In this document: positions 1-64,000 of the stretch, piece after piece
Layout: each line of letters begins with the position of its first letter
Position numbering within the stretch: the stretch's first letter is position 1
Source of the DNA: an uncultured delta proteobacterium
GTDB taxonomy: Bacteria > Myxococcota_A > UBA9160 > SZUA-336
Direction: 5' to 3'
Assembly: GCA_963704165.1 (NCBI GenBank)
Contig: CAVPHD010000012.1
Span: 150,532 to 214,531 of the forward strand
DNA length: 64,000 nucleotides
The notes under the pieces: generated by a model
Seen by the model: the letters and a program-made list of their open reading frames with translations, nothing else
What the model was told of the DNA's origin: nothing
Databases searched by the model: none
Made by a program: the position numbers and the translations under genes

Positions 1-583
1 CGGAATACTCGCGGAGCTCTTGGTTCGAACGCTTCCGGCGATTCACCGGCTTCGGATCGCCTCGACCGGCGCCTTTGGCGACACCGAAACCGCGCGGCGC
101 GACACACGGCAACTGCCGACCGCTGCGGGAGAGAGCGCGGGGGCGCTGCGCCGACGCATACCCGAGCTCTGGCGCTTTTCCGATCCCATCGGCATGCGTC
201 CGCTCGTGCCCTCGTCGTGCGCCGATCTCGATGGATTCGCCGAGAGCCACTGCGTCGAGTCCGTCACCTATCTCGAACCGCCCCGGGGCATGATCGGCCG
301 GTCGATCGGCAGGCTGGTCTCGCGCCGAGCCGACTCCGGCTTCGCTCTCGCGGCCGCGGCAACCTGCGATTCCGATCCAGCCGCGGCGGCCACGGCCTCG
401 ATCGAACTCTACGCGCCGAACGTCCTGATCCCCGCGGCGGCCATCGCCACCGCGCTCGGCGTCGCGATCCTCGAGGGGCGCGTGCCCGCGGGACTCTCGA
501 CCCCGCGCGAGATCCTGCACCCGGCCCTGGCCTTGGGTGAGCTCGAGAAGCGCGGGGTCCGCGTCAGCGCAGCTTCGCGTTGA
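1..583 (+). CDS. C-terminal part of a hypothetical protein, possibly a saccharopine-dehydrogenase-like oxidoreductase (5' end outside window)
   Basis: Open frame from the window edge; C-terminus 'GRVPAGLSTPREILHP...LGELEKRGVRV' resembles the tail of saccharopine dehydrogenase-like proteins. Confidence 0.4.
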   Translation, partial: GILAELLVRTLPAIHRLRIASTGAFGDTETARRDTRQLPTAAGESAGALRRRIPELWRFSDPIGMRPLVPSSCADLDGFAESHCVESVTYLEPPRGMIGRSIGRLVSRRADSGFALAAAATCDSDPAAAATASIELYAPNVLIPAAAIATALGVAILEGRVPAGLSTPREILHPALALGELEKRGVRVSAASR

Positions 584-1445
584 GGTAGTCGCGCAGCGGA
601 CGCATCCCGCTGGTCCGGATGCCGAAGCGATCCAGCTCTCGCTGCATCGACCCGTCGCTGTAGATGCGGTGTTCTTCGTCGCGCTGGCGCCAGTCGTGGG
701 TGATCGACTCGAGCTCGGGACCACCCTCTGCGCAGTGCGTGATCAGGTAGGACAGTCCGGGGCCCAGGCGTTCGACGCGCGCAATGTTGTGCGCGAGGCC
801 CTTGCCGGGCGTGAAGGACAGCGAATCCGCCTCGAAGTGGTCGAAGATCGGAAAGCCCGCCGCCTCGGCCGCGTCGATTCTCCGCTCGAAGTCGGCCAGA
901 CGGCTGCCCAGGTCGAGGACCCGCGCCTCCCGGCGCTGCAGGCGCGGAATGAAGGCCGGGAGCTTGAACTCGTGCGCGAGGCGGAAGTAGACGTCGACGA
1001 ACTTCAGGTCGAAGACCGTGCCCATGTGCGCGTCGATGTGCGTGACGTCGATTCCGGCGTCGAGCGCGCGGTGGATCTGCGCGCGCAGCTCCCGATCGAC
1101 CTCCTCGACGATGCCGTGCTCGACCGTCTCGCGCACCGTGCGCCACATGCCACCGTCGGGCGCGACCAGGCTCGGCACGTCGCTTCGGACCGGCGCCCAG
1201 CGGTGCCCCTCGTATTCACAGTTCAGTGTCAGGTGGACGCCGAGATCGAGATCCGGCCGCTCGCGCGCGATCCGGGTCATGTCGGAGAAGCCGGGACACG
1301 GCACCATGATGCTTCCGCAGGTCGCCGATCCGTCGAGCGCACGAACGCCGCCCACGTTGGCGGCGAGCGACATGGCCAGGTCGTCCACGTGCACGACCAC
1401 CACTCGTTCGTCCGGGGCGTAGCCGAGCTCGGCGAGTAACGACAA
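564..1445 (-). CDS. ChbG/YdjC-family carbohydrate deacetylase
   Basis: Motifs HVDDL, LGVHLTL, THIDAHMG, LITHC; TTG start preceded by AAGGAGG. Confidence 0.85.
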   Translation of the reverse strand: MSLLAELGYAPDERVVVVHVDDLAMSLAANVGGVRALDGSATCGSIMVPCPGFSDMTRIARERPDLDLGVHLTLNCEYEGHRWAPVRSDVPSLVAPDGGMWRTVRETVEHGIVEEVDRELRAQIHRALDAGIDVTHIDAHMGTVFDLKFVDVYFRLAHEFKLPAFIPRLQRREARVLDLGSRLADFERRIDAAEAAGFPIFDHFEADSLSFTPGKGLAHNIARVERLGPGLSYLITHCAEGGPELESITHDWRQRDEEHRIYSDGSMQRELDRFGIRTSGMRPLRDYLNAKLR

Positions 1446-1503
1446 CGTCCGCCTCCTTGGGCCGGCCAGCATAGCGGCCGACGGAGATGAGAACATCATC
1501 CGC

Positions 1504-2379
1504 ATGGAGCCGGAACGCTCGTTCGAGATCGGTCCGGGCGACGCGGGCCGCCGCCTCGACGTCGTCGTGGCGCGCGTTCTCGGGCTCTCGCGCGGGTGGG
1601 TGCGCAAGCTGCTCGAATCCGAGCGGGTGCGGCTCGACGGCCGGCCGGCGACGAAGGGCGCGATCCTGCGCGCGGGTGACCGCATCGACGTGCTCGAGTT
1701 CGCGCGTCCCGACGCCGGCCCGATCGCAAACGCCGAACTCGCGGTGACGGTCGTTCGCGAGACGGCGGACCTGGTCGCGATCGACAAACCGCCGGGCCTC
1801 GCCGTGCACCCGCTCGATCCGGACGAGACCCACACCGCGCTGAACGCGCTGGTCGCGCGCCACCCGGAGATGGTCGGCGTGGGCGAGGGGGGCCTGCGCT
1901 CGGGCGTGGTCCACCGCCTCGATCCGGGCACGTCGGGCGTGCTCGTCTTCGCGAAGCACGAGCGCGCCTGGGTCGAAGCGCGTCGGGCCTTCACCGAGAG
2001 GCGCGTTTCGAAACGCTACGTCGCGCGAGTGCACGGCGCGTTCGCGGGCAAGCGCGACATCGAGCTCAGGCTCGAGAATCGCGGCACGCACGTTCGCGTC
2101 GTCGCGCACGGCGGGCGGCTGGCCTCGTCGCACATCCGTGCTCTCGAGACCGGGTCGGAGACGAGCCTCGTCGAGATCGCGATGCACACCGGTGTCCGGC
2201 ACCAGATCCGCGCCAGCCTGGCCGAGCTCGGCCATCCGGTCGTCGGCGATCGGCTCTACGGCTCGAGCGCCGAGCTCGACCGGCACTGGCTGCACGCGGT
2301 CGCCGTCGCCTGGGACGATTTCGCGGCCGAAGCCGCGCCGCCGAGAGAGCTCAGACCCGCTCGAACCGCCGCAGTGTGA
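1504..2379 (+). CDS. RluA-family pseudouridine synthase with N-terminal S4 domain
   Basis: RLDVVVAR...SR S4 motif; IDKPPGL, VHRLDPGTSGV, TGVRHQIR, HPVVGDRLYG. Confidence 0.95.
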   Translation: MEPERSFEIGPGDAGRRLDVVVARVLGLSRGWVRKLLESERVRLDGRPATKGAILRAGDRIDVLEFARPDAGPIANAELAVTVVRETADLVAIDKPPGLAVHPLDPDETHTALNALVARHPEMVGVGEGGLRSGVVHRLDPGTSGVLVFAKHERAWVEARRAFTERRVSKRYVARVHGAFAGKRDIELRLENRGTHVRVVAHGGRLASSHIRALETGSETSLVEIAMHTGVRHQIRASLAELGHPVVGDRLYGSSAELDRHWLHAVAVAWDDFAAEAAPPRELRPARTAAV

Positions 2380-3028
2380 GCAACACCGCTCGCGCGATCA
2401 CGAGCACGAGCGCCGCGCCGAGCACCGGCGTGAGCAGGTGGCCGATCGTCTGGTGGAGCTCGTCCGGGTAGGCGCAGCCGAGAATTCCCGGCTGCGTGAG
2501 CCCCCCGAGCGGCGCCGCGGCGCCGACCGCGATCGCGACGGCCAGCTGGCGCGGCACCGCGCGCGAAGCGAAGCGCGCGAAGAGCAGCGCCGGGAGTACC
2601 GCGGGCAGGACCGCGTGGAGCGAACACGTGACGGTCGCAGCGAGCCAGCCGGGCGCGAGCGACGCCGCACCAGGCCAGCCGGCGATCCGCACGGCGGCGA
2701 TCCCTGCCAGCGCGGCGAGTGCGAGCGCGAGCGCGATCACACCCGACCGGGCGAGTCGCTCGCGTCCGGGCACACAGACGCCGAGCGCAAACACGAGCGC
2801 ACCCGAGAACAGCAGCGCGTGCACCGCGATCGTCCACGCATCGAGGCCGCCGAAGTCGGGCTTCGGCCACGGCGCCGGGCCGATCCACGCGAAGACGATC
2901 TGCGCCGCGACGAGCGCGAACGTCAAGCCCGCGATGCTCGCGGCGACGCGGCCCAGACGCGGCAGTCGCCGGACCGGCTGCAACTCCCGGGTGAGACTCC
3001 GGATCAGCACCTCGGTGCGCTCAGGCAT
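2351..3028 (-). CDS. NrsF (DUF1109)-like membrane anti-sigma factor
   Basis: N-terminal TEVLIRSLTRELQPVRRL, multiple TM segments with Cys residues; overlaps the stop of the ECF sigma gene. Confidence 0.75.
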   Translation of the reverse strand: MPERTEVLIRSLTRELQPVRRLPRLGRVAASIAGLTFALVAAQIVFAWIGPAPWPKPDFGGLDAWTIAVHALLFSGALVFALGVCVPGRERLARSGVIALALALAALAGIAAVRIAGWPGAASLAPGWLAATVTCSLHAVLPAVLPALLFARFASRAVPRQLAVAIAVGAAAPLGGLTQPGILGCAYPDELHQTIGHLLTPVLGAALVLVIARAVLLTLRRFERV

Positions 3029-3599
3029 CGCGCTCGCGACCTCCGAGCAACCCACGCAGGGCCTTGTAGCCGCGATGGGCTCGCACCTTGAGCGCGCTCA
3101 CCGTCACCCCGACGCGTTCCGCCGCCTCGGCCACGGAGAGCTCGCGCACGTGGATCAGCAGGACGGCCTCGCGTTGGGAGGCGGGAAGCTCGGCGAGCGC
3201 GCGCTCCATCCGCTCCGAAAGCGGAGCCTCCATTCGCGATGGCTCGCGCTCGTCGGCGAGCAGGTCGGCGTCGGGCAGGGCCGCCTCGCGCTCGGCTTGC
3301 TTGCCGCGCGCGCGAAACGCGTCGACGACCGCGTTGCGCGCGATCGTGCGGAGCCACGGGCCGAAGGGCCGGCTCGGCTCGTACGTATGGCGGGCACGGT
3401 GGAGAGAGAGCAGCACGTTCTGAACCACGTCCTCCGTCGCGGAGGCATCGCGAAGCCGCAGATCGACGAACACGCGCAGCGCAGGAACGATCTCGTTCAG
3501 CAGCGCCGCATAGGCCGCCGCATCCCCATCCTGGGCGGCGGCCATCCAGCGGCCCCAAGCGACTTCCCGACGGGCGGCGCCGTCGCGTCGTCCACTCAT
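3021..3599 (-). CDS. ECF RNA polymerase sigma factor (ECF16/SigF-like)
   Basis: MAAAQDGDAAAY, EDVVQNVLLSLH..RHTY, WLRTIARN, region 4 ALKVRAHRG. Confidence 0.92.
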   Translation of the reverse strand: MSGRRDGAARREVAWGRWMAAAQDGDAAAYAALLNEIVPALRVFVDLRLRDASATEDVVQNVLLSLHRARHTYEPSRPFGPWLRTIARNAVVDAFRARGKQAEREAALPDADLLADEREPSRMEAPLSERMERALAELPASQREAVLLIHVRELSVAEAAERVGVTVSALKVRAHRGYKALRGLLGGRERDA

Positions 3600-3655
3600 A
3601 CGGTCCCCGAACCCACCTGGTTACCGCGTTCCGTCGACGCGATGCGGGTGCGCAC

Positions 3656-4630
3656 TCACGGGGTGATGATCACCTTGCCGTAGCTGCCGCGGGAGCCGAG
3701 CGCCTCGAGGGCCTTGGGAACCTCGTCGAGGGAGTAGGTGCCGAAGATCAGCGGCCGCACGTGGCCCGTCCCGTACAGCTTCGCGAGGTCGGCAAAGATC
3801 TCCGGGATCCGCTCGGGCTGGTGGATCGCGTACGCCCCCCAGTGCAGTCCGACGACGGCGATGTTCTTGAGCAGGATCCGGTTGGTCTTGACCTCGGGGA
3901 TCGTTCCGCCGGCGAAGCCGATCACGAGCAGTCGGCCGTTCCAGGCGATGCACTTCATCGAGCCCTCGAAGATCTCGCCTCCGACGGGATCGTAGATCAC
4001 GTCGGCGCCCTTTCCGGCGGTCGCCTCCTTCACCGCCTCGACCCAATTGCCGACCGAGTAGTCGATCGCGAGATCCGCGCCCGCGCGCCTTGCGACATCG
4101 AGCTTGTCGGCGCTGCCGGCCGTCGCGATCACGCGCGCGCCGAGCGCCTTGCCGATCTGCACCGCTGCGACGCCGACACCGCCGGCCGCGGCGTGCACGA
4201 GCAGGGTTTCGCCCGCGCGCAGGTTCGCCCGATCGACGAGCGCGGCGTACGAGGTCGGGTAGACGACCGGAAACGCCGCAGCCTCGGGAAAGCTCATCGC
4301 GTCCGGCATCGCGTGCAGCGACGCCACCGGCAACGCGACGCGCTCGGCGAATGCTCCGAGCGCCAGCCCCGCGAAGACGCGATCCCCGATCGCGACTCCG
4401 CTCACGTCCGGACCGAGCTCTCGAACCACGCCGGCGACCTCGGCCCCTGGCGTGAAGGGGAACGCCGGCTTCATCTGGTATCTGCCCTGCACGAGCAGGA
4501 TGTCGAAGAAGTTGCAGCCGGCGGCTTCGACGTCGATCACGACCTGGTTCGCGCGCGGCACCGGATCGGGCAGCTCGCGAACGACGAGATCCTTCGGCTC
4601 CGTCCAGCGATCGACGACGACGGCTCGCAT
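3656..4630 (-). CDS. NADPH:quinone oxidoreductase-family (MDR) protein
   Basis: PFTPGAEVAG, VHAAAGGVG, DVIYDPVGG, GRLLVIGFAGG. Confidence 0.93.
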   Translation of the reverse strand: MRAVVVDRWTEPKDLVVRELPDPVPRANQVVIDVEAAGCNFFDILLVQGRYQMKPAFPFTPGAEVAGVVRELGPDVSGVAIGDRVFAGLALGAFAERVALPVASLHAMPDAMSFPEAAAFPVVYPTSYAALVDRANLRAGETLLVHAAAGGVGVAAVQIGKALGARVIATAGSADKLDVARRAGADLAIDYSVGNWVEAVKEATAGKGADVIYDPVGGEIFEGSMKCIAWNGRLLVIGFAGGTIPEVKTNRILLKNIAVVGLHWGAYAIHQPERIPEIFADLAKLYGTGHVRPLIFGTYSLDEVPKALEALGSRGSYGKVIITP

Positions 4631-4699
4631 GCTCTCCTCCCGGGGGCCGCTCGCGCGGCTCGCCGAGTCTAACACCGCGACGCTGCGCTTAAATGCGAA

Positions 4700-4725
4700 C
4701 GCCGGCCGGGTCGATCCGGCCGGCG
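4700..4725 (-). terminator. GC-rich hairpin downstream of the histone gene (candidate intrinsic terminator)
   Basis: CGCCGGCCGG-N6-CCGGCCGGCG perfect stem followed on the minus strand by a weak U-tract (TTCGCATTT). Confidence 0.45.
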
Positions 4726-4750
4726 AGCGTAGTCGGGGCGGAAACCCCGA

Positions 4751-4960
4751 TCAGACGTCCTGCGGGCGCAGCGTCTTGCGACCGTTGGCTCCGGCGCGGG
4801 CTTCGGCCTGCGCGATCACCGATCGCACGTGAGCCTCGAGCGCACCGTAGAACTCGCTTCCGACGTTGCACTTCTTCGCCGCCGCCTTGACGCGCGACTT
4901 CGAGATGATCATCGAATCGCCGCCCTTCTTCGCGGCGCCCGCCTTCTTCTTCGCTGCCAT
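4751..4960 (-). CDS. Bacterial histone-fold protein (Bd0055/DUF1931-like) with Lys-rich N-terminal tail
   Basis: 69 aa MAAKKKAGAAKKGGDSMIISKSRVKAAAKKCNVGSEFYGALEAHVRSVIAQAEARAGANGRKTLRPQDV; carries the histone-fold RKT..xxD signature. Confidence 0.88.
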   Translation of the reverse strand: MAAKKKAGAAKKGGDSMIISKSRVKAAAKKCNVGSEFYGALEAHVRSVIAQAEARAGANGRKTLRPQDV

Positions 4961-5099
4961 TTCAAGCTCCCCGTTTTCGCGACCGCCGATCGTGCGCGAG
5001 CGCGGATTCGTGTCTGGGCCGAACATTCGGCACAGGGCGCAAATAGCACGCGGCCTTTCGAAAGCAAGGGGATTGCGGGTTTCCGGCTAGACTCCGGAA

Positions 5100-5909
5100 G
5101 TGCGATCGATTCGGTGGACGACGATTCTGTTCTCGATCTTCGCGTTCGTCGCGGCGTCGGCGCATGCGCGCGATGGCGGCGTGGACGGAAACTGGAGCAA
5201 GCGTCGCTCGAGCCACTTCGAGCTCTTCCAGGACGTCGCGCTCGAACGCTACTCGGGGCGAGATGGCTCGCGCGCCTTCGAGATCTCCCTGCTCGCCGCG
5301 CTCGAGTCGGCGCACGATCGCGTCCGCGACGGCATCGGCGTCGAGCCGCGCGCCCGTGTGCGCGTCTTCGTCTACGACCCGGACGTCTTCGACGCCTCGT
5401 ATTCGGCGCGCTTCGGTTTTCGCGCGGCGGGTTTCTGGGACGGTGCGATCCACGTGCGCGGCGGAACGGCCGTCGACGCGAGGATCGTCGGAACGCTCGT
5501 TCACGAATACGTGCACGCCGCGCTCGCATCCCTGGCTCCCGCTGGAATCTGGCCGGCGTGGTTGAACGAAGGGCTCGCCGAGCACTTCGAACGCGAGGCT
5601 CTCGGCATCGTTCGACTCGGCGCGCACGAACGTGCGGAGATCCGAGCTGCGATCGCGCGCGGGCGCTGGCTTCCGCTCGAAGCTCTCGGTGGTCCCTCGT
5701 TCGCCGGGCTCGACGAGTCGTCGGCGCGGATCGCCTATCTCGAGTCCTACGCGTGTGTCGAAATGATTCTGCGCCGCTACGGCCGCGAACGGATCGAACG
5801 GCTCGTCGAAGAGCACGCGAAGGCCCGCCGGATCGAGCGCGCACTCCAGCGCGCGTTGCGCACCGACCTCGCGAAGCTCGAGGCGCAGCTCCTCGCCGAG
5901 CTCGACTGA
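5100..5909 (+). CDS. Secreted peptidase MA-like zinc metalloprotease
   Basis: Signal peptide (ASAHA); HEYVH and WLNEGLAE gluzincin motifs. Confidence 0.85.
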   Translation: MRSIRWTTILFSIFAFVAASAHARDGGVDGNWSKRRSSHFELFQDVALERYSGRDGSRAFEISLLAALESAHDRVRDGIGVEPRARVRVFVYDPDVFDASYSARFGFRAAGFWDGAIHVRGGTAVDARIVGTLVHEYVHAALASLAPAGIWPAWLNEGLAEHFEREALGIVRLGAHERAEIRAAIARGRWLPLEALGGPSFAGLDESSARIAYLESYACVEMILRRYGRERIERLVEEHAKARRIERALQRALRTDLAKLEAQLLAELD

Positions 5910-5930
5910 CGCAGCGTCGACCGCGCCGGA

Positions 5931-6080
5931 CTACTGAAGCGTGTAGACGAAGTTCCCTTCGGAGCCGAGGCTCGCGATCACGAGCAGTGCGAAGAAGGCG
6001 AAGACGATGATCAAGGGAAGCAACCAGAACTTCTTGCGTGCCTTGAGGAACTCCCAGACACCCGCTTCCGTGCTCCGCAT
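5931..6080 (-). CDS. Small membrane protein (DUF5989-like)
   Basis: WEFLKARKKFWLLPLII...FVYTL pattern, 49 aa. Confidence 0.75.
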   Translation of the reverse strand: MRSTEAGVWEFLKARKKFWLLPLIIVFAFFALLVIASLGSEGNFVYTLQ

Positions 6081-6121
6081 TCGCGATCTCCCGAAGTGCC
6101 GCGGATCGTAGCTCCGCGCCG

Positions 6122-7396
6122 TCAGATGTGAAGGTCCTCCTTCACGAGCGCCTCGGGTCCCCGCAGGAATCTCTCGCCCGCGAGCGCCGAGAGGTCGAGC
6201 GTGCGGAAGGCGCCGTCGCAGACGAGCTCGGCAACGCCGCGCCCGACCGCCCAGGACTGCATCACTCCACGGCCCGTGAAGCTGTGTGCCTCGAGCGCGT
6301 TCGAGAAGCCGGGAAGTCGCCCGAGCACGCCGCTGCAGTCGGGCGTCACCGAGTAGAGCCCCGACCAACCGCGCACGTGGTGACAGCGCTCGAAGGCCGA
6401 GGCGCGGTGCGCGAGCCTCGGCCACACCTCTCGTTCGAAGTACGCGTCCCCGTCGTAACGGAAGTCGTATCCGGCGGGCTCGTCGGGGTTCGAGAAGCCC
6501 GCGAGCGTGTACGTTCCCTCCGGGTGGAAGTAGAGACCCGAGGCGTCGACGATCATGCCGGCGTCGTGGAGATCGACCCCCGGCGGGAGATCGCGCGCCC
6601 GCACGTCGACCATCGCGATCTGACGCCGCACCGGCACGGCCCAGTCGCGGACTCCGAGCCTGGCCGAGAGCAGCGGGCTCCAGGCGCCGAGCGCGTTCAC
6701 GAAGATCTCGGGCCGAAGCGACGGGTGGTCGACGCTCGACTCGGGTGGAACACGGTGCTGTGTCAGAATGCGGTGCACGAGTCCGCTCTCGTCGGCCGGA
6801 TCGCCCTTCTCCACCTCGACGACGTGTACGCGCGCGATCCGACGCTGGCCGGGCTCGCGTTCGCCCACCTCGACCGCCTCGACGTAGTGACGGTTCAGGA
6901 ATCGTGCGCCGCCTGCGGTGGCCCGCTCGCGGTACAGGCGCCGCACCGCGTTGGGGTTGACCAGACCGTCTCGCGGCGAGAAGGTCGCACCGACGATCTC
7001 ATGCAGGTTGCGGTCGAGCAGGGGGAAGCGCCGCGAGATCTCGGGCAGGTCGAGCAGATCCACGCTCACGCCGAGACGCTTCTGGAACTCGCTCCGCTCC
7101 CGCGCGCGCGCGAATCGCTCGACGTCGTCGTAGAGCCACAGGTAGCCGCGCTGTCGCAGCGAGACCTCGGCCGCATTCGCCTCGAAGAACGCGATCGTGT
7201 CCCGGCAGGACGCGACGTTCGGCTCCTGCCACCAGGTCGCGCGTGCCCCGCCTGCGTTCAGCTCCGAAGACGCGTACAGACCCGCGAGGTCGAGATCGAC
7301 CACACAGACGTCGCTCACCCCGCGTTCGACGAGCGCGCAGGCGATCGCCGAGCCGATGATTCCACCGCCCGCGATGAGCACTCCGACACGTTCCAC
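6122..7396 (-). CDS. FAD-dependent oxidoreductase (DAO / sarcosine oxidase beta / FOXRED1-like)
   Basis: GGGIIG Rossmann motif, VNALGAWS, WSGLYSVTPD, FTGRGVMQS. Confidence 0.9.
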   Translation of the reverse strand: MERVGVLIAGGGIIGSAIACALVERGVSDVCVVDLDLAGLYASSELNAGGARATWWQEPNVASCRDTIAFFEANAAEVSLRQRGYLWLYDDVERFARARERSEFQKRLGVSVDLLDLPEISRRFPLLDRNLHEIVGATFSPRDGLVNPNAVRRLYRERATAGGARFLNRHYVEAVEVGEREPGQRRIARVHVVEVEKGDPADESGLVHRILTQHRVPPESSVDHPSLRPEIFVNALGAWSPLLSARLGVRDWAVPVRRQIAMVDVRARDLPPGVDLHDAGMIVDASGLYFHPEGTYTLAGFSNPDEPAGYDFRYDGDAYFEREVWPRLAHRASAFERCHHVRGWSGLYSVTPDCSGVLGRLPGFSNALEAHSFTGRGVMQSWAVGRGVAELVCDGAFRTLDLSALAGERFLRGPEALVKEDLHI

Positions 7397-7462
7397 GTTC
7401 TGCCTCCGGGGAAGACGATGGGAGTCGTTCGAGAGGGATCGATCCGAAGCGTAGGGGCTACA

Positions 7463-7945
7463 ATGACGCCGCGAAAGATGGAGTCATCGAACGCGCCGAC
7501 CGGTGGGAGTGAGGGCGAGCTCGCGGCGCGTCCGGCCCGGCGCGTATTCGTCGAGAATCACGAGATCCCGTGGCTCGTGATCGGGACGGCGCGCGGCGAT
7601 GCGGCCGCCTGCCGCCGCGTGCTCGGCGCGCGGCGCGGCGGGCGAGTCGGATTCGTTCTTGCGCTCACGGGACTCGCGCTGGCGGCTCCGAACCTGCGTG
7701 CGGCCTTCGTGTCGGCTCTCGTCCACGTCGTTCTGGCCCTGCTCGTCGGGATCGGAGCGCGAAGGCGAGGCGGGCAGACTACTCGAGAGGTGCAGCGGCT
7801 CGCGCTCTGGACCGTGCTGACACCACTTGGCGTCGCTGCGCTCGCGCGGCTCGCGGGATTCGGCTCGCTTCGGCTCTGCCTCGCCGCCGCGATCGTCGGT
7901 CAGATCCTGCTCGTCCGCGCGCTCCGCGTGACTCGCTCGGCCTGA
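7463..7945 (+). CDS. Hypothetical membrane protein
   Basis: About four hydrophobic segments; GC3-biased codons; start uncertain. Confidence 0.55.
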   Translation: MTPRKMESSNAPTGGSEGELAARPARRVFVENHEIPWLVIGTARGDAAACRRVLGARRGGRVGFVLALTGLALAAPNLRAAFVSALVHVVLALLVGIGARRRGGQTTREVQRLALWTVLTPLGVAALARLAGFGSLRLCLAAAIVGQILLVRALRVTRSA

Positions 7946-7949
7946 TCGA

Positions 7950-8282
7950 CTACTTCGAAGCGGGCGCGGCGGGCACTTCCTCGAGCTCCTCGGGAAGCAC
8001 GCCGTCGGGAACGCCCGAGGGGCGCACGGACGGATCCGGGTGCCATTGACCCTCGAGCGGGTAGTTGTAGCCGCTCGTGTTCAAGACGATCGACCTGTTG
8101 TCGGGGTTGGCTCGCGGCACCTGCGGCTTCGCGGTCGCGGACCTCTTGATCACGACCGGCGCCGGACACTGGCTCTGCGCCGCGGCACCGTCCGCACCCG
8201 AGTCCGCGTGACCGACGATCGCCACGCCGCCGGTCGTGAAGACCAGCGTCAGGGCGACGAGCGAGAGACCGAGCCAACGCAT
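7950..8282 (-). CDS. Small exported hypothetical protein
   Basis: RBS CAGGAGG; N-terminal signal-like segment MRWLGLSLVALTLVF; IVLNTSGYNYP core. Confidence 0.65.
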   Translation of the reverse strand: MRWLGLSLVALTLVFTTGGVAIVGHADSGADGAAAQSQCPAPVVIKRSATAKPQVPRANPDNRSIVLNTSGYNYPLEGQWHPDPSVRPSGVPDGVLPEELEEVPAAPASK

Positions 8283-8352
8283 GCCCTCCTGGATCGGCGA
8301 AGTCCGTTTGCGACTTGAGCGCCACGGGCCGCGCGCGTACGTTGCGCGCTCG

Positions 8353-9084
8353 ATGCCCGCGAAGGAGAGCCCGCTCGAGCGCCTGGAACGCGAGATCCCC
8401 GCGTGCTCGGAGTGCCCGCGCCTCGCGGACTTCCTGGCCGATCTGCGCACGCGTCATCCCGAGTATTGGAATCGGCCGGTGCCCGGCTTCGGCGACCACT
8501 CCGCGACGCTCGCGATCGTCGGCCTCGCCCCGGGACTGCACGGTGCGAATCGCTCGGGCCGACCCTTCTTCCTCGACGCCTCGGGTGAATGGCTCTACGG
8601 AGAACTCGCACGTCGGCGGCTCTGGGACGGTGAGCGACTCGATGGTGTGTACATCGTGAACGCGGTGAAGTGCCTCCCGCCGGGAAACCGGCCGAGCTCC
8701 GACGAACAGACGCGCTGCCGGCCCTGGCTCGAGCGCGAACTCGGTTTGCTCGAACGCGTGCAGGTGGTGCTCGCGCTCGGCCGGATCGCGCACGAGGCCG
8801 TGCTTCGTAGCTGGCGCGTGCGTCCGCTCGCCCGCCATCCGTTCGCGCACGGACGCGTCGCGCGGGTGCCGGACCGGCCCACCCTCGTCTCGAGCTATCA
8901 CCCCTCGAGACAGAACACGAACACGGGCGTGCTCACGCGCGCGATGTGGCGGGAGGTGTTCGCACGCGCGCTGCGAGTTGCCGCGAAGCGAAGAACGTCC
9001 ACAGGATCACGGGCAGAATCCCCGCCGCGGCCGTCCGGTGCAGACCCTCGACGAAGCCGAGCGAGATCAGAAAGGGACGCGTGA
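8353..9084 (+). CDS. Uracil-DNA glycosylase (family 4/5, UdgB-like, Fe-S)
   Basis: CSECPRL, GLAPGLHGANRSGRPF, VKCLPPGNRP, SYHPSRQNTNTG. Confidence 0.93.
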   Translation: MPAKESPLERLEREIPACSECPRLADFLADLRTRHPEYWNRPVPGFGDHSATLAIVGLAPGLHGANRSGRPFFLDASGEWLYGELARRRLWDGERLDGVYIVNAVKCLPPGNRPSSDEQTRCRPWLERELGLLERVQVVLALGRIAHEAVLRSWRVRPLARHPFAHGRVARVPDRPTLVSSYHPSRQNTNTGVLTRAMWREVFARALRVAAKRRTSTGSRAESPPRPSGADPRRSRARSERDA

Positions 9085-9514
9085 CGGCGATGCCCCGGAG
9101 GGCTTCCCGTTCCCAACGTTCGACGTCGCTCATCAGCATCGCGACGCAGAGCAGGAAGACGAGCCCACCGCCGGCGAGCAACGCCACGCCGACATCGCGA
9201 GCACGGAGCCGTGGCGTCGCGAGCACGAGCGCGACGAAGAGGACGAGAACGAACGCGTGCTTGTGGTACGGGCGCTCGAGCTTTCGCACGACCGCTCCGA
9301 CGCGGAGATCGTAGACGTAGACGGAGGCGTCTCCCTTCCACTCGAAGCCGAGCGCGCGGGACTGCATCGCGCCTCCGGTGAGCGATGCGTTCGCAACGCG
9401 CGTCGCGCCCGACTCGATGAACGCGTAGACGGGCACGCTGGCGCAGAGCCAGACGAGCAGCCCGTAGACGACGACGAAACGCGCGAGCAGCAGGAGCGCG
9501 AACCTAGAGTTCAT
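8933..9514 (-). CDS. Exosortase-associated membrane protein
   Basis: Overlaps the exosortase stop; TM segments with LFVALVLATP and LPVILW motifs. Confidence 0.6.
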   Translation of the reverse strand: MNSRFALLLLARFVVVYGLLVWLCASVPVYAFIESGATRVANASLTGGAMQSRALGFEWKGDASVYVYDLRVGAVVRKLERPYHKHAFVLVLFVALVLATPRLRARDVGVALLAGGGLVFLLCVAMLMSDVERWEREALRGIAVTRPFLISLGFVEGLHRTAAAGILPVILWTFFASRQLAARVRTPPATSRA

Positions 9515-10001
9515 CGGATACCGGCACGAACTGGATCCAGACGAGAAGCGTCGCGAGACACACCGCCGTGATGAAGGCCGGCCAGACGTAGACGTGAACG
9601 AGATCGAAGAGCCGTTCCGAGCTCGCGTTCAGCCAGCAGAGCGTGAGCACGCGCAGGAAGTTCACGAAGAATACGATCGCAAAGCCCGCGACGATCCCCT
9701 GCAGGCGCGCGCGCCAGGGCGCGGGAAAGACCAGCATCGCGGAGGCGAGAAAGATGCCGACGTCGATTCCCGTGCACGAGTTCACGATCTCGACCGCGCT
9801 CCCACCCAGGAACACGCGCTGTCCGACCACGCGCACGTTGTCGTGCACGAGTTCGAGCACGAAGCCGGAGGCCGAGGCGATCGCGAGTCTCACCGGCTCG
9901 AGGAGCGTGCGGTCGACGACCTCGAACAGGAGCACGTTCGAGAGCACGGCGACCAGCGCGATGTAGACGGCGGAGCGGAGCCAGAGTCCGCCTCGTCCCA
10001 C
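9504..10001 (-). CDS. Exosortase/archaeosortase family protein (XrtH-like)
   Basis: Cys-Arg-His triad motifs EIVNSCTG, VNFLRV, FDLVHVYVW. Confidence 0.88.
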   Translation of the reverse strand: MGRGGLWLRSAVYIALVAVLSNVLLFEVVDRTLLEPVRLAIASASGFVLELVHDNVRVVGQRVFLGGSAVEIVNSCTGIDVGIFLASAMLVFPAPWRARLQGIVAGFAIVFFVNFLRVLTLCWLNASSERLFDLVHVYVWPAFITAVCLATLLVWIQFVPVSDEL

Positions 10002-10080
10002 GTCCCTGCCCTCCTCGCATCGACTTATACCACCGTCGCGCGCTCTGTACCCCGCGTCGGCGCGGGGCTAGCATCCGCGA

Positions 10081-11343
10081 GTGACCGGACAGGAACTGCC
10101 ACGGATCGTCGCTTCGGTGCCGGGACCACGCGCGCAGGCGTTGGCGCGAAGGCTCGCGCGGGTCGAGAACCCCGAGGTCACGTTTCTCGCCGATCCGGGG
10201 CCGATCTTCTGGAGTCGCGGCGCGGGCGTGAACGTCTTCGATGCCGACGGCAATCGCTACGTCGATCTGCTCGCCGGATTCGGCGCCGCGGTGCTCGGGT
10301 ACGCGCACCCGGAGCTCACGGCCGCGCTGGCGGCGCAGGCCGGCGAGCTCCAGCACGCGATGGGCGACGTGTACCCGGCCGTGCGCAAGGTCGAGCTGCT
10401 CGAGTCGCTCGTGCGCGTGCTGCCCGGCGGGCTCGGCGGGGTGATTCTCTCGGGATCGGGATCGGATGCGGTCGAATCCGCGCTGAAGACCGCGATGATC
10501 GCGACCGGCAGGCCCGGCGTCGTCGCGTTCGAAGGCGCATACCACGGACTCGGGCTCGGCGCGCTGGACGCGACGCACCGAGCGGACTTCCGAACGGAGT
10601 TTCGCGGGAGGCTGGCCGGTCGGACGAGCTTCGTTCCCTACGGCGACGCCGAGGCCGCGCGCCGCGCTGCGCGCGAGAGCGACGCGGGCGCGATCCTCTT
10701 CGAACCGATCCAGGGCCGCGGCGGGCTCCGCTTTCCGCCCTCGGGCTTCGTCGCCGCGCTGCGCGAGATCGCCGACGAGGTCGGCGCGCTCCTGATCGCG
10801 GACGAGGTCTACACCGGCATGGGTCGCACGGGCCGCTGGCTCGCTTGCGAACACGAAGGCGTCGTGCCCGACGTCGTCGCGCTCGGCAAGGCGCTCGGCG
10901 GGGGCCTTCCGCTCTCGGCCTGCGTCGGGCGACCCGAGGTGATGGGGCGCTGGCCCGCTTCGAGCGGCGAGGCCCTGCACACCAGCACTCACCTGGGAAA
11001 TCCACTCTCGTGCGCGGCCGGTCTCGTCGTGCTGCGCGTGCTCGAACGCGACTCACTCTTGAAACGCGCCGAAGAGCTCGGCGCCCACTGGCTCGCAGAG
11101 CTTCGCGCGCGGCTCGCGCCCAGCCCGCACGTGCGCGAGGTTCGCGGACGCGGACTTCTTCTCGCCGTGGAGCTCGACGACGCGGGCCGAGCGCGCAGCG
11201 TCGTGTCGGGGTTGCTCCGGTCCGGATGGATCACGCTCGGAGAGGGCGCGGACGGGCGCACGCTCGCGCTGACGCCGCCCCTCACGATCGCGGAGCCGCT
11301 GCTCGAAGCGGCGACGGAAGCCCTGGCGGAGCAGCTCTCGTGA
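10081..11343 (+). CDS. Class III PLP-dependent aminotransferase
   Basis: DADGNRYVD, SGSDAVE, FEPIQGRGG, LIADEVYTGMGRTG, LGKALGGG. Confidence 0.95.
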   Translation: MTGQELPRIVASVPGPRAQALARRLARVENPEVTFLADPGPIFWSRGAGVNVFDADGNRYVDLLAGFGAAVLGYAHPELTAALAAQAGELQHAMGDVYPAVRKVELLESLVRVLPGGLGGVILSGSGSDAVESALKTAMIATGRPGVVAFEGAYHGLGLGALDATHRADFRTEFRGRLAGRTSFVPYGDAEAARRAARESDAGAILFEPIQGRGGLRFPPSGFVAALREIADEVGALLIADEVYTGMGRTGRWLACEHEGVVPDVVALGKALGGGLPLSACVGRPEVMGRWPASSGEALHTSTHLGNPLSCAAGLVVLRVLERDSLLKRAEELGAHWLAELRARLAPSPHVREVRGRGLLLAVELDDAGRARSVVSGLLRSGWITLGEGADGRTLALTPPLTIAEPLLEAATEALAEQLS

Positions 11344-12428
11344 CACGTGCGGGAGTCGAGCGCGACGTTCTCGCTTGGATCGCGGAAGGTGTCGACGCAC
11401 CCGTCGACGATGCGCGCTTCGAAGCGCTCGCGCTTCGGCTTTTTCGCTTGCAGTTCGAGCAGGGCGCGGCCTACCGTCGGCTCTGTGCGGCATTCGGGAG
11501 CGAGACCGGAGTCGTGGACTCGTGGAAGCGGATTCCCGCCGTGCCCACGGGCGCGTTCAAAGAGGCGCGGCTCGCGGCCTTTCCGGCCGACGCGACCGTG
11601 CGGGTGTTTCGCACGAGCGGCAGCACGACCGAGACGCGTGGCGCCCTTCACCTCGACACGCTCGCGCTCTACGACGCGTCGTTGCTCACGACGTTTCGCG
11701 CGTACATCTGCCCCGACGTCGAGCGGATCCGTTTCGTCGTGCTCGCGCCCGCGGCGGACGCGGTTCCCGACTCCTCCCTCTCCTACATGTTCGCGCGCGC
11801 CGCGCGCGAGTTCGGCACGACGGACAGCCGGTTCTGGATGGGCGCGGACGGGCTCGATCTCGAATCGCTGGCCGCCGAGCTCGCCGGGTCCAGCGACCCG
11901 ATCCTGCTCGCGGGCACGGCCTTCGCCTTCGTCCACCTGCTCGACTTCCTCGAGCTGCGCGGTGCCAGTCTCCGCTTGCCGGCCGGTACCCGCGTGATGG
12001 AGACGGGGGGCTTCAAGGGTCGATCGCGCGAGCTGACACGGGACGAGCTTCACGGTGCGATCACCTCGCGACTCGGCGTGCCGCGCGCGCGAATCGTCAA
12101 CCAGTACGGAATGTGCGAGCTCGCGAGCCAGTTCTACGAGGCGAGCCTGCGCGCCGGTGCGGCCACCGACGTGAAGTCCGTTCCGCCGTGGGTGCGCACG
12201 CGCGCCGTCGATCCAGCGACGCTGCTCGATGTTCCGGACGGAAAGCCCGGCGTGCTCGTCCACTACGATCTCGCGAACACCGGCTCGGTGCTCGCGGTCA
12301 TGACGTCGGATCTCGGGACGATCGTCGAGGGTGGCTTCCGGGTGCACGGCCGGCTTCGCGGCGCCGAAGCACGCGGCTGCTCGCTTGCGGCGGATGCGCT
12401 GCTCTCGAATTCGGGAGCGTCGCGATGA
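11340..12428 (+). CDS. LuxE-like acyl-protein synthetase
   Basis: FRTSGST, METGGFKGR, NQYGMCEL, C-terminal EARGCSL; GTG start overlaps the upstream TGA. Confidence 0.85.
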   Translation: MTRAGVERDVLAWIAEGVDAPVDDARFEALALRLFRLQFEQGAAYRRLCAAFGSETGVVDSWKRIPAVPTGAFKEARLAAFPADATVRVFRTSGSTTETRGALHLDTLALYDASLLTTFRAYICPDVERIRFVVLAPAADAVPDSSLSYMFARAAREFGTTDSRFWMGADGLDLESLAAELAGSSDPILLAGTAFAFVHLLDFLELRGASLRLPAGTRVMETGGFKGRSRELTRDELHGAITSRLGVPRARIVNQYGMCELASQFYEASLRAGAATDVKSVPPWVRTRAVDPATLLDVPDGKPGVLVHYDLANTGSVLAVMTSDLGTIVEGGFRVHGRLRGAEARGCSLAADALLSNSGASR

Positions 12429-13591
12429 GGGATCTCGCCGAGCTCGCCGACGCGCGCGCCGCACTCGATCCCGAGCGCACGATCGCGGCGCTGGCCGGCG
12501 CGTTCGAGCTCTGGCGCGCTCCGGAGTCGAAGTACCGCGCGCAGCTCTCACGCGAGCACCCGATCTTCTCGCCAGGGATGGTCGACTTCGGCATCCGGAC
12601 CGCGCTCGCGGGCTGGACGGCGGACGCGCTGCGAGGACTTCGTTCGCGCGAGCTACCTGCGGTCTTCTCCGCTCCGCGCGTCACCGCGGTGTGGCTCGCC
12701 GGCTCGATCCCGCCCGCGGCGTTCTCGGCGATCGCCCTGCCCCTGCTCGCGGGCTCCGCGGTCTACGCGAAGCCTTCTGCGGCCGACCCCGTCTCGGCGC
12801 GCCTGTTCGCGGAGTCGCTGCGCGAGATCGACCCGGGAATCGCCGCGTGCCTGCGCATCGGCACGGACTCGAAGGCCCTCGACGAAGCGGACGCCGTGAT
12901 GGCGCACGGAAGCGACGAGACGATCGCGGCGATTCGCGCGCGGGTTCCACTCGCGCGCCCGTTCTTCGGCTATGGCCACAAGCTCTCGCTCGCCTTCGTC
13001 GGTCCCGGCGTCGATCCCACGATCGCCGCACGTAGCCTCGCCCTCGACGTAGCGCTCTGGGATGGACGCGGCTGTCTCTCGCCGGCGTGGGCGCTCGTCA
13101 GCGATTCACCGCGCGGGCGCGCGGCCGAGCTGGCGCACGCGCTCGCGGCCGCGCTCGAAGAGCTCGACGAGTCGCTGCCGCGCGGAACCCTCGAGGCCGC
13201 GGAATTCGCGGAGCTTCTCGACCTTCGCGCTCGGGCCGCGGTGCGCGAAGGCACCCGTCTCGAGCTCGCCGCCGGAGCGTCGAGCTGGACCGTCGTGCTC
13301 GAGAGCTTCGAGGTCCGGCCGCCGGCCGGGATGCTCCGCTTCCTGTCGGTGATTCCGATCGACGGACGCGAAGGTCCGGCGCGGTTCGTCGCGTCTCTCG
13401 CACCCCATCTGTCCTGCGTCGGGCACGCCGGCTGCGGAGAGGACATCGCTCAGATCTACGCGGCCGCCGCCGATGCAGGCGCGTCTCGGCTCTGCCCGCT
13501 CGGCCGGATGCAGCTTCCGCCGCTCGACTGGAGCCACGATGGCCAGTCTCCGCTGCGGCCGCTGGTCCACGCTCTCGACATCGAGAGCTGA
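12425..13591 (+). CDS. LuxC-like acyl-CoA/acyl-protein reductase
   Basis: LAGSIP, YAKPS, GYGHKLS, DVALWDGRGCLSP (catalytic Cys), RLCPLGRMQ.P..W.HDG; ATGA overlap. Confidence 0.85.
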   Translation: MRDLAELADARAALDPERTIAALAGAFELWRAPESKYRAQLSREHPIFSPGMVDFGIRTALAGWTADALRGLRSRELPAVFSAPRVTAVWLAGSIPPAAFSAIALPLLAGSAVYAKPSAADPVSARLFAESLREIDPGIAACLRIGTDSKALDEADAVMAHGSDETIAAIRARVPLARPFFGYGHKLSLAFVGPGVDPTIAARSLALDVALWDGRGCLSPAWALVSDSPRGRAAELAHALAAALEELDESLPRGTLEAAEFAELLDLRARAAVREGTRLELAAGASSWTVVLESFEVRPPAGMLRFLSVIPIDGREGPARFVASLAPHLSCVGHAGCGEDIAQIYAAAADAGASRLCPLGRMQLPPLDWSHDGQSPLRPLVHALDIES

Positions 13592-13599
13592 ACCGCGCT

Positions 13600-15168
13600 T
13601 CAGCCTTCAAAGGGGAAGATGCTGGCGAACGAGACGCCGGTGAAGGCGGCCTGGAAGAGCGCGACCAGCCACGGGTTCGGCATCACCCGCGCGAGCCGCA
13701 GCGCGACGAACTCGAAGAAGACGAAGAAGAGCGCGATCGGCACGATGCCGAGCAGGATCACGAACGGAAGGAGACCCGAGAGCGCGCCGGCAGCGACAGC
13801 GACAAGTGTAAGACCCTTGCCGACCGCCGGGAGCCAGAGCCCCGTGCGACCGGAGCCGCGCAAGAGCCACTCGGACGCGCCGAAGAACGGCAGCAGGAGC
13901 AGGGTCGCCGCGGCGCTCCAGACCAGACGATGCGGAGCCGGGAAGATGTTCCAGAACGGCGCGTTCAAGGTGCCGATCACGAGGTAGACGAGGCCGAAGA
14001 AGAGGCCGGCCGCGAGCCAGGTGCGCAGGTCGCCGAGACCGTCCATGCGAACCGCGCCGCGCGAGGCGCCGAACGCGAGAAGCAGTGCGCCGGCGAGCCC
14101 GAAGAAACCGAACAGGTCGCGCCCCGCTGCGAGCGGGATGAAGCCGAAGGGCCCGCGGGACGAGCTCGAATCGAAACCGGACAAGAGCACGACCGCGCTC
14201 GCGAGCGCGAAGACGACGAGCGCGAGATTCGCAACCGGCCGCGCGAGACGCGGGAGCCCGACTCGGGGCGAGATCGACACCAATGCGTGCGGCGCGCCGA
14301 AGATCAGCACCAGCGCCGCGAGCAACCCGAGCCCGGAAAAGCGGAAGCGCGGATCGCCGCCCGGCGTCTCCGGCCGGCCGTGCCCCGGCCCGAGCGTGAG
14401 CGCGAGCCAATCGACGATGCGTCGCGCGGCCTCGGCCGAATAGAGGATCGTGATGTGATCGGTGCCCGCGACCTCGCTCATGCGCACGCCCGAGCCGTGC
14501 TCGATCTCGCCGTACGTCCGATCTTCGACCAGTTGCTCCTTGCCCGCGAGCTTCGCGGCGAGATCTCGACCGCGCTTCCGAGTTCGATCGGGGTCGCCCG
14601 AAGCCCAGATGAAGAACGTGTTCGGCGACGCGAACGGCCCGCTGGCGTCGCGACCACCCGAGATCGGCACGACGGCCGCGATACCGGGATCTCGCTGCGC
14701 GTGCGCGAGCACCGCAAAGGCACCCATCGAGTGACCGGCGAGCGCGATGCGCTGACCGTCGAAACGCGGCTGCGTGCGCGCGTAGAGCAGCGCGGCGTCG
14801 ATATCCTGGCGCAGACCGAGACCGTCCGCGGTCGGCCCGAGCGGATTTCGATTTCCACCGTGACCGCGGAAGTCGATCGCGATCACCGCGTACCCCGCCT
14901 TGGCGATCCGCCGCGCGAGTGCGCTCGTCATCGCGGTGTTGCCGGCGAAGCCGTGACAGAGAACGACAACGGGGGCCGGCGGGTCGAAGCTCGGCGATTG
15001 CCCGAACGGGAGCGGCTTCGACGGCTCCCAGACCACGGCGGGTACGCCACCGGGCAACTCCAGCGAGCTCCGCGCGATGTCGTTCGAGGCGAATCGCAGA
15101 CCGATCAGTGACACCGCGAGAAGGACACCCGCGAGTGTGTAGACGCTCTTCGCGATCACGCGGCCCAT
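13600..15168 (-). CDS. Alpha/beta hydrolase with C-terminal multi-TM domain
   Basis: HGFAG, DFRGHG, GHSMG nucleophile elbow, DH catalytic His; many C-terminal TM helices. Confidence 0.85.
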   Translation of the reverse strand: MGRVIAKSVYTLAGVLLAVSLIGLRFASNDIARSSLELPGGVPAVVWEPSKPLPFGQSPSFDPPAPVVVLCHGFAGNTAMTSALARRIAKAGYAVIAIDFRGHGGNRNPLGPTADGLGLRQDIDAALLYARTQPRFDGQRIALAGHSMGAFAVLAHAQRDPGIAAVVPISGGRDASGPFASPNTFFIWASGDPDRTRKRGRDLAAKLAGKEQLVEDRTYGEIEHGSGVRMSEVAGTDHITILYSAEAARRIVDWLALTLGPGHGRPETPGGDPRFRFSGLGLLAALVLIFGAPHALVSISPRVGLPRLARPVANLALVVFALASAVVLLSGFDSSSSRGPFGFIPLAAGRDLFGFFGLAGALLLAFGASRGAVRMDGLGDLRTWLAAGLFFGLVYLVIGTLNAPFWNIFPAPHRLVWSAAATLLLLPFFGASEWLLRGSGRTGLWLPAVGKGLTLVAVAAGALSGLLPFVILLGIVPIALFFVFFEFVALRLARVMPNPWLVALFQAAFTGVSFASIFPFEG

Positions 15169-15182
15169 GCTAGCATGCGCTC

Positions 15183-16256
15183 ATGCGAGTGGCCGAGATC
15201 GACACACCAGCACTCGTCGTCGACCTCGACCGGATGGAGCGGAACATCTCGGCGATGGCTCGTTTCTTCGCGTCGAAGCGCGCGAAGCTCCGGCCACACT
15301 TCAAGACACCGAAGTGCGCCGAGGTCGTGAGACGCCAGCTCGATGCGGGTGCGATCGGCGTGACGTGCGCGAAGCTCGGCGAGGCCGAGGCTCTCGCCGC
15401 CGCCGGAGTTCGCACGTCGGTGTTGATCGCGAACCAGCTGATCGGCGGGGCGAAGCTCGCACGGCTCGTCGCACTCGCACCCGCGCTGCCCGAGCTGATC
15501 GTGGCCGTGGACAGCGAGGCGCAGATCGACGCGCTCGACTCCGCGATCGCGGACTCGAAGGCGCGGATCGGCGTGCTGATCGAGGCCGACATCGGCATGC
15601 ACCGCTGCGGCACGGACACGCCGGAAGAGAGCGTCTCGCTGGCGCGGCGAATCGAGAAGAGCCGCGCGACGTACCGCGGGATCATGGGCTACGAGGGTCA
15701 CGCGGTGCTCGTGCCCGACGCTGGCAAACGCAAGGAGCTGGCCGAGATCTCGATCGCGACGCTTCGGGCGCACGCCGACGCGCTGCGTGCCGCTGGACTC
15801 GCGCCCGAGATCGTGTCCGCGGGCGGAACCGGCACCTTCGAGCTCACCGGCAGCGCGGACTTCGTGACCGAGATCCAGGCGGGCAGCTACGTGTTCATGG
15901 ACGGTCGGTATCGGGACGTGCGCACCGACTTCGAAACCGCTCTCACCCTACACACGACGGTGATCCGCCGTCGTGGCCGGCTTCTGATCACCGACGCGGG
16001 GGTGAAGTCCCTCTCGACCGACTTCGGCCTGCCGCGCGGCGCGGACCTGCCACTGGGCGTCGTCGGTCTGTCCGAAGAGCACGGTCACCTGCTGATCGAC
16101 GAAGGAGCCGATCTCGCGCTGGCACCGGGCGACCGGATCCGGCTCCTGCCGAGCCACGGCGACACGACCATCAACCTGCACGACCGGTACTACGCGGCCC
16201 GCGGAGACGACGTCGAAGCGGTCTGGTCGATCGTGGGCCGCGGGCGATTCGTCTAG
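15183..16256 (+). CDS. DSD1/D-threonine aldolase-like PLP enzyme (fold type III)
   Basis: TPALVVD, RPHFKT, GIMGYEGH, SAGGTGT, TEIQAGSY, LSEEHG. Confidence 0.9.
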   Translation: MRVAEIDTPALVVDLDRMERNISAMARFFASKRAKLRPHFKTPKCAEVVRRQLDAGAIGVTCAKLGEAEALAAAGVRTSVLIANQLIGGAKLARLVALAPALPELIVAVDSEAQIDALDSAIADSKARIGVLIEADIGMHRCGTDTPEESVSLARRIEKSRATYRGIMGYEGHAVLVPDAGKRKELAEISIATLRAHADALRAAGLAPEIVSAGGTGTFELTGSADFVTEIQAGSYVFMDGRYRDVRTDFETALTLHTTVIRRRGRLLITDAGVKSLSTDFGLPRGADLPLGVVGLSEEHGHLLIDEGADLALAPGDRIRLLPSHGDTTINLHDRYYAARGDDVEAVWSIVGRGRFV

Positions 16257-16257
16257 G

Positions 16258-17174
16258 ATGGCGTCGAGAATCGCCGTCACGGGTGCGAACAGCGCGCTCG
16301 GACGCGTGTTGATCGAGCGCGCGCTCGGACGCGCGGACGTCGAAGTCGCCGCGCTGGTGCGCTCCGCGAGCGCCGAGGCGGAGCTGCGGCGCTTCCGCCG
16401 GATCGGGTGAAGACCGTGCGGGTGGACTTCGGTGACGCGGCCGGGCTTCGCGAAGCCTGCGCGGGGGCGACGTGCCTGGTGCACCTCGCCGGGATCCTGA
16501 TCGAGTCGCGCACGACGCGCTACCGCGAGGCGAACGTCGAGACCACGCGCGCCGCGATCGGCGCCGCGCGCGCCTCGGGCGTCTCGAAGTTCGTCTTCGT
16601 CTCGGCGATCGGCGCCGATCCACGGTCGAGCAATCCGTACTGGCGAAGCAAGGGCGATGCCGAGACGCTCGTGCGCGCGTCGGGACTGTCCTACACGATT
16701 CTGCGTTGTCCTCTCCTGCTCGCCTGTGATGGCGCCGGCGTGCACGCGCTCGCGCGCGAGGTCGCCGCGCGGGTCGTTCCGCTACCGGGAGGTGGCGCGA
16801 ACCTCGAACAGCCGCTCGACGCGCGCGACCTCGCCGACGGAACGCTGAATGCCGCGCTCTCGCCCACGTGCGCCCACGACGCCGTTCTCGACGTCGTCGG
16901 GCCGGAATCCCTGTCGATGCGCGAGCTCGTGCTTCGAGGCGCGCGACTCCGGAAGAAGTCCCCGGTCATCGTCCCGGTTCCGGCGCGGCTCCTGCGCGTG
17001 GTCCTCGTGCTGCGCTCGCGGCTCCTCGGACCGGGATTCTCGCCGGAGGTGATCGACGTCATGCTCGCCGACACTCGACTCGACCCGGCGCCCGCCGCGA
17101 AGGCGCTCGGGATCTCGCTTCGATCGCTCGACGAGACGCTCGAACACAGCCTCGCGCTCGCGGACGCCGCGTGA
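16258..17174 (+). pseudogene. NAD-dependent epimerase/NDUFA9-like protein with a 1-nt frameshift near 16387 (pseudogene or assembly error)
   Basis: N-terminal Rossmann part (RIAVTGANSALG..VAALVRS) stops at 16410; the remainder (VHLAG, FVSAIGAD, YWRSK) continues in another frame. Confidence 0.8.
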
Positions 17175-18157
17175 GCGACGTTGCCGCCGCGAAGCGTTCA
17201 CCGCTCTGGCAGCGAACGCTTCCCTGGCTGATCACCCTGATCTGCTTCGGCTTCCTCTGGACCCGAGTCGAGGGCGCGGCGGCGCGGGCTGGCCTCGACG
17301 TCGCCTCGTACATGGCGCGCATCCTGGCGTCGGTGCGCTGGGGGCCGTGGCTCGCGCTGATGGTGCCGTACTCGCTGCTCTTCCTGTGCATCGACACGCT
17401 GGTGATCTGGCGTGTGATCCACTGGTTCAACGCGCCGGTGCGCATGCGCGACGTGCTTCCGATCCGGGCGTCGAGCTACATCCTGTCGATCGTCAACGAA
17501 CAGGTCGGCAAGGGCGCGATCGCGGTCTACATGAATCGGCGTCATGGCATCCCGGGCTTCGAAGTCGGCTCGAGCATGCTCTTCATCATGTTCTGCGAGT
17601 TCTACTACCTGCTCGGCTGGGCGCTCTTCGGATACGCGCTGTCCCACGACTCGCTGCCGCCGATCTTCCGCGTGATCCCGCTGGTCGCGGTCGTCGCACT
17701 GGCTTTCTTCGCGCTCTGGTGCGCGTTCTTCCGCGGGCGTCTGGGCGCGGGCTCGACGCTCCGCGATCGCTCGATCCTGCGCGCGTTCCGGCTCGCGCGG
17801 CCGGCGCAGTACCTCGGCGTCATGCTCCTGCGTTCACCCGCGATGATCGCAGCCGTGGTCGTCTACACCGTCGCCGCGGGGCTCTTCGGCATCTCGGTCG
17901 AGCTGCGCACGATGCTGGGCTACCTGCCCGTGATCTTCTTCGGCGCGGCGATGCCGGGCCCCATGCGCACGGTCGCGATCACGCTCTGGGTCGTGCTCTT
18001 TCCTGGCTACGAGGGCGAGGTGACGACCTTCGCGTTCCTGCAACACAACTTCTTCGTGTTCTTCAACGCGACGATCGGTCTGGTCTTCCTGCGCCGTGCC
18101 TACGCCGAGCTCTTCCTGGGATCGGACGCGACGCTCATGCACCCGCCATCATCATGA
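17171..18157 (+). CDS. Integral membrane protein (lysylphosphatidylglycerol-synthase TM/flippase-like)
   Basis: About eight TM segments; GTGA overlap with the upstream gene. Confidence 0.6.
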   Translation: MSDVAAAKRSPLWQRTLPWLITLICFGFLWTRVEGAAARAGLDVASYMARILASVRWGPWLALMVPYSLLFLCIDTLVIWRVIHWFNAPVRMRDVLPIRASSYILSIVNEQVGKGAIAVYMNRRHGIPGFEVGSSMLFIMFCEFYYLLGWALFGYALSHDSLPPIFRVIPLVAVVALAFFALWCAFFRGRLGAGSTLRDRSILRAFRLARPAQYLGVMLLRSPAMIAAVVVYTVAAGLFGISVELRTMLGYLPVIFFGAAMPGPMRTVAITLWVVLFPGYEGEVTTFAFLQHNFFVFFNATIGLVFLRRAYAELFLGSDATLMHPPSS

Positions 18158-18563
18158 TGCCCTCGAGGAACTCGGAGAAGCTCTTCGTGATCGGCGTGAT
18201 CGACGTCGCGCCGAGGTTCTTCGTCGAGACGGAGCAGACCGCCGCGCCGTCTTCCTTGCGAAGGTCGAAGAGAAAGAGCTCGTCGGCACCGTCGCTGCCG
18301 AAGGCGTAGAAGCCGGGCAGGCGGGTCTCGACGCCGTACTCGCGATTCCGCTCGAGCGCGCGCTCGAGCGGCCAGAGCTCGAGGTAGCCGGTCTCGTAGG
18401 GGATGTCCCCCTTGGCGCCGTTGCAGGACTTGATGAAGCGCAGGTAGGTGCGAGGGAGATTTCGGGGGGCGGCTTCCTGAAACTGCTTCACCTGCCCCGG
18501 TTCGGCCGCACCCCCTTGCTCGAGCCGGAACCGCGGATTGCGAAGCAGCTTCTGCACGTCCAT
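18135..18563 (-). CDS. SMI1/KNR4-family protein
   Basis: LPRTYLRFIKSCNG, FGSDGADELFLFD, SFSEFL; RBS GAGGAG. Confidence 0.85.
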   Translation of the reverse strand: MDVQKLLRNPRFRLEQGGAAEPGQVKQFQEAAPRNLPRTYLRFIKSCNGAKGDIPYETGYLELWPLERALERNREYGVETRLPGFYAFGSDGADELFLFDLRKEDGAAVCSVSTKNLGATSITPITKSFSEFLEGIMMMAGA

Positions 18564-18710
18564 CCGATTCTCCTCCTCGTGTTCAGGAGCCGGGCCTGCG
18601 CGCGCCTGCACGCGCCGCCGAGCCGATTATACATGCCTTCAGGCCCGGAACATGAAGTAGACGGCGCCGACCGTGCGCGATCACGACGCAGGCGATGCCA
18701 AACCCGCGCG

Positions 18711-18992
18711 TCAGTCACCCCCGGCCGAGACGATCGTCCAGATCCCGATCGCGATGAAGCCCGCGCCGGCGACGTACGAGAGGAGCTTCGGGCTCACGTA
18801 CTGCGCGACGAACGTTCCCGCGAGCACGCCGATCGCAGAGGTCAGCACGAGCGCAGAGGCCGCGGCCGCGAAGACGAGGAGCCGTGGGTTACGCGCCTCG
18901 GCCGCGTAGAGCAGGGTGGCGAGCTGGGTCTTGTCACCGAGCTCGGCGATGAAGACGGTGGCGAAGACGGTCGCGAAGAGCTTCAGGTTCAC
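18711..18992 (-). CDS. TMEM165/GDT1-family (UPF0016) single-repeat protein
   Basis: FIAELGDKTQLAT signature. Confidence 0.92.
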   Translation of the reverse strand: MNLKLFATVFATVFIAELGDKTQLATLLYAAEARNPRLLVFAAAASALVLTSAIGVLAGTFVAQYVSPKLLSYVAGAGFIAIGIWTIVSAGGD

Positions 18993-19522
18993 TTTGTCTC
19001 CGGGCGGGTGGAGCGGCTCGATGCGAGCCCGCGGTCCGCGATCGACACGAGCGTCGAGACGACGAGGAGCCACGCGACGATCCGCGTCGGCGCGTCGAGG
19101 AAGTCGAGACCGAGCTTCACGAGAATCACACCACCGAGCGGAACGAAGTAGAAGATCCCGTTCCAGCGTCCGAGCGCGCTCATGCGCAGCTCGCGGGCGC
19201 GGTGAAGCCAGTACGAGTCCACGACGTACTGGACGAACGCGAACGTCACGAGAGCCGGTAGAAGCCAGGGAAGCGCGCCGATCGTCGCCGCAGCCCCGAG
19301 TCCCGCGGTCACGAACAGGAAGTCCGCGCCGTGGTCGAGCACCCGCCCGAGCGCGCTCTCGGTGCCGCGTGCGCGCGCGAGCCGCCCGTCGGCGATGTCG
19401 GTCGCGATGGCGACGCAGAACAGCATCGCGGCAATGAGTGCTGGAAAGAGACCGACCGTCGCGATCGTCGCAGCGAGCGGCAGAGCGAGCAGAAGCCGGA
19501 CCAGCGAGAGCAGATTGGCCAT
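18989..19522 (-). CDS. CDP-alcohol phosphatidyltransferase family protein
   Basis: ANLLSLVR, TDIADGRLAR..GRVLDHGAD motif. Confidence 0.92.
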   Translation of the reverse strand: MANLLSLVRLLLALPLAATIATVGLFPALIAAMLFCVAIATDIADGRLARARGTESALGRVLDHGADFLFVTAGLGAAATIGALPWLLPALVTFAFVQYVVDSYWLHRARELRMSALGRWNGIFYFVPLGGVILVKLGLDFLDAPTRIVAWLLVVSTLVSIADRGLASSRSTRPETK

Positions 19523-20406
19523 CAGTCGCGAAACCGCGGCACGCGATCCACGAGCCCGTTGATCCCGAGCCGCTCGCAGAATGCGCCGAGGCGATCGCGA
19601 TCGGCGCCCTTCCAGTGCAGCTCGTCGAGCCGGGTCCGGATCGGCAGATCCTCGCGCATGCGCACGAGCGAGCGCGCGAGCGCGATCGCTTCGGTGTTCT
19701 CGGCCAGCGCACGCGCCACGCGCGCGGCTCCGCGCACGCCGACGCCCGCCCACTCGCGCGGGTCCGCGGGGATGTCCTCGATCCGGCCGAAGGACCGCAG
19801 CAGCAAGGCCGCGGTCTTCGCCCCGATCCCCGGCACCCCGGGGATGTTGTCCACGGCGTCACCGACGAGTGTCAGGAAGTCGGGAACCAGATCGGGCGCG
19901 ACCCCGAGCCGGGCTTCGATTTCGGCCGGGCCGAGCAACGATTCCGAGCGCGGGTCGAAGAGCGAGACGCGCTCCGAGACGAGCGCGCCGAGGTCCTTGT
20001 CGCTGCTCGCGATCACCACGTCGGCGCCGGCGTCGAGCGCGTGCGCGGTCATGGTCGCGATCACGTCGTCGGCCTCGAAGCGCTCGACGCCGAAGACCGG
20101 CACGCCGAGGGCGCGCGTGACCTCGTCGCAGAGGGCGAACTGCGGCTCGAGATCGGCGGGCGCCTCCGTGCGTCCGGCTTTGTAGCCCGGGTACAGATCG
20201 TTCCGGAAGCTCGTGAGTGCGAGGTCCCAGGCCGCCGCGAAATGCGTCGGCTTCTCCCGGACCAGCAGCTTCACGAGCTGCGATGCGTAGCCGCGCACGG
20301 CTCCGGTCGGCGTGCCGTCGGGAGCGCGCAGATCCGGCATGGCGTAGTAGGCTCGGAAGATCTGGTAGTGCGAGTCGAGCAGCCAGAGCGTCGGGCCCGA
20401 ACTCAT
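19522..20406 (-). CDS. Stand-alone 5'-3' exonuclease / flap endonuclease
   Basis: FRAYYA, YPGYKAGR, EADDVIAT, SDKDL, LVGDAVDNIPGVPGIGAKTA. Confidence 0.93.
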   Translation of the reverse strand: MSSGPTLWLLDSHYQIFRAYYAMPDLRAPDGTPTGAVRGYASQLVKLLVREKPTHFAAAWDLALTSFRNDLYPGYKAGRTEAPADLEPQFALCDEVTRALGVPVFGVERFEADDVIATMTAHALDAGADVVIASSDKDLGALVSERVSLFDPRSESLLGPAEIEARLGVAPDLVPDFLTLVGDAVDNIPGVPGIGAKTAALLLRSFGRIEDIPADPREWAGVGVRGAARVARALAENTEAIALARSLVRMREDLPIRTRLDELHWKGADRDRLGAFCERLGINGLVDRVPRFRD

Positions 20407-22106
20407 CCGCGCTTCTGGACCAGCACCGCCACGACGTCGCCGAGCGCGACTTCCGCGACCGTGCCGGTCGCGCGCTCCGCGAGCTCGACGCAGCCCTTCG
20501 CCAGCGCACGCGGTCCCGGCACGATCCGGAACGGAATGCCGACGAGATCGGCATCCTTGAACTTCACGCCCGGCCGCTCGTCGCGATCGTCGAGCAGGAC
20601 CTCGAACCCCGCGGCCGAAAGCTCCGCGTAGAGCTGCTCGGACTTCTCACGCTGCTCCGGATCGCTGGCCTTCACCGTCGACACCACGACGTCGAAGGGC
20701 GCGATCGAGCGCGGCCAGATGATCCCGTTCTCGTCGTGGTGTGCCTCGATCGCGGCGGCCATGATGCGCTCGATGCCGAGCCCGTACGATCCCATCACGA
20801 TCGGCACCTCGACACCCTCGGCGGTCAGCACGCGCGCGCGCATGGGTTCGGAGTAGCGGAGCCCGAGCTTGAAGATGTGGCCGATCTCGATGGTCTTCTT
20901 GGTCTCGAGCGGCTTTCCGCAGCTCGCGCACGCTTCGCCGGCCCGCGCGTTGCGCAGATCCGCCCACGCGACGTTCGGAAGGTCGCGCGACACATCGACG
21001 TGTCGCAGGTGGAACTCGTTCTCGTTCGCTCCGGTCGTCATCTCGCGCCGGCCTCGCAGCGACTCGTCGGCGTGGATCGCGAGTTTCGCGACGCCGACGG
21101 CGCCGAGGCTGCCCGGCAGCGCGCCGAGCGCCGCGCGGCACTCCTCCGGACCCGCGGGCCGGAAGTGCGACGAGCCCGTCGCCTCGGCGAGCTTCACCTC
21201 GTTCAGCTCGTGATCCCCGCGCAGCAGGAAGAGCGTGACCCGGTCGTCGACGAGGTAGACGAGCGTCTTGATCTGGCGTTCCGGCGCGGCGCCGCCGTTC
21301 ATGCGCGCGAGATCCTCGATCGTCCGCACGCCCGGCGTGGGGAACTTCTCGAGCGCGCCCGAGCTCGCGGGATCCTCGACCGGCGATGGCCGCGACACCG
21401 CCTTCTCGAGATTCGCGGCGTACCCGCAGGCCCCGCAGGTGACGATCCAATCCTCGCCGGCGTCGGAAACGGCCATGAACTCGACGGACTCGCTTCCGCC
21501 CATCGCGCCCGAGGACGCCTGCACCGGAATCGACTCGACGCCGCAGCGCGAGAAGATCCGCCGGTAGGCGTCGGCGTGCTTCTGGAACGAGACGTCGAGC
21601 CCCGCGAGGTCGGCATCGAAGGAGTACGAGTCCTTCATCGTGAACTCGCGCCCGCGCAGCACGCCGGACTTGGGTCGCGGCTCGTCGCGGAACTTCGTGC
21701 CGATCTGGTACCAGATCTGCGGCAGCTGCCGGTAGCTGCGAAGGCCGTCGCGCGCGAGCGTGGTGAAGATCTCCTCGGCCGTCATCGCGAGCGCCATGTC
21801 GGTCTGCTTGCGGTCGCGAAGCCGGAAGAGCTCGTCGCCCACCGAATCCCAGCGCCCCGACTCCTTCCACGGCTCGGCGGGATGGAGCATCGGCAGTCGG
21901 AACTCCTGTGCGCCGATTCGCGACATCTCCTCGCGAACGATCGCCTCGATCCTGCGCGCGACCCGATCGGCGAGCGGCAGCTTCGAGTAGATCCCCGCGC
22001 CGAGCTGACGGATCAGTCCGGCGCGAAGCATCAGGCGGTGGCTCGTGGCCTCGGCATCGGCCGGGACTTCGCGGAGGGTCGGGATGAACATCTGGGACCA
22101 GCGCAT
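20403..22106 (-). CDS. proS: Proline--tRNA ligase
   Basis: SHRLMLRAG, KFRDEPRP, REFTMKDSYSF, INS editing domain, IEIGHIFKLG, PGVKFKDADLVG. Confidence 0.98.
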   Translation of the reverse strand: MRWSQMFIPTLREVPADAEATSHRLMLRAGLIRQLGAGIYSKLPLADRVARRIEAIVREEMSRIGAQEFRLPMLHPAEPWKESGRWDSVGDELFRLRDRKQTDMALAMTAEEIFTTLARDGLRSYRQLPQIWYQIGTKFRDEPRPKSGVLRGREFTMKDSYSFDADLAGLDVSFQKHADAYRRIFSRCGVESIPVQASSGAMGGSESVEFMAVSDAGEDWIVTCGACGYAANLEKAVSRPSPVEDPASSGALEKFPTPGVRTIEDLARMNGGAAPERQIKTLVYLVDDRVTLFLLRGDHELNEVKLAEATGSSHFRPAGPEECRAALGALPGSLGAVGVAKLAIHADESLRGRREMTTGANENEFHLRHVDVSRDLPNVAWADLRNARAGEACASCGKPLETKKTIEIGHIFKLGLRYSEPMRARVLTAEGVEVPIVMGSYGLGIERIMAAAIEAHHDENGIIWPRSIAPFDVVVSTVKASDPEQREKSEQLYAELSAAGFEVLLDDRDERPGVKFKDADLVGIPFRIVPGPRALAKGCVELAERATGTVAEVALGDVVAVLVQKRG

Positions 22107-22161
22107 GGGGGCCGTAATCTAGCCGGTAAAGTCGCGCCCTTCCCGGGGCCGATGGGCGGGC

Positions 22162-22755
22162 ATGGCACGATCGACGTCCGTTCGGGTGGTGTTCGCGCTG
22201 TCGCTGGCCCTGGGCCTTTTCTGCCTGGCCGCGAACGCCAGCGCTCAGGCCTACAAGTACGAGGACGACCGCGGGCGCATCCACTTCACCGAGAACCTGC
22301 ACGACATCCCGGCGAAGTACCGCGGCCAGATCGAGACGCGCGACATGCCCGTGCACGTGCCCGAGCCCGGCTCGGCCGAGGAGGCTTCCGCTCCGCCCGC
22401 GGAGGGCAGCGTGGCCGCCTCGTTCCAGCAGGCGCTTGCGCAGGAGAGCGGCCAGTCGCTCTCGGGCGAGCAGCAGGCCGCGCTGAACGCCTGGATGAAG
22501 CGCTGGGTCGTCCCGGCCGCGATCTCGATCCTCTTGAACATCGCGGTCGCGCTCGGTCTCGTGATCCACGCCTTCAACCAGGGGCACATCGGTTGGGGAC
22601 TCGCGAACTTCTTCCTCGGATTCACGACGCCGGTCTATCTGTTCGTACACGTCGAGCAGAACCTCTCGGTCCGGCTCGGCCTTTTCGCGCTGATGGTCTC
22701 GCCGCTGATCGTCGGCGGCATGGCCGTCGCGCAGCTGGCGAGCGTCCTCACCTAG
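22162..22755 (+). CDS. DUF4124-domain membrane-anchored protein
   Basis: Signal peptide; YKYEDDRGRIHFTEN..IPAKYR motif; C-terminal TM helices. Confidence 0.7.
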   Translation: MARSTSVRVVFALSLALGLFCLAANASAQAYKYEDDRGRIHFTENLHDIPAKYRGQIETRDMPVHVPEPGSAEEASAPPAEGSVAASFQQALAQESGQSLSGEQQAALNAWMKRWVVPAAISILLNIAVALGLVIHAFNQGHIGWGLANFFLGFTTPVYLFVHVEQNLSVRLGLFALMVSPLIVGGMAVAQLASVLT

Positions 22756-23537
22756 CGGGCGGCATCCGCGAGCGACGCGAACGGCTCCCCCCAGGCGTAG
22801 GGGAGATCGACGAGGATGCCGCCGCGGTCCGCGGTCTCGGCCAGGTGCAGCGCGTCGAGCAGGATCGCTCGCTGCGTCGCGCGGTCACCCGCGCGGCCGA
22901 ACGGATTGCCCATCGGGAAGTTCACGAAGACCGAGCGCGGCGGCAGCACCTGCGCGGTGAGATCGCGCCCGGTCGAAACCAGCACCGTTGGAATTCCCGA
23001 AGCCTCGATCACCCGTGCGACCAGACCCACGGTCTGGTGGTCGAGCGGTCAGGAAGGCACGAGCACGAAGAGATCGACTTTGTCGCGCTCGAGCTCGCGC
23101 GCGAGCGCGGGCGCAGACTCGTTCACGACGACGTTGCGCGTGTAGATGCGGCCCATGAAGCCGCTCCACATCCGGTCCGCGAGCGCGCCGATCAGGCCTT
23201 CGGCAGCGAGCTCGCGAAGCCGGTCGAGCGGGAAGATGCAGTTGAGATCGCGGTCGGCGTCACGGTGATCGTAGTAGCTGTCGTGGATCTGGAAGTCCGA
23301 CGTCGGGGCATCGGACGCGACTTCGTCGAGCCGCAGGTCGTTCTTCGCGTCCGGATTCCACGGCGCCGCGGCGCAGCGCGAGACCCCGCCCGAGGTCAGC
23401 ATCGATACCCGGCACTCGCGGAGCGGTTTGCGAAGCGGCGTCAGATCGGCGCTCGTGTTCACCGTCCAGCGGTAGGGCGGAAATCCCTGTGAGGCGTAGC
23501 GTCGGTTCAGCAGGTCGACGTAGCGAACGGGTTCCAT
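22752..23537 (-). CDS. GrdB/PrdB-like reductase selenoprotein (Sec at in-frame UGA 23049-23051)
   Basis: Two same-frame ORFs joined by one TGA give LVPS-U-PLDHQTVGLVARVIEASGIPTV; N-part has TSGGV and D.NCIFPLDRL; SECIS-like hairpin follows. Confidence 0.85.
23021..23037 (-). promoter_or_regulatory. Candidate bacterial SECIS element
   Basis: CCAGACC-GUG-GGUCUGG 7-bp stem starting 11 nt 3' of the UGA. Confidence 0.7.
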
Positions 23538-23549
23538 TCGCGAAGCATA

Positions 23550-24962
23550 CTACGGACACACCGGTGTCGACTCCGGCTGGACTCCCGAGAGCAGGAAGCG
23601 GGTGACGGGTCCATCGACGCAGGCGATGCCGCGCCCAAACGCGGTGTGGGCCTGCGTCTCGACGCTGATCAACGTCGAGCCGGGAAGTGCCCGGGACAGA
23701 CGCTCGCCCCAGACGTACGGCGTCAGCGGATCCCCGCGACCGGAGATCACGAGAACTCGCTCGCCGGCCGCATCGCGGAGCACGACGGGCGATCGCGCGG
23801 GCTTCTGCCAGAACGCGCACGGCAGGAAGCTCGTGAGGTTTGCGACACCGATGTGCGGCGCGACGCGCGCGAGCTCCGGCAGGGCTTCTCGAAACGCCTC
23901 CGGCGACTCGAGTCGGTGCAGATCCGCGCAGAGCACCGCGAGCTGCGCATCGACCCGGAGCCCGGCGGTGCCGTCCGCCTCGCGCCGGAAGTAGCGATCG
24001 GAGAGCCGGACGAAGCCCGCGCCGTCACCCGCCTGCGCGGAGCCGATCGCGAGCGCGAGCTCGCGCCATCCACCGGTGGGCTCGATCACGGCCTCGACGC
24101 TGCCGTACAGGACGTCGGTCGCCTGTGCCGCGCGCAAGCCCCCGGAGCTCGGAATCGGAGCCGACTTCGCGCGCGCGGCGACGGATTCGAGCACGGCGAT
24201 TCGGTGCCAGCCCTCGCGCCCGGCCGCCTCGTCGTACGCGCGCAAGGCGGCCTCGACCGCTTCGGCCTGCTCGCGCGCGAAGGTCAGGAGATCGAAGGTG
24301 GGGTCGATCGCGCCGTCGAGCACCATCGCGCGCACGCGATCCGGATGGAGCCGCGCGTAGCTCGCGCCGAGCGCGGTCCCGTAGGAATAGCCGAGGTACG
24401 AGATCTGCTCTTCGCCGAGCGCCGCGCGCACGCGATCCATGTCGCGCGCGCTCTCCTCGGTGCCCATGAACGGCAGCAGATCGGCGTGATTGCGCGCGCA
24501 CTCCTCGGCGAGCGCGCGGCTCACGGCGACGGTACTCACCCACTCCGCATCGGTCTCGGGCGTCGGATCGAGTTCGAGATACGCCGCCAGGGACTCGCGG
24601 CAATCGAGTCCCCCACTCGTACCGGTGCCGCGCGTATCGAACGCGACCAGATCGAAGCGCTCGCGGAACGCTGCGCCCCAGTGCGGCGCGCCCGCACGGA
24701 GGTAATCGATCGCGGAGATTCCCGGTCCGCCCGGGTTCACGATCAGTACGCCGATCCGCTGCGCCGGTTTCTCCGCCGGCCGTCGCAGGAGCGCGAGCGA
24801 GATCTCGTCGCTCCCGGCTCGGGCGTGATCGATCGGAACGCGGAGCTCGGCGCACTCGAAGCCACCGCCGCAGTCGCGGAAAAGGGCCGATTCACGCTCG
24901 ATCGATTCCGGTTGCGATATGCAGCCAGCCAGGAGGACCGCGACGAGATGGATTCGCCTCAC
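23550..24962 (-). CDS. TAP-like alpha/beta hydrolase (peptidase S33) lipoprotein
   Basis: Lipobox LAGC; NPGGPG, FDTRG, GYSYGT, MVLDG, DPLTP. Confidence 0.9.
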   Translation of the reverse strand: MRRIHLVAVLLAGCISQPESIERESALFRDCGGGFECAELRVPIDHARAGSDEISLALLRRPAEKPAQRIGVLIVNPGGPGISAIDYLRAGAPHWGAAFRERFDLVAFDTRGTGTSGGLDCRESLAAYLELDPTPETDAEWVSTVAVSRALAEECARNHADLLPFMGTEESARDMDRVRAALGEEQISYLGYSYGTALGASYARLHPDRVRAMVLDGAIDPTFDLLTFAREQAEAVEAALRAYDEAAGREGWHRIAVLESVAARAKSAPIPSSGGLRAAQATDVLYGSVEAVIEPTGGWRELALAIGSAQAGDGAGFVRLSDRYFRREADGTAGLRVDAQLAVLCADLHRLESPEAFREALPELARVAPHIGVANLTSFLPCAFWQKPARSPVVLRDAAGERVLVISGRGDPLTPYVWGERLSRALPGSTLISVETQAHTAFGRGIACVDGPVTRFLLSGVQPESTPVCP

Positions 24963-25003
24963 GCGCTCGCAAGCATCGGCGATCGAGTAAGATTCGCGCC
25001 AGC

Positions 25004-25435
25004 ATGGCGGCCGAAAAGCCACGGAAACGCGCAACGCCGGCCAGGGCGCTCGAGCCCATCGAGAGCTGGCGCCAGGACGCCGCGAAGGTCGACGCCCTCG
25101 AGGAGGACGTCGCCAGCGCGCTCGAAGGGAACGACCTGCCGCGGGCCCGGCGGAGCTTCACCGAGTACCGCGAGCAGATCCTCGCCCACCTCGCCCGCGA
25201 GGAGGACATCTCCTTCCCGGCCGCCGAGCGGCGGGCGCCCGCCCAGGGCGGCCCGATCCGGAGCCTCCGGGTGGGCCACATCGGTATCCGCAACGACCTC
25301 GAACGGGTGGCCTCGCACCTGGCCCTGGGCCATTTGGGTGCGGCGCGAGCGGTGTTCTCGGCATTTCAGGAGACCTTTGCCGCCCACGAGCGCCTCGAGG
25401 ACCAGCTGATCGAGCTTCTGCGCAAGACGCCGTGA
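25004..25435 (+). CDS. Hemerythrin/HHE-domain-like protein
   Basis: HLAREE..FP, H, HERLED helical-bundle motifs. Confidence 0.7.
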   Translation: MAAEKPRKRATPARALEPIESWRQDAAKVDALEEDVASALEGNDLPRARRSFTEYREQILAHLAREEDISFPAAERRAPAQGGPIRSLRVGHIGIRNDLERVASHLALGHLGAARAVFSAFQETFAAHERLEDQLIELLRKTP

Positions 25436-25567
25436 TGGCCACGATCGGCTCTGGCTTCGGCCGCTTCGCCGGTTAGAATCGGTCGGCGCCTGGGTCGCGG
25501 GACATCCCACCGATCGCGCGCTGTCCAGGTCGGTCGATACCCCTGCAGGAGTCCCAGCTAGCGGCGC

Positions 25568-26860
25568 ATGGCGGAGTATCGCTTCATCGACAGGGTCGCA
25601 GAGGTCGAGGAGCTAGCCTCGAAGCTCGCACTGGAGAAGGTCGTCGCCGTCGATACCGAGGCGGACTCCTTCTTCCACTACTTCGACAAGCTCTGCCTGC
25701 TGCAGATCTCCGCGTCGTGCGGGACGTTCCTGATCGACCCGCTGTCGATGCCGCCGCGCGGGCTCGAGCCACTGGCGCCGGTGATGCTGAACCCGGCCAT
25801 CCGCAAGGTGTTTCACGCCGCCGACTACGACCTGTTCGTCCTGAGCCGGCACTGCGGAATCACCGTGCGCGGATTGTTCGACACGATGATCTCGGCGCAG
25901 ATGCTCGGCTATCCCGCCGTCGGTCTCGGCGCCCTGGTCGAACGCCACTTCGGCGTGAAGCTCTCGAAGGACCAGCAGCGCACGGACTGGTCGCTGCGGG
26001 CACTCAAGCCCGCCCAGCTCAATTACGCGGCCTCCGACGTGATCTATCTGATCGAGCTCGCCCAGACGCTCGAGCGCGAGCTCACCGAGAAGAAGCGTCT
26101 CGCGTGGGCGAAGGCGGAGTTCGCGGCGCTCGAGCAGCGCCTGTGGCCCGAGCGCGAGTTCGACATGCAGGGCTACCTGCGCATCAAAGGCGCGCGCAAA
26201 CTCACCCCGCGCGGGATCGCGGTCCTGCGCGAGCTGTACCTGTGGCGCGACAAGCGGGCGCGCGAGCTCGACAAGCCGCCGTTCAAGGTGATGGGAAACG
26301 GGACGCTTCTCGATCTGGCTCAGAGTCCGCCGGGCTCGCGCAGGGCGCTCGGCATGCGCAAGGGAATCTCGGAGCAGGTGCTTCGACGCCAGGGTCAGGA
26401 GCTGCTCGAAGCGATCGAGCGCGGAACGGACGGACCGGAGCACCCGCCGCTCGAGCGCAAGCAGCCGACCGGAGAGGGCCGGCGCCGGCTCGACCGTCGC
26501 GGCGAGTCGCGCCTCGACGAGCTCAAGCTCTGGCGCGCGAAGCGCGCGGGAGAGCTGGGCCTCGATCCCGGTGTGTTCTGCCCGAACGCCTCGCTCGAGG
26601 AGATCGCCGCCGTAGCGCCCAAACGCCCCGAAGAGCTCAGTGGGCTCACGGCCGTCAAGCCCTGGTGGATCGAGCAGTTCGGCCCGGAGGTCCTGAAGAT
26701 CCTCTCCGACTCCGACGCGCCGGCGGCCACCGCCGAGGTCCCGAAGCAGACCCGCGCTCAGGCCGCGCCCGATCCCGAGTCCGGGAGCCCGGAGCAAGTC
26801 CCTCGCAAGCGCTCACGGCGAAGTCGGCGGGGATCTCGCGGGGGGCGGCGGCGGCGCTGA
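25568..26860 (+). CDS. rnd: Ribonuclease D (DEDDy exonuclease with two HRDC domains)
   Basis: AVDTEA, KVFHAADYD, FDT, TDWSLR..QLNYAASDV, WRD..AR..DKPP; Arg-rich tail. Confidence 0.92.
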   Translation: MAEYRFIDRVAEVEELASKLALEKVVAVDTEADSFFHYFDKLCLLQISASCGTFLIDPLSMPPRGLEPLAPVMLNPAIRKVFHAADYDLFVLSRHCGITVRGLFDTMISAQMLGYPAVGLGALVERHFGVKLSKDQQRTDWSLRALKPAQLNYAASDVIYLIELAQTLERELTEKKRLAWAKAEFAALEQRLWPEREFDMQGYLRIKGARKLTPRGIAVLRELYLWRDKRARELDKPPFKVMGNGTLLDLAQSPPGSRRALGMRKGISEQVLRRQGQELLEAIERGTDGPEHPPLERKQPTGEGRRRLDRRGESRLDELKLWRAKRAGELGLDPGVFCPNASLEEIAAVAPKRPEELSGLTAVKPWWIEQFGPEVLKILSDSDAPAATAEVPKQTRAQAAPDPESGSPEQVPRKRSRRSRRGSRGGRRRR

Positions 26861-26973
26861 GGAACGCCCGCCCGGGGCGCTCCCATCCCTTCCCGTCCAT
26901 CGCTGGCGCCTCGAGGCGCGAGCTGTGATCAGCGTCACTCTGTTTCTGCCGGCGCGCGTCGCTGTAGAGGGCC

Positions 26974-27423
26974 GTGGCCGCTCAACACTCCGACACCCCC
27001 GCGTGGCTCTTCTCGTTCGTCGATCTGGCCTTCCTGATTCTGCTCGCCATGACGCAGGTCGGGTCGCTCGACGCCGAGAAGGGGCTCGATCTCGGCGAGC
27101 TGATCGTCCCGAGGGTCGGAGAAAAGGCGCCTGCCGACGCGCTGACCGCGGGCGGCGACGCGACACAGGTACGCGTATACCCGCCGGGTGATGCGCAGCC
27201 CGTCTTCGAGCTCGTCCGGGCCGGAGTGCCGAGCGAACGCATCGGCCGCGAAGCGCTTCGCGAGCGCCTGGTCCGACTGCGTGCGGATTCCACGGAGCGG
27301 CCGATCCTCGCGCCGCACGCGGACTCGCGCAGCGAGGATCTGCTCGCCGCCGTGAGCCTGATCGAAGACGCCTGGCCGAGCGAGCGCCGCGCGATGGTTC
27401 AGCGAGTCGAGCTGTCGCATTGA
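26974..27423 (+). CDS. ExbD/TolR/MotB-like stator subunit
   Basis: Single TM with membrane Asp (WLFSFVDLAFLILL); C-terminal ILAPHAD..EDLLAAVSLI is ExbD-like. Confidence 0.7.
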   Translation: MAAQHSDTPAWLFSFVDLAFLILLAMTQVGSLDAEKGLDLGELIVPRVGEKAPADALTAGGDATQVRVYPPGDAQPVFELVRAGVPSERIGREALRERLVRLRADSTERPILAPHADSRSEDLLAAVSLIEDAWPSERRAMVQRVELSH

Positions 27424-28590
27424 GAGCGGACCCGCTCGCCCGCCGATTCGGTCACGGTGCGTCACATTTCCGTGTCGCCGCGGAGCCGCTCGCGCCGGTG
27501 CCGCCGCTCGCGCCACTGGGCGGAGCGGGGAGCGCCGCAGCGACGGTGGTCGCGAGCGGTCTCATCATCTTCGCCGGTCTGCGTGCGCTCGATTCGAGCG
27601 AAACCGAGCCCGGAGCGCTCCGGATCGTGCCGCTGCATGCGCAGGTCGTCGCGCCGGAGCCGGAACCCGAGCCGGAGCCCGAGCCGGAGCTCATCGCCGA
27701 GCCCGAGCCGCCGCCACCGCCTGCGCCTCGCGAGCCCGCGCCCGCGCCCGAGCCGATTCGCGCCCCCGTCGCGAAGCTCGAGCGGATCGAGCCACGACCC
27801 GCGCCCGCGCCGGTCGCGCGCCGCGTCGCGCCTCCGGTCCGGATCGACCCACCGCGCGCGCCAGCCGAGTCCGTCGAGACCGCGACGCGGACCGCGTGGC
27901 GTCCGCCCTCGGTCGAGCCGAGCGCAAGTCCGCGCGCGAATACACCGCCGCGTGTCGCGATCGACGGCATCTCCGGCCCGGCAGAGCCGGTCGCGGAGAA
28001 CCCGTCGCATGTCCGCAGTCTGCCGCCGGGCGTGCCCGCTCCGCGCCGCGTCGTCGCGCCGACGCTTCCGAGCGTGATGCCGCCTGCGGCCGCCGCGCCG
28101 ACACTTCCCGGTGACGGGCCGATCGCGCGCCTGGCCTCGCGCGCGGCTCCGATCGAGGCGCCCGCCGAACGCGGCGCCACGCGCGGTGCCCGGCCGCAGC
28201 ATGTTTCGTTCGCGGGCGCAGCGAGTCCGTCCGCGGCGACGGCCGCGCACGCTCCGGCTTCGGCCGCGCGCGCGCGCGTCGAGGCCGCACCCATGCCCGC
28301 TTCGGCCCGGCGCTCGGAGCCGGAGTCGAAACTGCGTGGCGTGCCGCTCTCCGCGCTCGAGGCCTGCCGAACCGACCAGCGCGAGGACTCGCTCAAGCTC
28401 GCGGTGATCGCCGCCGTCGGAAACAGACATCGAGTGCTCGAACGCCGCGGGGAGCTACCGGTTCGTCGAGACCAAGAACCTGAACGCGTTTCTGATGTGG
28501 ATCGAGCGCGCGCCGGGCCGCGCAGCGGTGGACCGCTGCGGCGAGCTCGCGCACGCGCTCGGTTGTCTGTCACGACCGGGAGCGATGTGA
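27420..28590 (+). CDS. TonB/TolA-like proline-rich protein with Cys-rich C-terminal domain (1-nt frameshift near 28421-28430)
   Basis: N-terminal hydrophobic segment, EP repeat, long Pro/Ala linker; shifted frame gives IECSNAAGSYRFVETKNLNAFLMWIER..DRCGELAHALGCL with stop at 28590 overlapping the next ATG. Confidence 0.7.
27654..27689 (+). repeat. (Pro-Glu)n coding repeat
   Basis: CCGGAGCCGGAACCCGAGCCGGAGCCCGAGCCGGAG, typical of TonB linkers. Confidence 0.85.
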
Positions 28591-30635
28591 TGAGAATTGG
28601 AGCGAGCCTCGGACTGATGGTCCTGACCTGCGCGATCGCGAACCCGGTCCTGGCCGGAACCGAATCGACGGTGTGGTCGGGCTACCTCGACTACGCGTAC
28701 GTCTACTCGTCCGCCGATGCCCGCGCGCTGCGCGAGCGCTTGCAGGGCTACGGAAACGAGGCGGGTATCTCGCTCGATCGCTACGTCACCGACTACTTCG
28801 AGACGCTGGCGCCGCACGAATCCGGCGACGAAGAGGCGCTGCAGCGCAGAAAGGCCATCGCCTATCTTCTGCTCCACCTCTCGAAGGGCGCGCCCGACGC
28901 GCTCGAAGCGAGCGTCAAGTCGATTCGCCAGCTCTCCAATCGACTCGACCGGCACGAGAACGCCTACTGGTACCACTACATCCTCGCGACGCGCGCGCTC
29001 GAGCGCGGCAACGCCGGAGACTTCGTCCAGGAGATCCTCGACGTCTGGCTGACCGTCGTGCTGCCGCTCGAGGCGACCTACCAGACACTCGACAATCTCT
29101 CGCTCTCCGACGCGCCGAACTCCGGCTTTCTCGCAGCGCTTCCCTACGTGTACGAGAACACCGCGCGCATGATCGTGCTGCGAAGCCAGGAGAAGGGCGT
29201 CGATCGCGACCTCGACCCGCTCGGAACGATCGTGCGGCTGCTCTACGACGGCCGCGTCGGCGCGTATCCCGACGTGATTCCGCCGGCCGCGTCCTCGCGC
29301 GCCTACCTCGAGCGGATCATCGGCCGCATGGACGGACCGGAGTCCGACGTCGGCAGCCTCACCTTCACGCTCGCGCTGCTCGAGGCCAGCAAGCACCACG
29401 AGAACGCGCGCGGTCTTCTGGCGAAGGAGGGCCTCGGTCCCGCGACGCAGCGCGCGCTGCGCACGACCACCGGCGCCTATGAGATCGCCTTCAAGCGGGC
29501 GCGCACCGTCGAGGGACAGTGCGCGGTGTACTCGCGCGTGCTCCGCGAGATCGGCGAGGTCTACGTCGCGAAGCAGCGGCTCGACACCGAGGTCGAGCTC
29601 GACATGCCGTTCAGCATCGAGGGCGCAATCGGGGTCTGGGCGACGCTGCGCGGATCGATGAACGACGACTGGGAGAAACTCGGCTACCAGAACGTGTCGC
29701 GCGAGCAGTATCTCGACTCGATGCGCCGTCTCTGGGAGGAGATCCAGGAGACGAGTCTCAACGTCGCCGACTACTACCTGTGGCGCGCCGTGAAGGAGCC
29801 ACAACGCGCCGACGAGTACGCGCGCGCGGCCGCCCGCGTCTACGGCCGCTACCTGGGATTCTTCCACCAGTACGCGACGGAGGACGGCAAACCCGCGCTT
29901 CCGGATTCAGCCTACTTCGCGGCGTTCGAAGCGTCGAAGGGCGTCGGCAACGCGCTTCTCGCCTATGCGACGCGGCCGACGTCGGCCGAGGTGGTGCTCG
30001 GAACGGAGCGCTATCGCAGCGCGCTCCTGCTCTTCCCGTTCGATCGCGAGCTCTGGCCCGCGATCACTTCGGGACTCGGCCGTCACGGACGCCAGAGCGA
30101 GTACGCCCGGATCGTGCGCCCGATCGCCGAGCACGTCGCGCGCTCGCGCGCGCTCGCGAGCTGGATCGACGGCGGCGAGCCCGAGTGGAAGCGCCTTTCG
30201 GTCCTCCGAACCGCGCTCGCGGACAGCGAGGTGCTGCTCTACATGGGCTTCGCCGAGAGCTCGAGGATTCCCGCGCTCGACGCGGAGCTCGAAGACCTGC
30301 GAGGCAAGCGCGACACGCTCCTGCGCCAGATCGCGGAGCTCGGCGCGCGGCGCGATGCGGTTCGTGCGCTCCCGCTGGAACAGTTCCCCGCTTCGCCCGA
30401 CGCGGGCGCGGACGATCTGGCCGACGTGGCGCAGAAGCTCGCGGACGCGGAAGCACTCCTCGTTCGCACGGAGCAGCAGATCGCTTCGCGTTCGCGTGCG
30501 CTGCCGCTCTTCAAGGCGACGCTCGAGACCGACGGACTCGCGCAGGAGATGCGCGCCCGGCGCGACCACCCGGTGCACGTGCTGCTTCGGCGCATGTACC
30601 ACGAGGGCCGGCCACTGGAGAAGACGAATGACTGA
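28590..30635 (+). CDS. Large exported alpha-helical (TPR-like) protein with C-terminal coiled coil
   Basis: Signal peptide MRIGASLGLMVLTCAIANPVLA; Tyr/Ala/Leu helical pattern; heptads near the C-terminus. Confidence 0.75.
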   Translation: MRIGASLGLMVLTCAIANPVLAGTESTVWSGYLDYAYVYSSADARALRERLQGYGNEAGISLDRYVTDYFETLAPHESGDEEALQRRKAIAYLLLHLSKGAPDALEASVKSIRQLSNRLDRHENAYWYHYILATRALERGNAGDFVQEILDVWLTVVLPLEATYQTLDNLSLSDAPNSGFLAALPYVYENTARMIVLRSQEKGVDRDLDPLGTIVRLLYDGRVGAYPDVIPPAASSRAYLERIIGRMDGPESDVGSLTFTLALLEASKHHENARGLLAKEGLGPATQRALRTTTGAYEIAFKRARTVEGQCAVYSRVLREIGEVYVAKQRLDTEVELDMPFSIEGAIGVWATLRGSMNDDWEKLGYQNVSREQYLDSMRRLWEEIQETSLNVADYYLWRAVKEPQRADEYARAAARVYGRYLGFFHQYATEDGKPALPDSAYFAAFEASKGVGNALLAYATRPTSAEVVLGTERYRSALLLFPFDRELWPAITSGLGRHGRQSEYARIVRPIAEHVARSRALASWIDGGEPEWKRLSVLRTALADSEVLLYMGFAESSRIPALDAELEDLRGKRDTLLRQIAELGARRDAVRALPLEQFPASPDAGADDLADVAQKLADAEALLVRTEQQIASRSRALPLFKATLETDGLAQEMRARRDHPVHVLLRRMYHEGRPLEKTND

Positions 30636-31158
30636 ACGGACGCTTCGCACCTGGGTCGCCGCCATCGCGTGCAGCGCGCTCGCGGCCTGCGCGTCGTCGG
30701 GGAATCGACCCGCGGATTTCGGCAGCACCGAAAAGGCGGCGGAGGAAACCGCGCCGCTCGGCGGCGCGTCGCTCGATGTCCGCCGCGAGACCATGGGGCG
30801 CATGTACGAGGACCTGATGCACTTCCGCACGTCTCTCGATCACGCCGAGCAACGCGGAGACCGCACGACCCAGGTCGCGCTCAACCACTTCGTCGACGCG
30901 TACATCGGGATGCACCTCGACCCGATGCTCGCCGGCGAATGGCAGAGCCGTCACCCGGAGCTCTGGGGCGTCGATGCCGATCTGCGCCTGGCCAAGGCGC
31001 AGGTCCTGAAGCGGATGCGCGAGCGAACCCGCGCGGACGACGTGCTCGAGGAGATCGGCACGCGCTACGCCGGCCGCGAAGACATGCTCGTGCACTATCC
31101 GCCCGGAAGTCAGAGCCCGCTCGGCAAGGCCGTGCAACTGATTCGCGACGGAAACTGA
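30628..31158 (+). CDS. Hypothetical lipoprotein
   Basis: Lipobox LAAC; helical; start overlaps the upstream gene. Confidence 0.75.
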   Translation: MTERTLRTWVAAIACSALAACASSGNRPADFGSTEKAAEETAPLGGASLDVRRETMGRMYEDLMHFRTSLDHAEQRGDRTTQVALNHFVDAYIGMHLDPMLAGEWQSRHPELWGVDADLRLAKAQVLKRMRERTRADDVLEEIGTRYAGREDMLVHYPPGSQSPLGKAVQLIRDGN

Positions 31159-31171
31159 GGAAGGATCCCCG

Positions 31172-31801
31172 ATGGACGGCTCCATGCTCTCGACCCAGGC
31201 CACGATCGTCATCGTCATGAGCGGCCTCTCGCTCGTCGCGATCTGCGTTCCTCTCTATCGAGGTCTCGCGCTGGCCATGCGCGCGTCGAAGGCGACGCGG
31301 TTCGTGCCTCGTCCCGCGCTCGAGAAGAGCCTGCAATTCTCGACGAAGGGCCCCGCCGACTCCATCGCCGTGCTCATGCTTCGCGTGCTCGCCAAGTCGC
31401 TGCGCTCGCCCGACGCCCGTGCGGTGGCGAGCGACTTCGTCGTCGATGCGAGCCGGCAGTTCGTGATGAACGAGTACGAGTCCAGCTACGCGCGGCCGAT
31501 CTCGATGTACTCGAACCTGCTCCCGCCGATCGGTCTGGCCGGAAACGCGATCGGAATGCTGATCCTGCTGGTCTCGAAGCACATGGCCGGCACGCCGCTC
31601 GAGCTCGGCGCGCTCGGACTCGCGCTGTCGTCGACGATCTTCGCGCTGCTCGGCTACGCGCTGCTCGAGGCGATCAAGCTGCGGCTCTACGGCCGGATGC
31701 TGCGCTGCCTCGAAGAGGTCGTCTCGCTGCACCGCATGGCCGAGGAGCGCGCGGAGCGCCCGGCCGCGTCGGGTGCGGCGCCTCTGCCGTCGCCCGCCTG
31801 A
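31172..31801 (+). CDS. Divergent MotA/TolQ/ExbB proton-channel protein
   Basis: Three TM segments; LLPPIGLAGNAIGM and ALSSTIFAL match the PxxGLLGTVxGM / ALxTTxxGL pattern; RBS GAGG/AAGGA. Confidence 0.75.
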   Translation: MDGSMLSTQATIVIVMSGLSLVAICVPLYRGLALAMRASKATRFVPRPALEKSLQFSTKGPADSIAVLMLRVLAKSLRSPDARAVASDFVVDASRQFVMNEYESSYARPISMYSNLLPPIGLAGNAIGMLILLVSKHMAGTPLELGALGLALSSTIFALLGYALLEAIKLRLYGRMLRCLEEVVSLHRMAEERAERPAASGAAPLPSPA

Positions 31802-31807
31802 TCCGGG

Positions 31808-33943
31808 TCAGATTCGCGGCGGCGTGGCGACTTCGAGCCTCGTCGAGAAGCCGCGTTCCCGAAGCAGGACGGTGACCGGACCGAGCTCCGAGATCTGCTC
31901 GAAGCCGATCAAGTAGACGTCGTAGCGATCGCGCTCGTCGCCGCGCCACGGCACGAGCGCGGGTGTTCCCGCGAGGCCGCGGATCTCCTCGACGACGAGA
32001 TCGGCCTCCGCCCGCGTCGCGCGCGTCGCCACGAGCACCGCGTACGGCGCGCTCGTGAGCGAGCCCAGCGGACCGACGCGAAGCAGCTGGCGCTCGAAGG
32101 CGAGGCGGCGCGTCGTCGATTCAGCCCGCTGCTCCTCCGGTGAGTCGATCCGGGTCGCCTGCACCGCGGTGACGAGGCGCCGCGTTCGTGCGACGTCGCG
32201 CGTCGAACGGAAGAACCAGCCCAGGATGGGGATGTCCATCAGATAGGGCACGCCGGTCACCGTGCTCGCGGTCGTGTCGGCGGGCGCCGCGGCCACGAGC
32301 ATCACCGCACCATCGGTCAGCCGCACGTTCGCATCCACGTCGAACTTGCGCAGCGTCGGCCCGCGCTCCTCGCTCGAGGTCTCCGATTCGCTCACGACCG
32401 TCAACGCATCGGCCACGGAGCTCACCGTGACGTGGAGCTCCAACACGATGATGTCTTCGGTGACGACGGTCGGCGTGATCTTCAGATCGACGCCGACGTC
32501 CTGACGCTGGATCGCGACCGAAGTCACGAACGGATCGGTCGAGCTCGTTCCACTCGCGTCGGTGCCGAAGTCCGTCGTGGCCGCGGCGCCGGACGAGACG
32601 GGGATCGGCACCTGATCGCCGCTGAAGATGCGCTGCTCCTCGCCGGCCGCGGCGAGCAGGTACGGACTGGTCAGCGCGCGGATCGAGACGTCGCCCTGCG
32701 CCGCTGTGATCTGCGCGCCGCCGGTCGGCACGACGGCGACGGTGGGTAGACCGTCGGGCCCGATGATCGGAATCACCAGCGGCGTGCGCGTGAATCGCGC
32801 CAGGAAGGGCTGCGCCTCGGGGGGAGCGAGCAGGCTCGCGGCGTCGCCGATCGCGGTGAACGCGATCGTGTCGTTCGGATCCTCGATGTGGACGAGCGGG
32901 AGCAGCGCGTCGAAGCCGAGCTCGACGCCCTTCGCCGTCTCGACGTCCCAGACGTGCACCTCGATCCCGACCCGCGCTGGGATCCGGTCGAGCTCGCCGA
33001 TCACCCGGCTGACCTGCGCGAAGACCGCGGGCGTCGCGCGGATCACGAGCGAGTTCGTCGCGTCGTCGGTGACGATTTCGAGCGCCGAATCCGGTAGACC
33101 GGAGGCGTCGGCGGACTCGAGCTCGAGTCCGCGCAGATGATCCGCGAGCACTTCGGCCTCGGCGTTCACGACGCGGACGACGTGCACGCCGCTCGCCGAG
33201 CGTGTCGGAAGATCGAGCGTCTCGATCAGGGCGCCGACCTCGGCGACGCGCGCGGGGGGACCCTGGACGAGAAGCGAGTTCGTGCGCGAATCGACGACGA
33301 CACGCCAGGGTCGTTCGGGCGCGTTCCCGGAACCGAACGCCTCGTCGAGCTGGCCGGCGAGCGTCTCGGCATCGGCGTAGCGCAGCGGGAAGACCCGCAG
33401 CTCCGTCTTCGAGGCCTTGTCGAGCGATCGCACCACCACGAGCATCGCGGCGAGACGATCTTCGGGAGCGGCGATGATCAGACCGTTCGTCGCCGGATAC
33501 GGCAGCACGATCGCGGCGCGCGTGTCGCGACCGAGGATGTCGGCGATCTCGTCGGGATCGGCCGAGTCGAGCCGGACGAGGGTCGTCACGAGTCGCGCCG
33601 ACTCGCTCGACGCCTCGTCATACAGCCACGGTGCGGCGCCGCGACTGGCCTCGATCGGCAGGATCTTCCAGATGCCGTCGGGACCGGGAGTCGTCGCGTA
33701 CCCGGTCATCAGGAGCGCCGCGTTCAGGACCTCGAGCGCTTCGTCCGCGGTGATCTCGTCTTCGAGGATGATCGTCGCGCGACCGCGGAGATCCCGGTCG
33801 TATACGAAGCGCTGACCGGTCGCGCGCGCGACCGCTTCGACGATCGCCGTGATCTCCGCGTTGCGGAAGTTCAGCACGAGCCCCTGGCCCCGCGCGGAGG
33901 CGGCGAGCAGGATCACGATCGCGAAGCCGGCGAGCGCGCGCAT
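31808..33943 (-). CDS. gspD: GspD-type secretin with C-terminal SPOR-like domain
   Basis: N0 LNFRNAEI..IVEAVA..TG, three Secretin_N repeats (TNGLII, TNSLLV, TNSLVI), DVGVDLKITP, GVPYLMDIPILGWFFRS. Confidence 0.88.
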   Translation of the reverse strand: MRALAGFAIVILLAASARGQGLVLNFRNAEITAIVEAVARATGQRFVYDRDLRGRATIILEDEITADEALEVLNAALLMTGYATTPGPDGIWKILPIEASRGAAPWLYDEASSESARLVTTLVRLDSADPDEIADILGRDTRAAIVLPYPATNGLIIAAPEDRLAAMLVVVRSLDKASKTELRVFPLRYADAETLAGQLDEAFGSGNAPERPWRVVVDSRTNSLLVQGPPARVAEVGALIETLDLPTRSASGVHVVRVVNAEAEVLADHLRGLELESADASGLPDSALEIVTDDATNSLVIRATPAVFAQVSRVIGELDRIPARVGIEVHVWDVETAKGVELGFDALLPLVHIEDPNDTIAFTAIGDAASLLAPPEAQPFLARFTRTPLVIPIIGPDGLPTVAVVPTGGAQITAAQGDVSIRALTSPYLLAAAGEEQRIFSGDQVPIPVSSGAAATTDFGTDASGTSSTDPFVTSVAIQRQDVGVDLKITPTVVTEDIIVLELHVTVSSVADALTVVSESETSSEERGPTLRKFDVDANVRLTDGAVMLVAAAPADTTASTVTGVPYLMDIPILGWFFRSTRDVARTRRLVTAVQATRIDSPEEQRAESTTRRLAFERQLLRVGPLGSLTSAPYAVLVATRATRAEADLVVEEIRGLAGTPALVPWRGDERDRYDVYLIGFEQISELGPVTVLLRERGFSTRLEVATPPRI

Positions 33944-33988
33944 GCGGCGGAGAATACCGCCGCCGGTCGGCGCGCGCCGTGAAGCGCC

Positions 33989-35494
33989 TCAGACGATCGG
34001 TGCGAACGCGATCAGGGCATCGAAGGACGCGCCCGAGCCGAGGCCGTGCGTCGGCAGGACCGACCCGAAGCTCCCGACGCGGTCGTGCAGCGCCAGGTAG
34101 TTCAGAACCACCGCCTCGGCGAGCAGCGCGACGTTGTTCGCGACCGCGGTCGATGCGGTCTCGACCGACCCGGAGGGCCGGAAGTAACCGATCTGCTGTG
34201 CCGTCGCGCGCGTCATCGCGGGCCGGCCCGTGGGGCTGTAGACCAGAACCAGGTTCGCGGCGGTGTCCGAGCTGTCGCCCTTCCAGATCCCCTTGCCGCG
34301 CCCGTCGGCGGAGTTGTCGAGCACGCCGTCGCTCGAGAGCGAGCCGTCCGAGAGCACGTAGAGCATGAGCGGCGCCGCGCGCCGCGCGGCGAACTCGAGC
34401 GCCGCTCCCATCATCTGACCGGCCAGGAAGTCGCGGACCTCGCCGGTCGCGCGCGTGCTGTCGTGGTAGTCGTAGCCACCCTGCTCGATCGTGCCCGCGC
34501 CCGCGAAGCCTTCGACGACGAGCTTCATCACCGCCGCGGTCTTCGCGAAGCGGCCCTGATTGAGCTCGGCCGCGGTGAAGATCGGATTGGCGCCGGTGGC
34601 GATGTCGGGATCGACCAGCGGGTTCACCAGATCGGGATTTCCGTAGCGCGCGATCAGGTCGGTCGTCTGGGTGTAGTTGCACAGGATCTGAGACTCGAGC
34701 GCCGGGTCCTCGTTCTCGTGCGCGAGCTTGATCGCGCTGATCTCCTCGGCCGCGCGCGCGACCTGCCCGGCCTGCGTCTGGTTCAAGAGCGACACGAGAT
34801 TTCCGGTGTCGATCAGTCCGGTCGCGTCGCGCGCGGAATCGACCTTGGTCGGACGCTTGGTCGGATCGATCATCGACATCGGCGCTTCCGAGTTTCCGCC
34901 CGAGACCGAGCTCACCGAACCGACGAGCGTGACGAGCTCGCCGTCCGCGCCGGCGCGGTTGATGCCGTACATGGGATTGTGCGGGTTGTTGTCGGTGTCG
35001 TTGTCGGAGCGCGCGCAGAAGATCGTTCCGTTGACGTTCGCACGCGTTGCAGCCGAGGTCTTCGACAGGATGCCGCGCAGGAACGCGCTGTCGGAGTGGA
35101 ACGCGATGCCGAGCTCGGTGTTCACCTGACCCGCGTTGCCCGGCGTCATGTCCGAGGGCAGGCCGAGCTTCGAGTAGCCTTCGCCGGTGAGGAGATCGAG
35201 CTGACCGCCGGGTCCACCGACGAGAACGTTCGAACCGGCGATGCTCGCGCCTCCGGCGAGATCGATGCACAGGAACGGAATCAGCCCCGCGCCCGCGCGC
35301 AGCACGCAGCCCGCGCCCTGAGCGCGCGCGGTCGAGGCGCGAAGCAGCGAGAGCAGCGTCGGCGCCATGACCAGGCCCGCGCCCGAGAGCAGCCCGCGCG
35401 CGAGGAAGTCGCGGCGCGTGACCGGACGCCGGTGGTCCTCGAGCCGGAGCGGCGCGTCCGCAGGGTGGGTGTGTCTTCGCTTCATCTCGCTCAC
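33989..35494 (-). CDS. Tat-exported uncharacterised protein (DUF1501-like)
   Basis: Twin-arginine TRRDFL leader; IDLAGGA, GGYDYHD, SDGS motifs. Confidence 0.75.
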   Translation of the reverse strand: MSEMKRRHTHPADAPLRLEDHRRPVTRRDFLARGLLSGAGLVMAPTLLSLLRASTARAQGAGCVLRAGAGLIPFLCIDLAGGASIAGSNVLVGGPGGQLDLLTGEGYSKLGLPSDMTPGNAGQVNTELGIAFHSDSAFLRGILSKTSAATRANVNGTIFCARSDNDTDNNPHNPMYGINRAGADGELVTLVGSVSSVSGGNSEAPMSMIDPTKRPTKVDSARDATGLIDTGNLVSLLNQTQAGQVARAAEEISAIKLAHENEDPALESQILCNYTQTTDLIARYGNPDLVNPLVDPDIATGANPIFTAAELNQGRFAKTAAVMKLVVEGFAGAGTIEQGGYDYHDSTRATGEVRDFLAGQMMGAALEFAARRAAPLMLYVLSDGSLSSDGVLDNSADGRGKGIWKGDSSDTAANLVLVYSPTGRPAMTRATAQQIGYFRPSGSVETASTAVANNVALLAEAVVLNYLALHDRVGSFGSVLPTHGLGSGASFDALIAFAPIV

Positions 35495-35504
35495 CTCTTC
35501 CGTG

Positions 35505-37670
35505 CTAGTGCAGCTGCACCGCGGCGCTCGATAGCACCGCTGCGCAGACGCCCTTCACGACGTTTCGCGTGTGGCTCGCCGGGCACGACGCCGCGCTGCA
35601 CCCCGCCGTCAGCTGGTCGATCAACGTGTCGAGGTGCGAGCGCACCTCGGACGCGGCCGGCTGGTTCGCGAGCGACGTCCCGAGCATTTGCGTCGAGATG
35701 GGAGCGATCACGGAATCCCGTTGCGCCGTCGTCGAGAACGCGGTCGTGGCGGGCAGGGTCCAGTCGAAGCCCGCGCCGAAGAACGCGGTCCGCAGGGTCG
35801 TGTTCTCGATCATCTGATCGCAGTAGTCGAGCGCGAGCCGCGAGATGCCGACCTGGTGCGCAGAGACGAAGGCCTCGACGTCGCTGTCGCCCGGCAGCGC
35901 CTGCTGCAGCTCGATCCAGGTCGCGCGCACGATCGCATTGGTCGCGGGAACACCCGTGATCTCGGACATCGAGTCGTTGATCTGCGAGAAGTCGCGGATG
36001 CCGATGCCGGCCGACGGCAGGACCACGCCCGGCGTGGGCGGCGGAGATCCCGGCAGATCGACCATCGGGCTCGAGAAGTCGCCGATCGCGTCGAAGAAGA
36101 CGTGGAAGACGTCGAGATCGACGCCGAGATCCTTCGGCACGACCTGACACTGCTCGGAAAGCCGCGTGCTCGTCTGCGTGATCGCGGTGTCGAGCAGGCG
36201 GAAGCTCTGGCTCGCGACCGGCGCCACGCCGTTCACCGAGATGCGGATCGTCTGCACGCTGAAGCCCGTCCGCCCGCCGGAGTTCAACACCGGTGCGCAG
36301 AACAGGTAGCTGTAGGCGTCGAACTCGCTGACCGTGAACTCGACCCAGGCGTCCGGCGCGAGCGCATCGTCGAGCCCGAAGCGCAGCGTGTAGCGCTGGT
36401 TCGCACCGGCGAGGAAGTTCTGCGTGATCTGCTCCTGCGTGAGGATGTCCTCGTAGATGGCGACGAGCTTCACGATTCCGTGCCACGCGCGGTTGTTGCT
36501 CGTCTCGTTTCCGACCGCGAACGTGTACCCCGGGTCCCAGCTCACGAGCAGGGCGGGTGCGACCTCGTCCACGTCGTCGGTGAAGACGCCATCGACGAAG
36601 ATGCGCCGACCGCGCGTCTGGTCGTAGGTGAGCACCACGTGCTGCAGCATCGCCTGCAGGTCCTCGTCGGCGTCGGCCGTGACGAGCGCGGGTTCGCCGT
36701 TCGTGCTGACCAAGGGGTTCACGCTGCGATTGCGGTAGACGTAGTTGTACATGACCTGGCCGAGCATGAAGTTGCGCGCGCCGGTTCCGCTCGAGTACGA
36801 GAGGATGCGCGCGGGACCTTCCTGCGTCGTGTTCGCCGGGATCAGCCAGCTCTCGATCGAGTACTGCTGCATTCCGCTGCCGCTCGCGAGCTCGTTGTAG
36901 AGCTTGCGGCTGTCGGTCGCGTTCGAGCTCGCCTTGCCGCCGGTGAACTCGAGACCGCCGCCGGAAACCCAGCCGACGTCGCCCGAGAGCGCCAGGTTCA
37001 TCGTCGGGCCGACGCGGCTCGTGTCGAGCGCGACCGATCCCGAGCCTTCCGCGAACTTCCAGAGCGCGATCGGGTTGCCCTCGTAGCGCCCGCTCTCGGC
37101 GCGGACCGCGGAGAGGAACGTCCGCCCGTCGCTCGCGATGATCGTCGGCGGGATCTCCGTTCCCGGATCGTTCGGATCGGGATTCGCGACGACGACCGCG
37201 TCGGCCCAGAGCTGGATCGCGGCCTGCATCGCGTCGGCGTCGGAGTCGCAGTTGTTCCAGCAGAAGTGGCGATCCGTGCGCAGGCGCTCGACCAGACGCG
37301 AGCGCGAGGGATCGAGCAGGTTCACCTTCTGGTTGTCGATCACCGCGCGAAACGCCGTCTCGCCGTCGGGATGCGAGATGTGCGGGAAGCCCGGACCCGA
37401 ACCGACGTGACACTGCACGCAGTACTGCCGCGTCAGCGGATGGACGTTGGCTTCGAAGGCCGCCTGCCCGATCGCGCCGCCGCCCGCGGGCACGCCGACA
37501 CCCACACCGCCGCCACCGGCGCCGGTATTCGACGGCACGTTCGTCGGCGCGGAGCCGATGTCGCGGCCGCCTTCGCCCTCGCCGCCGCCACCCCCGCCGC
37601 CACCACAGCCCGAGGCCGCGACGAGGACCGAGAGCGACAGCGCAATCGTGTAAGTCCGGCTCGTGCTCAT
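35505..37670 (-). CDS. Lipoprotein with c-type heme motif and LamG-like jellyroll domain
   Basis: Lipobox ASGC with Gly linker; CVQCH; LamG motifs ALWKFAEGSG, YSIESW, HVVLTYD, IFVDG, WHGIVKLVAIY; Cys-rich C-terminus. Confidence 0.82.
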   Translation of the reverse strand: MSTSRTYTIALSLSVLVAASGCGGGGGGGGEGEGGRDIGSAPTNVPSNTGAGGGGVGVGVPAGGGAIGQAAFEANVHPLTRQYCVQCHVGSGPGFPHISHPDGETAFRAVIDNQKVNLLDPSRSRLVERLRTDRHFCWNNCDSDADAMQAAIQLWADAVVVANPDPNDPGTEIPPTIIASDGRTFLSAVRAESGRYEGNPIALWKFAEGSGSVALDTSRVGPTMNLALSGDVGWVSGGGLEFTGGKASSNATDSRKLYNELASGSGMQQYSIESWLIPANTTQEGPARILSYSSGTGARNFMLGQVMYNYVYRNRSVNPLVSTNGEPALVTADADEDLQAMLQHVVLTYDQTRGRRIFVDGVFTDDVDEVAPALLVSWDPGYTFAVGNETSNNRAWHGIVKLVAIYEDILTQEQITQNFLAGANQRYTLRFGLDDALAPDAWVEFTVSEFDAYSYLFCAPVLNSGGRTGFSVQTIRISVNGVAPVASQSFRLLDTAITQTSTRLSEQCQVVPKDLGVDLDVFHVFFDAIGDFSSPMVDLPGSPPPTPGVVLPSAGIGIRDFSQINDSMSEITGVPATNAIVRATWIELQQALPGDSDVEAFVSAHQVGISRLALDYCDQMIENTTLRTAFFGAGFDWTLPATTAFSTTAQRDSVIAPISTQMLGTSLANQPAASEVRSHLDTLIDQLTAGCSAASCPASHTRNVVKGVCAAVLSSAAVQLH

Positions 37671-37673
37671 CGC

Positions 37674-38858
37674 CTAGTTCCCCATGCAGTGCGCGGCGGT
37701 TTCCGCGAAGACGCGCTTCATGCTGTGGTTCTCGGTCTCGAAGACGTCCGCGATCGTCTGCACCGCGAGCCGGTCCTCGGCGGATTCCGGCACACGCAGG
37801 CAGACGCGCCGGAAGACCTTCTCGACCTGGCACTCCGAGAACGCGCGGGTCGAGGCCACTTCCACGCCGAGGCTCTTGGGTCCGTTGCCCGAAGCGGACG
37901 GACCCTCCCAACCCAGCGACGAGTTCGGCCCGACACGCCAGGGGTTCAGCCAGCGGTCGTCGACGGTGACGTAGCCGCCGGGGAACGTGTTCGCGTTGAT
38001 CAGATGCTTGGGCGCAACGCTTCCGCGCGTGAAGACGACGCGCCCGAGCGCCTCGTCCCACTCGAAGAAGGCGAACGCGCCGGCGAGCGGGTCCATGCCC
38101 GCGTGACAGCCGACGCAGGTGTTGTGGAAGATCCGGCTGTCGCCGCCCGGACTGCGGCTGATGTCCTGTCGGATTCGATCCGCCGGGCGCGTGATGTCGT
38201 TCAGCTGTTCGAGGTCGCGGCACAGGAAGTTCATCGCGGTGAAGCGCAACATCCGGCGGTTCGTGCCCGCGGAGAAGAACGCTTCTCCGGCGGCGCGCGT
38301 CGTCAGCACACCCGCCGTGTCTCCCGTCGCGATCGAAGCGCCGGGCAACGTGGACTGCGGCCGCTGCACGAGCACCGCCGGATTCGAGAGATCCGCGCGC
38401 GCCTGCTCGAGCTGTTGGTAGTGCAGATTGTCGGTCTGGGAGTAAGCCGCTCCGACCACCCCCGGCGCGCCGACATAGACCATGTCGGCCCAGAGAACCT
38501 GGTCGAACGGCACGTCGTCCCGGATCATGCCGATCACCGTCGCCGAGTAATCGTTCAAATCGGCGAAGACGGTCTGTGAGACGTTGGTCCAGGGCGTGAC
38601 GAAGTTCTTCAGCGCCGAGACGTAGAAGATCGGGTTGTCCATCGCGGTGTAGGCCGCGGTGAGCGGATCGCCGCCGTCGATCGACACCTGCATCGACGTC
38701 AGCACGGCCTCGGACGGCGGCACGCCGACGAGGCGATCGTGCATGCGTTTCGCCTGCTCGCGCGAGCCCGCGTTCGCGTCCCCGGGCCAGGCTCCCAGCA
38801 GCACGAGCCACAGAGCCGCCAGGAGTGGCGTTCCGATCGGAGTCCGAAGCCAGCTCAT
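37674..38858 (-). CDS. Exported c-type heme protein (DUF1585/DUF1588-like)
   Basis: Signal peptide (DANA); GVLTTRA, GTNRR, CVGCHAGMD, FSECQVEKVF..C. Confidence 0.78.
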   Translation of the reverse strand: MSWLRTPIGTPLLAALWLVLLGAWPGDANAGSREQAKRMHDRLVGVPPSEAVLTSMQVSIDGGDPLTAAYTAMDNPIFYVSALKNFVTPWTNVSQTVFADLNDYSATVIGMIRDDVPFDQVLWADMVYVGAPGVVGAAYSQTDNLHYQQLEQARADLSNPAVLVQRPQSTLPGASIATGDTAGVLTTRAAGEAFFSAGTNRRMLRFTAMNFLCRDLEQLNDITRPADRIRQDISRSPGGDSRIFHNTCVGCHAGMDPLAGAFAFFEWDEALGRVVFTRGSVAPKHLINANTFPGGYVTVDDRWLNPWRVGPNSSLGWEGPSASGNGPKSLGVEVASTRAFSECQVEKVFRRVCLRVPESAEDRLAVQTIADVFETENHSMKRVFAETAAHCMGN

Positions 38859-39012
38859 CCGCGCTCCTCGACGCCCCTCGCCGATATCACCTCTTCGGTG
38901 AGATCCCCTGTCGCACAGCGTGAGCCGGCGCACGGTCGCGAACTCGTCTGCGCGTTCGCAGGTGAAGGCCGGCCGATGTGCACGAGTTGCGCATTCGCGA
39001 TGTCCCAGTCGG

Positions 39013-39028
39013 TGTGCGTTGAGTCACA
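39013..39028. promoter_or_regulatory. CRP/FNR-family-like operator in the divergent promoter region
   Basis: TGTGC-GTTGAG-TCACA, 9/10 match to TGTGA-N6-TCACA. Confidence 0.4.
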
Positions 39029-39090
39029 TCGCGCCGCGCGCGCCGGTCGATGAGGTGCGGGGACTCGAGGGGACGAAGGAAGTGCGGAGC

Positions 39091-39600
39091 ATGGTGACGT
39101 TCGGATTCGTCGTCGCTGCGATCGGAGCTGCTTGCGTGTCGCTCGCTTCGGGACCGGCGCGCGCCGCGGACGAGGGCGAGCTCGCGCCCGTGTTCTCGGC
39201 GAAGTCCCTCGACGGCGAAAGCACGATCTCGCTCGGCGCCTACCGGGGCAAGGTCGTGTATCTCGACTTCTGGGCGTCGTGGTGCGCTCCGTGTCGGACG
39301 GCGCTGCCCGCGATCGAGAAGCTGCGCACGGAGTTCCCGGCGCAGGACTTCCAGGTCATCGCGGTGAACGTCGACACCGACGTCGAGAAAGCGCTGCGGC
39401 TGATGGCGGAGCACAAGATCGGCTACCCGAGCGCGGCGGATCCCGACGGCGTGCTGCCCGAGACCTTCGGCCTCAAGACCATGCCGACCTCCTACCTGAT
39501 CGACCGCGCGGGCGTGGTGCGGCTGGTGCACCCGGGCTTCCGATCGAGCGACGTCGAGAAACTGCGCGCCCAGATCAAGACGCTCGTGGAGGCGAAGTGA
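39091..39600 (+). CDS. TlpA-family thiol-disulfide oxidoreductase
   Basis: Signal peptide; GKVVYLDFWASWCAPC; MPTSYLIDR. Confidence 0.95.
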   Translation: MVTFGFVVAAIGAACVSLASGPARAADEGELAPVFSAKSLDGESTISLGAYRGKVVYLDFWASWCAPCRTALPAIEKLRTEFPAQDFQVIAVNVDTDVEKALRLMAEHKIGYPSAADPDGVLPETFGLKTMPTSYLIDRAGVVRLVHPGFRSSDVEKLRAQIKTLVEAK

Positions 39601-39905
39601 TGAAACGGATCGCGGTCTGTCTGGCGGCGCTCGCGATGTCGGGCTGCGGGACCTTCCTGTGGCCGAGCGACGATCTGCCGGACTTCGAGGCGTACAGCGA
39701 GCATCCGCGGAGCTATCTCGAGATCTGTCTCGAACACGACTTCCTGGTGCGCGTGAAGCCGTGGGAGCGCGCCGTGCTCTCGCGCGACGACATGGCCTGG
39801 GTGCCGGATCCGCTCGAGGGATCGCGAAGGCGGCACACGTTCTTCAGCAAAGAGGCGTCGTTGCCCGGCGGTGGCGCGGCCGGTGGAGGCTGCGGGTGCA
39901 ACTGA
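39600..39905 (+). CDS. DUF4266-family lipoprotein
   Basis: Lipobox MSGC; VKPWER, FSKEA, C-terminal GGGCGCN. Confidence 0.9.
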   Translation: MKRIAVCLAALAMSGCGTFLWPSDDLPDFEAYSEHPRSYLEICLEHDFLVRVKPWERAVLSRDDMAWVPDPLEGSRRRHTFFSKEASLPGGGAAGGGCGCN

Positions 39906-41134
39906 AACGGGCGACGAAGACGGGAAGGGAGTCCGCGACCTTGCGCGCGCTCCAGGCGAGCGCGCTCGCGCTCTCGGGCATGGCGCGCGTCGCCGCGGGT
40001 GACGCGCCGATCGACCAGGTCTACAGCTCGTACAGCTTCTCGAGCTACGACGAGGACGAGCTCGAGGCGTCGAAGGGCTTGCCGCTCGCGGATGGCGAGC
40101 GCTACTCCGTCTCGACCCATCAGGCGATGCTCGCCGCGCCACTCACCGAACGCATCGACTTCTCGCTCGAAGTCACGCACGAGACGATGAGCGGCGCGAG
40201 CCCCTGGTACACGGTTCCCGACGCGGGTGGAGCGCCGATCCAGGTCATGAGCGGCGCGACGATCGAGGATTCGCGCGACGACTTCCTCCTGCAGGCGAAC
40301 TACTTCTACGAGAACGCGCGGATCGGGCTCTCGAGCGGCTACTCGGGCGAGAACGACTACACCGCGATCAACTTCGGTTTCAACGGCGAGACGCACTTCA
40401 ACGAGAAGAACACCACGCTCTCCGGCGGATTCGGCGTGTCTCTCGACGAGATCGATCCGACCGACGCCGACCTGTACGCGACGCGGCCGAGTCACGAGTC
40501 GAAGCAGACCTATTCGCTGAACGTCGGGCTCTCGCAGATCCTGAACCGCCGCTCGATCGTCCAGTCGAATGTCTCCTACGCGTTCGGCACCGGCTACCTC
40601 TCGGATCCGTACAAGCAGGTCTTCGCCGTCGGCGGCGTGTTCTTCTCGGACGAGCGCCCCGACGCGCGCCACGGGCTCTCGTGGCTGACGCGGTATCGCC
40701 GGCACATCGAGGAATTCGAGGCGACGGTGCACCTTGGGTACCAGTACTACTTCGACACCTGGGGAGTCAGCTCGCACACGATCGAGGCCAGCTGGTACCA
40801 GTCGTTCGGCGACAACCTGCAGATCACGCCGACCGTCCGCTACTACACGCAAGAAGAAGCGGACATGTACGTGAACTACCTTCCGCTCGGCGCGACGGGC
40901 GGCGGCGAGTACTCGAGCGACTACCGGCTCTCGAGCTACGGCGCGCTCGGTCTCGGCCTCTCGGGCGAGTACACGCTGCGCACGCGCTGGGTCGCCGACA
41001 TCGAGTGGAAGCTCAAGCTCTCGTACGAGCGCTATCTCTCGAGCGCCGACCTCGCCTTCAACGGCCCGTCGGTGGAAGCTCCCGGGCTCGTGAGCTTCGA
41101 CGTTTTCTCGATCGGGATCCGCGCGGCGTTCTGA
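39896..41134 (+). CDS. DUF3570-family outer-membrane beta-barrel with two flavinylation motifs
   Basis: ETMSGAS and QVMSGAT motifs; ENDY, GYLSDPYK, ERPDAR, DTWG..SHT, SSDYRLS; terminal Phe. Confidence 0.88.
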   Translation: MQLKRATKTGRESATLRALQASALALSGMARVAAGDAPIDQVYSSYSFSSYDEDELEASKGLPLADGERYSVSTHQAMLAAPLTERIDFSLEVTHETMSGASPWYTVPDAGGAPIQVMSGATIEDSRDDFLLQANYFYENARIGLSSGYSGENDYTAINFGFNGETHFNEKNTTLSGGFGVSLDEIDPTDADLYATRPSHESKQTYSLNVGLSQILNRRSIVQSNVSYAFGTGYLSDPYKQVFAVGGVFFSDERPDARHGLSWLTRYRRHIEEFEATVHLGYQYYFDTWGVSSHTIEASWYQSFGDNLQITPTVRYYTQEEADMYVNYLPLGATGGGEYSSDYRLSSYGALGLGLSGEYTLRTRWVADIEWKLKLSYERYLSSADLAFNGPSVEAPGLVSFDVFSIGIRAAF

Positions 41135-41139
41135 CCGAC

Positions 41140-42057
41140 ATGCTGCGCGCGCGTCACCCGTTCCGTGCGATGGGCTCGCCGTGCGAGCTGCACCAGTACG
41201 GCGCTTCCCAGCGCACGTGCGATGCGCTCGCCGAGCGCGCGATCGGCGAGGTGCGCCGCCTCGAAGCGAAGTACTCGCGCTACCGCGACGACAGTGTGAC
41301 CTCCGCGATCAATCGCGCCGCCGGTAATCCCGCCGGAGTCGACGTCGACGACGAGACCGCGGCGCTTCTCGACTACGCCGCAACCGCGTTCCGCTCGAGC
41401 GACGGGCTCTTCGATCCCACGTCGGGCGTGCTCCGCCGCGTCTGGAACTTCAAATCCGCCCGCGTGCCCACGCGCGCCGAGATCGACGCCGTCCTGCCGC
41501 TCGTCGGCTGGCAGCGCCTGTCGTGGCAGCGCCCGCGCCTGGTCCTGCCGCGCGCCGGCATGGAGCTCGACTTCGGCGGCTTCGTGAAGGAGTACGCCGC
41601 CGACCGCGTCGCCGCGCTCTGCCGCGAGCACGGCCTGCGACACGGAATGGTGGACCTCGGCGGCGACCTCGCCGTGATCGGCCCGCACCCCGACGGCTCC
41701 CCCTGGATCGTCGGCATCCGCGACCCGCGCGCACCGAAGCACGCGATGGCGAGCGTCCGCCTTCCCGCCGGCGCCATCGCGACGAGCGGCGACTACGAAC
41801 GCTGCATGGTCGTCGACGGCGTCCGCTACACGCACGTCCTCGACCCGCGCACCGGCACGCCCGTCACCGGCCTGCGCAGCGTCAGCGTCGTCGCCGACGA
41901 ATGCCTGATCGCCGGCACCGCCACCACCGTCGCCATGCTCAAGGGCACCGACGGCGGCCCCCTCTGGCTCGACGACCTCGGCCTGCCCAACCTGCGCATG
42001 GACGACGCGGGCGAATTGAGCGGGACACTCGCGAACGCGGAGCGCGACGCAGCGTAG
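41140..42057 (+). CDS. apbE: FAD:protein FMN transferase (ApbE family)
   Basis: FRAMGS, SRYR.DS, FDPT, LDFGGFVKEYAAD, IATSGDYER, HVLDPRTG. Confidence 0.95.
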   Translation: MLRARHPFRAMGSPCELHQYGASQRTCDALAERAIGEVRRLEAKYSRYRDDSVTSAINRAAGNPAGVDVDDETAALLDYAATAFRSSDGLFDPTSGVLRRVWNFKSARVPTRAEIDAVLPLVGWQRLSWQRPRLVLPRAGMELDFGGFVKEYAADRVAALCREHGLRHGMVDLGGDLAVIGPHPDGSPWIVGIRDPRAPKHAMASVRLPAGAIATSGDYERCMVVDGVRYTHVLDPRTGTPVTGLRSVSVVADECLIAGTATTVAMLKGTDGGPLWLDDLGLPNLRMDDAGELSGTLANAERDAA

Positions 42058-42125
42058 GAGTCAGCTCGGACGGCCCGGATCCGCCGGATTGCCGTGCCAG
42101 TGACACGGACGGGTCACTGCGCTCG

Positions 42126-42266
42126 GGTAACTCCTACCGAGGCGCCGCGTCACCGCGCGAAGAGGCGAACAAGGACGAAGACTTCGGTTGACGCCACCTG
42201 TGCCGCGCGAAATGATACCGAGGCACCGAACGGGGTGTCCGGTGCAGCACGGCAAGTTCTGTGCGG
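42126..42266 (+). promoter_or_regulatory. Integron platform copy 1: GGTA-N5-TACC motif, Pc-like promoter and degenerate attI
   Basis: TTGACG(42188)-17 nt-AATGAT; collinear with 46812-46952 at a constant offset of 4686. Confidence 0.65.
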
Positions 42267-42295
42267 ATGGATCGCGCCGCTTCGGAGGATCCAGG

Positions 42296-42988
42296 ATGCG
42301 AATTGGAACTCGTCTTGCCTGTATGCTTGTGGTCAGCGCTGCAGCGATTCCCCTCGCTTCGGCGGCGGCGCCGATCTCAGTTGCCGGGTTCTTCTTTGCG
42401 AACGGTGAAGACGACTTCGCGCAGAACGCCGTTGTCGTCTCCGGTACGGTCACCGGCTCCTCCGCTGCGCAGGTGCGGGCTGTTCTTGTCGGTAGCAACA
42501 TCTCCGACAGCATCCGAGTGATCACGCCAGATATCGCGGTGATTGAAATCACTTTCGGCTCCCGGCAGATTCTCAACTTGGTTGGTCCCGATGCCGTGAT
42601 CTTTGAGCTCTCCGGAGATCAGGCGGTAGGAACGCCGAACTACAACGAACGGTTCGAGGTCAGCGTATTCAACGGCACCAACTTCACCCCATTCCAAGTG
42701 GTGATCCCCCTGGCAACGGGTTTTGACGACCCTGCTGACGCAACGCTCGACGTATTCGCCGTACAGCTCGATCTGTCCGACTACGGGATCGCTGCCGGAG
42801 CTTCCACTGATCGTATCCGCATTCGCTTGGTAGACAATCTCGTCACGAGGTCCGCGGATCCAACAGCAGTCGGGTTGCTCCATTCGGTTCCGGAACCTCC
42901 CACGATTAGCTACGTGGGGGCTGTTCTCTTGATCGGATTCGCAGTGCGCGCGAGTTTCCGGACTCGGAGCCCGCATAACACCCGTTAG
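42296..42988 (+). CDS. Cassette-borne PEP-CTERM surface protein
   Basis: Signal peptide (LASAA); C-terminal VPEP, TM helix and basic tail. Confidence 0.8.
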   Translation: MRIGTRLACMLVVSAAAIPLASAAAPISVAGFFFANGEDDFAQNAVVVSGTVTGSSAAQVRAVLVGSNISDSIRVITPDIAVIEITFGSRQILNLVGPDAVIFELSGDQAVGTPNYNERFEVSVFNGTNFTPFQVVIPLATGFDDPADATLDVFAVQLDLSDYGIAAGASTDRIRIRLVDNLVTRSADPTAVGLLHSVPEPPTISYVGAVLLIGFAVRASFRTRSPHNTR

Positions 42989-42990
42989 CC
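42973..42990 (+). repeat. Collapsed attC (R'' and R' only)
   Basis: GCATAAC-ACCC-GTTAGCC; its R' pairs with the next cassette's R'' (GGCGAAC). Confidence 0.65.
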
Positions 42991-43004
42991 CGACGCGACG
43001 ATGG

Positions 43005-43033
43005 TTGCTTGAATGCGTCGAACGCGTGAGAAT
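43005..43033 (+). promoter_or_regulatory. Cassette-internal sigma70 promoter of a leaderless TA operon
   Basis: TTGCTT-17 nt-GAGAAT, ATG 6 nt downstream. Confidence 0.55.
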
Positions 43034-43039
43034 TCGTCT

Positions 43040-43261
43040 ATGCCGCGCTTCTCCCCAGCCGAGATCGAGCAGCTGAGCGTCGCCGAGCGAGTTCAGCTGG
43101 CCGAGGATATCTGGGACAGCATTGCCGCTGCGCCGGAGATGTTGCCGGTAACGGAAGTCCAACGCGCCGAGCTCGACCGGCGGCTTGCTCTGCTCGGTCA
43201 GGATCCTTCGCGAACCGTCCCGTGGGACGAGGTTCGCTCGAAGCTTTCGCAGGCTCGTTGA
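43040..43261 (+). CDS. Addiction-module antitoxin (TIGR02574-like)
   Basis: LSVAERVQLAEDIWDSI...QRAELDRRL...VPWDEVR. Confidence 0.9.
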   Translation: MPRFSPAEIEQLSVAERVQLAEDIWDSIAAAPEMLPVTEVQRAELDRRLALLGQDPSRTVPWDEVRSKLSQAR

Positions 43262-43551
43262 GCATTCCAGTCGTCTTTACGGCGGCGGCGGAAGCCGATG
43301 TCGAAGAGGCGCATCTCTGGTACCGCGAGCGCGGCCTGGGCCTTGGCGACGATTTTGTGCGAGCGGTCGACGCATCCGTGGCCGGGATCGCGCGGCACCC
43401 GGATGGCCACTCCGTGGTTCACCGCGATGTGCGGCGCGCGCTGTTGCGACGCTTCCCGTACGGACTCTTCTACATCGTTCAGCCCGACCGAGTTGTCGTC
43501 GTGGGCTGCTTTCACGCGGCTCGAGACCCGCGGATCTGGCGATCGCGCTGA
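43258..43551 (+). CDS. RelE/ParE-family toxin
   Basis: AEADVEEAHLWY..GLGDDF, RRALLRRFPYGLFY, FHAARDP; TTGA overlap. Confidence 0.9.
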   Translation: MSIPVVFTAAAEADVEEAHLWYRERGLGLGDDFVRAVDASVAGIARHPDGHSVVHRDVRRALLRRFPYGLFYIVQPDRVVVVGCFHAARDPRIWRSR

Positions 43552-43554
43552 GCG

Positions 43555-43686
43555 GGCGAACGAGAACTTGCAGCTGCCGAGCGCCCGCTTTGGTCTGTCC
43601 AGCACCGGGAACGTCTGGGATCATCGTCGCATCGTTAATCAACAACACGGCGCGGGCTCTCGCAGCTGAAGCCCAAGTCGTTATAC
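43555..43686 (+). repeat. attC site, 132 bp (family A)
   Basis: GGCGAAC...GTTATAC; TTGCAGCTG/CAGCTGAA inner boxes; similar to 48173 and 49711. Confidence 0.9.
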
Positions 43687-43707
43687 GGACAGGAAGGGGA
43701 CGAGAGC

Positions 43708-44640
43708 TTGTCAACAGCGCGAAAGCGCGTCGCGCTGTTCTATGCGCTGACGTTCCTGCTTCTCGCAGCGGTTCCGATTCTTCACGGCCTCTTCGCTGGC
43801 GGGCCAATGAACTTCGCCGCGGCCGGAGCGCGAGCCTCCGTTGAAACGGGAGTGGCATGGACCTCGAACTTGCTGGTCATGGTGCGTCTGTGCCTGGCGG
43901 AGCCAGTGCTCTGGCTGATCGTGTTCGGATCCGCGGTTCCGAGCATCGCGGCGCTGCTGGTGGTCGCCCTGAACCGGTCGGCACTCGGTTCCTTGCTCGC
44001 ACGGCTCGGGCCGCGAGTGCCATGGCGGCCCGCCCTGATGGACTACGGCCTCATCTTCGTCCTCATGGTCGGAGGGCTCGTTGCCGTCTCCGTGCTGAGA
44101 TCGTTCCTTCCGGGCCCGGAGTACGTGCGCCCCGAGAGCTTCGTGGGCCCGGGTCTCGTCGTGGCCGTGCTTGCGGCGGCGCTTCTCGATCAGGGCGCCG
44201 TTCTTGAGGAACTAGGATGGCGCGGGTTCGCGCAACCGGAGTTGCAGGCGAGTCGCCTTAGCCCGTTGGTTGCGGCGATCGTCGTCGGAATCGGATGGGG
44301 CCTCTGGCACGTGCCCCGAGACCTGACCGGCGGGGTCGTCGAGCGGCTCGGTGTTCTGCAGTACCTGCTGCTGTATCTCCCGAGCTTTCTCGCTGGAACG
44401 GTCACGGTGTCCATCATTGCTGCCTACTTCGTGAACCGTGCATCCGGAAGCGTGCTCCCGGCCATCATCGTGCATGGGCTGAGCAATGATTCGGCTGGCA
44501 TCTCCGGGGCCGCAACCATGGAGCTTGCGCTGTCCCCGTATCACCAAGCGACGAAGGCGTTGCCGTTTGCGCTTCTCGCTGTCGGCATCGTTCTTGTTGC
44601 GGGGAAGTCACTCGGCCTTGCTCGACGTAGAGCCGTATAA
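43708..44640 (+). CDS. Cassette-borne CPBP/CAAX intramembrane protease (Abi family)
   Basis: EELGWRG, WGLWH, AIIVHGLSN; the TAA stop lies within R''. Confidence 0.9.
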   Translation: MSTARKRVALFYALTFLLLAAVPILHGLFAGGPMNFAAAGARASVETGVAWTSNLLVMVRLCLAEPVLWLIVFGSAVPSIAALLVVALNRSALGSLLARLGPRVPWRPALMDYGLIFVLMVGGLVAVSVLRSFLPGPEYVRPESFVGPGLVVAVLAAALLDQGAVLEELGWRGFAQPELQASRLSPLVAAIVVGIGWGLWHVPRDLTGGVVERLGVLQYLLLYLPSFLAGTVTVSIIAAYFVNRASGSVLPAIIVHGLSNDSAGISGAATMELALSPYHQATKALPFALLAVGIVLVAGKSLGLARRRAV

Positions 44641-44749
44641 CAAGCCGCTGAGGCTGACGGCCGCCGGCTTCAGTCGCGCGGGCGGTCTCGCTCGACACGA
44701 GTCGTGGTAGGCTTACGCGCGGCCGCAGCTTGGCGGCCATCCGTTCGCA
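44635..44749 (+). repeat. attC site, 115 bp
   Basis: CCGTATAAC is the exact complement of the cassette start GTTATACGG; ends GTTCGCA. Confidence 0.9.
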
Positions 44750-44780
44750 AGGCAGCGAAAGCCGCGAGGAGGCCCACTCA

Positions 44781-45638
44781 ATGCCCCACCCTGCCCTCAC
44801 TCCGAACCGCACGGCGGTGATCACCGGCGGCGCCAGCGGCATCGGCTTTGCTACGGCGGAACGTCTCGTGGCGATGGACCTGAACGTCTGCATCGCGGAC
44901 CATGACGGGGAAACGCTCGGCTCCGCGGCCGACGCACTTGCAAAGCAGGCCGCCAGGGGCGTGGAGTCGATCCTCGCGGTGCCGACCGATGTCGCGCGCC
45001 TTGAGTCGGTCGAGGCGCTCCGGGACGCTGTGCTGGATCGCTTCGGCGAGGTCGCAGTGCTGATGAACAACGCCGGGACGGGCGGAGGCGGTAGCCCCTG
45101 GCAGAACTACGAGGGCTGGCAGCGGGTCCTCGGCGTGAACCTCTGGGGCGTGATCCACGGCCTCCAGGTCTTCACGCAGAGGATGATCGGCCAAGGCACC
45201 CCCTGCGCGATCGTGAACACGGGCTCCAAGCAGGGCATCACCAACCCACCCGGAGATGCCGCGTACAACGTATCCAAGGCCGGGATCAAGAGCTTGACCG
45301 AGAGCCTCGCCCACCAACTCCGGAGTCTCGACGGCTGTCGAGTCACGGCGCACCTGCTGGTGCCCGGCTTCACTTACACGGGCATGGTGAGACGATTCCT
45401 GAAGGAGAAGCCGCCTGCCGCTTGGCTGCCCGAGCAGGTGGCGGAGTACCTGCTTGCAGCGATGGAGCACGGCGACTTCTACGTGCTGTGTCCAGACAAC
45501 GAAGCGACGTCCGAGATCGACTCCCGGCGCATCGAGTGGGCGGCAGGCGACATGACCGAGAACCGACCGGCGCTCTCGCGCTGGCATCCGGATTACCAAG
45601 CCGCCTTTGCGGCCTTCATGGCCAAAGCGCGCGACTGA
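44781..45638 (+). CDS. Cassette-borne SDR oxidoreductase
   Basis: TGGASGIG, NNAG, YNVSK; RBS GAGGAGG. Confidence 0.93.
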   Translation: MPHPALTPNRTAVITGGASGIGFATAERLVAMDLNVCIADHDGETLGSAADALAKQAARGVESILAVPTDVARLESVEALRDAVLDRFGEVAVLMNNAGTGGGGSPWQNYEGWQRVLGVNLWGVIHGLQVFTQRMIGQGTPCAIVNTGSKQGITNPPGDAAYNVSKAGIKSLTESLAHQLRSLDGCRVTAHLLVPGFTYTGMVRRFLKEKPPAAWLPEQVAEYLLAAMEHGDFYVLCPDNEATSEIDSRRIEWAAGDMTENRPALSRWHPDYQAAFAAFMAKARD

Positions 45639-45670
45639 ATCCCACCCGACTCTCGCACGTATCGTTCGCT

Positions 45671-45804
45671 GCCGAACAAGCCGCCGCAGCTGACGGGGCC
45701 ACAGCGCGCTCCAATCAACCTTGGGTAGAGTTCGGCATTGAACTCGTGTGCTTCGAGCGGCCGCTGGCGGCGGGCCCGGCAGCTGAGCGCTGTATCCGTT
45801 GGAC
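45671..45804 (+). repeat. attC site, 134 bp
   Basis: GCCGAAC...GCAGCTGA...CAGCTGAGCG...GTTGGAC. Confidence 0.88.
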
Positions 45805-45831
45805 TGCCCGCGGCGGTACCATTCACGTGCC

Positions 45832-46746
45832 ATGAAGTCATACGTTGGTGTCACAGACTTCGAATGGTTCGAACTTCTTCGTCGCCAGCCAGACCTCGAT
45901 GAGGTGAACTTCTGGCAGCCTGGTGGATCGCGGCAGTTCAAGACGCTTGTCTCTGGCGACCTCTTCTTGTTCAAGCTCCACAGTCCCCGGAACTTCGTCG
46001 TCGGCGGTGGTGTGTTTGCCCACTCCAGCTTGCTACCGATCAGCCTCGCTTGGGCGTCATTCGGGATTGCGAACGGCGTCCAATCGCTCGAAGAAATGCG
46101 AGCGCGAACTTTGCGATACAGGCGCTCGCCGCCAGCCGATCGTGAGGACTTCACCATCGGCTGCATCCTTCTGACGCAGCCCTTCTTTCTTCCAGAGGAT
46201 CGATGGATCGCGGTTCCGGCCGACTGGAGCCCGAACATCGTGCAGGGGAAGACCTATGACCTGACTGTGGAGCCCGGGGCAACGCTGTATCGCCAGCTTC
46301 GAGAAGCACTTCACGGATTGCAGATTCGAGAATCCGAAGAGAATCGATACGGAAGCCCGGTGGAGATTCGTCCGCGTCTGGGCCAAGGATCATTTCGCGT
46401 CGTCGTCACCGACGCGTACGAGAGGCGGTGCGCGATCACCGGCGAGAGAGTCTTGCCTGTACTTGAGGCTGCGCACGTTCGTCCATACGTGGCCGGTGGT
46501 GCTCACTCCGTCGACAACGGACTCCTGCTCCGAAGCGACATCCACACCCTTTTCGATCGCGGCTATCTCACCATCACCCCAGATCATCACATCGAAGTCA
46601 GCACTAGAATACGCGACGAGTTTCACAACGGTCGCGAGTACTACGCATTGCATGGGCGCGAGATCCGGGAACCAGGACGCACCGACCAAGTGCTTTCCGA
46701 ACAGAACATCCAGTGGCACAACGAGCAGATCTATCTGGGTGCCTAG
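45832..46746 (+). CDS. Cassette-borne HNH endonuclease with N-terminal PUA/EVE-like reader domain (putative restriction enzyme); no attC follows
   Basis: RLGQGSFR..V..AY..RCAITG..LEAAHVRP..NGLLLRSDIHTLFD; N-terminal VTD.EWF..NFWQP. Confidence 0.88.
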   Translation: MKSYVGVTDFEWFELLRRQPDLDEVNFWQPGGSRQFKTLVSGDLFLFKLHSPRNFVVGGGVFAHSSLLPISLAWASFGIANGVQSLEEMRARTLRYRRSPPADREDFTIGCILLTQPFFLPEDRWIAVPADWSPNIVQGKTYDLTVEPGATLYRQLREALHGLQIRESEENRYGSPVEIRPRLGQGSFRVVVTDAYERRCAITGERVLPVLEAAHVRPYVAGGAHSVDNGLLLRSDIHTLFDRGYLTITPDHHIEVSTRIRDEFHNGREYYALHGREIREPGRTDQVLSEQNIQWHNEQIYLGA

Positions 46747-46811
46747 CGCGGACGTGCTGGCTCGGCGCGATCACGCCGACGACTCATGTCCATCTTCGCG
46801 GCAGTCGCTTC

Positions 46812-46952
46812 CGTAACTGTTACCGGGGTCCCACCTTTCGGGGCAAGAAACCGAGTGCTGACAAAGGCTTCGGTTGACGAGGCTGTTGCCGCGCGAAATG
46901 ATACCGAGGCGCCGGTCAGGGTGTCCGGTGCAGCACAATATTTGTTGGGCGG
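46812..46952 (+). promoter_or_regulatory. Integron platform copy 2: GTAACTGTTAC palindrome, Pc-like promoter and intact attI core
   Basis: TTGACG(46874)-17 nt-AATGAT; GCAGCACAATATTT-GTTGGGC at 46944, complementary over 12 bp to R'' at 47539-47550. Confidence 0.75.
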
Positions 46953-46967
46953 CGCGATGCGCTCGGG

Positions 46968-47282
46968 TCAGCTGGGAAGGCGGTCTACCCAGTAGCGGGG
47001 TTTTCGACGATCGTGCGCTACCGCGAGGACCTGAACGCGATCGGCGAGCTCGATGTAAACGACCTGGTACGGAAATCGGCGAACGAAGATGCGGCGGATA
47101 TCTCCCGCTTCCACTCCCGGTACCGGAGCTCCGATTCGCGAGTTCGCCTCGATCCTGCTGATCGCAGAATCAACCTCGGCGACAAACTCCATTCCGAGTC
47201 CGATCCGCTGTTCTTCGTACCATCGCGCGGCCTCTGCCAGTTCAGCGTCGGCCTCCTCGCCGATCCAGATCCACTGGCTCAA
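46968..47282 (-). CDS. RelE/ParE-family toxin (inverted cassette)
   Basis: EADAELAEAARWYEEQ..GLG..F, RRFPYQVVY, LAVAHDRRKP. Confidence 0.9.
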   Translation of the reverse strand: MSQWIWIGEEADAELAEAARWYEEQRIGLGMEFVAEVDSAISRIEANSRIGAPVPGVEAGDIRRIFVRRFPYQVVYIELADRVQVLAVAHDRRKPRYWVDRLPS

Positions 47283-47515
47283 CGCTTTGCGAGCCCGCTT
47301 CGGATTCGGTCGCGAACCTCCGGCCAAGGTTTCCCAGGGTCATCACCCGAACGTGAGCGCGCCGCACGGCGCTCGATCTCAGCCGCCCAGGCGGCTTCGA
47401 CGTCCGCATCGCGTGCGCCATCGAGGCTCGCCAACAACTCCGCGGCCAGTTCCGCTCGCTCGGGGAGGTCGAGCTTCAACGCGCTTTCCAAGAGGCGTTC
47501 AGCGGCCTTCGTCAT
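47279..47515 (-). CDS. Addiction-module antitoxin (TIGR02574-like)
   Basis: ALKLDLPERAELAAELLASLD..VEAAWAAEIERR..WPEV. Confidence 0.9.
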   Translation of the reverse strand: MTKAAERLLESALKLDLPERAELAAELLASLDGARDADVEAAWAAEIERRAARSRSGDDPGKPWPEVRDRIRSGLAKR

Positions 47516-47543
47516 GCTGGGCAAGCCTACCCCGAGGAGCGCC

Positions 47544-47671
47544 GCCCAACAAGGCGCTGCACCTGTCCGGCCTGCACGCGCCATCAACGGCGTGGTAGCG
47601 TCGGAGCAAACCGCGCTCAGCCTTTGCCAGCATCGACGGCGGGCCGGCAGGTGAGCGCCAAGCCGTTAGGC
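47544..47671 (+). repeat. attC site, 128 bp
   Basis: GCCCAAC...GCACCTG...CAGGTGAGCG...GTTAGGC. Confidence 0.92.
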
Positions 47672-47689
47672 GGCGGCAAAGAGCATAGT

Positions 47690-48178
47690 TTGGTCTTCTG
47701 GAACCTCCGCAAGCTTCGGGAGTCACTCACGGGTCCGCTGCCACCTAGGGAGCAAGTCTCCTACTTGGTGGGGATCTTTGTCATCTGGGGTCTGCCGATT
47801 CCGACCGCGATCGCACTGGGATCGGCTTCCCAGGACGGTCTTGCTTCTGACCTGGCCGCTCTCGGGATTTCGCTCGTCGGCGTTCTCCACGCATATCGAA
47901 GCAACGGCGGTTCGAGCGGCGAAGAGTTCGCCGTGCGTCTCATCGCGGTCGGATGGGTCGTCGGCGTTCGCTTTACGGTGACGCTCGCCGGATTGTCCCT
48001 TCTCGCTATCTATCCGGGCCTGCCGGTCGCGATCGAGATCGCATCCAAGTTCAACGTCGAAATCGAGCCCAACCAGAACTCCGCGGCAGTGGTGCTCGTG
48101 TACACCGCATTGGCAGTGCAGGCGCTCTACTGGTGGGTCGTCGGCCGTCAGATGCGGAGCATCCACGCCGCCGCCTAA
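47690..48178 (+). CDS. Cassette-borne hypothetical membrane protein
   Basis: About four TM segments; AYRSNGGSSGEEF motif; the TAA stop lies in R'' GCCTAAC. Confidence 0.75.
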   Translation: MVFWNLRKLRESLTGPLPPREQVSYLVGIFVIWGLPIPTAIALGSASQDGLASDLAALGISLVGVLHAYRSNGGSSGEEFAVRLIAVGWVVGVRFTVTLAGLSLLAIYPGLPVAIEIASKFNVEIEPNQNSAAVVLVYTALAVQALYWWVVGRQMRSIHAAA

Positions 48179-48304
48179 CAAGGGCTTGCAGCTGACGAGC
48201 GCCCGCTTCGGTCTGTCCACCAGCTGGGGTGTCTGGCATCATGGTCGCAACATCAACCAACAACGCGTGCCGGGCTCTCGCAGCTGAAGCCCGATACGTT
48301 AGGC
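48173..48304 (+). repeat. attC site, 132 bp (family A)
   Basis: GCCGCCGCCTAAC is the exact complement of the cassette start GTTAGGCGGCGGC; ends GTTAGGC. Confidence 0.93.
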
Positions 48305-48321
48305 AGCACGCCACGCCCCGG

Positions 48322-48350
48322 TTGCTTGCTTGTATATACAGATGTATGCT
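48322..48350 (+). promoter_or_regulatory. BrnT cassette promoter with palindromic operator
   Basis: TTGCTT-17 nt-TATGCT with TGTATATACA palindrome in the spacer; GTG 6 nt downstream. Confidence 0.65.
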
Positions 48351-48356
48351 TGCGGG

Positions 48357-48572
48357 GTGCGCTTCGCGTGGGATCTCCGCAAGAGTGCAGAGAACCTACG
48401 AGTGCGCGGATTCGACTTCGAATTCGCGACCCTGGTCTTCGAGGGTGCCACGCTGGAGCGTCAAGACGAACGCCGGGACTACGGAGAGCATCGAGTTATC
48501 GCGATCGGATTGGCTCAGGGGCTCGCGCTCACCGTCGTCTACACAGATCGGGTCGAGGCCGGCGTTGCGCGG
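48357..48572 (+). pseudogene. brnT: 3'-truncated BrnT-family toxin; brnA absent
   Basis: MRFAWDLRKSAENLRVRGFDF..F...DERRDYGEHRVIAIG..LTVVYTDR, then runs into an attC without the RIISAR end. Confidence 0.8.
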
Positions 48573-48626
48573 ACCCAACAGGGCGTCATCAAACTTGCAT
48601 GCAGTTTGGGAACCACGACGTTAGGC
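48573..48626 (+). repeat. Short attC site, 54 bp
   Basis: ACCCAAC...AAACT(T)GCA/TGCAGTTT hairpin with a bulged base...GTTAGGC. Confidence 0.65.
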
Positions 48627-48642
48627 GGACGACTCAAGAACA

Positions 48643-48897
48643 ATGCAGAATCTCGGATTCGAGACGCTTGTCACTGTCCTCATACCGGGTCTACTGATCT
48701 TCACGGCCCTTGCACTGCTCGGAGACTTTGCCAATCCGGAGCTCGGCCTGACGGAAGTTGCACAAAGGCTTGCTGCAGTGGAGTGGCAGGCGAGCCTCTT
48801 GGCCTTGGTTGCCTCCGCATTTCTTGGCGCGCTTCTGGCTTCGACTCTCGGCTTTGTTGAGGCGTACGTTCTCGAACCGTTCAACGCTTGGCGGTAG
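48643..48897 (+). CDS. Cassette-borne small membrane protein, possibly truncated
   Basis: Two hydrophobic segments; about 140 bp remain before the attC. Confidence 0.55.
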   Translation: MQNLGFETLVTVLIPGLLIFTALALLGDFANPELGLTEVAQRLAAVEWQASLLALVASAFLGALLASTLGFVEAYVLEPFNAWR

Positions 48898-49035
48898 GCG
48901 TCACCGGCCGGAGCATGGCTAACACTCGGAACGGCGTGTACTTGGTGTTTGCGGCGTGGCACGACCTATCGAACTCTGACCCAGTTCAGCACGCCGCTTC
49001 CCATGTGCGGTCGATTCAACAAGCCTGACGTCGCC

Positions 49036-49171
49036 GCCCAGCAAGGCGCTGCAGCAGACGCGGCGCATGTTCCCGGCAGTGGCGGTGCGTGATAGCTTTG
49101 GAGCAACACCATTCGGGCGTAGGCTGGCGTCGGCGGCGGGCGCCGCGCAGCTGAGCGCCTAGTCGTTGGAC
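49036..49171 (+). repeat. attC site, 136 bp, with mutated R'' (AAC to AGC)
   Basis: GCCCAGC-AAGGCGCTGCAGCAGAC...GCAGCTGAGCG...GTTGGAC. Confidence 0.85.
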
Positions 49172-49262
49172 TGCGCGAAGATCGATCCGGGGTGCAGCGC
49201 GAGTCGGCAAGCGACGATGAGCGCGGTATTCTGAGCGCATTGGCTGCAACGCGGAGGAGCCG

Positions 49263-49475
49263 GTGAAGTTCCGCATTCTCATCGAGCCGGACGAAGATGG
49301 AGTCGTTGTCGCGACAGTTCCGTCGCTTCCCGGTTGCGTGTCGCAGGGCGCTACCCGCGAAGAAGCGGTCCGGGACGTCCGCGAAGCGATCGAAGGCTAC
49401 CTCGAGAGCCTTCGCGAACGCGGCGAGCCGATTCCGCCGAGCATTCTCGAAGAAGTGATCGACGTCGCGGTGTGA
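49263..49475 (+). CDS. hicB: HicB-family antitoxin (short form)
   Basis: EPDEDG..A.VPSLPGCVSQGATREEA...REAIEGYLE. Confidence 0.92.
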   Translation: MKFRILIEPDEDGVVVATVPSLPGCVSQGATREEAVRDVREAIEGYLESLRERGEPIPPSILEEVIDVAV

Positions 49476-49698
49476 GCACGCTGCCGAGGCTTTCGGGGCG
49501 TGAGGCCGTCGCCGCATTTCGTCGCCTCGGGTACGAGGTCGATCGTCAGAAGGGAGCCACATCATTCTTCGGAATGCGCGCGCCCCGTATCGGCGCCTGA
49601 CCGTGCCTGACCATCGGGAGCTTGCGAAGGGCACTCTTCGATCCCTCATTCGCGAAGCGGGCATCACGGTGGAGGAGTTCACCGCACTGCTCTCCTGA
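49472..49698 (+). pseudogene. hicA: HicA-family toxin with a 1-nt deletion in the QKGSH motif
   Basis: LPRLSGREAV..F.RLGY..DRQKG, then SHIIL..RLTVPDHRELAKGTLRSLIREAG in a shifted frame; G-run at 49552-49554. Confidence 0.85.
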
Positions 49699-49710
49699 AG
49701 CCGGCGCGCA

Positions 49711-49842
49711 GGCCAACAAGGGCTTGCAGCTGACGAGCGCCCGCTTTGGTCTGTCCACCACCGGACGCGTCTGGCATCATCGTCGCATCGTCAACCAACG
49801 ACGCGGCGCGGGCTCTCGCGGCCGAATCCCGATCCGTTTGGT
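49711..49842 (+). repeat. attC site, 132 bp (family A)
   Basis: CGCGCAGGCCAAC is 12/13 complementary to GTTGGACTGCGCG; ends GTTTGGT. Confidence 0.88.
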
Positions 49843-49852
49843 GGAGTAGGGG

Positions 49853-50212
49853 ATGATCTCACAGCGCAACAGCCTGAAGATCGCGCTCTGGGTCGCCATT
49901 GTCGGTCTGGTCCTCGCCGTCATCCCCATCTGGCCCTACGGGTATTACACGCTACTTCGCCTGGTCGTCAGCGGGGTATCGCTGTTCGCTCTCGTCGTTC
50001 TCGGCGCTCAAGATACGTCGCGTACAGTAGGACTCACGGTTGTCACTCTGCTCTTCAATCCATTCATCGCTGTCGAATTGACTCGAACGATTTGGTTACC
50101 CATCGACTTGGGGGTCGCAGCTTGGTTCGGCTACATCGTGACTCAGCAGCTGTCGGCACCTCCATCGAACGACGAACCCCTTCCACGCGGTCCCGGTGCA
50201 GGTTCCACCTAG
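49853..50212 (+). CDS. Cassette-borne DUF6804-like membrane protein
   Basis: WPYGYYTLLR, LFNP, W.PID motifs; residual R'' ATCGAAC at 50164-50170. Confidence 0.75.
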   Translation: MISQRNSLKIALWVAIVGLVLAVIPIWPYGYYTLLRLVVSGVSLFALVVLGAQDTSRTVGLTVVTLLFNPFIAVELTRTIWLPIDLGVAAWFGYIVTQQLSAPPSNDEPLPRGPGAGST

Positions 50213-50263
50213 CACTCATCAGGCCCGGTGGCGTCAAGTGACGAGGATCATCCGCCCGCCGCG

Positions 50264-50608
50264 CTACCGCTTCGTCGAGTGACCGATCCGAAGTAGGTGG
50301 CCGTTCGGGTCGCGGATGCTGAACTCGCGGATGCCCCAGGGTTGGGTGGCGATCGGGTCGACGATCGGGACGTCGTGCTCGCGGCAGACGGCGTGGACGA
50401 AGTCGGCGTCGTCGACGAGGACGCAGCAGGTCGAGGGCGTGCGGGGCTCGGGGGACTTCGCGAAGAAGAGCTCGGCGGCGCCCGCGCGCACGGCGCCGAA
50501 GCCGTCGCCGCGGGTCCACGCGATCTCGAGGCCGAGCACGTCGCGGTACCAGGCCTGCGTCGCGGCGACGTCGGCGACGGGAAGCTGCGGGATCACCATT
50601 CGCCACAT
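50264..50608 (-). CDS. VOC/glyoxalase/bleomycin-resistance family protein
   Basis: P.LPVADVAAT.AWYRDVLG, PWGIREFSIRDPNGH. Confidence 0.9.
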   Translation of the reverse strand: MWRMVIPQLPVADVAATQAWYRDVLGLEIAWTRGDGFGAVRAGAAELFFAKSPEPRTPSTCCVLVDDADFVHAVCREHDVPIVDPIATQPWGIREFSIRDPNGHLLRIGHSTKR

Positions 50609-50640
50609 GGAATGAGTATCGGCCGATCGGGCGCCGGGGC

Positions 50641-51438
50641 TCAGAGCGCGCCGGGCGGGACCGCGATTCGGGTCGGCACGCCCTGCCGCTCGATCAGGAC
50701 TTCTCCGCCGGCGCGCGGATCGAGCGCGCGGAGCGCGTCGAAGGCGCGCGGGGTGTTGTCGACCTTCACGCCCGCGACCGAGATGACGACGTCGCCGCTG
50801 CGCAGGCCGATCCGCTCGAGCGTGCTGTCGGGACGGACGTCCATCAGCGCCACGCCGCGAAGTTTTCCGGACGCGTCCTGCACCGGCGCGTAGCGCGCCT
50901 GGCCCGAGAGCGTGACGAGGAGCTGCTCGGCGCTCGCGGCGGCGGGCGCGTCGTCCTCGAACGCGGCGCTTGCGGGGACTTCGCTCGCGTTTGGCCCGCG
51001 TGCCGCGCGTGCGCTCGCGCTCACGCGCGCGCGAGCCGGGGGTCGGGCGGCGGGCGAGTCGGGATCGATCGCGTCGCGCGGATCCGAAGCGCCTCGACTC
51101 GGAGCGGACGCCGAAGTCGCGGCGTTCCCCGACCCACGTGCCGTCGAAGCCGAAGCCGTGCCGGCCAATGCGAGCCGCTCGAGCCGACCGGAGAGCGCGA
51201 GCACGACCCCGTCCTTGCGGATCTCCTCGACGCGCGCGCCGCCGATCTCGTCGCCCGCGCGCACGACCGAGATCACGCCGGAGCTGTCGATCACCGCGAT
51301 CGAGCGCTCGGGCTGCGGCGAGACGACGGTGCCGACGAGGTGCAGCGGAAGCCGCGTCTCGGGAAGCGGCGGCTCGGCTCCCGCGCGAAACGCGAGTGCG
51401 GCGACGAGCACGAGAATCGCCGAGAACTCACGCACCAT
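50641..51438 (-). CDS. gspC: GspC-like protein (HR domain plus PDZ)
   Basis: LPLHLVGTVV..SIAVI, GDEIGGARVEEI..D.V.L HR domain; GLRSGDVVISVAG PDZ. Confidence 0.8.
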   Translation of the reverse strand: MVREFSAILVLVAALAFRAGAEPPLPETRLPLHLVGTVVSPQPERSIAVIDSSGVISVVRAGDEIGGARVEEIRKDGVVLALSGRLERLALAGTASASTARGSGNAATSASAPSRGASDPRDAIDPDSPAARPPARARVSASARAARGPNASEVPASAAFEDDAPAAASAEQLLVTLSGQARYAPVQDASGKLRGVALMDVRPDSTLERIGLRSGDVVISVAGVKVDNTPRAFDALRALDPRAGGEVLIERQGVPTRIAVPPGAL

Positions 51439-53143
51439 CGCGCCCCCCCGCTTCGATCGCCTCGATCAGGATATCGGCCGTGATCAGCTCGGGCAGGACG
51501 TGCGGCGCGTCGGGCGCGTCTGGAAACCAGAGCACGTAGAGCGGCACGCCGGCCCGGCCGAAGCGCGCGAGCTCGCGGCGGATCGACTCGTCGCGGCGCG
51601 TCCAGTCGGCCTTCAACACGGCGAAGTGTCGGCGCGCGAGCTCGGCCTTCACGCGCGCGCTCGCGAGCACGATGCGCTCGTTCGCCTTGCAGGTCAGGCA
51701 CCAATCGGCGGTGAACTCGACGAAGACCGGGCGGCCGTCGCGAAGGTGCGCTTCGACCGCGTCGGGCGAGTACGACGATGCGCTCGCGGCCGAATCCGAA
51801 GGCGAACCGAGATCGGCGGCGTCCGCCCACGAGAGCGGCCGCAGAGAGAAGAGCGCCGCCAGCACCAGCGAGCCCGCGATGACGAGCCCGCGGCCGCTTC
51901 GCTCGGCCGACTGGAGCACGCCGAAGACCCAGGCCGCGAACGCGAGCGCGAGCATGAGACCGAGCGCCGACGCCAGCGCGTCGATCCCGGTGAGCCGGCC
52001 GAAGATCCAGAGCAGCCAGGCGGCGCTCGCGAGCAGCGCGAAGCCGAGCACGACGCGGAGCTTCCCCATCCACGCGCCGGAGCGCGGCAGGAAACGCGCG
52101 AGTCCGGGAACGAGCGCCACGCAGGCGAGCGGCAGCGCGAGACCGATGCCGAGCGCGGCGAAGATCGCGAGCGTCTCGACGGCTCCGCTCGCGAACGCGA
52201 CGCCGACGGCGGTGCCGAGAAACGGCGCCGAGCACGGCGTGGCGAGCGCCACGGCGAGCAGCCCGTCGAAGAACGATCGGCTCGCGCCCGCGGCGTTCGC
52301 GCCGACGCTCGCCAGACCCGCCGGCGCGGCGACGTCGAAGACACCGAAGAGGTTCAGCGCCAGCACGACCAGGAGCCCCGCGATCGCGAGCGAGTAGGCG
52401 GGCTCCTGGAACTGGAACCCCCAGCCGACGGCGGTTCCCGCGCCGCGAAGCGCGATCACGAGCGTGGCCAGCGCGAGCATCGTGACGAGCACGCCGGCAA
52501 GGTAACCGGCTCCGTGCGCGAGCACCTCGCGCCGGCCTCGGCCCGCGAGGTCGGCGAGCGCGAACGCCTTGAGCGCGAGCACCGGCAGCACGCACGGCAT
52601 CAGGTTCAGCAGCATCCCGCCGAGCAGCGCGAGCGCGAGCACGCGCGCGAGCGGCGGGCTCGGAGGAGTGGATCCGCCGAACGCCGCGGCCAGGTCGCGC
52701 TCGAGCGCGATCCGGCCCGGGACGCAGACGTTGCTGCACGCGAGGAAGCGCACGTCGGCGCGCGCCATCCGCGCGCTCGCGCGCCAGGGACCGAGCTCGA
52801 GCGGGGCCGCGAGCAGCACGGTTCCCGCGTAGCCCGTGCTCGTGACGCCGACCTCGGCATCGGCGAAGGCGACGGGCTCGGGGTACTCGGTCGGGCCGAC
52901 GCGCGCGCCATCGACCGCCCATTCGACCCGCGTCGGCAGGCCGACCTCGCCGACCTCGGCGCCGTAGATGTGCCAGCCGGAATCGATCGCGAGCCGGACG
53001 CCGAGCCGCGGCGCATCGCCGCTCTCGAGCACGATCTCGCCGCGCACCGGCAGCGGCTCGAGCTCCGGCTCCGCGCGGCCGAACGTGGGCGCCGCGCACA
53101 CGAGCGCCAGGGTCGCCACGGCGAGGATCGGCTTCGCTCCCAT
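51428..53143 (-). CDS. dsbD: DsbD-family protein-disulfide reductase
   Basis: [46 protein letters not shown]. Confidence 0.92.
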
Positions 53144-53278
53144 CCAAGAGAGCTTCGGCGTCCGAGCGACCCGGGGCCGTGATCCGCGACCACGCAGCGC
53201 GCACGCAACTCGCGCGCGGAGGTGCCCGAGCGGCGTGTGATTGGTACCCTCGCGCCCGTTCCTCCCGGGGGAGTTTCT

Positions 53279-54589
53279 TTGCCCGTTCCCGAACCCGTAT
53301 CGCCCGCCGAGCTCGCCGAACGCCGGCGCGCGTTCCAGAGCCAGCTCGGCGACGGCGTGGCGCTGGTTCCCGGCGGGAAGTCGCGCACGCGCTCGCACGA
53401 CACGGACTACGTGTTCCGGCAGGACTCGGACCTCTGGTACCTGACCGGCTTCGAGCAGCCCGAAGCGGTCGCGGTGCTGACGAAGGACCGCTTCGTCTTC
53501 TTCGTGCAGCCGCGCGATCCGCTGCTCGAGACCTGGAACGGGCGGCGCCCCGGCACCGAGGGCGCGGTCGCGCGCTTCGCCGCCGACGAGGCGCACCCGA
53601 TCGGCGAGCTCACGGCGAAGCTGCCGGCCCTGATCGAGAACCGCCCGCGCCTCTTCCACACCTTCGGCCACGACCGCGAGCTCGACGATCGCGTCGTCGC
53701 CGCGCTTGCCGACGTGCGCGCACGCGGGCGCCGCGGGGTCACGGCACCGTCCGAGGTGATCTCGCCGCACGCGATCCTGCACGAGATGCGGCTGCGCAAA
53801 TCGACGTACGAGCTCGAGCTGATGCGCGCGGCCGCGGAGATCTCGCGCGAGGCGCACCACGCGGCGGCCGTGCTCGCGGCACCGGGCGCGCGCGAGTACG
53901 AGCTCGAAGCGGCGCTGCTCCACGTCTTCCGGAAACGCGGCGGCACGGGACCGGCCTACAACCCGATCGTCGGCTCGGGCGAGAACGCGACGGTGCTGCA
54001 CTACGTCGAGAACGACGACGTGCTCCGCGCCGGAGAGCTGGTGCTGATCGACGCGGGCGTGGAGCTTCACGGCTACGCGTCCGACGTGACGCGGACGTAC
54101 CCGGTCGGCGGGACGTTCAGCGGCGCGGCGCGCGACGTATACCAGGTCGTGCTCGACGCGCAGCAGGCCGCGTTCGAGGCGATCGTTCCCGGCGTGACGC
54201 TCGCGCAGATGCACGCGGCCGCGCTGCGCCGGCTCGTCGTCGGGCTCGTCGAGCTCCGCGCGCTCGCGGGCGACGTCGACGCGCTGATCGCGAGCGAAGC
54301 GTACAAACCCTTCTACATGCACTCGACCGGGCACCTGCTCGGCCTCGACGTGCACGACGTCGGCAACACCTTCGTCGACGGCAAGCCACGCGCGCTCGAG
54401 CCCGGCATGGTCTTCACCGTCGAGCCGGGGCTGTACTTCAGCGCGACCGAGCCCAAGACGCCCGAGCACCTGCGCGGGATCGGTGTGCGCATCGAGGACG
54501 ACGTCGTCCTCACCGAAGCCGGATTCGAGAACCTGACGTCGGCGATCCCGAAGACGATCGCGGACGTCGAAGCGTGGATGAGGAGCTAG
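53279..54589 (+). CDS. pepP: Xaa-Pro aminopeptidase P
   Basis: [48 protein letters not shown]. Confidence 0.95.
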
Positions 54590-54597
54590 GCGAGTTC

Positions 54598-56565
<1,968 letters not shown>

Positions 56566-56577
56566 TAGGAGATCGGA

Positions 56578-57900
56578 ATGCGACTCGTTCGATGGATCCT
56601 GCTGATTCTGCTCGTCGCGGGCGGATACCTCGTGTACCAGCGCGTCGAGCGCACGCCGCCGGTGATCCAGACGCGGACGGCGCCGGCCTTCATGGGCACG
56701 AACTACGAGCACGAGTTCGTCTTCTCGGACCAGGGCATGGGCCTGCGCTCCGTGCGCATCTGGCTGCAAGCGGGCGGAGAGGTCTGGGGGCTCGGCGAGG
56801 AATCGTTCCCGGGAAATCCGTTCATGGGCGCGGCGCTCGAGATCGACCGGCCGGTCAAGATCGCGGTGAACGCGAAGGAGCTCCAGATCGCCGACGGTCC
56901 CGCCACGCTCTATGCCGAGGCGCGCGACTTCTCGTGGATGGACAACGTGACCGAGATCTCGATCCCGCTCACGATCGACACGCAGCCGCCGCGCGTCTCG
57001 CTGCTGACGGGCCTGACCTACGTGCGCAAGGGGGGATCCGAGCTCGCGATCTACACCGTCGAGGACGGCGTCGAGAAGGACGGCATCGAAGTCGGAGACC
57101 GCTTCTACCGCGGCTTCGCGGATCCGCGCGACCCGAAGCGCCGGCTCGCGTTCTACGCGATCCCGGCCGACGGAGCGGAGGGCGCGAAGCCCGTGCTCGT
57201 CGCGCACGACCGCGCCGCGAACCAGACCCGGATCGCGTTGGTCGCGAACGTGATGGAGCGCGCCTTCCCCGTCGACACGATCACGCTCTCGGACTCGTTC
57301 ATGCAGAACAAGGTCGCGGAGCTGCTCGGCTCGTTTCCCGGCACGCCTCTCGAGGGCTATCTGAAGATCAACCGCGACATGCGCAAGGAGAACGACGCGA
57401 AGCTCTTCGAGATCACGTCGAACTCGAGCCCGGATCGGATCTGGTCGGGCGCGTTCGTGCAGATGCCGAACGCGCACGCCGGGGCGAGGTTCGCGGAGCG
57501 ACGCAGCTACGTGTACGACGGCCAGGTCGTCGATCAGCAGACCCACATGGGCTACGACTTCGCCTCGACCGCGCACGACTCGATTCCCGCCGCGAACGAC
57601 GGCGTGGTCGTCTTCACCGGACCGCACGGGATCTACGGGAACACCGTGATCGTCGATCACGGGCTCGGGCTCTTCAGCCTGTACGGGCACCTGTCCGAGA
57701 TCGCGGTCGAGAAGGGCCGGCCGGTGACGAAGGGCGAGTCTCTCGGAAAGAGCGGCACGACCGGGCTCGCGGGCGGCGATCACCTGCACTTCGCGATGCT
57801 GCTCGGCGGCAGCTTCGTCGATCCGCTGGAGTGGTTCGACCCGAAATGGATCCGCGATCACATCGAGGGCAAGCTCGAGGCCGTCGCCGCGACGCCCTGA
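56578..57900 (+). CDS. M23-family metallopeptidase
   Basis: HMGYD, YGN..VDHG..SLYGHLS, GDHLHF. Confidence 0.92.
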   Translation: MRLVRWILLILLVAGGYLVYQRVERTPPVIQTRTAPAFMGTNYEHEFVFSDQGMGLRSVRIWLQAGGEVWGLGEESFPGNPFMGAALEIDRPVKIAVNAKELQIADGPATLYAEARDFSWMDNVTEISIPLTIDTQPPRVSLLTGLTYVRKGGSELAIYTVEDGVEKDGIEVGDRFYRGFADPRDPKRRLAFYAIPADGAEGAKPVLVAHDRAANQTRIALVANVMERAFPVDTITLSDSFMQNKVAELLGSFPGTPLEGYLKINRDMRKENDAKLFEITSNSSPDRIWSGAFVQMPNAHAGARFAERRSYVYDGQVVDQQTHMGYDFASTAHDSIPAANDGVVVFTGPHGIYGNTVIVDHGLGLFSLYGHLSEIAVEKGRPVTKGESLGKSGTTGLAGGDHLHFAMLLGGSFVDPLEWFDPKWIRDHIEGKLEAVAATP

Positions 57901-57908
57901 CGGAAGCC

Positions 57909-58970
57909 GTGGCGACGGAGCTCGCGCGCGCACGCCGTGACACCATTCGGCGACGGCTGATCGGCTGGTACCGGCGCGCGAACCGCGACCTGCCCTGGCG
58001 GCGGAGCTCCGACCCGTACCGCGTCTGGCTCTCCGAGACGATGCTCCAGCAGACGCGCGTCGATACGGTGATTCCGTACTACGAGCGCTTTCTCGCGGCG
58101 TTTCCCGATCTTCGCGCGCTCGCCGCCGCCGACGAGGAGGACGTGCTCCGGCTCTGGGCGGGGCTCGGCTACTACGCGCGCGCGCGGAACCTGCGCCGCG
58201 CGGCGCAGACGGTGGTCCGCGAGCACGCGGGCGTCGTGCCGCGTTCGGCCGAGGCGCTCGCGGAGCTGCCCGGCGTCGGCCCGTACACCGTGGGCGCGCT
58301 GCGCAGCATCGCGTTCAAGGAGCCGGCCGCGATCGTCGACGGAAACGTGCGACGCGTGCTCTCGCGGCTCTTCGCCGTCGAGCGGCTCGCGGATTCGGAA
58401 GCGTGGCGGCTCGCCGGCGAGCTCGTTCCCGCCCGCGATCCGGACCTCTTCAACCAGGCGCTGATGGAGCTCGGCGCGACGGTCTGCACGCCGCGAACTC
58501 CCGAGTGTCCGGTGTGCCCGCTCGCTTCGAGCTGCGCCGCACGCGCGACCGGCCGTCCGGACGCGTTCCCCGCGCCGAAGCCGAAGGCCCGCCCGCGCCC
58601 GCTCCGCGCGCTCGGCGGCGTGCTCGTTCGCCGGGGACGCGTGCTGCTCCTGCGCCGCCCGTCCGACGGACTGCTCGGCGGGCTCTGGGAAGTTCCGAAC
58701 GTTCCCGACGCCAGGGCGTCCACGCTCGTCGATCTCGTGCGCGAGCGCACCGGGCTCGAAGTCGTGGCGGGCCCGAGCCTCGGAGAGATCCGCCACCAGT
58801 TCAGCCACATCGACCTGCGGCTCGAGCTGATCCGGCTCGAGGATCGCGGAGGCCGCGTGGCGACGCGTGCGCGCGCCGAGGCGAGGCTCTGCGGACCGGC
58901 CGAGATCGCTTTGCTACCGCTCTCACGCCTGATGAAGAAAGTCCTGGCACTCCCGAGTCCATCCTGGTGA
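57909..58970 (+). CDS. mutY: A/G-specific adenine glycosylase
   Basis: RDLPWR, SETMLQQT, WAGLGYYARARNL, LPGVGPYT, VDGNVRRV, C-x6-C-x2-C-x5-C. Confidence 0.96.
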   Translation: MATELARARRDTIRRRLIGWYRRANRDLPWRRSSDPYRVWLSETMLQQTRVDTVIPYYERFLAAFPDLRALAAADEEDVLRLWAGLGYYARARNLRRAAQTVVREHAGVVPRSAEALAELPGVGPYTVGALRSIAFKEPAAIVDGNVRRVLSRLFAVERLADSEAWRLAGELVPARDPDLFNQALMELGATVCTPRTPECPVCPLASSCAARATGRPDAFPAPKPKARPRPLRALGGVLVRRGRVLLLRRPSDGLLGGLWEVPNVPDARASTLVDLVRERTGLEVVAGPSLGEIRHQFSHIDLRLELIRLEDRGGRVATRARAEARLCGPAEIALLPLSRLMKKVLALPSPSW

Positions 58971-58988
58971 TCCACAGGAGGCGGCACC

Positions 58989-59576
58989 GTGAAAGAGCGC
59001 AGCGACGACGAGGCAGCGTTTGCCGAGGCGATGGCAGGCGTTCGCAAGCTCGAGAGCGAGCAGCGGGGGCCACAGATCCACTACCGTAAACCCGTGCCGC
59101 TCTCGGACCGCGAGCGCGAGGTGATGCGCGAGCTCGACGCGCTGGTGAACGGCGAGGGCGCCTTCGATCTGCGCGACTCCGGAGAGGTGATGGAGGGCTC
59201 CGTCCCGGGGCTCGACCGGCGCATTCTGCGCGGGCTCCGCCGGGGCGAGTTCACGCTCCAGGCCGATCTCGACCTGCACGGCAGCGACGCCGCGACCGCG
59301 CGCGGCCTGGTCGAGAGATTCATCGTCGAGTCTCACGCGCGCGGTCTGCGCTGCGTGCGCATCGTGCACGGCCGTGGCAATCGCTCACCGAACGGCGAAG
59401 CCGTGCTGAAGCCGAGTCTGCCGCGCTGGCTCGCCCGCGGTCCGGCCCGGCAGATCGTGCTGGCGTTCACCGCCGCGAGGCAGGCCGATGGCGGACAGGG
59501 CGCGAGCTACGTCCTGCTGCGCAGGGGACCCGGCGCGGCGCGGCGGAGCGGCGACGCCTATCATCGCAAGCCGTGA
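58989..59576 (+). CDS. Smr-domain protein
   Basis: [22 protein letters not shown]. Confidence 0.92.
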
Positions 59577-60673
59577 GCTCATCGTTCGGCCAGATCTTCC
59601 GGATCCACACCTGGGGCGAGTCGCACGGCGGCGCGGTCGGGGTGGTGATCGACGGCTGCCCCGCGCGGGTGCCGCTCGACGTGTCGGAGATCCAGCTCGA
59701 GCTCGACCGGCGCCGGCCCGGCCAGAGTCGACTGACCACGCCCCGTCAGGAGACCGACCGCGCGGAGATCCTGTCGGGCGTATTCGAGGGCCAGACGCTC
59801 GGCACGCCGATCCTCGTGCTGGTCCGCAACGAGGACGCGCGTTGGGAATCGTACGAGGCGATGCGCGACGTGTACCGGCCCTCGCACGCCGACTTCACCT
59901 ACGAGGCGAAGTACGGCATCCGCAACTGGCGGGGCGGCGGACGCGCGAGCGCTCGCGAGACGATCGGACGCGTCGCGGCCGGCGCGATCGCGCGCAAGGT
60001 GCTGCGGTCGTTCGGCGTCGGCGAGATCGTCGCGTTCGTCTCGCAGGTGCACACGGTCGAAGCCAAGTGCGACGGGCTCGCCGTCACGCGCGAGCAGGTC
60101 GAGGCGTCGATCACGCGCTGCCCGGACCCGGTCGCAGCCGAGGAGATGATCCGGCGCATCGACGACGCGCGCCGCGCGGGTGACTCGCTCGGCGGCGTCG
60201 TGACCTGCGTCGCGCACGGCGTTCCCGCGGGGCTCGGCGAGCCGGTCTTCGAGAAGCTCGACGCCGAGCTCGCGCGCGCGCTCTTGTCGCTGCCCGCGTG
60301 CAAGGGCTTCGAGATCGGCTCCGGCTTCGCCGGAACCCGGCTCACCGGCAGCGAGCACAACGACGCGTTCTTCGTCGACGCCGGGCGCGTGGCCACGCGA
60401 ACGAACCGCTCGGGCGGCGTGCAGGGCGGGATCTCGAACGGCGAGCCGATCGTGATGCGCGCCGCGTTCAAGCCGACCGCGACGATCCGCAAGGAGCAGG
60501 AGACCGTGAACGCCGCGCTCGAGAGCGTGAAGCTCGAGGCGCAGGGGCGACACGATCCGTGCGTGCTGCCGCGCGCCGTGCCGATCGTCGAGTCGATGGT
60601 CGCCCTGGTGCTCTGCGATCACCTGCTGCGCCAGCGCGCGACGGCCCCGCCAGAGGAAGGCTTCAGCGGCTAG
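59573..60673 (+). CDS. aroC: Chorismate synthase
   Basis: GESHG, RRPGQS, RPSHAD, SARET, GGISNG, RHDPCV. Confidence 0.98.
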
Positions 60674-60696
60674 CGGCTGCGGCCGATTCCCGGGCC

Positions 60697-61656
60697 ATGC
60701 TCTTCGACCTGGTGGCGCTGGCCATCCTCGCGATCTTCACCGCGCTCGGCGCCCGCCGTGGCGCACTCGCGGGCTTCCTGCGCGTGGCCACGCTCTTCGC
60801 GGCCTACGCCGCGGGGATTCTCGCCGCCGCCAAGCTCGCGGCGCTGATCGCGCTGCTCGCCGGCATCTCGCGGCTCACCGCGGGCGCGATCGCCGGAACC
60901 GGCGCGTTCCTCTTCGTGTACGTGGTGGGCAGCGTGGGCGCGGCGCTCTGGATCCGAAGCGAGCGCGCGAACCGCGACGACCTGCCGCGCAGCGGCTACG
61001 ACCGGCTCGGCGGCGCGTTCTTCGGCGCGGGTCAGGCGGCGCTGGCGCTGCTGCTTCTCGGCGTCCTCGGCAGCTTCCTCGACGCGGCCCACTCGGCGGG
61101 CCTTCCGACCGGAAGCGAGACCGCGGGCGACTCGTTCCTGGTCGGGAGCACGCGCGCGGTCGTGGCCGCGGGCGTCTCGGCGGCGGTCGGCGACGGCCCC
61201 GGCGGGTCGCTCGCCGTGAAGCTCGCGTCGAACCCGGGCGCGGCCGTCGTCTCGACCCAGGAGCTCCTCGCCCACCCGCGGATCGCCGCACTTCAGGTGG
61301 ACGAGCTGTTCTGGCAGTACATCTCGACCGGCGAGATCGACCGCGCGCTCACACGAGGGAGCTTCACCGCGATCTGCTTCGACGCCGACATGCGCTCGCG
61401 GCTCTTCGACCTCGGCCTGGTCAGCGACGACGCGCGCCTCGACTCCGACGCGTTCCGTGACGAGATCCGCGCGACCCTGGTCGAGGTCGCGCCCCGGATC
61501 CGAGCGATTCGCGACGACCCCGCGCTGGCCGAGCTCGCCGCCAAGCCCGAGATCCAGGCGGCGCTGCGCGACGGCGACAGCTTCGGCCTGCTCAGCCACC
61601 CCGACTTCCGCCGCCTGGTGGACCGGGCGCTGCGAAGCTACGAGCAGACCCGCTAG
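60697..61656 (+). CDS. CvpA-family membrane protein with C-terminal extension
   Basis: FDLVAL..GARRG, DRLGGAFFG. Confidence 0.75.
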   Translation: MLFDLVALAILAIFTALGARRGALAGFLRVATLFAAYAAGILAAAKLAALIALLAGISRLTAGAIAGTGAFLFVYVVGSVGAALWIRSERANRDDLPRSGYDRLGGAFFGAGQAALALLLLGVLGSFLDAAHSAGLPTGSETAGDSFLVGSTRAVVAAGVSAAVGDGPGGSLAVKLASNPGAAVVSTQELLAHPRIAALQVDELFWQYISTGEIDRALTRGSFTAICFDADMRSRLFDLGLVSDDARLDSDAFRDEIRATLVEVAPRIRAIRDDPALAELAAKPEIQAALRDGDSFGLLSHPDFRRLVDRALRSYEQTR

Positions 61657-62060
61657 GGAAGAATCCCGAAGCCCGCGACCAGGGCCGCGAACGCGAACAG
61701 GAGCCCGACGCCCGCGATCACGGAGTGCGGAGTGCGGAGCGTCGAGCGCAGGTTCTTCTCGAGCTTCGAGCCGAGGAACCCGCCGACCAGAAGGCCCGTG
61801 AGCGCAAGGCTCGTCAGCAGCGCGTGCACGGACTCGAAGACGGGCTTCCCGCGCAGGAACGCCATCGAGGCCAGGCCGGCAGCAAATCCGGCGATGACGA
61901 GCACGACGAAGACGCGTGCGAAGCGGCGGTGCCGCCGGCTGTCGTAGGGCCTCCGGAGCACCCGGGCCTGGCGGATCTGGATGCCCTCGAGCAGCACGAT
62001 CAGCCCGAGTCCGAGGACCCCGAACATCACGATCGGGTGTAGGTAGGCGAGCCAGTGCAC
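61653..62060 (-). CDS. DUF4079-like His-containing membrane protein
   Basis: LHP, RRH, SVH, TPH histidines across four TM segments. Confidence 0.7.
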   Translation of the reverse strand: MHWLAYLHPIVMFGVLGLGLIVLLEGIQIRQARVLRRPYDSRRHRRFARVFVVLVIAGFAAGLASMAFLRGKPVFESVHALLTSLALTGLLVGGFLGSKLEKNLRSTLRTPHSVIAGVGLLFAFAALVAGFGILP

Positions 62061-62127
62061 GGCGCGCGAGGCTAATGGCAGGCCGCTCTCTGGTCCAGGC
62101 GCACCGAACCTGTTACCAAAGGGGTGG

Positions 62128-62907
62128 ATGGGGATGGATGAGGGAGCGGTGCTGCGCGCCGCGGTCGCTCACTTGGAGCGATACCGGAGCGCGATCGAGG
62201 ACGAGGTGAACCGTCGCCTCGCTCGAGCGGAACCCGCGCCCGAAGTCCGCGCCGAGGTGATCCGGCGCTTCCGCACCTTCGTGCGTCTCGCGAGCCTGTC
62301 GGCCGAGACCGCGCGCGTGTCGCTCGACGGGCTCGGCGGCAACAGCGCGCTCGCGCTCGAGAACACGATCTCGGCCGCGGTCGGCATCGCCAACTCCTTC
62401 GGCACGACGCCCGAGGTCGCGGGCGCGCTCGTCGACATGGAGGCGCGCTTCCGCTCGGGAGTGCGTCGCATCCTCGCGCCGGAGGATCGCGAAGAGAAGC
62501 GCGAGCGCAGCCGGAAGCGCCCGACGCCGAACGCCGGACGCCGCGTCCGCGGCGCGATCGATCGCATCTCCGACACCTACGTCGCGCTGAATCTCGACTC
62601 GAGCACGATCTTCGACGTGAACCCGGCCGCCGAAGCGCTCTTCGCGAGCGACGCCGCGCGCCTGATCGGCAGCTCTCTCACGCGCTACATCGCGCCCGCC
62701 GACCAGCTGATCTGGCGCGAGCTCGAGTCGCGCCTCGACGCCGGAGAGGATTCCGGCCCGGTCGAGATCACGATCGCCCGCCCGAACGGCGACTACGTGC
62801 CGGTCGAGGTCACGATCGCAAGTCACAGTATCTCGGGAAAGCGCCTCGCCATCTTCATCGCGCGCGAGCGCGTGAAGGGCTCGGTCGCGATCACCGGCCC
62901 CGCTTAG
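62128..62907 (+). CDS. PAS-domain protein with N-terminal helical domain
   Basis: VNPAAEALF..LIG..L, RPNG..VPVEV PAS/PAC motifs. Confidence 0.8.
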   Translation: MGMDEGAVLRAAVAHLERYRSAIEDEVNRRLARAEPAPEVRAEVIRRFRTFVRLASLSAETARVSLDGLGGNSALALENTISAAVGIANSFGTTPEVAGALVDMEARFRSGVRRILAPEDREEKRERSRKRPTPNAGRRVRGAIDRISDTYVALNLDSSTIFDVNPAAEALFASDAARLIGSSLTRYIAPADQLIWRELESRLDAGEDSGPVEITIARPNGDYVPVEVTIASHSISGKRLAIFIARERVKGSVAITGPA

Positions 62908-62914
62908 CGCCAGC

Positions 62915-63646
62915 TCACTCCACGCGCAGCACGGTGCCGCTCGGCATTCGCTTCACCAGCGATTGCGCGGCGCGCTCGGCGTAGTCCTCGTCGCGGGACT
63001 CGAGCGTCAGCATCGTCATGTAGTCGACGTCGCTCGAGGTGCGCGGATAGCTGCCGAGCATGAGGTCCTTGAACTCGACGAGGAGCTCGTTCAGGTCGGC
63101 GGCGATGTCGCTCTCGATCAGGGTCACGTAGACGCGGCGCAGGAAGACCGGATCGCCCTGGAAGCGCTCGCGGGCGGAGTTGAACTTGGCCTGCAAGAGC
63201 CGCGGAATTCCCGGGAAGACGTAGACGTTGCGCACCTGGACGAGCGGGAACCAGAGGTCGGTGGTCGCGATCAGCGACGCGCCGACGGGGAGCGTGCACA
63301 TCTTCAGGTGGCTCGCGTTCGGCTCGCGACCGCGCAGCGCCGTGAGCAGCATGGTCGTCATCTCGGCGTTCTGTTCGAGCGGCACGTCGAAGGCCGCCGC
63401 GACGCCGTCCATCGTGACGTCGTCGTGTGTAGGTCCGACCCCGCCGGACGTCAGCACGTAGTCGAACGCGCGAGAGAACTCGCGCACGTCGCGCGCGATC
63501 TCGGCAACGACGTCGGGAATCACGTGCACGCGCGGCACGTCGACGCCCTGCCTTCGCAGCTCGCGCAGCAGGTAGGGGGTGTTCTCGTCCTGCACCTTCC
63601 CGGTCAGGATCTCGTTACCGATGATCAAGATACCGGCGGTGGACAT
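62915..63646 (-). CDS. CinA N-terminal / molybdopterin-binding-domain protein
   Basis: IIGNEILTG.VQDEN, TSGGVGPTHDDVT, VFPGIP. Confidence 0.9.
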   Translation of the reverse strand: MSTAGILIIGNEILTGKVQDENTPYLLRELRRQGVDVPRVHVIPDVVAEIARDVREFSRAFDYVLTSGGVGPTHDDVTMDGVAAAFDVPLEQNAEMTTMLLTALRGREPNASHLKMCTLPVGASLIATTDLWFPLVQVRNVYVFPGIPRLLQAKFNSARERFQGDPVFLRRVYVTLIESDIAADLNELLVEFKDLMLGSYPRTSSDVDYMTMLTLESRDEDYAERAAQSLVKRMPSGTVLRVE

Positions 63647-63713
63647 CCTGGGCCGATCTTAGGCGTCGCCGGGTACGGCTTCAACCGAGCCCGGAATCCC
63701 GTATCCTGCACGC

Positions 63714-64000
63714 GTGCCGACCGTCCGATTCCTGCCCAAGGCCATCGATATCGAGGTGCCGAAGGGCACGCTCTTGATCGATGCGGTGCGCGAGGCGGGC
63801 TTGCCGATCGCGCGCGCGTGCGGAGACGAGCTGGTCTGCGCGAAGTGCGGCGTGCGGATCGTGTCGGGCCGCGTCGCGCGCGAAGCGCCGGTCGAGCGGC
63901 GCGCGAAGGCGCGCAATCGCGTCGCGCCCGAGCTTCGGCTCGCCTGCGCCGTCCGCGTGCAGGCCGACCTGGTGATCTCGGCGATGTCGACGGTTACGAA
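63714..64000 (+). CDS. 2Fe-2S ferredoxin-domain protein (runs off the window end)
   Basis: MPTVRFLP..GTLLIDA..CGDELVCAKC...RLAC; absent from the ORF track because no stop occurs in the window. Confidence 0.85.
   Translation, partial: MPTVRFLPKAIDIEVPKGTLLIDAVREAGLPIARACGDELVCAKCGVRIVSGRVAREAPVERRAKARNRVAPELRLACAVRVQADLVISAMSTVT

Follow-up and report, generated by a model that had tools for sequence, protein, structure and literature searches.

What does an ion-driven envelope motor drive when its operon holds no receptor gene? Proton-driven 5:2 motors are known to energize nutrient uptake, constrict the outer membrane, and drive gliding and flagella, all by way of few transducer tips. The question is raised here by five genes in the window, a 64,000-nucleotide stretch of DNA from an uncultured delta proteobacterium (GCA_963704165.1, CAVPHD010000012.1:150532-214531). 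A sequence-only reading had called these genes tightly coupled, and they are indeed co-oriented and close-packed between positions 26974 and 31801 (Table 1). It had also proposed operon conservation across relatives as a check. The order exbD-like gene, transducer, helical protein, lipoprotein, exbB-like gene is complete in 52 of 79 loci, and all such loci belong to the window's own class of uncultured Myxococcota. Neither a sigma-70 promoter nor a terminator above chance was found in 26700-32000. The operon is likely a previously undescribed member of the Ton/Tol/Agl motor class, with a target that we infer. No description of it was found in the sections of main text drawn on from the literature on DUF3570, ExbB/ExbD, secretins and Myxococcota/UBA9160; motor genes near DUF3570 may appear in Supplementary file 1 of PMC8238504.

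Table 1. Features of the motor operon and its neighbors, in window coordinates.
Feature	Coordinates	Strand	Remarks
ExbD/TolR-like stator subunit	26974..27423	+	149 aa, one hydrophobic helix (12-30), Asp17
TonB/TolA-like transducer	27420..28590 (end approximate)	+	motif, helix, Pro-rich spacer, four-Cys domain; frameshifted in assembly
Exported all-helical protein	28590..30635	+	681 aa; TPR-like solenoid and coiled-coil hairpin at ~557-645
Lipoprotein	30628..31158	+	176 aa, Cys21; TPR-like signal, weak
ExbB/TolQ/MotA-like stator subunit	31172..31801	+	209 aa, three hydrophobic helices, PPxGxxG[T/N]xxG motif
Orphan GspD-like secretin with C-terminal extension	31808..33943	-	linked neighbor
Tat-signal protein (501 aa), LamG protein with one CxxCH, DUF1585/1588-like protein with one CxxCH	33989..38933	-	co-inherited trio
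TlpA-like thioredoxin, DUF4266-type small protein, DUF3570, ApbE	39019..42057	+	co-inherited flavinylation module

Judged from profile matches and conserved residues, the two stator genes are divergent relatives of exbB and exbD. PF01618 is detected in 10 of 20 ExbB-like orthologues (best E 2.6e-6), and among solved structures the ExbB-like profile matches TolQ best (E 0.01). Residues P119, G121, G124 and G128 are invariant among 68 orthologues, all of which also carry Ser or Thr at the third-helix site. For the ExbD-like protein, 23 of 30 Atlas matches fall in ExbD clusters at 0.90. Pfam ExbD matches 4 of 19 orthologues weakly (best E 0.0021), MotS matches 7 of 56, also weakly (best E 0.011), and Asp17 is invariant (56/56). 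The MotB-like string WLFSFVDL noticed earlier does lie within the single hydrophobic helix of this protein, for which no OmpA match was found. The window's own two stator proteins gave no Pfam or NCBIfam family match, and the ExbD-like profile found no solved ExbD or TolR.

The Asn seen in place of the conserved channel Thr (GLAGN) is present in the window, in the second of the three hydrophobic helices. As a family trait it does not hold, since the same site is Thr in 57 and Asn in 11 of the 68 orthologues. By this comparison the substitution is a trait of the lineage rather than of the family. A family-wide change in ion selectivity is ruled out by the 57 sequences with Thr.

How this stator engages its transducer seems to differ from known systems. 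A third-helix Pro occurs in 0 of 68 ExbB-like proteins, and none of 55 stator-linked transducers has a central His (5 have a His at the helix edge only). The known coupling is therefore absent, which speaks against the motor reading, and we assume a private one. One derived clade branches from within the stator-bearing lineages; both stator genes are missing from all 5 of its genomes, which retain 4-14 ordinary MotA/ExbB matches. Five loci of this clade were available; in each of the three that hold the start of the transducer, the transducer helix has a His, once as SxxxH, and further SxxxH forms occur in P0350 and P0356. SxxxH is the motor-binding motif of TonB and TolA according to the sections drawn on from 10.1101/2024.10.08.617233. 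This natural swap suggests that the arm can apparently be plugged back into ordinary ExbBD or TolQR. Loss of the stator together with gain of the His is a single evolutionary event.

The transducer itself consists of an N-terminal [FYW][GA]xG motif, one hydrophobic helix (36-54), a Pro-rich spacer and a C-terminal domain with four Cys residues. That the Pro-rich protein ends in such a domain is true of the relatives, in which the domain is whole and in a single frame (all 20 loci of one set and 75 of 79 in a larger set, with all four Cys invariant in 75/75), but not of the window, in which the frame is broken. There, only the first Cys is in frame and the other three lie in the +1 frame. The open frame, without a stop, continues into the helical protein to give one ORF of 1071 aa. 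A fusion of the two proteins is ruled out by their separate genes in 20 of 20 loci. Alignment to an intact orthologue reveals one extra base at 28428-28431.

Because the window's assembly is indel-rich, with frame changes in 15 of 145 orthologue comparisons for its genome (two genes counted twice), this frameshift is likely an assembly error. If it were genuine, and the Asn of the ExbB-like protein marked a dead channel, then the operon would be decaying. Both lesions would fit that picture. However, about one gene in ten is frame-changed in this assembly, the Asn is found in every one of the 10 rows from the window's clade, in which the operon is otherwise intact, and the other four genes are whole in the window and 76-87% identical to those of the three closest relatives. 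Decay is thus highly improbable.

As described from the sequence, the 681-aa protein is exported and helical: it begins with a hydrophobic signal and its model is all-helical (pLDDT 87). Profile searches detect a TPR-like stretch and a coiled coil, and Foldseek returns only generic TPR proteins (TM <0.2). The best fold match is a designed repeat (Z 13.5, rmsd 3.7, 213 aligned), and structure searches found no specific fold relative. The lipoprotein was also correctly recognized, with a lipobox Cys in 72 of 73 orthologues. TPR_19 is detected in 5 of the 73 (best E 0.0018), and no OmpA/Pal family match was found among them.

Modeling points to the helical protein as the predicted receiver of the transducer tip. 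The complex of tip and helical protein scored 0.83; among solved complexes 116 of 157 reach the mark for this score, and among mismatched pairs 2 of 215 do. The model is unlike the tool's calibration in having three chains, alignments of its own and a tip taken from a relative. The best of three controls scored 0.00. Separate runs agree in at least 95% of contacts, and the partner has a pLDDT of 86. By hand count, 15 of the 29 residues that the helical protein contributes to the interface show conservation of 90% or more, versus 164 of 681 overall. No confident contact was seen between lipoprotein and tip, and these two scored 0.00 together when the helical protein was replaced. Of the machine first proposed, in which helical protein and lipoprotein were to form the load as a pair, what stands is a Ton/Tol-type module with a non-TonB tip and the helical protein as its predicted immediate load; a lipoprotein contact with the tip is not supported by the model.

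The tip matches no known family or solved fold among those searched. In an orthologue it is predicted to be a domain of ~85 residues with an alpha-beta-beta-beta-alpha order (pLDDT 83), and its best structural match is poor (Z 3.8, rmsd 3.6, 73 aligned). TonB_C and TolA-III are not among the top structural matches listed, a result that does not exclude that fold. In sequence-profile searches none of 75 tips matched TonB_C or TolA, and neither a vWA family match nor a sequence match in the PDB was found; the tips form a closed family of 236 clusters. Likenesses to DUF4276 (Atlas 0.89, low recognition) and to HVO_B0008_C (10/75, best E 0.0098) were set aside as leads only.

Which end target the helical protein serves was approached through neighboring genes. 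The operon converges on the secretin gene, as first noted, with 7 bp between the stop codons. However, the secretin is the more weakly linked partner: across 131 genomes, phi is 0.58 for the secretin and 0.91 for DUF3570 against the helical protein, so the operon tracks DUF3570 more tightly. The motor might nonetheless be as described here but act finally on the orphan secretin, by gating it or aiding its assembly, as the sequence-only reading hinted. The secretin lies within ~8 kb in 23 of 79 loci, 50 of the 59 genomes that carry the helical protein also have a secretin orthologue, three loci (L061, L079 and L090) keep it beside stator-less transducer, helical protein and lipoprotein genes, and the window holds an orphan gspC-like gene. 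This target is nevertheless unlikely, given that the secretin occurs without the operon in 19 genomes and the operon without the secretin in 9 (a few of which are fragmented or fall under the score cut, e.g., G285), that two genomes (G435 and G318) retain the secretin locus without the motor, and that the secretin's orientation relative to the operon varies.

The link to the haem-flavin cluster is closer. The helical protein and DUF3570 occur together in 56 of the 131 genomes, each alone in 3, and neither in 69. For the Tat protein the values are 56 with both (56 of the 59 helical-protein genomes), 3 and 9 with the helical or the Tat protein alone, and 63 with neither. The helical protein is present in 55 of 56 genomes having both DUF3570 and the Tat protein. 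In the window, the DUF3570 protein has two [ST]GA[ST] motifs and a terminal Phe, and the small protein ends in CGCN; its DUF4266-type label comes from position and the CxC tail, as it had no family match. The absence of a TonB-dependent receptor was noted correctly in that the window encodes none, all three PF00593 matches of the genome lie on other contigs, and none is found among the operon's recurring neighbors. What that observation overlooks is the co-inherited DUF3570 barrel-type gene 8 kb away. In one genome (G440) motor and cluster are 640 kb apart, and no plasmid match was found for the Tat protein. A shared island may be all that the co-inheritance reflects, and related genomes do not count as independent.

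The motor might alternatively serve the envelope in general, for instance by tethering the outer membrane as Tol does, with TolB and Pal analogues in the helical protein and lipoprotein, and merely travel on the island of the redox cluster. The gene set does parallel tolQ-tolR-tolA-tolB-pal in kind, paralogous operon copies sit in other contexts away from the cluster, and outside the class the cluster lacks an adjacent motor in most loci (of 80 metagenome loci with the Tat gene, 44 with at least 2.5 kb downstream, 11 + 3 have one of the two motor types nearby). Even so, we judge this quite unlikely. The operon lacks tolB and pal, as first stated, and a canonical complete tol-pal locus is found elsewhere in the genome (C7); the operon is missing from 72 of the 131 class genomes, and its 73 lipoproteins gave no OmpA/Pal family match.

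The reading that we prefer is that this one conserved operon encodes a proton-driven Ton/Tol-type motor whose four-Cys tip is predicted to bind the helical protein, and that its likely final target is the haem-flavin module of the outer envelope, which is co-inherited with it and centers on the DUF3570 barrel. We regard this reading as plausible, although it could equally well prove wrong. By analogy with Ton and Tol, the ExbB-like and ExbD-like proteins would assemble into a 5:2 stator with Asp17 as the proton carrier, the transducer helix would dock on this stator, and the Pro-rich spacer would cross the periplasm. The ETKNxN hairpin of the tip is predicted to insert into a conserved groove of the helical protein. 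Most conjecturally, the lipoprotein may hold the helical protein near the outer membrane, and the helical protein may pass force to a barrel and plug formed by DUF3570 and DUF4266, or help to assemble or load the module, a role akin to that of the plug of a TonB-dependent receptor or of TolB-Pal. The operon adds to known motors a tip of no known family or fold and a predicted receiver with a defined, conserved interface.

Compared with Ton, the operon shares a three-helix ExbB-like subunit with a PxxGxxGT-type motif, a single-helix ExbD-like subunit with an invariant Asp, and a single-helix, Pro-rich transducer. In contrast to Ton, it lacks TonB_C, a receptor gene in the locus and the third-helix Pro, its stator-linked transducer has no SHLS motif (His or SxxxH occurs only in stator-less forms), and it encodes two extra exported helical proteins. 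As in Tol-Pal, a stator, a transducer, a soluble exported protein and a lipoprotein share one operon, and TolQ is the best solved match noted above; here, however, the exported protein is an alpha-solenoid rather than the TolB beta-propeller, and the lipoprotein has no OmpA/Pal match. Flagellar MotAB and PomAB differ in having an OmpA-like wall-binding domain, absent from the ExbD-like protein, and four rather than three hydrophobic helices. The vWA-tipped transducers (PMC12204202), whose function is unknown, likewise have a three-part TolA/TonB-like build, a non-TonB tip and adjoining TPR and motor genes, whereas the present tip, at 85 residues, is a four-Cys alpha/beta domain for which no vWA match was found, and SHLS is absent except in the stator-less clade. 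The neighboring module (DUF3570 with two [ST]GA[ST] motifs, ApbE, a thioredoxin-like protein, a CxC-tailed small protein and a DsbD-like protein) corresponds to the DsbD-thioredoxin-DUF4266-DUF3570-ApbE flavinylation clusters of Meheust et al. (2021; PMC8238504), the sections of which drawn on here do not mention a motor link.

The Agl-Glt core, of unknown function in the sections drawn on from Luciano et al. (2011; PMC3169522), likewise brings together within a single operon a stator, a Pro-rich transducer and TPR-like proteins that are exported. Here there is one ExbD-like gene per operon, not two (aglQ and aglS), and the gene order is different. The operon could be a heavily eroded descendant of this core, with the helical protein as GltC/D, the lipoprotein as GltE and the transducer as GltG, driving surface transport or gliding. 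The parts are of the same kinds, an Agl-Glt-core-like operon takes up the neighboring position in other bacteria, hhalign matches the stator best to the AglR-like group (probability 54%, E 1.3e-4), and the helical protein resembles the GltD-like C-terminus non-significantly (E 0.02). However, the operon's tip, helical protein and lipoprotein have no detectable Agl-Glt homology by hhalign: probabilities are <3% for the helical protein versus GltC-like and GltD-like templates, which are shallow (3-6 rows), and 0.4% for the tip versus GltG-like proteins, and the lipoprotein aligns with GltE-like proteins over the lipobox only. No gliding-family match was found in 21 helical proteins or 75 tips, and the AgmX/PglI C-terminal domain (NF033768, NF033760) matched a control protein and none of the 75 tips. 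The GltE family was found in 0 of 131 class genomes, in a search where no positive control responded, and Agl-Glt-core queries gave no match in the window's genome at E 1e-5, with the AglR-like query missing TolQ too. The core alone is also unlikely to drive motility, according to the same sections of Luciano et al. Descent from it is very unlikely.

The two motors nevertheless share a neighbor. In other bacteria (11 of the 80 metagenome loci), an Agl-Glt-core-like operon, a motor of unrelated type, follows the same Tat gene and lies beside the same Tat/LamG/DUF3570 cluster. A tentative extension, which we would not yet bet on, is that the new motor family, with a transducer fold and a receiver protein of its own, powers the flavinylated barrel/haem module, that the ancestral Agl-Glt core does the same in other phyla, with the module as its long-unknown load, and that two unrelated load arms were recruited independently. 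If this is true, then the module is what the evolutionary forerunner of the myxobacterial gliding machine drives. Co-inheritance with the DUF3570 cluster, which the Agl-Glt-core-like operon also adjoins, offers a lead on the role of the DUF3570 system and on that of the ancestral Agl-Glt core in non-gliding bacteria.

The genes for the ExbD-like protein (D), transducer (T), helical protein (H), lipoprotein (Lp) and ExbB-like protein (B) lie on one strand with ends that overlap or almost touch, in keeping with the tight coupling proposed in the sequence-only reading. Hydropathy predicts three helices in B and one each in D and T; the N-terminus of H is signal-like. None of the window's own five proteins has a meaningful match in Pfam or NCBIfam. 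The four-cysteine end ascribed to T is real for the family, as all four residues are invariant in 75/75 tips, but the window copy is broken: its own frame contains the first cysteine and then reads on into H, and the other three lie in the +1 frame. An extra base was located by alignment to an intact orthologue. Because frame changes relative to orthologues occur in 15 of 145 comparisons from the same genome (two genes counted twice), this frameshift is likely an assembly indel.

Locations of features in the window and in related loci
Feature	Location	Strand	Size
D	within 26974-31801		149 aa
T	within 26974-31801		
H	within 26974-31801		681 aa
Lp	within 26974-31801		176 aa
B	within 26974-31801		209 aa
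Extra base in T	28428-28431		
Orphan secretin tail, conserved domain	31808-32130	-	~75 residues
Atypical codon use	~42-50 kb		
HNH-like ORF	45799-46746	+	
DsbD-like gene, then orphan gspC-like gene	50644-54469	-	1013 aa (DsbD-like)
Small outer-membrane beta-barrel gene (PF13505)	L078:752-1672		
Extra protein of the cluster, other lineage	L227:1432-4164	-	911 aa (extra protein)

That D-T-H-Lp-B has the architecture of a motor is very probable. PF01618 is detected in 10 of 20 B orthologues (best E 2.6e-6), and a deep B profile matches TolQ at E 0.01 across helices 2-3. Residues P119, G121, G124 and G128 of B are invariant, and 68/68 sequences have Ser or Thr at position 155. ExbB and TolQ pores carry conserved threonines, according to one report (10.1101/2024.10.08.617233). 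The asparagine noted at this site in the window typifies a minority (11/68), whereas most orthologues have Thr (57/68). Asp17 of D is invariant (56/56). Matches of D to the ExbD family (4/19 orthologues) and to MotS (7/56) are weak; ExbD is the sole named family among its Atlas neighbours (23/30 hits at 0.90). Two results speak against a stator: a 19-sequence D profile did not retrieve ExbD or TolR from solved structures, and a third-helix Pro occurs in 0/68 B sequences. By analogy with Ton and Tol, protons would most likely pass a B5:D2 stator via Asp17.

T comprises an N-terminal [FYW][GA]xG motif (55/55, partly built in by the search design), a helix without a central His, a Pro-rich spacer and the tip, and would carry force across the periplasm. 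The tip (model pLDDT 83) gave nothing in Foldseek at E < 0.001, its best structural match among 48,161 chains was Z 3.8, and TonB, TolA and Glt families matched none of 75 tip sequences. Its family numbers only 236 clusters out of 1.84 billion representatives. PMC12204202 offers a precedent for non-TonB transducer tips, the vWA family.

Five loci encode T-H-Lp without D or B; they group as a single clade (support 99-100) that sits among sister lineages with the stator genes. D and B profiles matched 0/5 of these genomes (completeness unstated), the same D profile finding 25 genomes elsewhere; each of the five has 4-14 ordinary MotA/ExbB matches. In the three loci where the start of T is present, T has a different N-terminus and its helix carries His, as SxxxH in one; SxxxH likewise occurs in transducers P0339, P0350 and P0356. 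TonB and TolA dock on their motors via SxxxH (PMC12204202; 10.1101/2024.10.08.617233). Stator loss together with the helix His, one evolutionary event, is the pattern expected if T is a motor-coupled transducer.

H is predicted to be all-helical (pLDDT 87), with a TPR-like stretch, a coiled coil and only generic structural matches. The suggested modelling of the cysteine domain against both exported proteins favored one partner. When the tip of an orthologue was modelled together with H and Lp as three chains, the score was 0.83 (best control 0.00; the set-up differs from the tool's calibration), with no confident contact to Lp. The score mark is attained by 116/157 solved complexes and 2/215 mismatched pairs. 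At least 95% of contacts were common to runs, and tip pLDDT was 86. Confident tip contacts involve H alone (~271-279, 318-330, 383-391, 653-660) through tip hairpin 47-58; by hand count, 15/29 interface residues of H are at least 90% conserved, versus 164/681 in whole H. Since a PDB search found no similar complex, predictor memory is an unlikely source of this model. The prediction supports binding of the tip, probably disulfide-linked, which would grip H.

H matches occur in 22 of 41 relatives, and a contig scan with H yielded 95 matches that were confirmed; 79 of these loci were retained. The proposed check of operon conservation found all five genes in order in 52/79 loci; the other 27 (13 T-H-Lp-B, 5 T-H-Lp, 3 D-T-H, 2 H-Lp-B, 4 smaller sets) are mostly explained by contig ends. 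Across the phylum, H matched 37/401 genomes: 35 belong to the window's class, presumably UBA9160, and the 2 outside it gave weak, partial hits. D matched 25/301, every one in the class. H-locus records are titled Myxococcota or Deltaproteobacteria, and because Spirochaetales- and Proteobacteria-titled rows interleave with these in the H tree, we infer that the latter titles are mislabels. All five genes also exist as a divergent second paralogue (L107, L110-L115, L117, L118), which adjoins glyoxalase and diadenylate-cyclase genes, and many genomes of genus g27 hold both copies. Loci L097 and L108 have H (L097 also Lp) without D or T upstream, although the flank is 8 kb.

Recurring neighbours of the 79 loci encode a secretin (23), LamG protein (22), CxxCH protein (21), Tat protein (20), small beta-barrel (14), DUF3570 (11), ApbE (10) and a DsbD-domain protein (10), forming one supercluster across several families on long contigs. 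Among 131 class genomes, counts for both, H only, partner only and neither were 56/3/3/69 for DUF3570, 56/3/9/63 for the Tat protein and 50/9/19/53 for the secretin orthologue; these are descriptive only, because kin are not independent. From this co-inheritance, H with Lp may act on a haem-flavin outer-envelope module (the Tat/LamG/CxxCH trio plus the DUF3570 flavinylation genes), a target to which we give about an even chance. The secretin as target is unlikely. According to PMC8238504, DUF3570 is flavinylated by ApbE and belongs to a DsbD-thioredoxin-DUF4266 system whose function is uncertain. In the window's DUF3570 both [ST]GA[ST] motifs are present, and its last residue is Phe, which suggests a barrel.

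Several further observations concern this neighbourhood. The orphan secretin's tail domain has no family hit and is presumably SPOR-like; the genome's canonical GspD carries a similar tail. In genus g2 (L030, L066, L068) a canonical-type gspD, in place of the orphan secretin, is the gene immediately upstream of the operon. In 14 loci (L078 and relatives) the PF13505 barrel gene separates the secretin from the operon; no copy turned up in the genome of the window. The orphan gspC-like gene (NF041515, E 1.3e-27) stands apart from the main type II secretion locus, which is on contig C9, and its pairing with the DsbD-like gene recurs in L145, L198 and L200. The region of atypical codon use parts ApbE from this pair and holds an ORF resembling, by eye, an HNH endonuclease. 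Where the trio lacks the motor (L130, L132, L148), the LamG protein is 1700-1800 aa versus ~720 aa. The extra protein in L227 weakly matches hydrazine synthase alpha (E 3.4e-10), and that cluster also has two small barrels.

Elsewhere the window's genome has tol-pal, exbBD-like, pomA-like, type II secretion, MSHA-like and type IV pilus loci, and three TonB-dependent receptors. A general Tol-like role for the operon is a shade less probable than the secretin as target.

Of 80 metagenome loci with the Tat gene, 11 have an Agl-Glt-core-like operon, 3 have D-T-H-Lp-B, none has both and most have neither. The core-like operon encodes an AgmX/PglI-tailed GltG-like protein (E 9e-18), a TolQ-like protein and TPR proteins; its GltC, D, F and AglQ, S labels were assigned by size and order. 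It matches the Agl-Glt core of unknown function described by Luciano et al. (PMC3169522). The proposed profile comparison, with shallow templates, gave B only superfamily-level likeness to these proteins and found no homology for H, Lp or the tip. Eroded descent from Agl-Glt is improbable. A literature search of the main texts of freely accessible papers found no paper describing the operon, which agrees with the earlier view of an undescribed envelope machine. D-T-H-Lp-B appears to work like Ton, Tol and Agl-Glt but departs from features that define each of them.

Follow-up and report, generated by a model that had tools for sequence, protein, structure and literature searches.

Two divergently transcribed gene sets in a 64,000-nucleotide stretch of DNA from an uncultured delta proteobacterium (the window), a haem/LamG/Tat trio and a thiol/flavin outer-membrane module, are very probably linked in function. 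We read the trio as a secreted surface haem enzyme that would receive cytoplasmic electrons via an interchangeable wire, an interpretation that we offer tentatively, as possible rather than probable when taken as a whole.

Layout and extent of the locus

ORF calls across the window recovered all seven predicted genes at the place and in the orientation given by a preliminary description of this DNA, and their motifs and divergent layout were likewise confirmed at the coordinates that it listed. Leftward, on the minus strand, lie a Sec-exported, mono-CxxCH protein of 394 aa with CVGCH at residue 248 (37674-38858; hereafter protein A), a CVQCH/LamG lipoprotein of 721 aa (35505-37670; motif at residue 84, PF13385 with E 5.6e-13 at 267-415), and a Tat-signal protein of 498 aa (33989-35485; TRRDFL). 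Rightward, on the plus strand, lie a TlpA/ResA-like exported thioredoxin (39091-39600; WCAPC, AhpC-TSA with E 6.8e-24), a DUF4266 lipoprotein (39600-39905; E 1.7e-18, C-terminus GCGCN), a DUF3570 protein that is likely an outer-membrane barrel (39896-41134; E 4.3e-67, SGAS at residue 99 and SGAT at residue 119), and an ApbE-family protein (41140-42057; E 5.4e-77). The right half corresponds to a cluster already described in the literature, ApbE/DUF3570/DUF4266/thioredoxin(/DsbD) (PMC8238504); the left trio is an unnamed and split relative of planctomycete-type modules of PSCyt cytochromes and Tat proteins.

The limits first drawn around the locus (33989..42057) enclose the genes described but proved too narrow, as the locus reaches past them on both sides to include a GspC/GspD secretion pair, DsbD, and ExbB/ExbD-like, motor-like genes. 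Among 30 of 81 unassigned neighbour ORFs (16 loci), the one further shared member was a small outer-membrane barrel, and GspC gave no match; no Rfam RNA was found within 25000-45000.

In the divergent intergenic region, a strandless box at 39013-39028 (TGTGC-N6-TCACA) shows one mismatch to the CRP consensus TGTGA-N6-TCACA, and a second, degenerate CRP-type site (38919-38934, also strandless) lies where close relatives carry a second box. Box statistics in the window alone are marginal (2 matches against 0.3 expected, with 6 of 100 shuffles reaching 2); in relatives, a CRP-type box upstream of the CVGCH gene is conserved far above shuffles and kept across all architectures. The box is CRP-type, and only the second part of the original label "CRP/FNR-like" had to be given up, since the FNR consensus does not fit it. 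The divergent gap contains no sigma-70 promoter match.

Association of the two halves and exchange with PCC3

Co-occurrence of the halves across genomes, proposed earlier as a check on their association, is borne out both across the class and in Gammaproteobacteria, and the seven genes remain together in two bacterial phyla. Our survey of 191 class genomes found 72 with both protein A and DUF3570, 9 with A only, 8 with DUF3570 only, and 102 with neither (phi 0.82), such that 72 of the 81 trio-bearing genomes also carry DUF3570; as a control, the PCC3 porin gives a phi of 0.27. Where A and DUF3570 are both present, they lie within 5.5 kb of each other in 66 of 72 genomes. The DUF3570 and ApbE subfamilies differ between the two phyla (about 20-25% identity). 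Within the trio, gene order is all but constant: where the flanking sequence is long enough, A is followed by the LamG gene in 75/75 loci and this in turn by the Tat gene in 59/60, two long-LamG loci having been set aside, both of which have a Tat gene.

The trio does not always have the same partner. Within 7.5 kb upstream, across 51 trio loci, we found DUF3570 at 39, the multihaem-wire cluster PCC3 at 8, both at none, and neither at 4. PCC3-type genes stand directly upstream of A in six of the nine A-positive, DUF3570-negative class genomes (G175, G177, G178, G179, G182 and G187), all of which belong to one family, and in Gammaproteobacteria with a PCC3-adjacent trio a second A copy lies 6-7 kb from DUF3570 (6/6 checked). 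Testing a single origin for the PCC3 association did not lead to its rejection (p-AU 0.145); given this result and the confinement of the six class genomes to one family, the swap between PCC3 and DUF3570 may reflect few events. We rejected the idea that PCC3 replaces DUF3570 genome-wide, as 19 of the 22 genomes lacking a trio-adjacent DUF3570 carry one elsewhere; where checked, this DUF3570 is part of either another copy of the trio or a different operon. No DUF3570 match at all was obtained in G001, G002 and the six class genomes with a PCC3-adjacent trio, and the trio motifs there are the same. PCC3 is also common without the trio (20/55), and the source genome itself has PCC3 elsewhere, on contig C4, outside the window locus. 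Since the trio's neighbour in some genomes is instead a multihaem-wire cluster, the trio likely needs electrons; because trio copies swap to such a partner, we lean toward the DUF3570 module acting as an electron conduit for the trio.

The thiol/flavin module

The best NCBIfam match of the TlpA-like protein is ResA, below cut-off, and the C-terminal CGCN of DUF4266 is present in 45/45 ORFs. The DUF3570 protein, whose start codon is uncertain, scores 227 bits against a Pfam cut-off of 25, and the terminal residue is aromatic in 41/41 full-length ORFs. Its SGAS and SGAT motifs are candidate FMN sites, both with Glu or Gln at the position of the canonical motif's Asp; gammaproteobacterial DUF3570s mostly carry SSAS (24/41 ORFs), and only 15/41 have two [ST]GA[ST] motifs. 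The premise of the preliminary description that ApbE attaches flavin at such motifs holds for Chlorobium luteolum, whose DUF3570 is flavinylated at both motifs (PMC8238504), the one pair for which covalent flavinylation by the cognate ApbE is established, but carries over less securely to the window. In the ApbE here, only 9 residues precede the conserved core, and by inspection there is neither a hydrophobic leader nor a signal peptide; the protein keeps the catalytic Ser, His and Arg, and its Gly259 aligns with the triad Asp of the Listeria enzyme 7esa (ApbE uses a Ser-His-Asp catalytic triad; PMC12052999). With the signal peptide and triad Asp missing from the enzyme and Glu or Gln replacing Asp in the motifs, FMN loading of this DUF3570 is uncertain, and flavinylation at the locus is not assured. 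The source genome encodes another ApbE on contig C4 (C4:325165-326184).

DsbD (51428-53143, minus strand; DsbD_N, DsbD_TM and thioredoxin) lies 9.4 kb from ApbE, displaced by an 8.6-kb low-GC insert; relatives have it near ApbE or TlpA, and in other families of the class the TlpA operon begins with it. Since DsbD hands electrons to extracytosolic thioredoxins (PMC8238504), its presence in the cluster argues for an outward electron direction, and the copy within the window is a plausible electron source for a TlpA-DUF4266-DUF3570 chain.

The same genes could instead provide a maturation service, in which DsbD, TlpA and DUF4266 would prevent oxidation of the CxxCH thiols ahead of haem attachment and put the trio's disulfides in order, and DUF3570 would act in folding or placement at the outer membrane. 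Both DsbD and proteins of the TlpA/ResA type have classical parts in the maturation of cytochrome c, and the trio is rich in cysteine: C213, C343, C353 and C391 of protein A are conserved at 90-95%, and the lipoprotein and Tat protein each have several conserved Cys. DUF4266/DUF3570/TlpA also flank unrelated surface proteins (bioRxiv 10.1101/2023.06.07.544157). What makes this service unlikely, in our judgment, is that trio copies adjacent to PCC3, which is no maturation system, have unchanged motifs, some of them in DUF3570-free genomes, and that the source genome has cytochrome c assembly genes of its own.

The haem/LamG/Tat trio

Protein A falls below all Pfam cut-offs, the window protein having no Pfam match. 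By profile comparison, it is homologous to DUF1592-DUF1588-DUF1585 (PSD4-PSCyt3-PSD2), the C-terminal half of planctomycete-type cytochromes: hhalign against the C-terminal half of DUF1592-type proteins (17 reference proteins) gave a probability of 96.9 and an E of 1.6e-10 over 284 columns, and 75 of 116 protein A family members match PSD2 at E up to 0.05. The family comprises 1586 representatives at 50% identity, including cultured Gammaproteobacteria (two Lentisalinibacter strains), and we found no plasmids carrying it. The haem motifs of the preliminary description fared well as motifs, the CxxCH being near-invariant (82/82 close ORFs and 129/130 distant full-length homologues), and they make protein A and the lipoprotein candidate c-type cytochromes, with haem binding itself at candidate status. 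The predicted fold of protein A is all-helical; its model matched no solved fold (best Z 6.0, to short helical pieces), which does not imply a novel one. Searching solved structures by sequence gave no significant match for DUF3570 or for the families of protein A and the Tat protein.

The lipoprotein consists of a CxxCH domain and a LamG domain followed by unnamed middle and C-terminal domains. Its relatives have 1-3 CxxCH motifs, and some bear an Ig-repeat stalk of ~1000 aa, for a total of 1692-1815 aa. The LamG domain matches sialidase carbohydrate-binding modules (E 1.4e-5). We considered whether the C-terminal domain is a relocated PSD3, but the match to the PSD3/PSD5 region, the N-terminal half of the planctomycete-type cytochromes, spans 32 columns at a probability of 0.6 and is not significant with the small reference sets used (8, 15 and 17 sequences across the DUF1501, DUF1552 and PSD3 comparisons).

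A twin-arginine signal is present in 58/60 full-length ORFs of the Tat protein family, and the window protein has no Pfam or NCBIfam match; its automatic name, "general secretion pathway protein GspF", was discarded for lack of a T2SSF match. Neither it nor any of 15 homologues gave a significant profile match to PF07394 or PF07586, and a link to DUF1501 or DUF1552 was set aside, profile-profile comparison with the same small sets not being significant; it does show a language-model likeness of 0.92 to a cluster that is 45% DUF1501, and a local GGYDYH/GGWDTH match. The preliminary description left this protein without a fold, and structure prediction now assigns it that of the alkaline-phosphatase/sulfatase superfamily: the model (pLDDT 89.4) matches superfamily entries at Z 8.9-11.7 in all 50 matches listed, the best with Z 11.7 and rmsd 4.5 over 241 residues, and the best Foldseek E is 1.1e-3. 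Residues D75, T164, D339, H341 and D404 are invariant in the family, and D380 nearly so (full-length numbering). Mapping of the metal ligands was by motif and secondary structure, and on this motif reading two His ligands of the canonical phosphatase site are apparently substituted. The Tat protein is the most conserved trio member (88-94% in close relatives).

Secretion pair and motor-like block

Directly after the Tat gene lies a second GspD-type secretin (31808-33943, minus strand), whose C-terminal 130 residues look SPOR-like by eye and have no Pfam match. A second GspC (50641-51438, minus strand; T2SSC and PDZ) lies on the other side; in close relatives it directly follows ApbE, and a GspC adjoining the locus was found only in the source genome's family. 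The main T2SS of the genome is on a different contig. This second GspC/GspD pair, together with the Ig-stalk versions of the lipoprotein, leads us to place the trio probably at the cell surface.

Further left, a plus-strand block comprises an ExbD/TolR-like protein (26974-27423) with the invariant Asp in its membrane helix and weak Pfam support, a membrane-anchored proline-rich protein of TonB-like layout (27420-28589; compared with G038, it is frameshifted by one base near 28428), an exported 681-aa protein of no family (28590-30635) whose class distribution tracks A and DUF3570, a conserved lipoprotein of no family (30628-31158), and an ExbB/TolQ/MotA-like protein (31172-31801; PF01618 matched by 8/11 family members). 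The trio and redox module might be imagined as heading a proton-driven machine of the envelope, in a sensing or catalytic capacity (for adhesion, surface-polymer building or modification, or something motility-like), that is switched on by a CRP-family regulator. The 681-aa gene matches A in 72/81 genomes (phi 0.83), the block stays near the trio through several rearrangements, and surface phospho-transferases, among them EptA and LtaS, have the fold predicted for the Tat protein; in one gammaproteobacterial locus, moreover, the DUF3570 module continues into TPR, TolQ, two ExbD and AgmX/PglI-domain genes of the Glt core. That locus is the only one in which the Glt link was followed to its end, however, and the window block gave no AgmX/PglI, GltE, GltG or other Glt match in NCBIfam (only weak ExbB and ExbD matches), which indicates two different motors. 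Furthermore, the 681-aa marker is absent from the six PCC3-type class genomes, which keep the trio, and we regard such a machine as an improbable explanation.

A proposed surface haem enzyme with an interchangeable electron supply

For the preferred reading of a surface haem enzyme, we propose that the three trio proteins (A, the CxxCH-LamG lipoprotein and the Tat protein) likely assemble into a single haem-c enzyme complex, which would likely be exported to the cell surface through the dedicated secretin and would draw on cytoplasmic electrons. These would flow outward from DsbD to TlpA, to the CxC pair of DUF4266, and on to the FMN sites in DUF3570, the predicted barrel; the ExbB/ExbD-like genes may energise substrate uptake or handling. 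The weakest step is the substrate, which might be an extracellular glycan: LamG would bind it, a haem reaction dependent on reductant would attack it, and the subunit with the phosphatase fold would trim it. A glycan is a guess by analogy, and a rather unlikely one, hinted at by the sialidase-type match of LamG, by the carbohydrate-binding modules that PSCyt proteins bear and the sulfatases that they neighbour (PMC5615132), by detection of a CBM2-DUF1592 protein in a biomass-bound secretome (PMC6004670), and by the DUF1800/DUF1501 pairs that accompany bacterial chitin synthases (PMC5122149). These hints come from distant relatives. Doubtful as a whole is an extended version, in which the trio would be the founding, single-copy representative of a type-II-secreted class of surface haem enzymes (PSCyt/DUF1501-like modules) acting on extracellular polymers with cytoplasmic reductant, the DUF3570 module would be a haem-free flavin/thiol outer-membrane wire exchangeable for PCC3, and the barrel would be flavinylated in the cytoplasm by the divergent ApbE before export.

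The trio might alternatively be the terminal part of extracellular respiration or of mineral or humic redox (Fe, Mn, organic shuttles), with LamG and the phosphatase fold as accessories. Secretin-dependent surface cytochromes are known in Shewanella, but each trio subunit with haem motifs would have only 1-3 haems, the flux through a DsbD/thiol relay is low, and the pronounced conservation of the Tat protein suggests a catalytic rather than an accessory part. Even with adjacency to PCC3, which was proposed for extracellular electron transfer (PMC5566968), we consider this quite unlikely. That the two halves are unrelated neighbours, as the other contexts of the DUF3570 module and the four loci with neither partner might suggest, is largely refuted by the class survey and locus counts, and very improbable given adjacency in two phyla despite differing DUF3570/ApbE subfamilies and the shared upstream CRP-type box.

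Four gene sets each known only from sequence converge here: DUF3570/DUF4266, the PSCyt/DUF1501-like modules, PCC3, and Glt-type motors of non-gliding bacteria. If either partner served the trio, DUF3570 could be assigned a concrete function, the conduction of electrons at the outer membrane, and the clients of PCC3 would extend beyond iron. The large trio family, with its cultured Gammaproteobacteria, makes the question accessible to experiment, and a low-copy trio is easier to delete than multi-copy planctomycete-type modules.

Comparison with known systems

PCC3 as an alternative partner of the trio, the enlarged locus, the conservation of the box and the atypical ApbE are new here; our search of the openly accessible literature found no paper on the trio or its DUF3570/PCC3 link. 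The closest match is the DsbD system of Meheust et al. 2021 (PMC8238504), which in the available part of that paper has the same four-gene operon with two [ST]GA[ST] motifs, the CxC tail and DsbD nearby; relative to it, the window adds the haem/LamG/Tat trio, the secretion pair and the motor-like genes, and its ApbE differs as described above. The trio follows the same CxxCH and Tat-partner logic as the PSD4-PSCyt3-PSD2 modules with Tat DUF1552 proteins, and, with LamG in addition, as the PSCyt1/PSCyt2/PSD1(+LamG) modules with DUF1501 (Kamneva 2012, PMC3542564; He 2017, PMC5615132). Unlike these, it consists of two separate genes and a Tat partner with no significant DUF1501/DUF1552 profile alignment, and it mostly occurs once per genome, together with a fixed set of envelope genes, whereas the known modules are often multi-copy (as many as 15 PSCyt3 matches in a single genome). 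The Tat protein shares its predicted fold with the alkaline phosphatase/sulfatase/NPP superfamily, from which it departs in its 5-13% identity, the lack of a favoured subfamily, and an altered metal-ligand set.

The PCC3 clusters adjacent to the trio correspond to those of He et al. 2017 (PMC5566968, as far as the available part of the paper goes) in their 21-haem cytochrome, second multihaem cytochrome, porin-like protein (assigned by inspection) and membrane protein with SGxxG and WxxxHx13H; in that part, PCC3 is proposed for Fe(II) oxidation with a model that runs inward, and a link to the trio is not mentioned. Finally, the likeness to the Agl-Glt core complex described in Gammaproteobacteria (Luciano et al. 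2011, PMC3169522) is that both lineages have a TolQ/ExbD/TonB-like block next to the cluster, but the five-gene block of the window is of a different family, without AgmX/PglI, GltE or GltG, and is accompanied by GspC/GspD.

Gene content and linkage of the two halves

All seven open reading frames of the preliminary description are borne out by the sequence, with their orientation and motifs. Leftward lie protein A (an exported CVGCH protein, 37674..38858), a CxxCH/LamG lipoprotein (35505..37670) and a Tat protein (33989..35485), together the trio; rightward (39091..42057) the Pfam names are TlpA-like thioredoxin, DUF4266, DUF3570 and ApbE. LamG is the sole Pfam match in the left half; neither A nor the Tat protein matched a Pfam or NCBIfam family.

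A scan of GTDB genomes confirmed at least 594 of at least 599 candidate stretches, of which the best 80 were studied; titled close loci are labeled Myxococcales, Myxococcota or Deltaproteobacteria. The LamG gene comes next after A in all 75 informative loci, with the Tat gene following in order in 59 of 60. The architectures are myxococcal-type (I), with a DUF3570 module that includes DsbD; gammaproteobacterial (II), where the module is joined by two small barrels and by a hydrazine-synthase-alpha domain protein that has two CxxCH motifs; and PCC3-type (III), with a porin–multihaem cytochrome cluster matched to the description in the accessible part of PMC5566968. Many loci of types II and III from Gammaproteobacteria carry a Trm112-like plus carnosine-N-methyltransferase-like gene after the Tat gene (L078:5960-7327 and 21 other loci), which is not found in the source genome.

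The gene content and linkage of the locus are matters of direct observation. Among 191 genomes of the source genome's class (at least 80% complete), A was present in 81, DUF3570 in 80 and both in 72, giving a phi of 0.82, which is too high because kin are not independent; the PCC3 porin, as a control, gave 0.27 in class genomes. In 66 of the 72 the two genes lie at most 5.5 kb apart, and in the remaining 6 they are on different contigs, so that the anticipated co-occurrence of the two halves across genomes holds within the class. Deletion scars are visible at two loci. At L104 (genome G191) a remnant of the Tat gene is all that accompanies the retained DUF3570 module, secretin and motor block; L111 (G143) has remnants of A and of the Tat gene fused to each other.

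The DUF3570 module and its ApbE

The earlier claim that DUF3570/DUF4266/thioredoxin/ApbE clusters are recurrent and functionally unresolved agrees with PMC8238504, which describes such clusters with DsbD as well as 316 that lack it, and reports that both motifs of C. luteolum DUF3570 are flavinylated, terming its function uncertain. In the window, GspC (50641-51438) and DsbD (51428-53143) lie 8.6 kb past ApbE, beyond a lower-GC (63%) insert (42100-50600) whose genes, named by inspection, include toxin–antitoxin-like pairs, an HNH-like gene (45799-46746), a CPBP-like membrane protease and a short-chain dehydrogenase. Five same-genus loci have no insert at the corresponding place and run from ApbE directly to DsbD and GspC; in a sixth, GspC lies 3 kb after ApbE. 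In other families DsbD is the first gene of the TlpA operon. Elsewhere in the source genome, another DsbD is accompanied by a redoxin gene (C6:168330-171163), and another ApbE has as neighbors a small gene for a putative FMN-binding protein and one that is porin-like (C4:325165-328554). A second DUF3570 type in the class has far longer open frames, mostly 850-1000 aa, possibly fusions (G043:C32:50517-51935 and 18 similar matches).

In the window ApbE, the conserved core is preceded by 9 residues, without a hydrophobic leader. Aligned with the Listeria enzyme (7esa), it matches at Ser, His and Arg, and its Gly259 stands opposite the Asp of the catalytic triad as given in PMC12052999, which also states that cytosolic ApbEs exist. 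Of 46 ApbE rows from a motif scan of the studied loci, some of them duplicates, 33 scored as Gly-type without leader, from myxococcal-type loci and two other DUF3570 operons; the 12 gammaproteobacterial-locus rows have Asp or Glu at this position, and 10 have a leader.

PCC3 as an alternative partner

Among 51 loci with 7.5 kb of upstream sequence, DUF3570 was found in 39, PCC3 in 8, both in 0 and neither in 4. Nine class genomes have A and lack DUF3570: in six, all of one family, the genes immediately upstream of A are PCC3-type; the others are G075 (where DsbD and TlpA lie at the end of a contig), G060 (a contig of 4.6 kb) and G143 (remnants only). Simple replacement of DUF3570 by PCC3 is opposed by the presence of DUF3570 elsewhere in 19 of 22 genomes without it beside the trio. 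Nine Proteobacteria have a trio next to PCC3; six of them were checked, and in all six another copy of A was located 6-7 kb from the DUF3570 in question (one such copy is interrupted); thus each copy of the trio tends to be paired with a trans-envelope partner of its own. In trees, PCC3-linked copies from myxococcal and gammaproteobacterial loci are placed apart, and a single origin of the link is not rejected (p-AU 0.145 with 41 selected rows). PCC3 occurred without the trio in 20 of 55. The source genome has a complete PCC3-type cluster away from the trio (C4:395261-403886; a membrane protein, 21- and 15-haem cytochromes, a porin-like protein and an Fe-S/FAD flavoprotein).

Secretin, motor-like block and regulation

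Directly after the Tat gene lies a second secretin; the main type II secretion system, with its own GspD, is on contig C9. A five-gene block (26974-31801) stays with the locus through several rearrangements and encodes an ExbD-like protein (PF02472 match in 2 of 13 family members), a proline-rich protein, a 681-aa exported protein, a lipoprotein and an ExbB/TolQ-like protein (PF01618 in 8 of 11). The 681-aa gene accompanies A in 72 of 81 genomes and was not found in the six PCC3-type class genomes. The proline-rich gene (27420-28589) has a one-base frameshift near 28428 that carries the reading frame on into the following gene, giving a 1071-aa ORF; its frame is intact in genome G038, and the frameshift may be a sequencing error. 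One rival explanation, to which this block is pertinent, holds that the locus is a motor-driven surface machine.

We searched for TGTGA-N6-TCACA with at most 2 mismatches, up to 450 bases upstream of the A match, excluding 5 duplicates and loci with less than 300 bases upstream, and took expectations from base shuffles. Boxes were present in 32 of 36 type I loci (2.3 expected), 38 of 44 type II (5.9), 13 of 15 type III (1.8; two of the 13 on CxxCH codons) and 7 of 11 others (1.1). Four matches to the CRP family were found in the source genome, as were 25 sites within one mismatch of the box. Another CRP-type box, with one mismatch, just upstream of the ExbD-like gene (26924-26939) suggests co-regulation of the motor block.

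Properties of the trio proteins

Homologues of A number at least 6866 at 90% clustering (1586 representatives at 50%). CxxCH is kept in 82 of 82 close ORFs and in 129 of 130 full-length distant homologues (29-59% identity), in which the GTNR motif is invariant. At E values up to 0.05, of 116 family members, 75 matched the planctomycete-type cytochrome domain PSD2, 17 PSCyt2 and 8 PSCyt3, and the family can be aligned to DUF1592-type proteins over their C-terminal half (alignment probability 96.9). A is confidently predicted to be helical (pLDDT 93.6), and the model has no match among solved structures. The lipoprotein has 1-3 CxxCH motifs; in four versions linked to PCC3 its length is 1692-1815 aa, and both of those that were scanned contain Ig repeats. 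The predicted Tat protein model (pLDDT 89.4) has an alkaline-phosphatase/sulfatase fold (Z up to 11.7), and the family has invariant Asp, Thr and Asp-x-His positions. Its likeness to DUF1501, the Tat-protein family paired with such cytochromes, appears in motif and language-model features; profile tests showed no significant match to DUF1501. A conserved P-x-x-H-x-x-H-x-R-P stretch precedes the twin arginines, in the long N-region of the Tat signal (35380-35485, minus strand), and resembles a chaperone or processing site.

Proposed mechanism and relation to known systems

The trio is most likely an exported haem-c complex that receives reductant, a mechanism of which we infer every biochemical step. 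Export would use Sec and Tat, with the dedicated secretin as the next step. Reductant would pass from DsbD to TlpA, to the DUF4266 CxC pair and to FMN on DUF3570, and in other copies would arrive via PCC3; a rival reading gives the thiol module a maturation role. The substrate is the weakest part of this explanation. An extracellular glycan is favored, because LamG has sialidase carbohydrate-binding modules as its nearest solved relatives and distant trio relatives have carbohydrate ties (in excerpts of PMC5615132, PMC6004670 and PMC5122149); a further rival is mineral or humic redox.

In the literature covered, including part of PMC11334425, with PCC3 followed chiefly via the same portion of PMC5566968 and without supplementary file 1 of PMC8238504, which may list such clusters, the trio, its DUF3570 link and the PCC3 swap were not found. 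The right half is of a published kind and the left half is like published modules. In one gammaproteobacterial locus, followed to its end, the DUF3570 module continues into a block like the Glt core (PMC3169522, in part). Taken together, homology, fold and motifs indicate that the trio shares the working logic of PSCyt plus Tat-protein modules (PMC3542564; PMC5615132, in part) but lies outside their Pfam families, and the locus is an undescribed variant, real and widespread, in which known kinds of unexplained systems come together.

Follow-up and report, generated by a model that had tools for sequence, protein, structure and literature searches.

Organization of the island

The window, a 64,000-nucleotide stretch of one contig from an uncultured delta proteobacterium, contains an island of 11 gene cassettes that starts directly after the stop codon of apbE and is bounded on the right by a host gene of the glyoxalase/VOC family (Table 1). 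The island is absent at the apbE locus in six congeners. Seven attC sites and no neighbouring intI place it among the CALINs as commonly delimited (at least two attC sites), the sites having been called with our own heuristic matrices trained on relatives' sites rather than with IntegronFinder, and these matrices missed altered-arm sites on the contig C8 discussed below. The protein of cassette 1 had no Pfam or NCBIfam match and ends in what we take to be a PEP-CTERM-like tail, while the frameshifted partner gene of cassette 10 is presumably HicA-like. A scan of positions 40000-52000 against Rfam gave no match. A sequence common to the right end of the array and to an array of the congener G007 was considered as an element end and rejected, as it reads as a truncated attC type.

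Table 1. Features of the cassette island and its flanks (positions in the window).
Feature	Position	Strand	Remarks
apbE, host flank gene (ApbE family)	41140-42057	+	Pfam PF02424; syntenic in six congeners
Stub ORF 1, VTRPCHWHGNPADPGRPS, stop, then LL	42061-42117	-	possible relic of intI 5' end, weak
Unit 1, integrase-free integron head copy	42120-42266	+	palindrome, predicted Pc, decayed attI core
Predicted Pc of unit 1, TTGACG-17-AATGAT	42188-42216	+	sigma-70-like match
Weak match to candidate LexA-type direct repeat	42208-42223	-	flanks -10 hexamer; genome rank about 170
Decayed attI simple site, unit 1	42247-42264	+	3/10 core positions match intI-linked copy
Cassette 1, secreted protein	42296-42988	+	collapsed end site, R''-4 nt-R' (42973-42990)
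Cassette 2, antitoxin (PF09720) and ParE toxin	43040-43686	+	attC 43555-43686
Cassette 3, CAAX-type protease	43708-44749	+	attC 44635-44749
Cassette 4, short-chain dehydrogenase	44781-45804	+	attC 45671-45804
Cassette 5, HNH endonuclease (45832-46746)	45798-46746	+	starts at G|TT 45798; unit 2 instead of attC
Stub ORF 2, MDMSRRRDRAEPARPR, stop	46743-46793	-	stop overlaps HNH stop codon; unsupported as intI relic
Unit 2, intact integrase-free integron head	46806-46950	+	inside array
Predicted Pc of unit 2, internal promoter	46874-46902	+	overlapping minus-strand match 46927-46898
attI simple site, unit 2	46933-46950	+	L box 46933-46939, 4-nt spacer, R box 46944-46950; crossover after G46944
Cassette 6, ParE toxin and antitoxin	46944-47671	-	antisense to Pc; attC 47544-47671
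Cassette 7, protein without known family (end 48178)	47665-48304	+	attC 48173-48304
Cassette 8, 5' part of brnT cassette	48298-48626	+	fused to short attC-like site (48573-48626, by eye)
Cassette 9, small ORF 48643-48897	48620-49171	+	attC 49036-49171
Cassette 10, HicB-like antitoxin and frameshifted partner	49165-49842	+	attC 49711-49842
Cassette 11, DUF6804 protein (49853-50212)	49836-50260	+	truncated attC-like end
Glyoxalase/VOC family host flank gene, right edge of island	50264-50608	-	

Two related units with predicted promoters

The island is headed by unit 1, and unit 2 stands inside the array, where it replaces the attC expected for the HNH cassette. As originally predicted, the two are collinear over 42126-42266 and 46812-46952 (offset 4686), and their ungapped alignment had 99 identities in 141 positions, against a mean of 37.6 and a maximum of 53 in 2000 shuffles. 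The TTGACG (42188, 46874) and AATGAT (42211, 46897) hexamers, 17 nt apart, and the motif GGGTGTCCGGTGCAGCAC (42233, 46919) lie exactly where they had been placed, and the shared operator-like motif forms an imperfect palindrome in each unit (42126-42138, of the GTAAC-N-GTTAC type, and 46812-46824). Only four sigma-70-like sites occur in 41900-50400, where 0.9 +/- 0.9 were expected, and all four lie within the units, each of which has one site directed towards the cassettes and one overlapping it on the minus strand; in unit 1 the latter (42241-42212) is a candidate PintI. A -35/-10 pair pointing into the array and conserved among copies is what the sequence of a Pc should look like, with conservation of TTGAC partly built in because the copies were found with the unit model and anchored on that motif. 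Cassette 6, which comes first behind unit 2, runs antisense to this predicted promoter, a point against the reading favored below.

The palindrome was rejected as a LexA box, as it was seen in front of neither lexA nor recA. A direct repeat that is a candidate LexA-type box precedes lexA in all 11 of the 11 genomes. Under SOS control of the integron promoter a LexA box would be expected over the -10 hexamer; the match to this repeat was weak in the units and poor in the intI-linked copies of G010, G011, and G003. In the recA comparison the row of G006 was misaligned, and the place of G006 in that tree was disregarded.

Relation to the resident integron

The original prediction proposed a search for a copy of the unit beside an intact intI, and one was found at G000:C8:65803-65944, about 230 bp upstream of a divergent intI that was free of stops (TIGR02249, 468 bits) and was the only match above the family cut-off in the genome. 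A unit profile search of the assembly returned exactly three copies. Since the C8 copy adjoins the genome's only intact intI, the unit corresponds to the attI of the integron with its predicted Pc, and sequence comparison supports units 1 and 2 as copies of this resident head. No intI adjoins the attI at either unit, as it would in a complete integron. The three heads formed the only well-supported clade of their tree (96/96), with upstream halves 61-70% identical to each other. The cassettes also connect the two arrays: the brnT cassette (cassette 8) was identical at 270 of 271 positions to the cassette that opens the intI-linked array, and the two have attC types in common at 76-86%.

The units are not equivalent, for unit 1 keeps the promoter but has a decayed attI core. 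Unit 2 matched the intI-linked copy at 10 of 10 core positions and has the full simple site (L box, spacer, and GTTRRRY, with homology ending at G|TT), while in unit 1 only 3 of 10 positions matched and the simple site is decayed. From the -35 to the GTT, unit 2 and the intI-linked copy agreed at 27/29, 34/34, and 10/10 positions, or 71 of 73, in contrast to 67% identity in the upstream half. The 4-nt spacer of unit 2 differs from the 5 nt printed for attI1 and attI2 (PMC12901181). Cassette 6 joins unit 2 exactly at G|TT, starting with G46944, and its first 12 nt are complementary to its own R'' at 12 of 12 positions. Because the core of unit 1 looks dead, unit 2 may be the sole live insertion point of the array rather than the second one that had been proposed.

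Solo copies in related genomes

Such heads recur in congeners. Nine further copies without intI were found at unrelated loci in four congeners, each of which has one intI, and all nine sit behind host genes or a tRNA gene. Seven of the 12 genus genomes had one intI match each, and the unit sequence adjoins intI also in G007, G008, G010, and G011. Read from the alignment, 8 of the 11 solo copies retain the G|TT core; three are decayed, one of them a weak match (E 5e-4). A precise joint with the first cassette, taken as complementarity of at least 10/12 at the AAC that opens the attC, was present in five of the nine solos examined. The promoter part is kept and the core decayed in unit 1, G008:C192, and G003:C765, the last two heading ordinary genes with no attC detected there. 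One solo is orthologous between G008:C195 and G010:C32, with a flank 91% identical over 2358 bp and leader plus unit 76% identical over 257 bp, and at this locus both genomes lack intI and no cassette is shared. From the -35 to the GTT, identity was 75% within genomes (19 pairs) and 66% between genomes (117 pairs), a difference whose significance is overstated by a permutation test because the genomes are kin. A second attI class showed the same layouts: in G006 one copy lies in the middle of an array, and in G005 a solo follows the stop codon of a host gene. Two genomes count against the reading favored below, G011 for carrying intI but no solo copy and G005 for carrying a solo although no intI was found (the genome is 74% complete).

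Several candidates were dropped. G010:C29 and G008:C192 share a flank gene, but their position relative to the repeat differs and they were not accepted as orthologous solos. A hairpin upstream of some solos proved to be a dispersed REP-like repeat (15 matches in G010, 9 in G008, and 5 in G007) and not part of the platform. A scan for the unit pattern had no match in a viral contig collection, two stretches in metagenomes, both intI-linked, and seven stretches in a genome collection, one of them a chance match upstream of an ordinary gene. Of the seven genomes matched in another search, three (G030, G037, and G048) were rejected as carriers, as their matches were of 25-32 nt and attributed to chance.

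The stub reading frames

Both tiny minus-strand reading frames exist as predicted, ending 66 nt (stub 1) and 70 nt (stub 2) from the palindrome, and their peptides resemble each other (4/1000 shuffles), the match at the DNA level being marginal (114/2000). They had been read as the place where intI should start, which is weakly supported at best for unit 1, where 'ADPGRPS*LL' was bettered against an IntI N-terminal matrix by 39 of 20000 10-mers ending in CTA, or, with the alternative control, by 113 of 3000 random 260-nt windows. The fit suggests that the stub of unit 1 may be a relic of the intI 5' end. The same reading has no real support for unit 2 (1045/20000; 1746/3000). Between the LLD motif and the anchor there are 184-244 nt in five compact intI-linked copies, compared to 62-66 nt for the stub stops. 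No remnant of intI or of its leader was detected beside any of the 11 solos (best E 0.09 for DNA, 0.4 for protein). The suggestion of two integrons that lost intI at one and the same point is not supported. The flank of a G007 solo and the intI 5' end of that genome share a 34-nt likeness (1/1000), one among 54 comparisons. Together with the stub of unit 1 it would point towards an origin by deletion of intI. A nucleotide match of the unit 1 flank to the intI of G003 lies inside apbE and was taken as chance.

Origin and possible function of the units

We favor the view that the units are integrase-free heads of the cell's own integron, probably served in trans by the single IntI encoded elsewhere, and give it a probability of roughly 0.6. 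The other option of the original prediction, integrase-free platforms served in trans, fits best. Identity with the intI-linked head, cassettes joined exactly at G|TT, the lack of intI nearby, and the recurrence in congeners are observed, and service in trans and promoter activity are inferred. IntI made at C8 would insert attC cassettes at unit 2 and move cassettes between both arrays, and each predicted Pc would transcribe the cassettes behind it. With its core decayed and the attC of its first cassette collapsed, unit 1 probably retains no role but that of a promoter. Unit 2 was probably brought into the array by the HNH cassette, which it would have served as recombination site in the form of a long attI-type end, and this route could allow heads to be copied. 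Unit 1 may alternatively derive from a duplicated integron that lost intI. The different cassettes at the orthologous solo and the shared brnT cassette may be indirect signs of service in trans. The former could also be explained by deletion, or could pre-date independent losses of intI, and the latter could have arrived through attC x attC insertion or been drawn from a shared outside pool. Loss of intI at the origin and use in trans today are mutually compatible.

Alternatively, each unit may be what is left of a whole integron after loss of intI, the arrays being frozen CALINs and the conservation of motifs predating the loss. The decayed core of unit 1 and a stub that reads like an IntI N-terminus ending at LL suit this view, as do the complete integrons at different loci in different congeners, which imply that the element moves and could leave relics, and intI loss is among the origins listed for CALINs (PMC4889954). 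It sits poorly with a unit 2 that still matches the linked head at 71 of 73 positions beside an upstream half drifted to 67%, with different cassettes at the orthologous solo of two species, with a cassette all but one position identical to that of the intI-linked array, and with the lack of detected intI remnants at all 11 solos, so that inert relics seem to us unlikely.

Unit 2 might instead be no more than the terminal part of an unusual cassette of the delta-attI type (attC-HNH-attI), serving to excise and move the HNH gene and not as a routine insertion platform. The anatomy is there: the HNH gene is preceded by an attC core, its cassette starts at G|TT, and attI stands in place of attC. 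Partial matches to the expected inverse core occur directly after the HNH stop and at 46797-46806, although an 8-nt match at 46799 recurs in the intI-linked leader and leaves the junction between HNH and unit 2 ambiguous. The closest HNH homologue (82%) looks like a cassette, with the same TAG-CGC trailer and then an R''-like motif (by eye), a short delta-attI-like end is found also on the brnT/brnA cassette of C8, and such cassettes have been described in class 1 and 2 integrons (PMC12901181). This reading leaves unexplained unit 1 and the nine solos behind host genes or a tRNA gene, and an intact attI stays a target whatever its route of arrival; as the whole account of unit 2 we find it rather improbable.

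That the copies are kept only as portable promoters for the expression of cargo, their attI cores unused, is suggested by the three promoter-bearing copies with decayed cores, two of which head ordinary genes, but G|TT is kept in 8 of 11 solos and the first-cassette joint is precise in five of nine, which makes this very improbable. That the C8 head reached this contig through a misjoin in the assembly is scarcely credible: there are apparent indel errors near contig ends, but the three copies differ from each other (61-70% identity in the upstream half) and the layout recurs in separately assembled congeners.

Comparison with known systems

Precedents exist in CALINs, in one attI-headed CALIN in a phage, and in long delta-attI cassettes. 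In Cury et al. (PMC4889954), the passages on CALINs treat arrays split from their integron as cut off from Pc, whereas here full copies of the resident attI, with a predicted Pc, stand both at the head of the array and within it. In the Shewanella phage M16-3, one attI opens both the complete integron array and a CALIN; this is a single case mentioned in passing, and the part of the source that describes it has no analysis of promoter or function (PMC9892861). Here five related genomes carry the layout, on the chromosome and in multiple copies, and at one locus it has been inherited.

Among delta-attI-type cassettes, for which attC-aadB-delta-attI2(-238) is an example, an attI segment of up to 244 bp replaces attC, and an attC-gene-(244-bp attI2) cassette was excised by IntI1 in the assays described (PMC12901181). 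Unit 2 has the same anatomy. Those cassettes come, in that account, from class 1 and 2 mobile integrons with their own intI and have segments 100% identical to the donor attI, in contrast to an array without intI, an upstream half at 67%, and similar heads behind host genes. Insertion at attG sites and the SALINs resemble our case in that IntI acting away from its own locus gives cassette clusters elsewhere in the genome; attG sites are described as degenerate (GWT) and reliant on nearby host promoters (bioRxiv 10.1101/2022.09.11.507474), whereas the units are true attI copies with a predicted promoter of their own. The sedentary chromosomal integron platform (intI, PintI, attI, and Pc, as at C8) shares attI/Pc sequence, attC types, and one cassette with units 1 and 2, which differ from it in having no intI in cis.

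Implications

CALINs have often been taken for remnants or stray insertions, and Cury et al., in the sections concerned, left open both their origin and the expression of their genes (PMC4889954). The attI sites and promoters that IntegronFinder matches are, according to that paper, limited to classes 1-3, so that heads like these would be missed. Tentatively, and with less than even odds, we suggest that the integron of this lineage is distributed: one IntI would serve a network of dispersed Pc and attI heads that are copied as attI-type cassettes. Selection or gene conversion would keep these heads matched to the resident attI, they would be passed on through speciation and reloaded meanwhile, and they would end as plain promoters, and many CALINs elsewhere may likewise be live, expressed platforms whose heads escape tools restricted to class 1-3 attI. 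In a single array, only the cassettes nearest the one Pc are well expressed. Integrase-less arrays that bear true attI copies and a predicted Pc could both capture and express cassettes, and, if served in trans, one cell would have several points of gene capture and expression, which would ease that limit. Any genome can be searched cheaply with its own intI-adjacent attI, and the present one offers a defined set for assays, consisting of one IntI with its native attI and of two solos, one intact and the other decayed.

Identity of the units and their place in the island

Units 1 and 2 are collinear and gap-free at an offset of 4686, with 99 of 141 bases identical in an ungapped comparison (shuffles at most 53), and the motifs of the original prediction (the -35/-10 pair, the 18-nt GGGTGTCC... 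block, the palindrome, and both tiny minus-strand ORFs) were all present where it had placed them. All four promoter-like sites of the 8.5-kb island fall within the two units. Searching the assembly (84% complete) with BLASTN and a unit profile gave three copies and no more. Two are in the window; the third, on contig C8 of the source genome (G000), lies about 230 bp upstream of the genome's sole full match to an integron integrase (TIGR02249, 468 bits, no stops), whose transcription is directed away from that copy. The translated C8 IntI contains the tyrosine-recombinase motifs. Homology among the three copies stops at G|TT, the start of their differing cassettes. Because one copy adjoins an intact intI and the homology ends where the cassettes begin, we concluded from sequence that the unit is the attI of this genome's integron, with a predicted Pc; the BLASTN search that the original prediction had named thus bore out its Pc/attI call.

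The two copies are not equivalent. From -35 to GTT, unit 2 differs from the intI-linked copy at only 2 positions (71/73 identical), and the 12 opening bases of its first cassette are a perfect complement to the R'' of this cassette; unit 1 retains the promoter part (24/29 and 30/34) and only 3 of the 10 positions of the attI core, and the first cassette behind it terminates in a collapsed site. Unit 2 occupies the place expected for the attC of the HNH cassette.

Of the island's 11 cassettes, unit 1 heads five and unit 2 heads six; seven full attC sites were located (matrices trained on relatives' sites), and three collapsed or short ones were identified by eye. The cargo comprises toxin-antitoxin pairs, a CAAX protease, a dehydrogenase, an HNH nuclease, and unknown proteins. 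Because the apbE-glyoxalase interval contained neither unit nor intI in the six congeners examined, the sequences indicate that the island was acquired within this lineage. In the three closest congeners (L062, L063, L064) the interval is occupied by genes without counterpart in the island, among them ada-like and 2OG-Fe oxygenase-like ones (labels by eye), which marks it as a variable spot. The window's brnT copy stops five bases past an intragenic G|TT triplet, where a short attC-like site takes over; IntI acting at a secondary site may account for this.

Coordinates of the features (plain numbers, window; G, genome; C, contig; L, locus label)
Feature	Position	Remark
apbE	ends 42057	left flank of island
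Unit 1 stub	42061-42117	minus strand
Unit 1	42120..42266	
Unit 2 stub	46743-46793	minus strand
Unit 2	46806..46950	
brnT copy	48568	break
Glyoxalase-family gene	50264	convergent; right flank of island
intI	G000:C8:64625-65569	L006
intI-linked copy	G000:C8:65803-65944	
attI-like site	G000:C8:66545-66572	L006
intI-linked array	G000:C8:67450-74278 (stretch with the catalase-like and ABC-transporter-like cassettes); end of C3	
Solo heads		2 G000 (window), 1 G007, 3 G008, 3 G010, 2 G003
Solo head after tRNA gene	G010:C14:5352-5482	L067
TTTCG-N6-TTTCG sites	G000:C4:276858; G000:C8:64575; G000:C3:566078; G000:C5:114258	also L130-L139

Copies in relatives

A search with unit 2 across 61 genomes gave real matches in three congeners, and the unit model matched 6 of 32 family genomes, all within the genus, where 7 of 12 genomes had one intI match each. 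The aligned copies numbered 17, six linked to intI and 11 solo. Most solos are oriented like the unrelated host gene or tRNA gene whose end they follow. The G|TT core is kept in eight and decayed in three. The first cassette was complementary to its own R'' at 10-12 of 12 bases in five of nine solos examined; the others were unit 1, a copy mis-anchored close to the end of a contig, a solo whose attC is truncated, and another in which no attC was detected. Congener G011 has intI, and no solo copy was found in it.

Heads of a different attI class (E about 1e-5 each) were seen mid-array in G006, closing a 236-bp stretch that opens at an attC core, and directly after a host stop codon in G005. In G006 intI appears broken; in G005 (74% complete) no intI was found. 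The solo head directly after a tRNA gene leads a low-GC island in which no attC was detected. At L021 (G003:C562), intI and the Pc/attI unit are separated by a toxin-antitoxin-like gene pair, which extends the leader to ~770 nt. A REP-like dispersed hairpin repeat of ~100 bp (L105-L124) gave 15, 9, and 5 matches in G010, G008, and G007, and just two short ones in G000.

Possible loss of intI

The sequences do not demonstrate that two integrons each lost intI at the same point. The distance from the anchor to the LLD motif is 184-244 nt in five compact intI-linked copies, the stubs stop at 62-66 nt, and the fit of the unit 2 stub to the IntI N-terminus was at chance level; the three bases that follow the stop of the window's HNH gene recur in its closest homologue. 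Neither intI nor its leader was detected by DNA and protein profiles beside any of the 11 solos. As an intI start, only the unit 1 stub retained some weak support. Unit 1 reads ADPGRPS*LL as far as the apbE stop, and only 39 of 20000 matched controls fit IntI N-termini as well or better; with position free the figure was 113 of 3000, and among 11 solos roughly one case of this kind would be no surprise. The peptide alignment of the two stubs was matched or exceeded by only 4 of 1000 shuffles, and their DNA match was marginal (114/2000). Unit 1 may thus descend from a duplicated integron whose intI has since been lost. In compact linked copies (L001, L022, L023, L024, L025) the IntI frame is open for ~30-80 codons upstream of LLD, a possible variable N-terminal extension.

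Candidate regulation of intI

A candidate PintI is a minus-strand promoter match that shares the -10 region of the units. A weak match to the direct repeat TTTCG-N6-TTTCG flanks it, a layout comparable to that of other integrons, in which LexA boxes overlap the PintI -10 (PMC8876359). Upstream of lexA this repeat is conserved in all of the 11 genus genomes. Its sites before imuB-like and recA-like genes, and before a gene ~2.5 kb ahead of recA, are among the top-ranking ones, and it also precedes dnaE2-like genes, making it a candidate LexA box for this lineage. At the unit, the match is only ~170th by rank in the genome, and three linked copies have a poor one; a link to LexA control is thus a lead. 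In G000, G007, and G006 (L006, L022, L026), an imuB-like or dnaE2-like SOS mutagenesis gene follows intI directly and in line with it; other congeners have intI elsewhere.

Proposed service in trans

A cluster of two or more attC sites without neighbouring intI is a CALIN as defined in PMC4889954, and the window array is one. In the literature covered, an attI heading a CALIN is noted once, in a Shewanella phage (PMC9892861); cassettes that end in as much as 244 bp of attI have been described and can recombine (PMC12901181); CALINs are said to be possibly served in trans (PMC9668308; 10.1101/2025.06.18.660453); attG insertion is another CALIN origin (10.1101/2022.09.11.507474); and environmental attI are defined by the simple site (PMC3146285). 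Multiple dispersed full Pc+attI heads in a genome with one intI were not found described in this mostly open-access literature. We concluded that the feature is real.

For the heads, sequence comparison establishes attI identity, precise joins, the lack of intI in cis, and recurrence. The reading of the original prediction as integrase-free platforms largely stood; its reading of the stubs is weak. Signs of use in trans are indirect. Contigs C195 of G008 and C32 of G010 are 91% identical over 2358 bp of flank and 76% over 257 bp of solo leader plus unit, intI is absent from both, and they have no cassette in common, most simply explained if their ancestor already lacked intI and cassettes were replaced later. 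Over its 5' 271 bases, the brnT cassette of the window array is identical at 270 to the cassette in position 1 of the intI-linked array; the linked array appears to continue past the end of C8 into the end of C3. Finally, in the head tree only the clade of the three G000 heads is well supported (96/96); the -35 to GTT half shows 75% identity within genomes versus 66% between, with kinship inflating the permutation result, and the upstream half of unit 2 has drifted to 67%.

In the intI-linked array, the brnT/brnA cassette at position 1 has a short attI-like site at its end where an attC would be expected. Cassettes of that array also include a catalase-like gene and an ABC-transporter-like operon, and insertion sequences lie within attC sites (labels by eye).

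Based on these data, we propose that the C8 IntI would load cassettes at unit 2 and shuttle them between the two arrays, that the predicted Pc of each head would express the cassettes behind it, and that unit 1 would by now serve as a promoter only.
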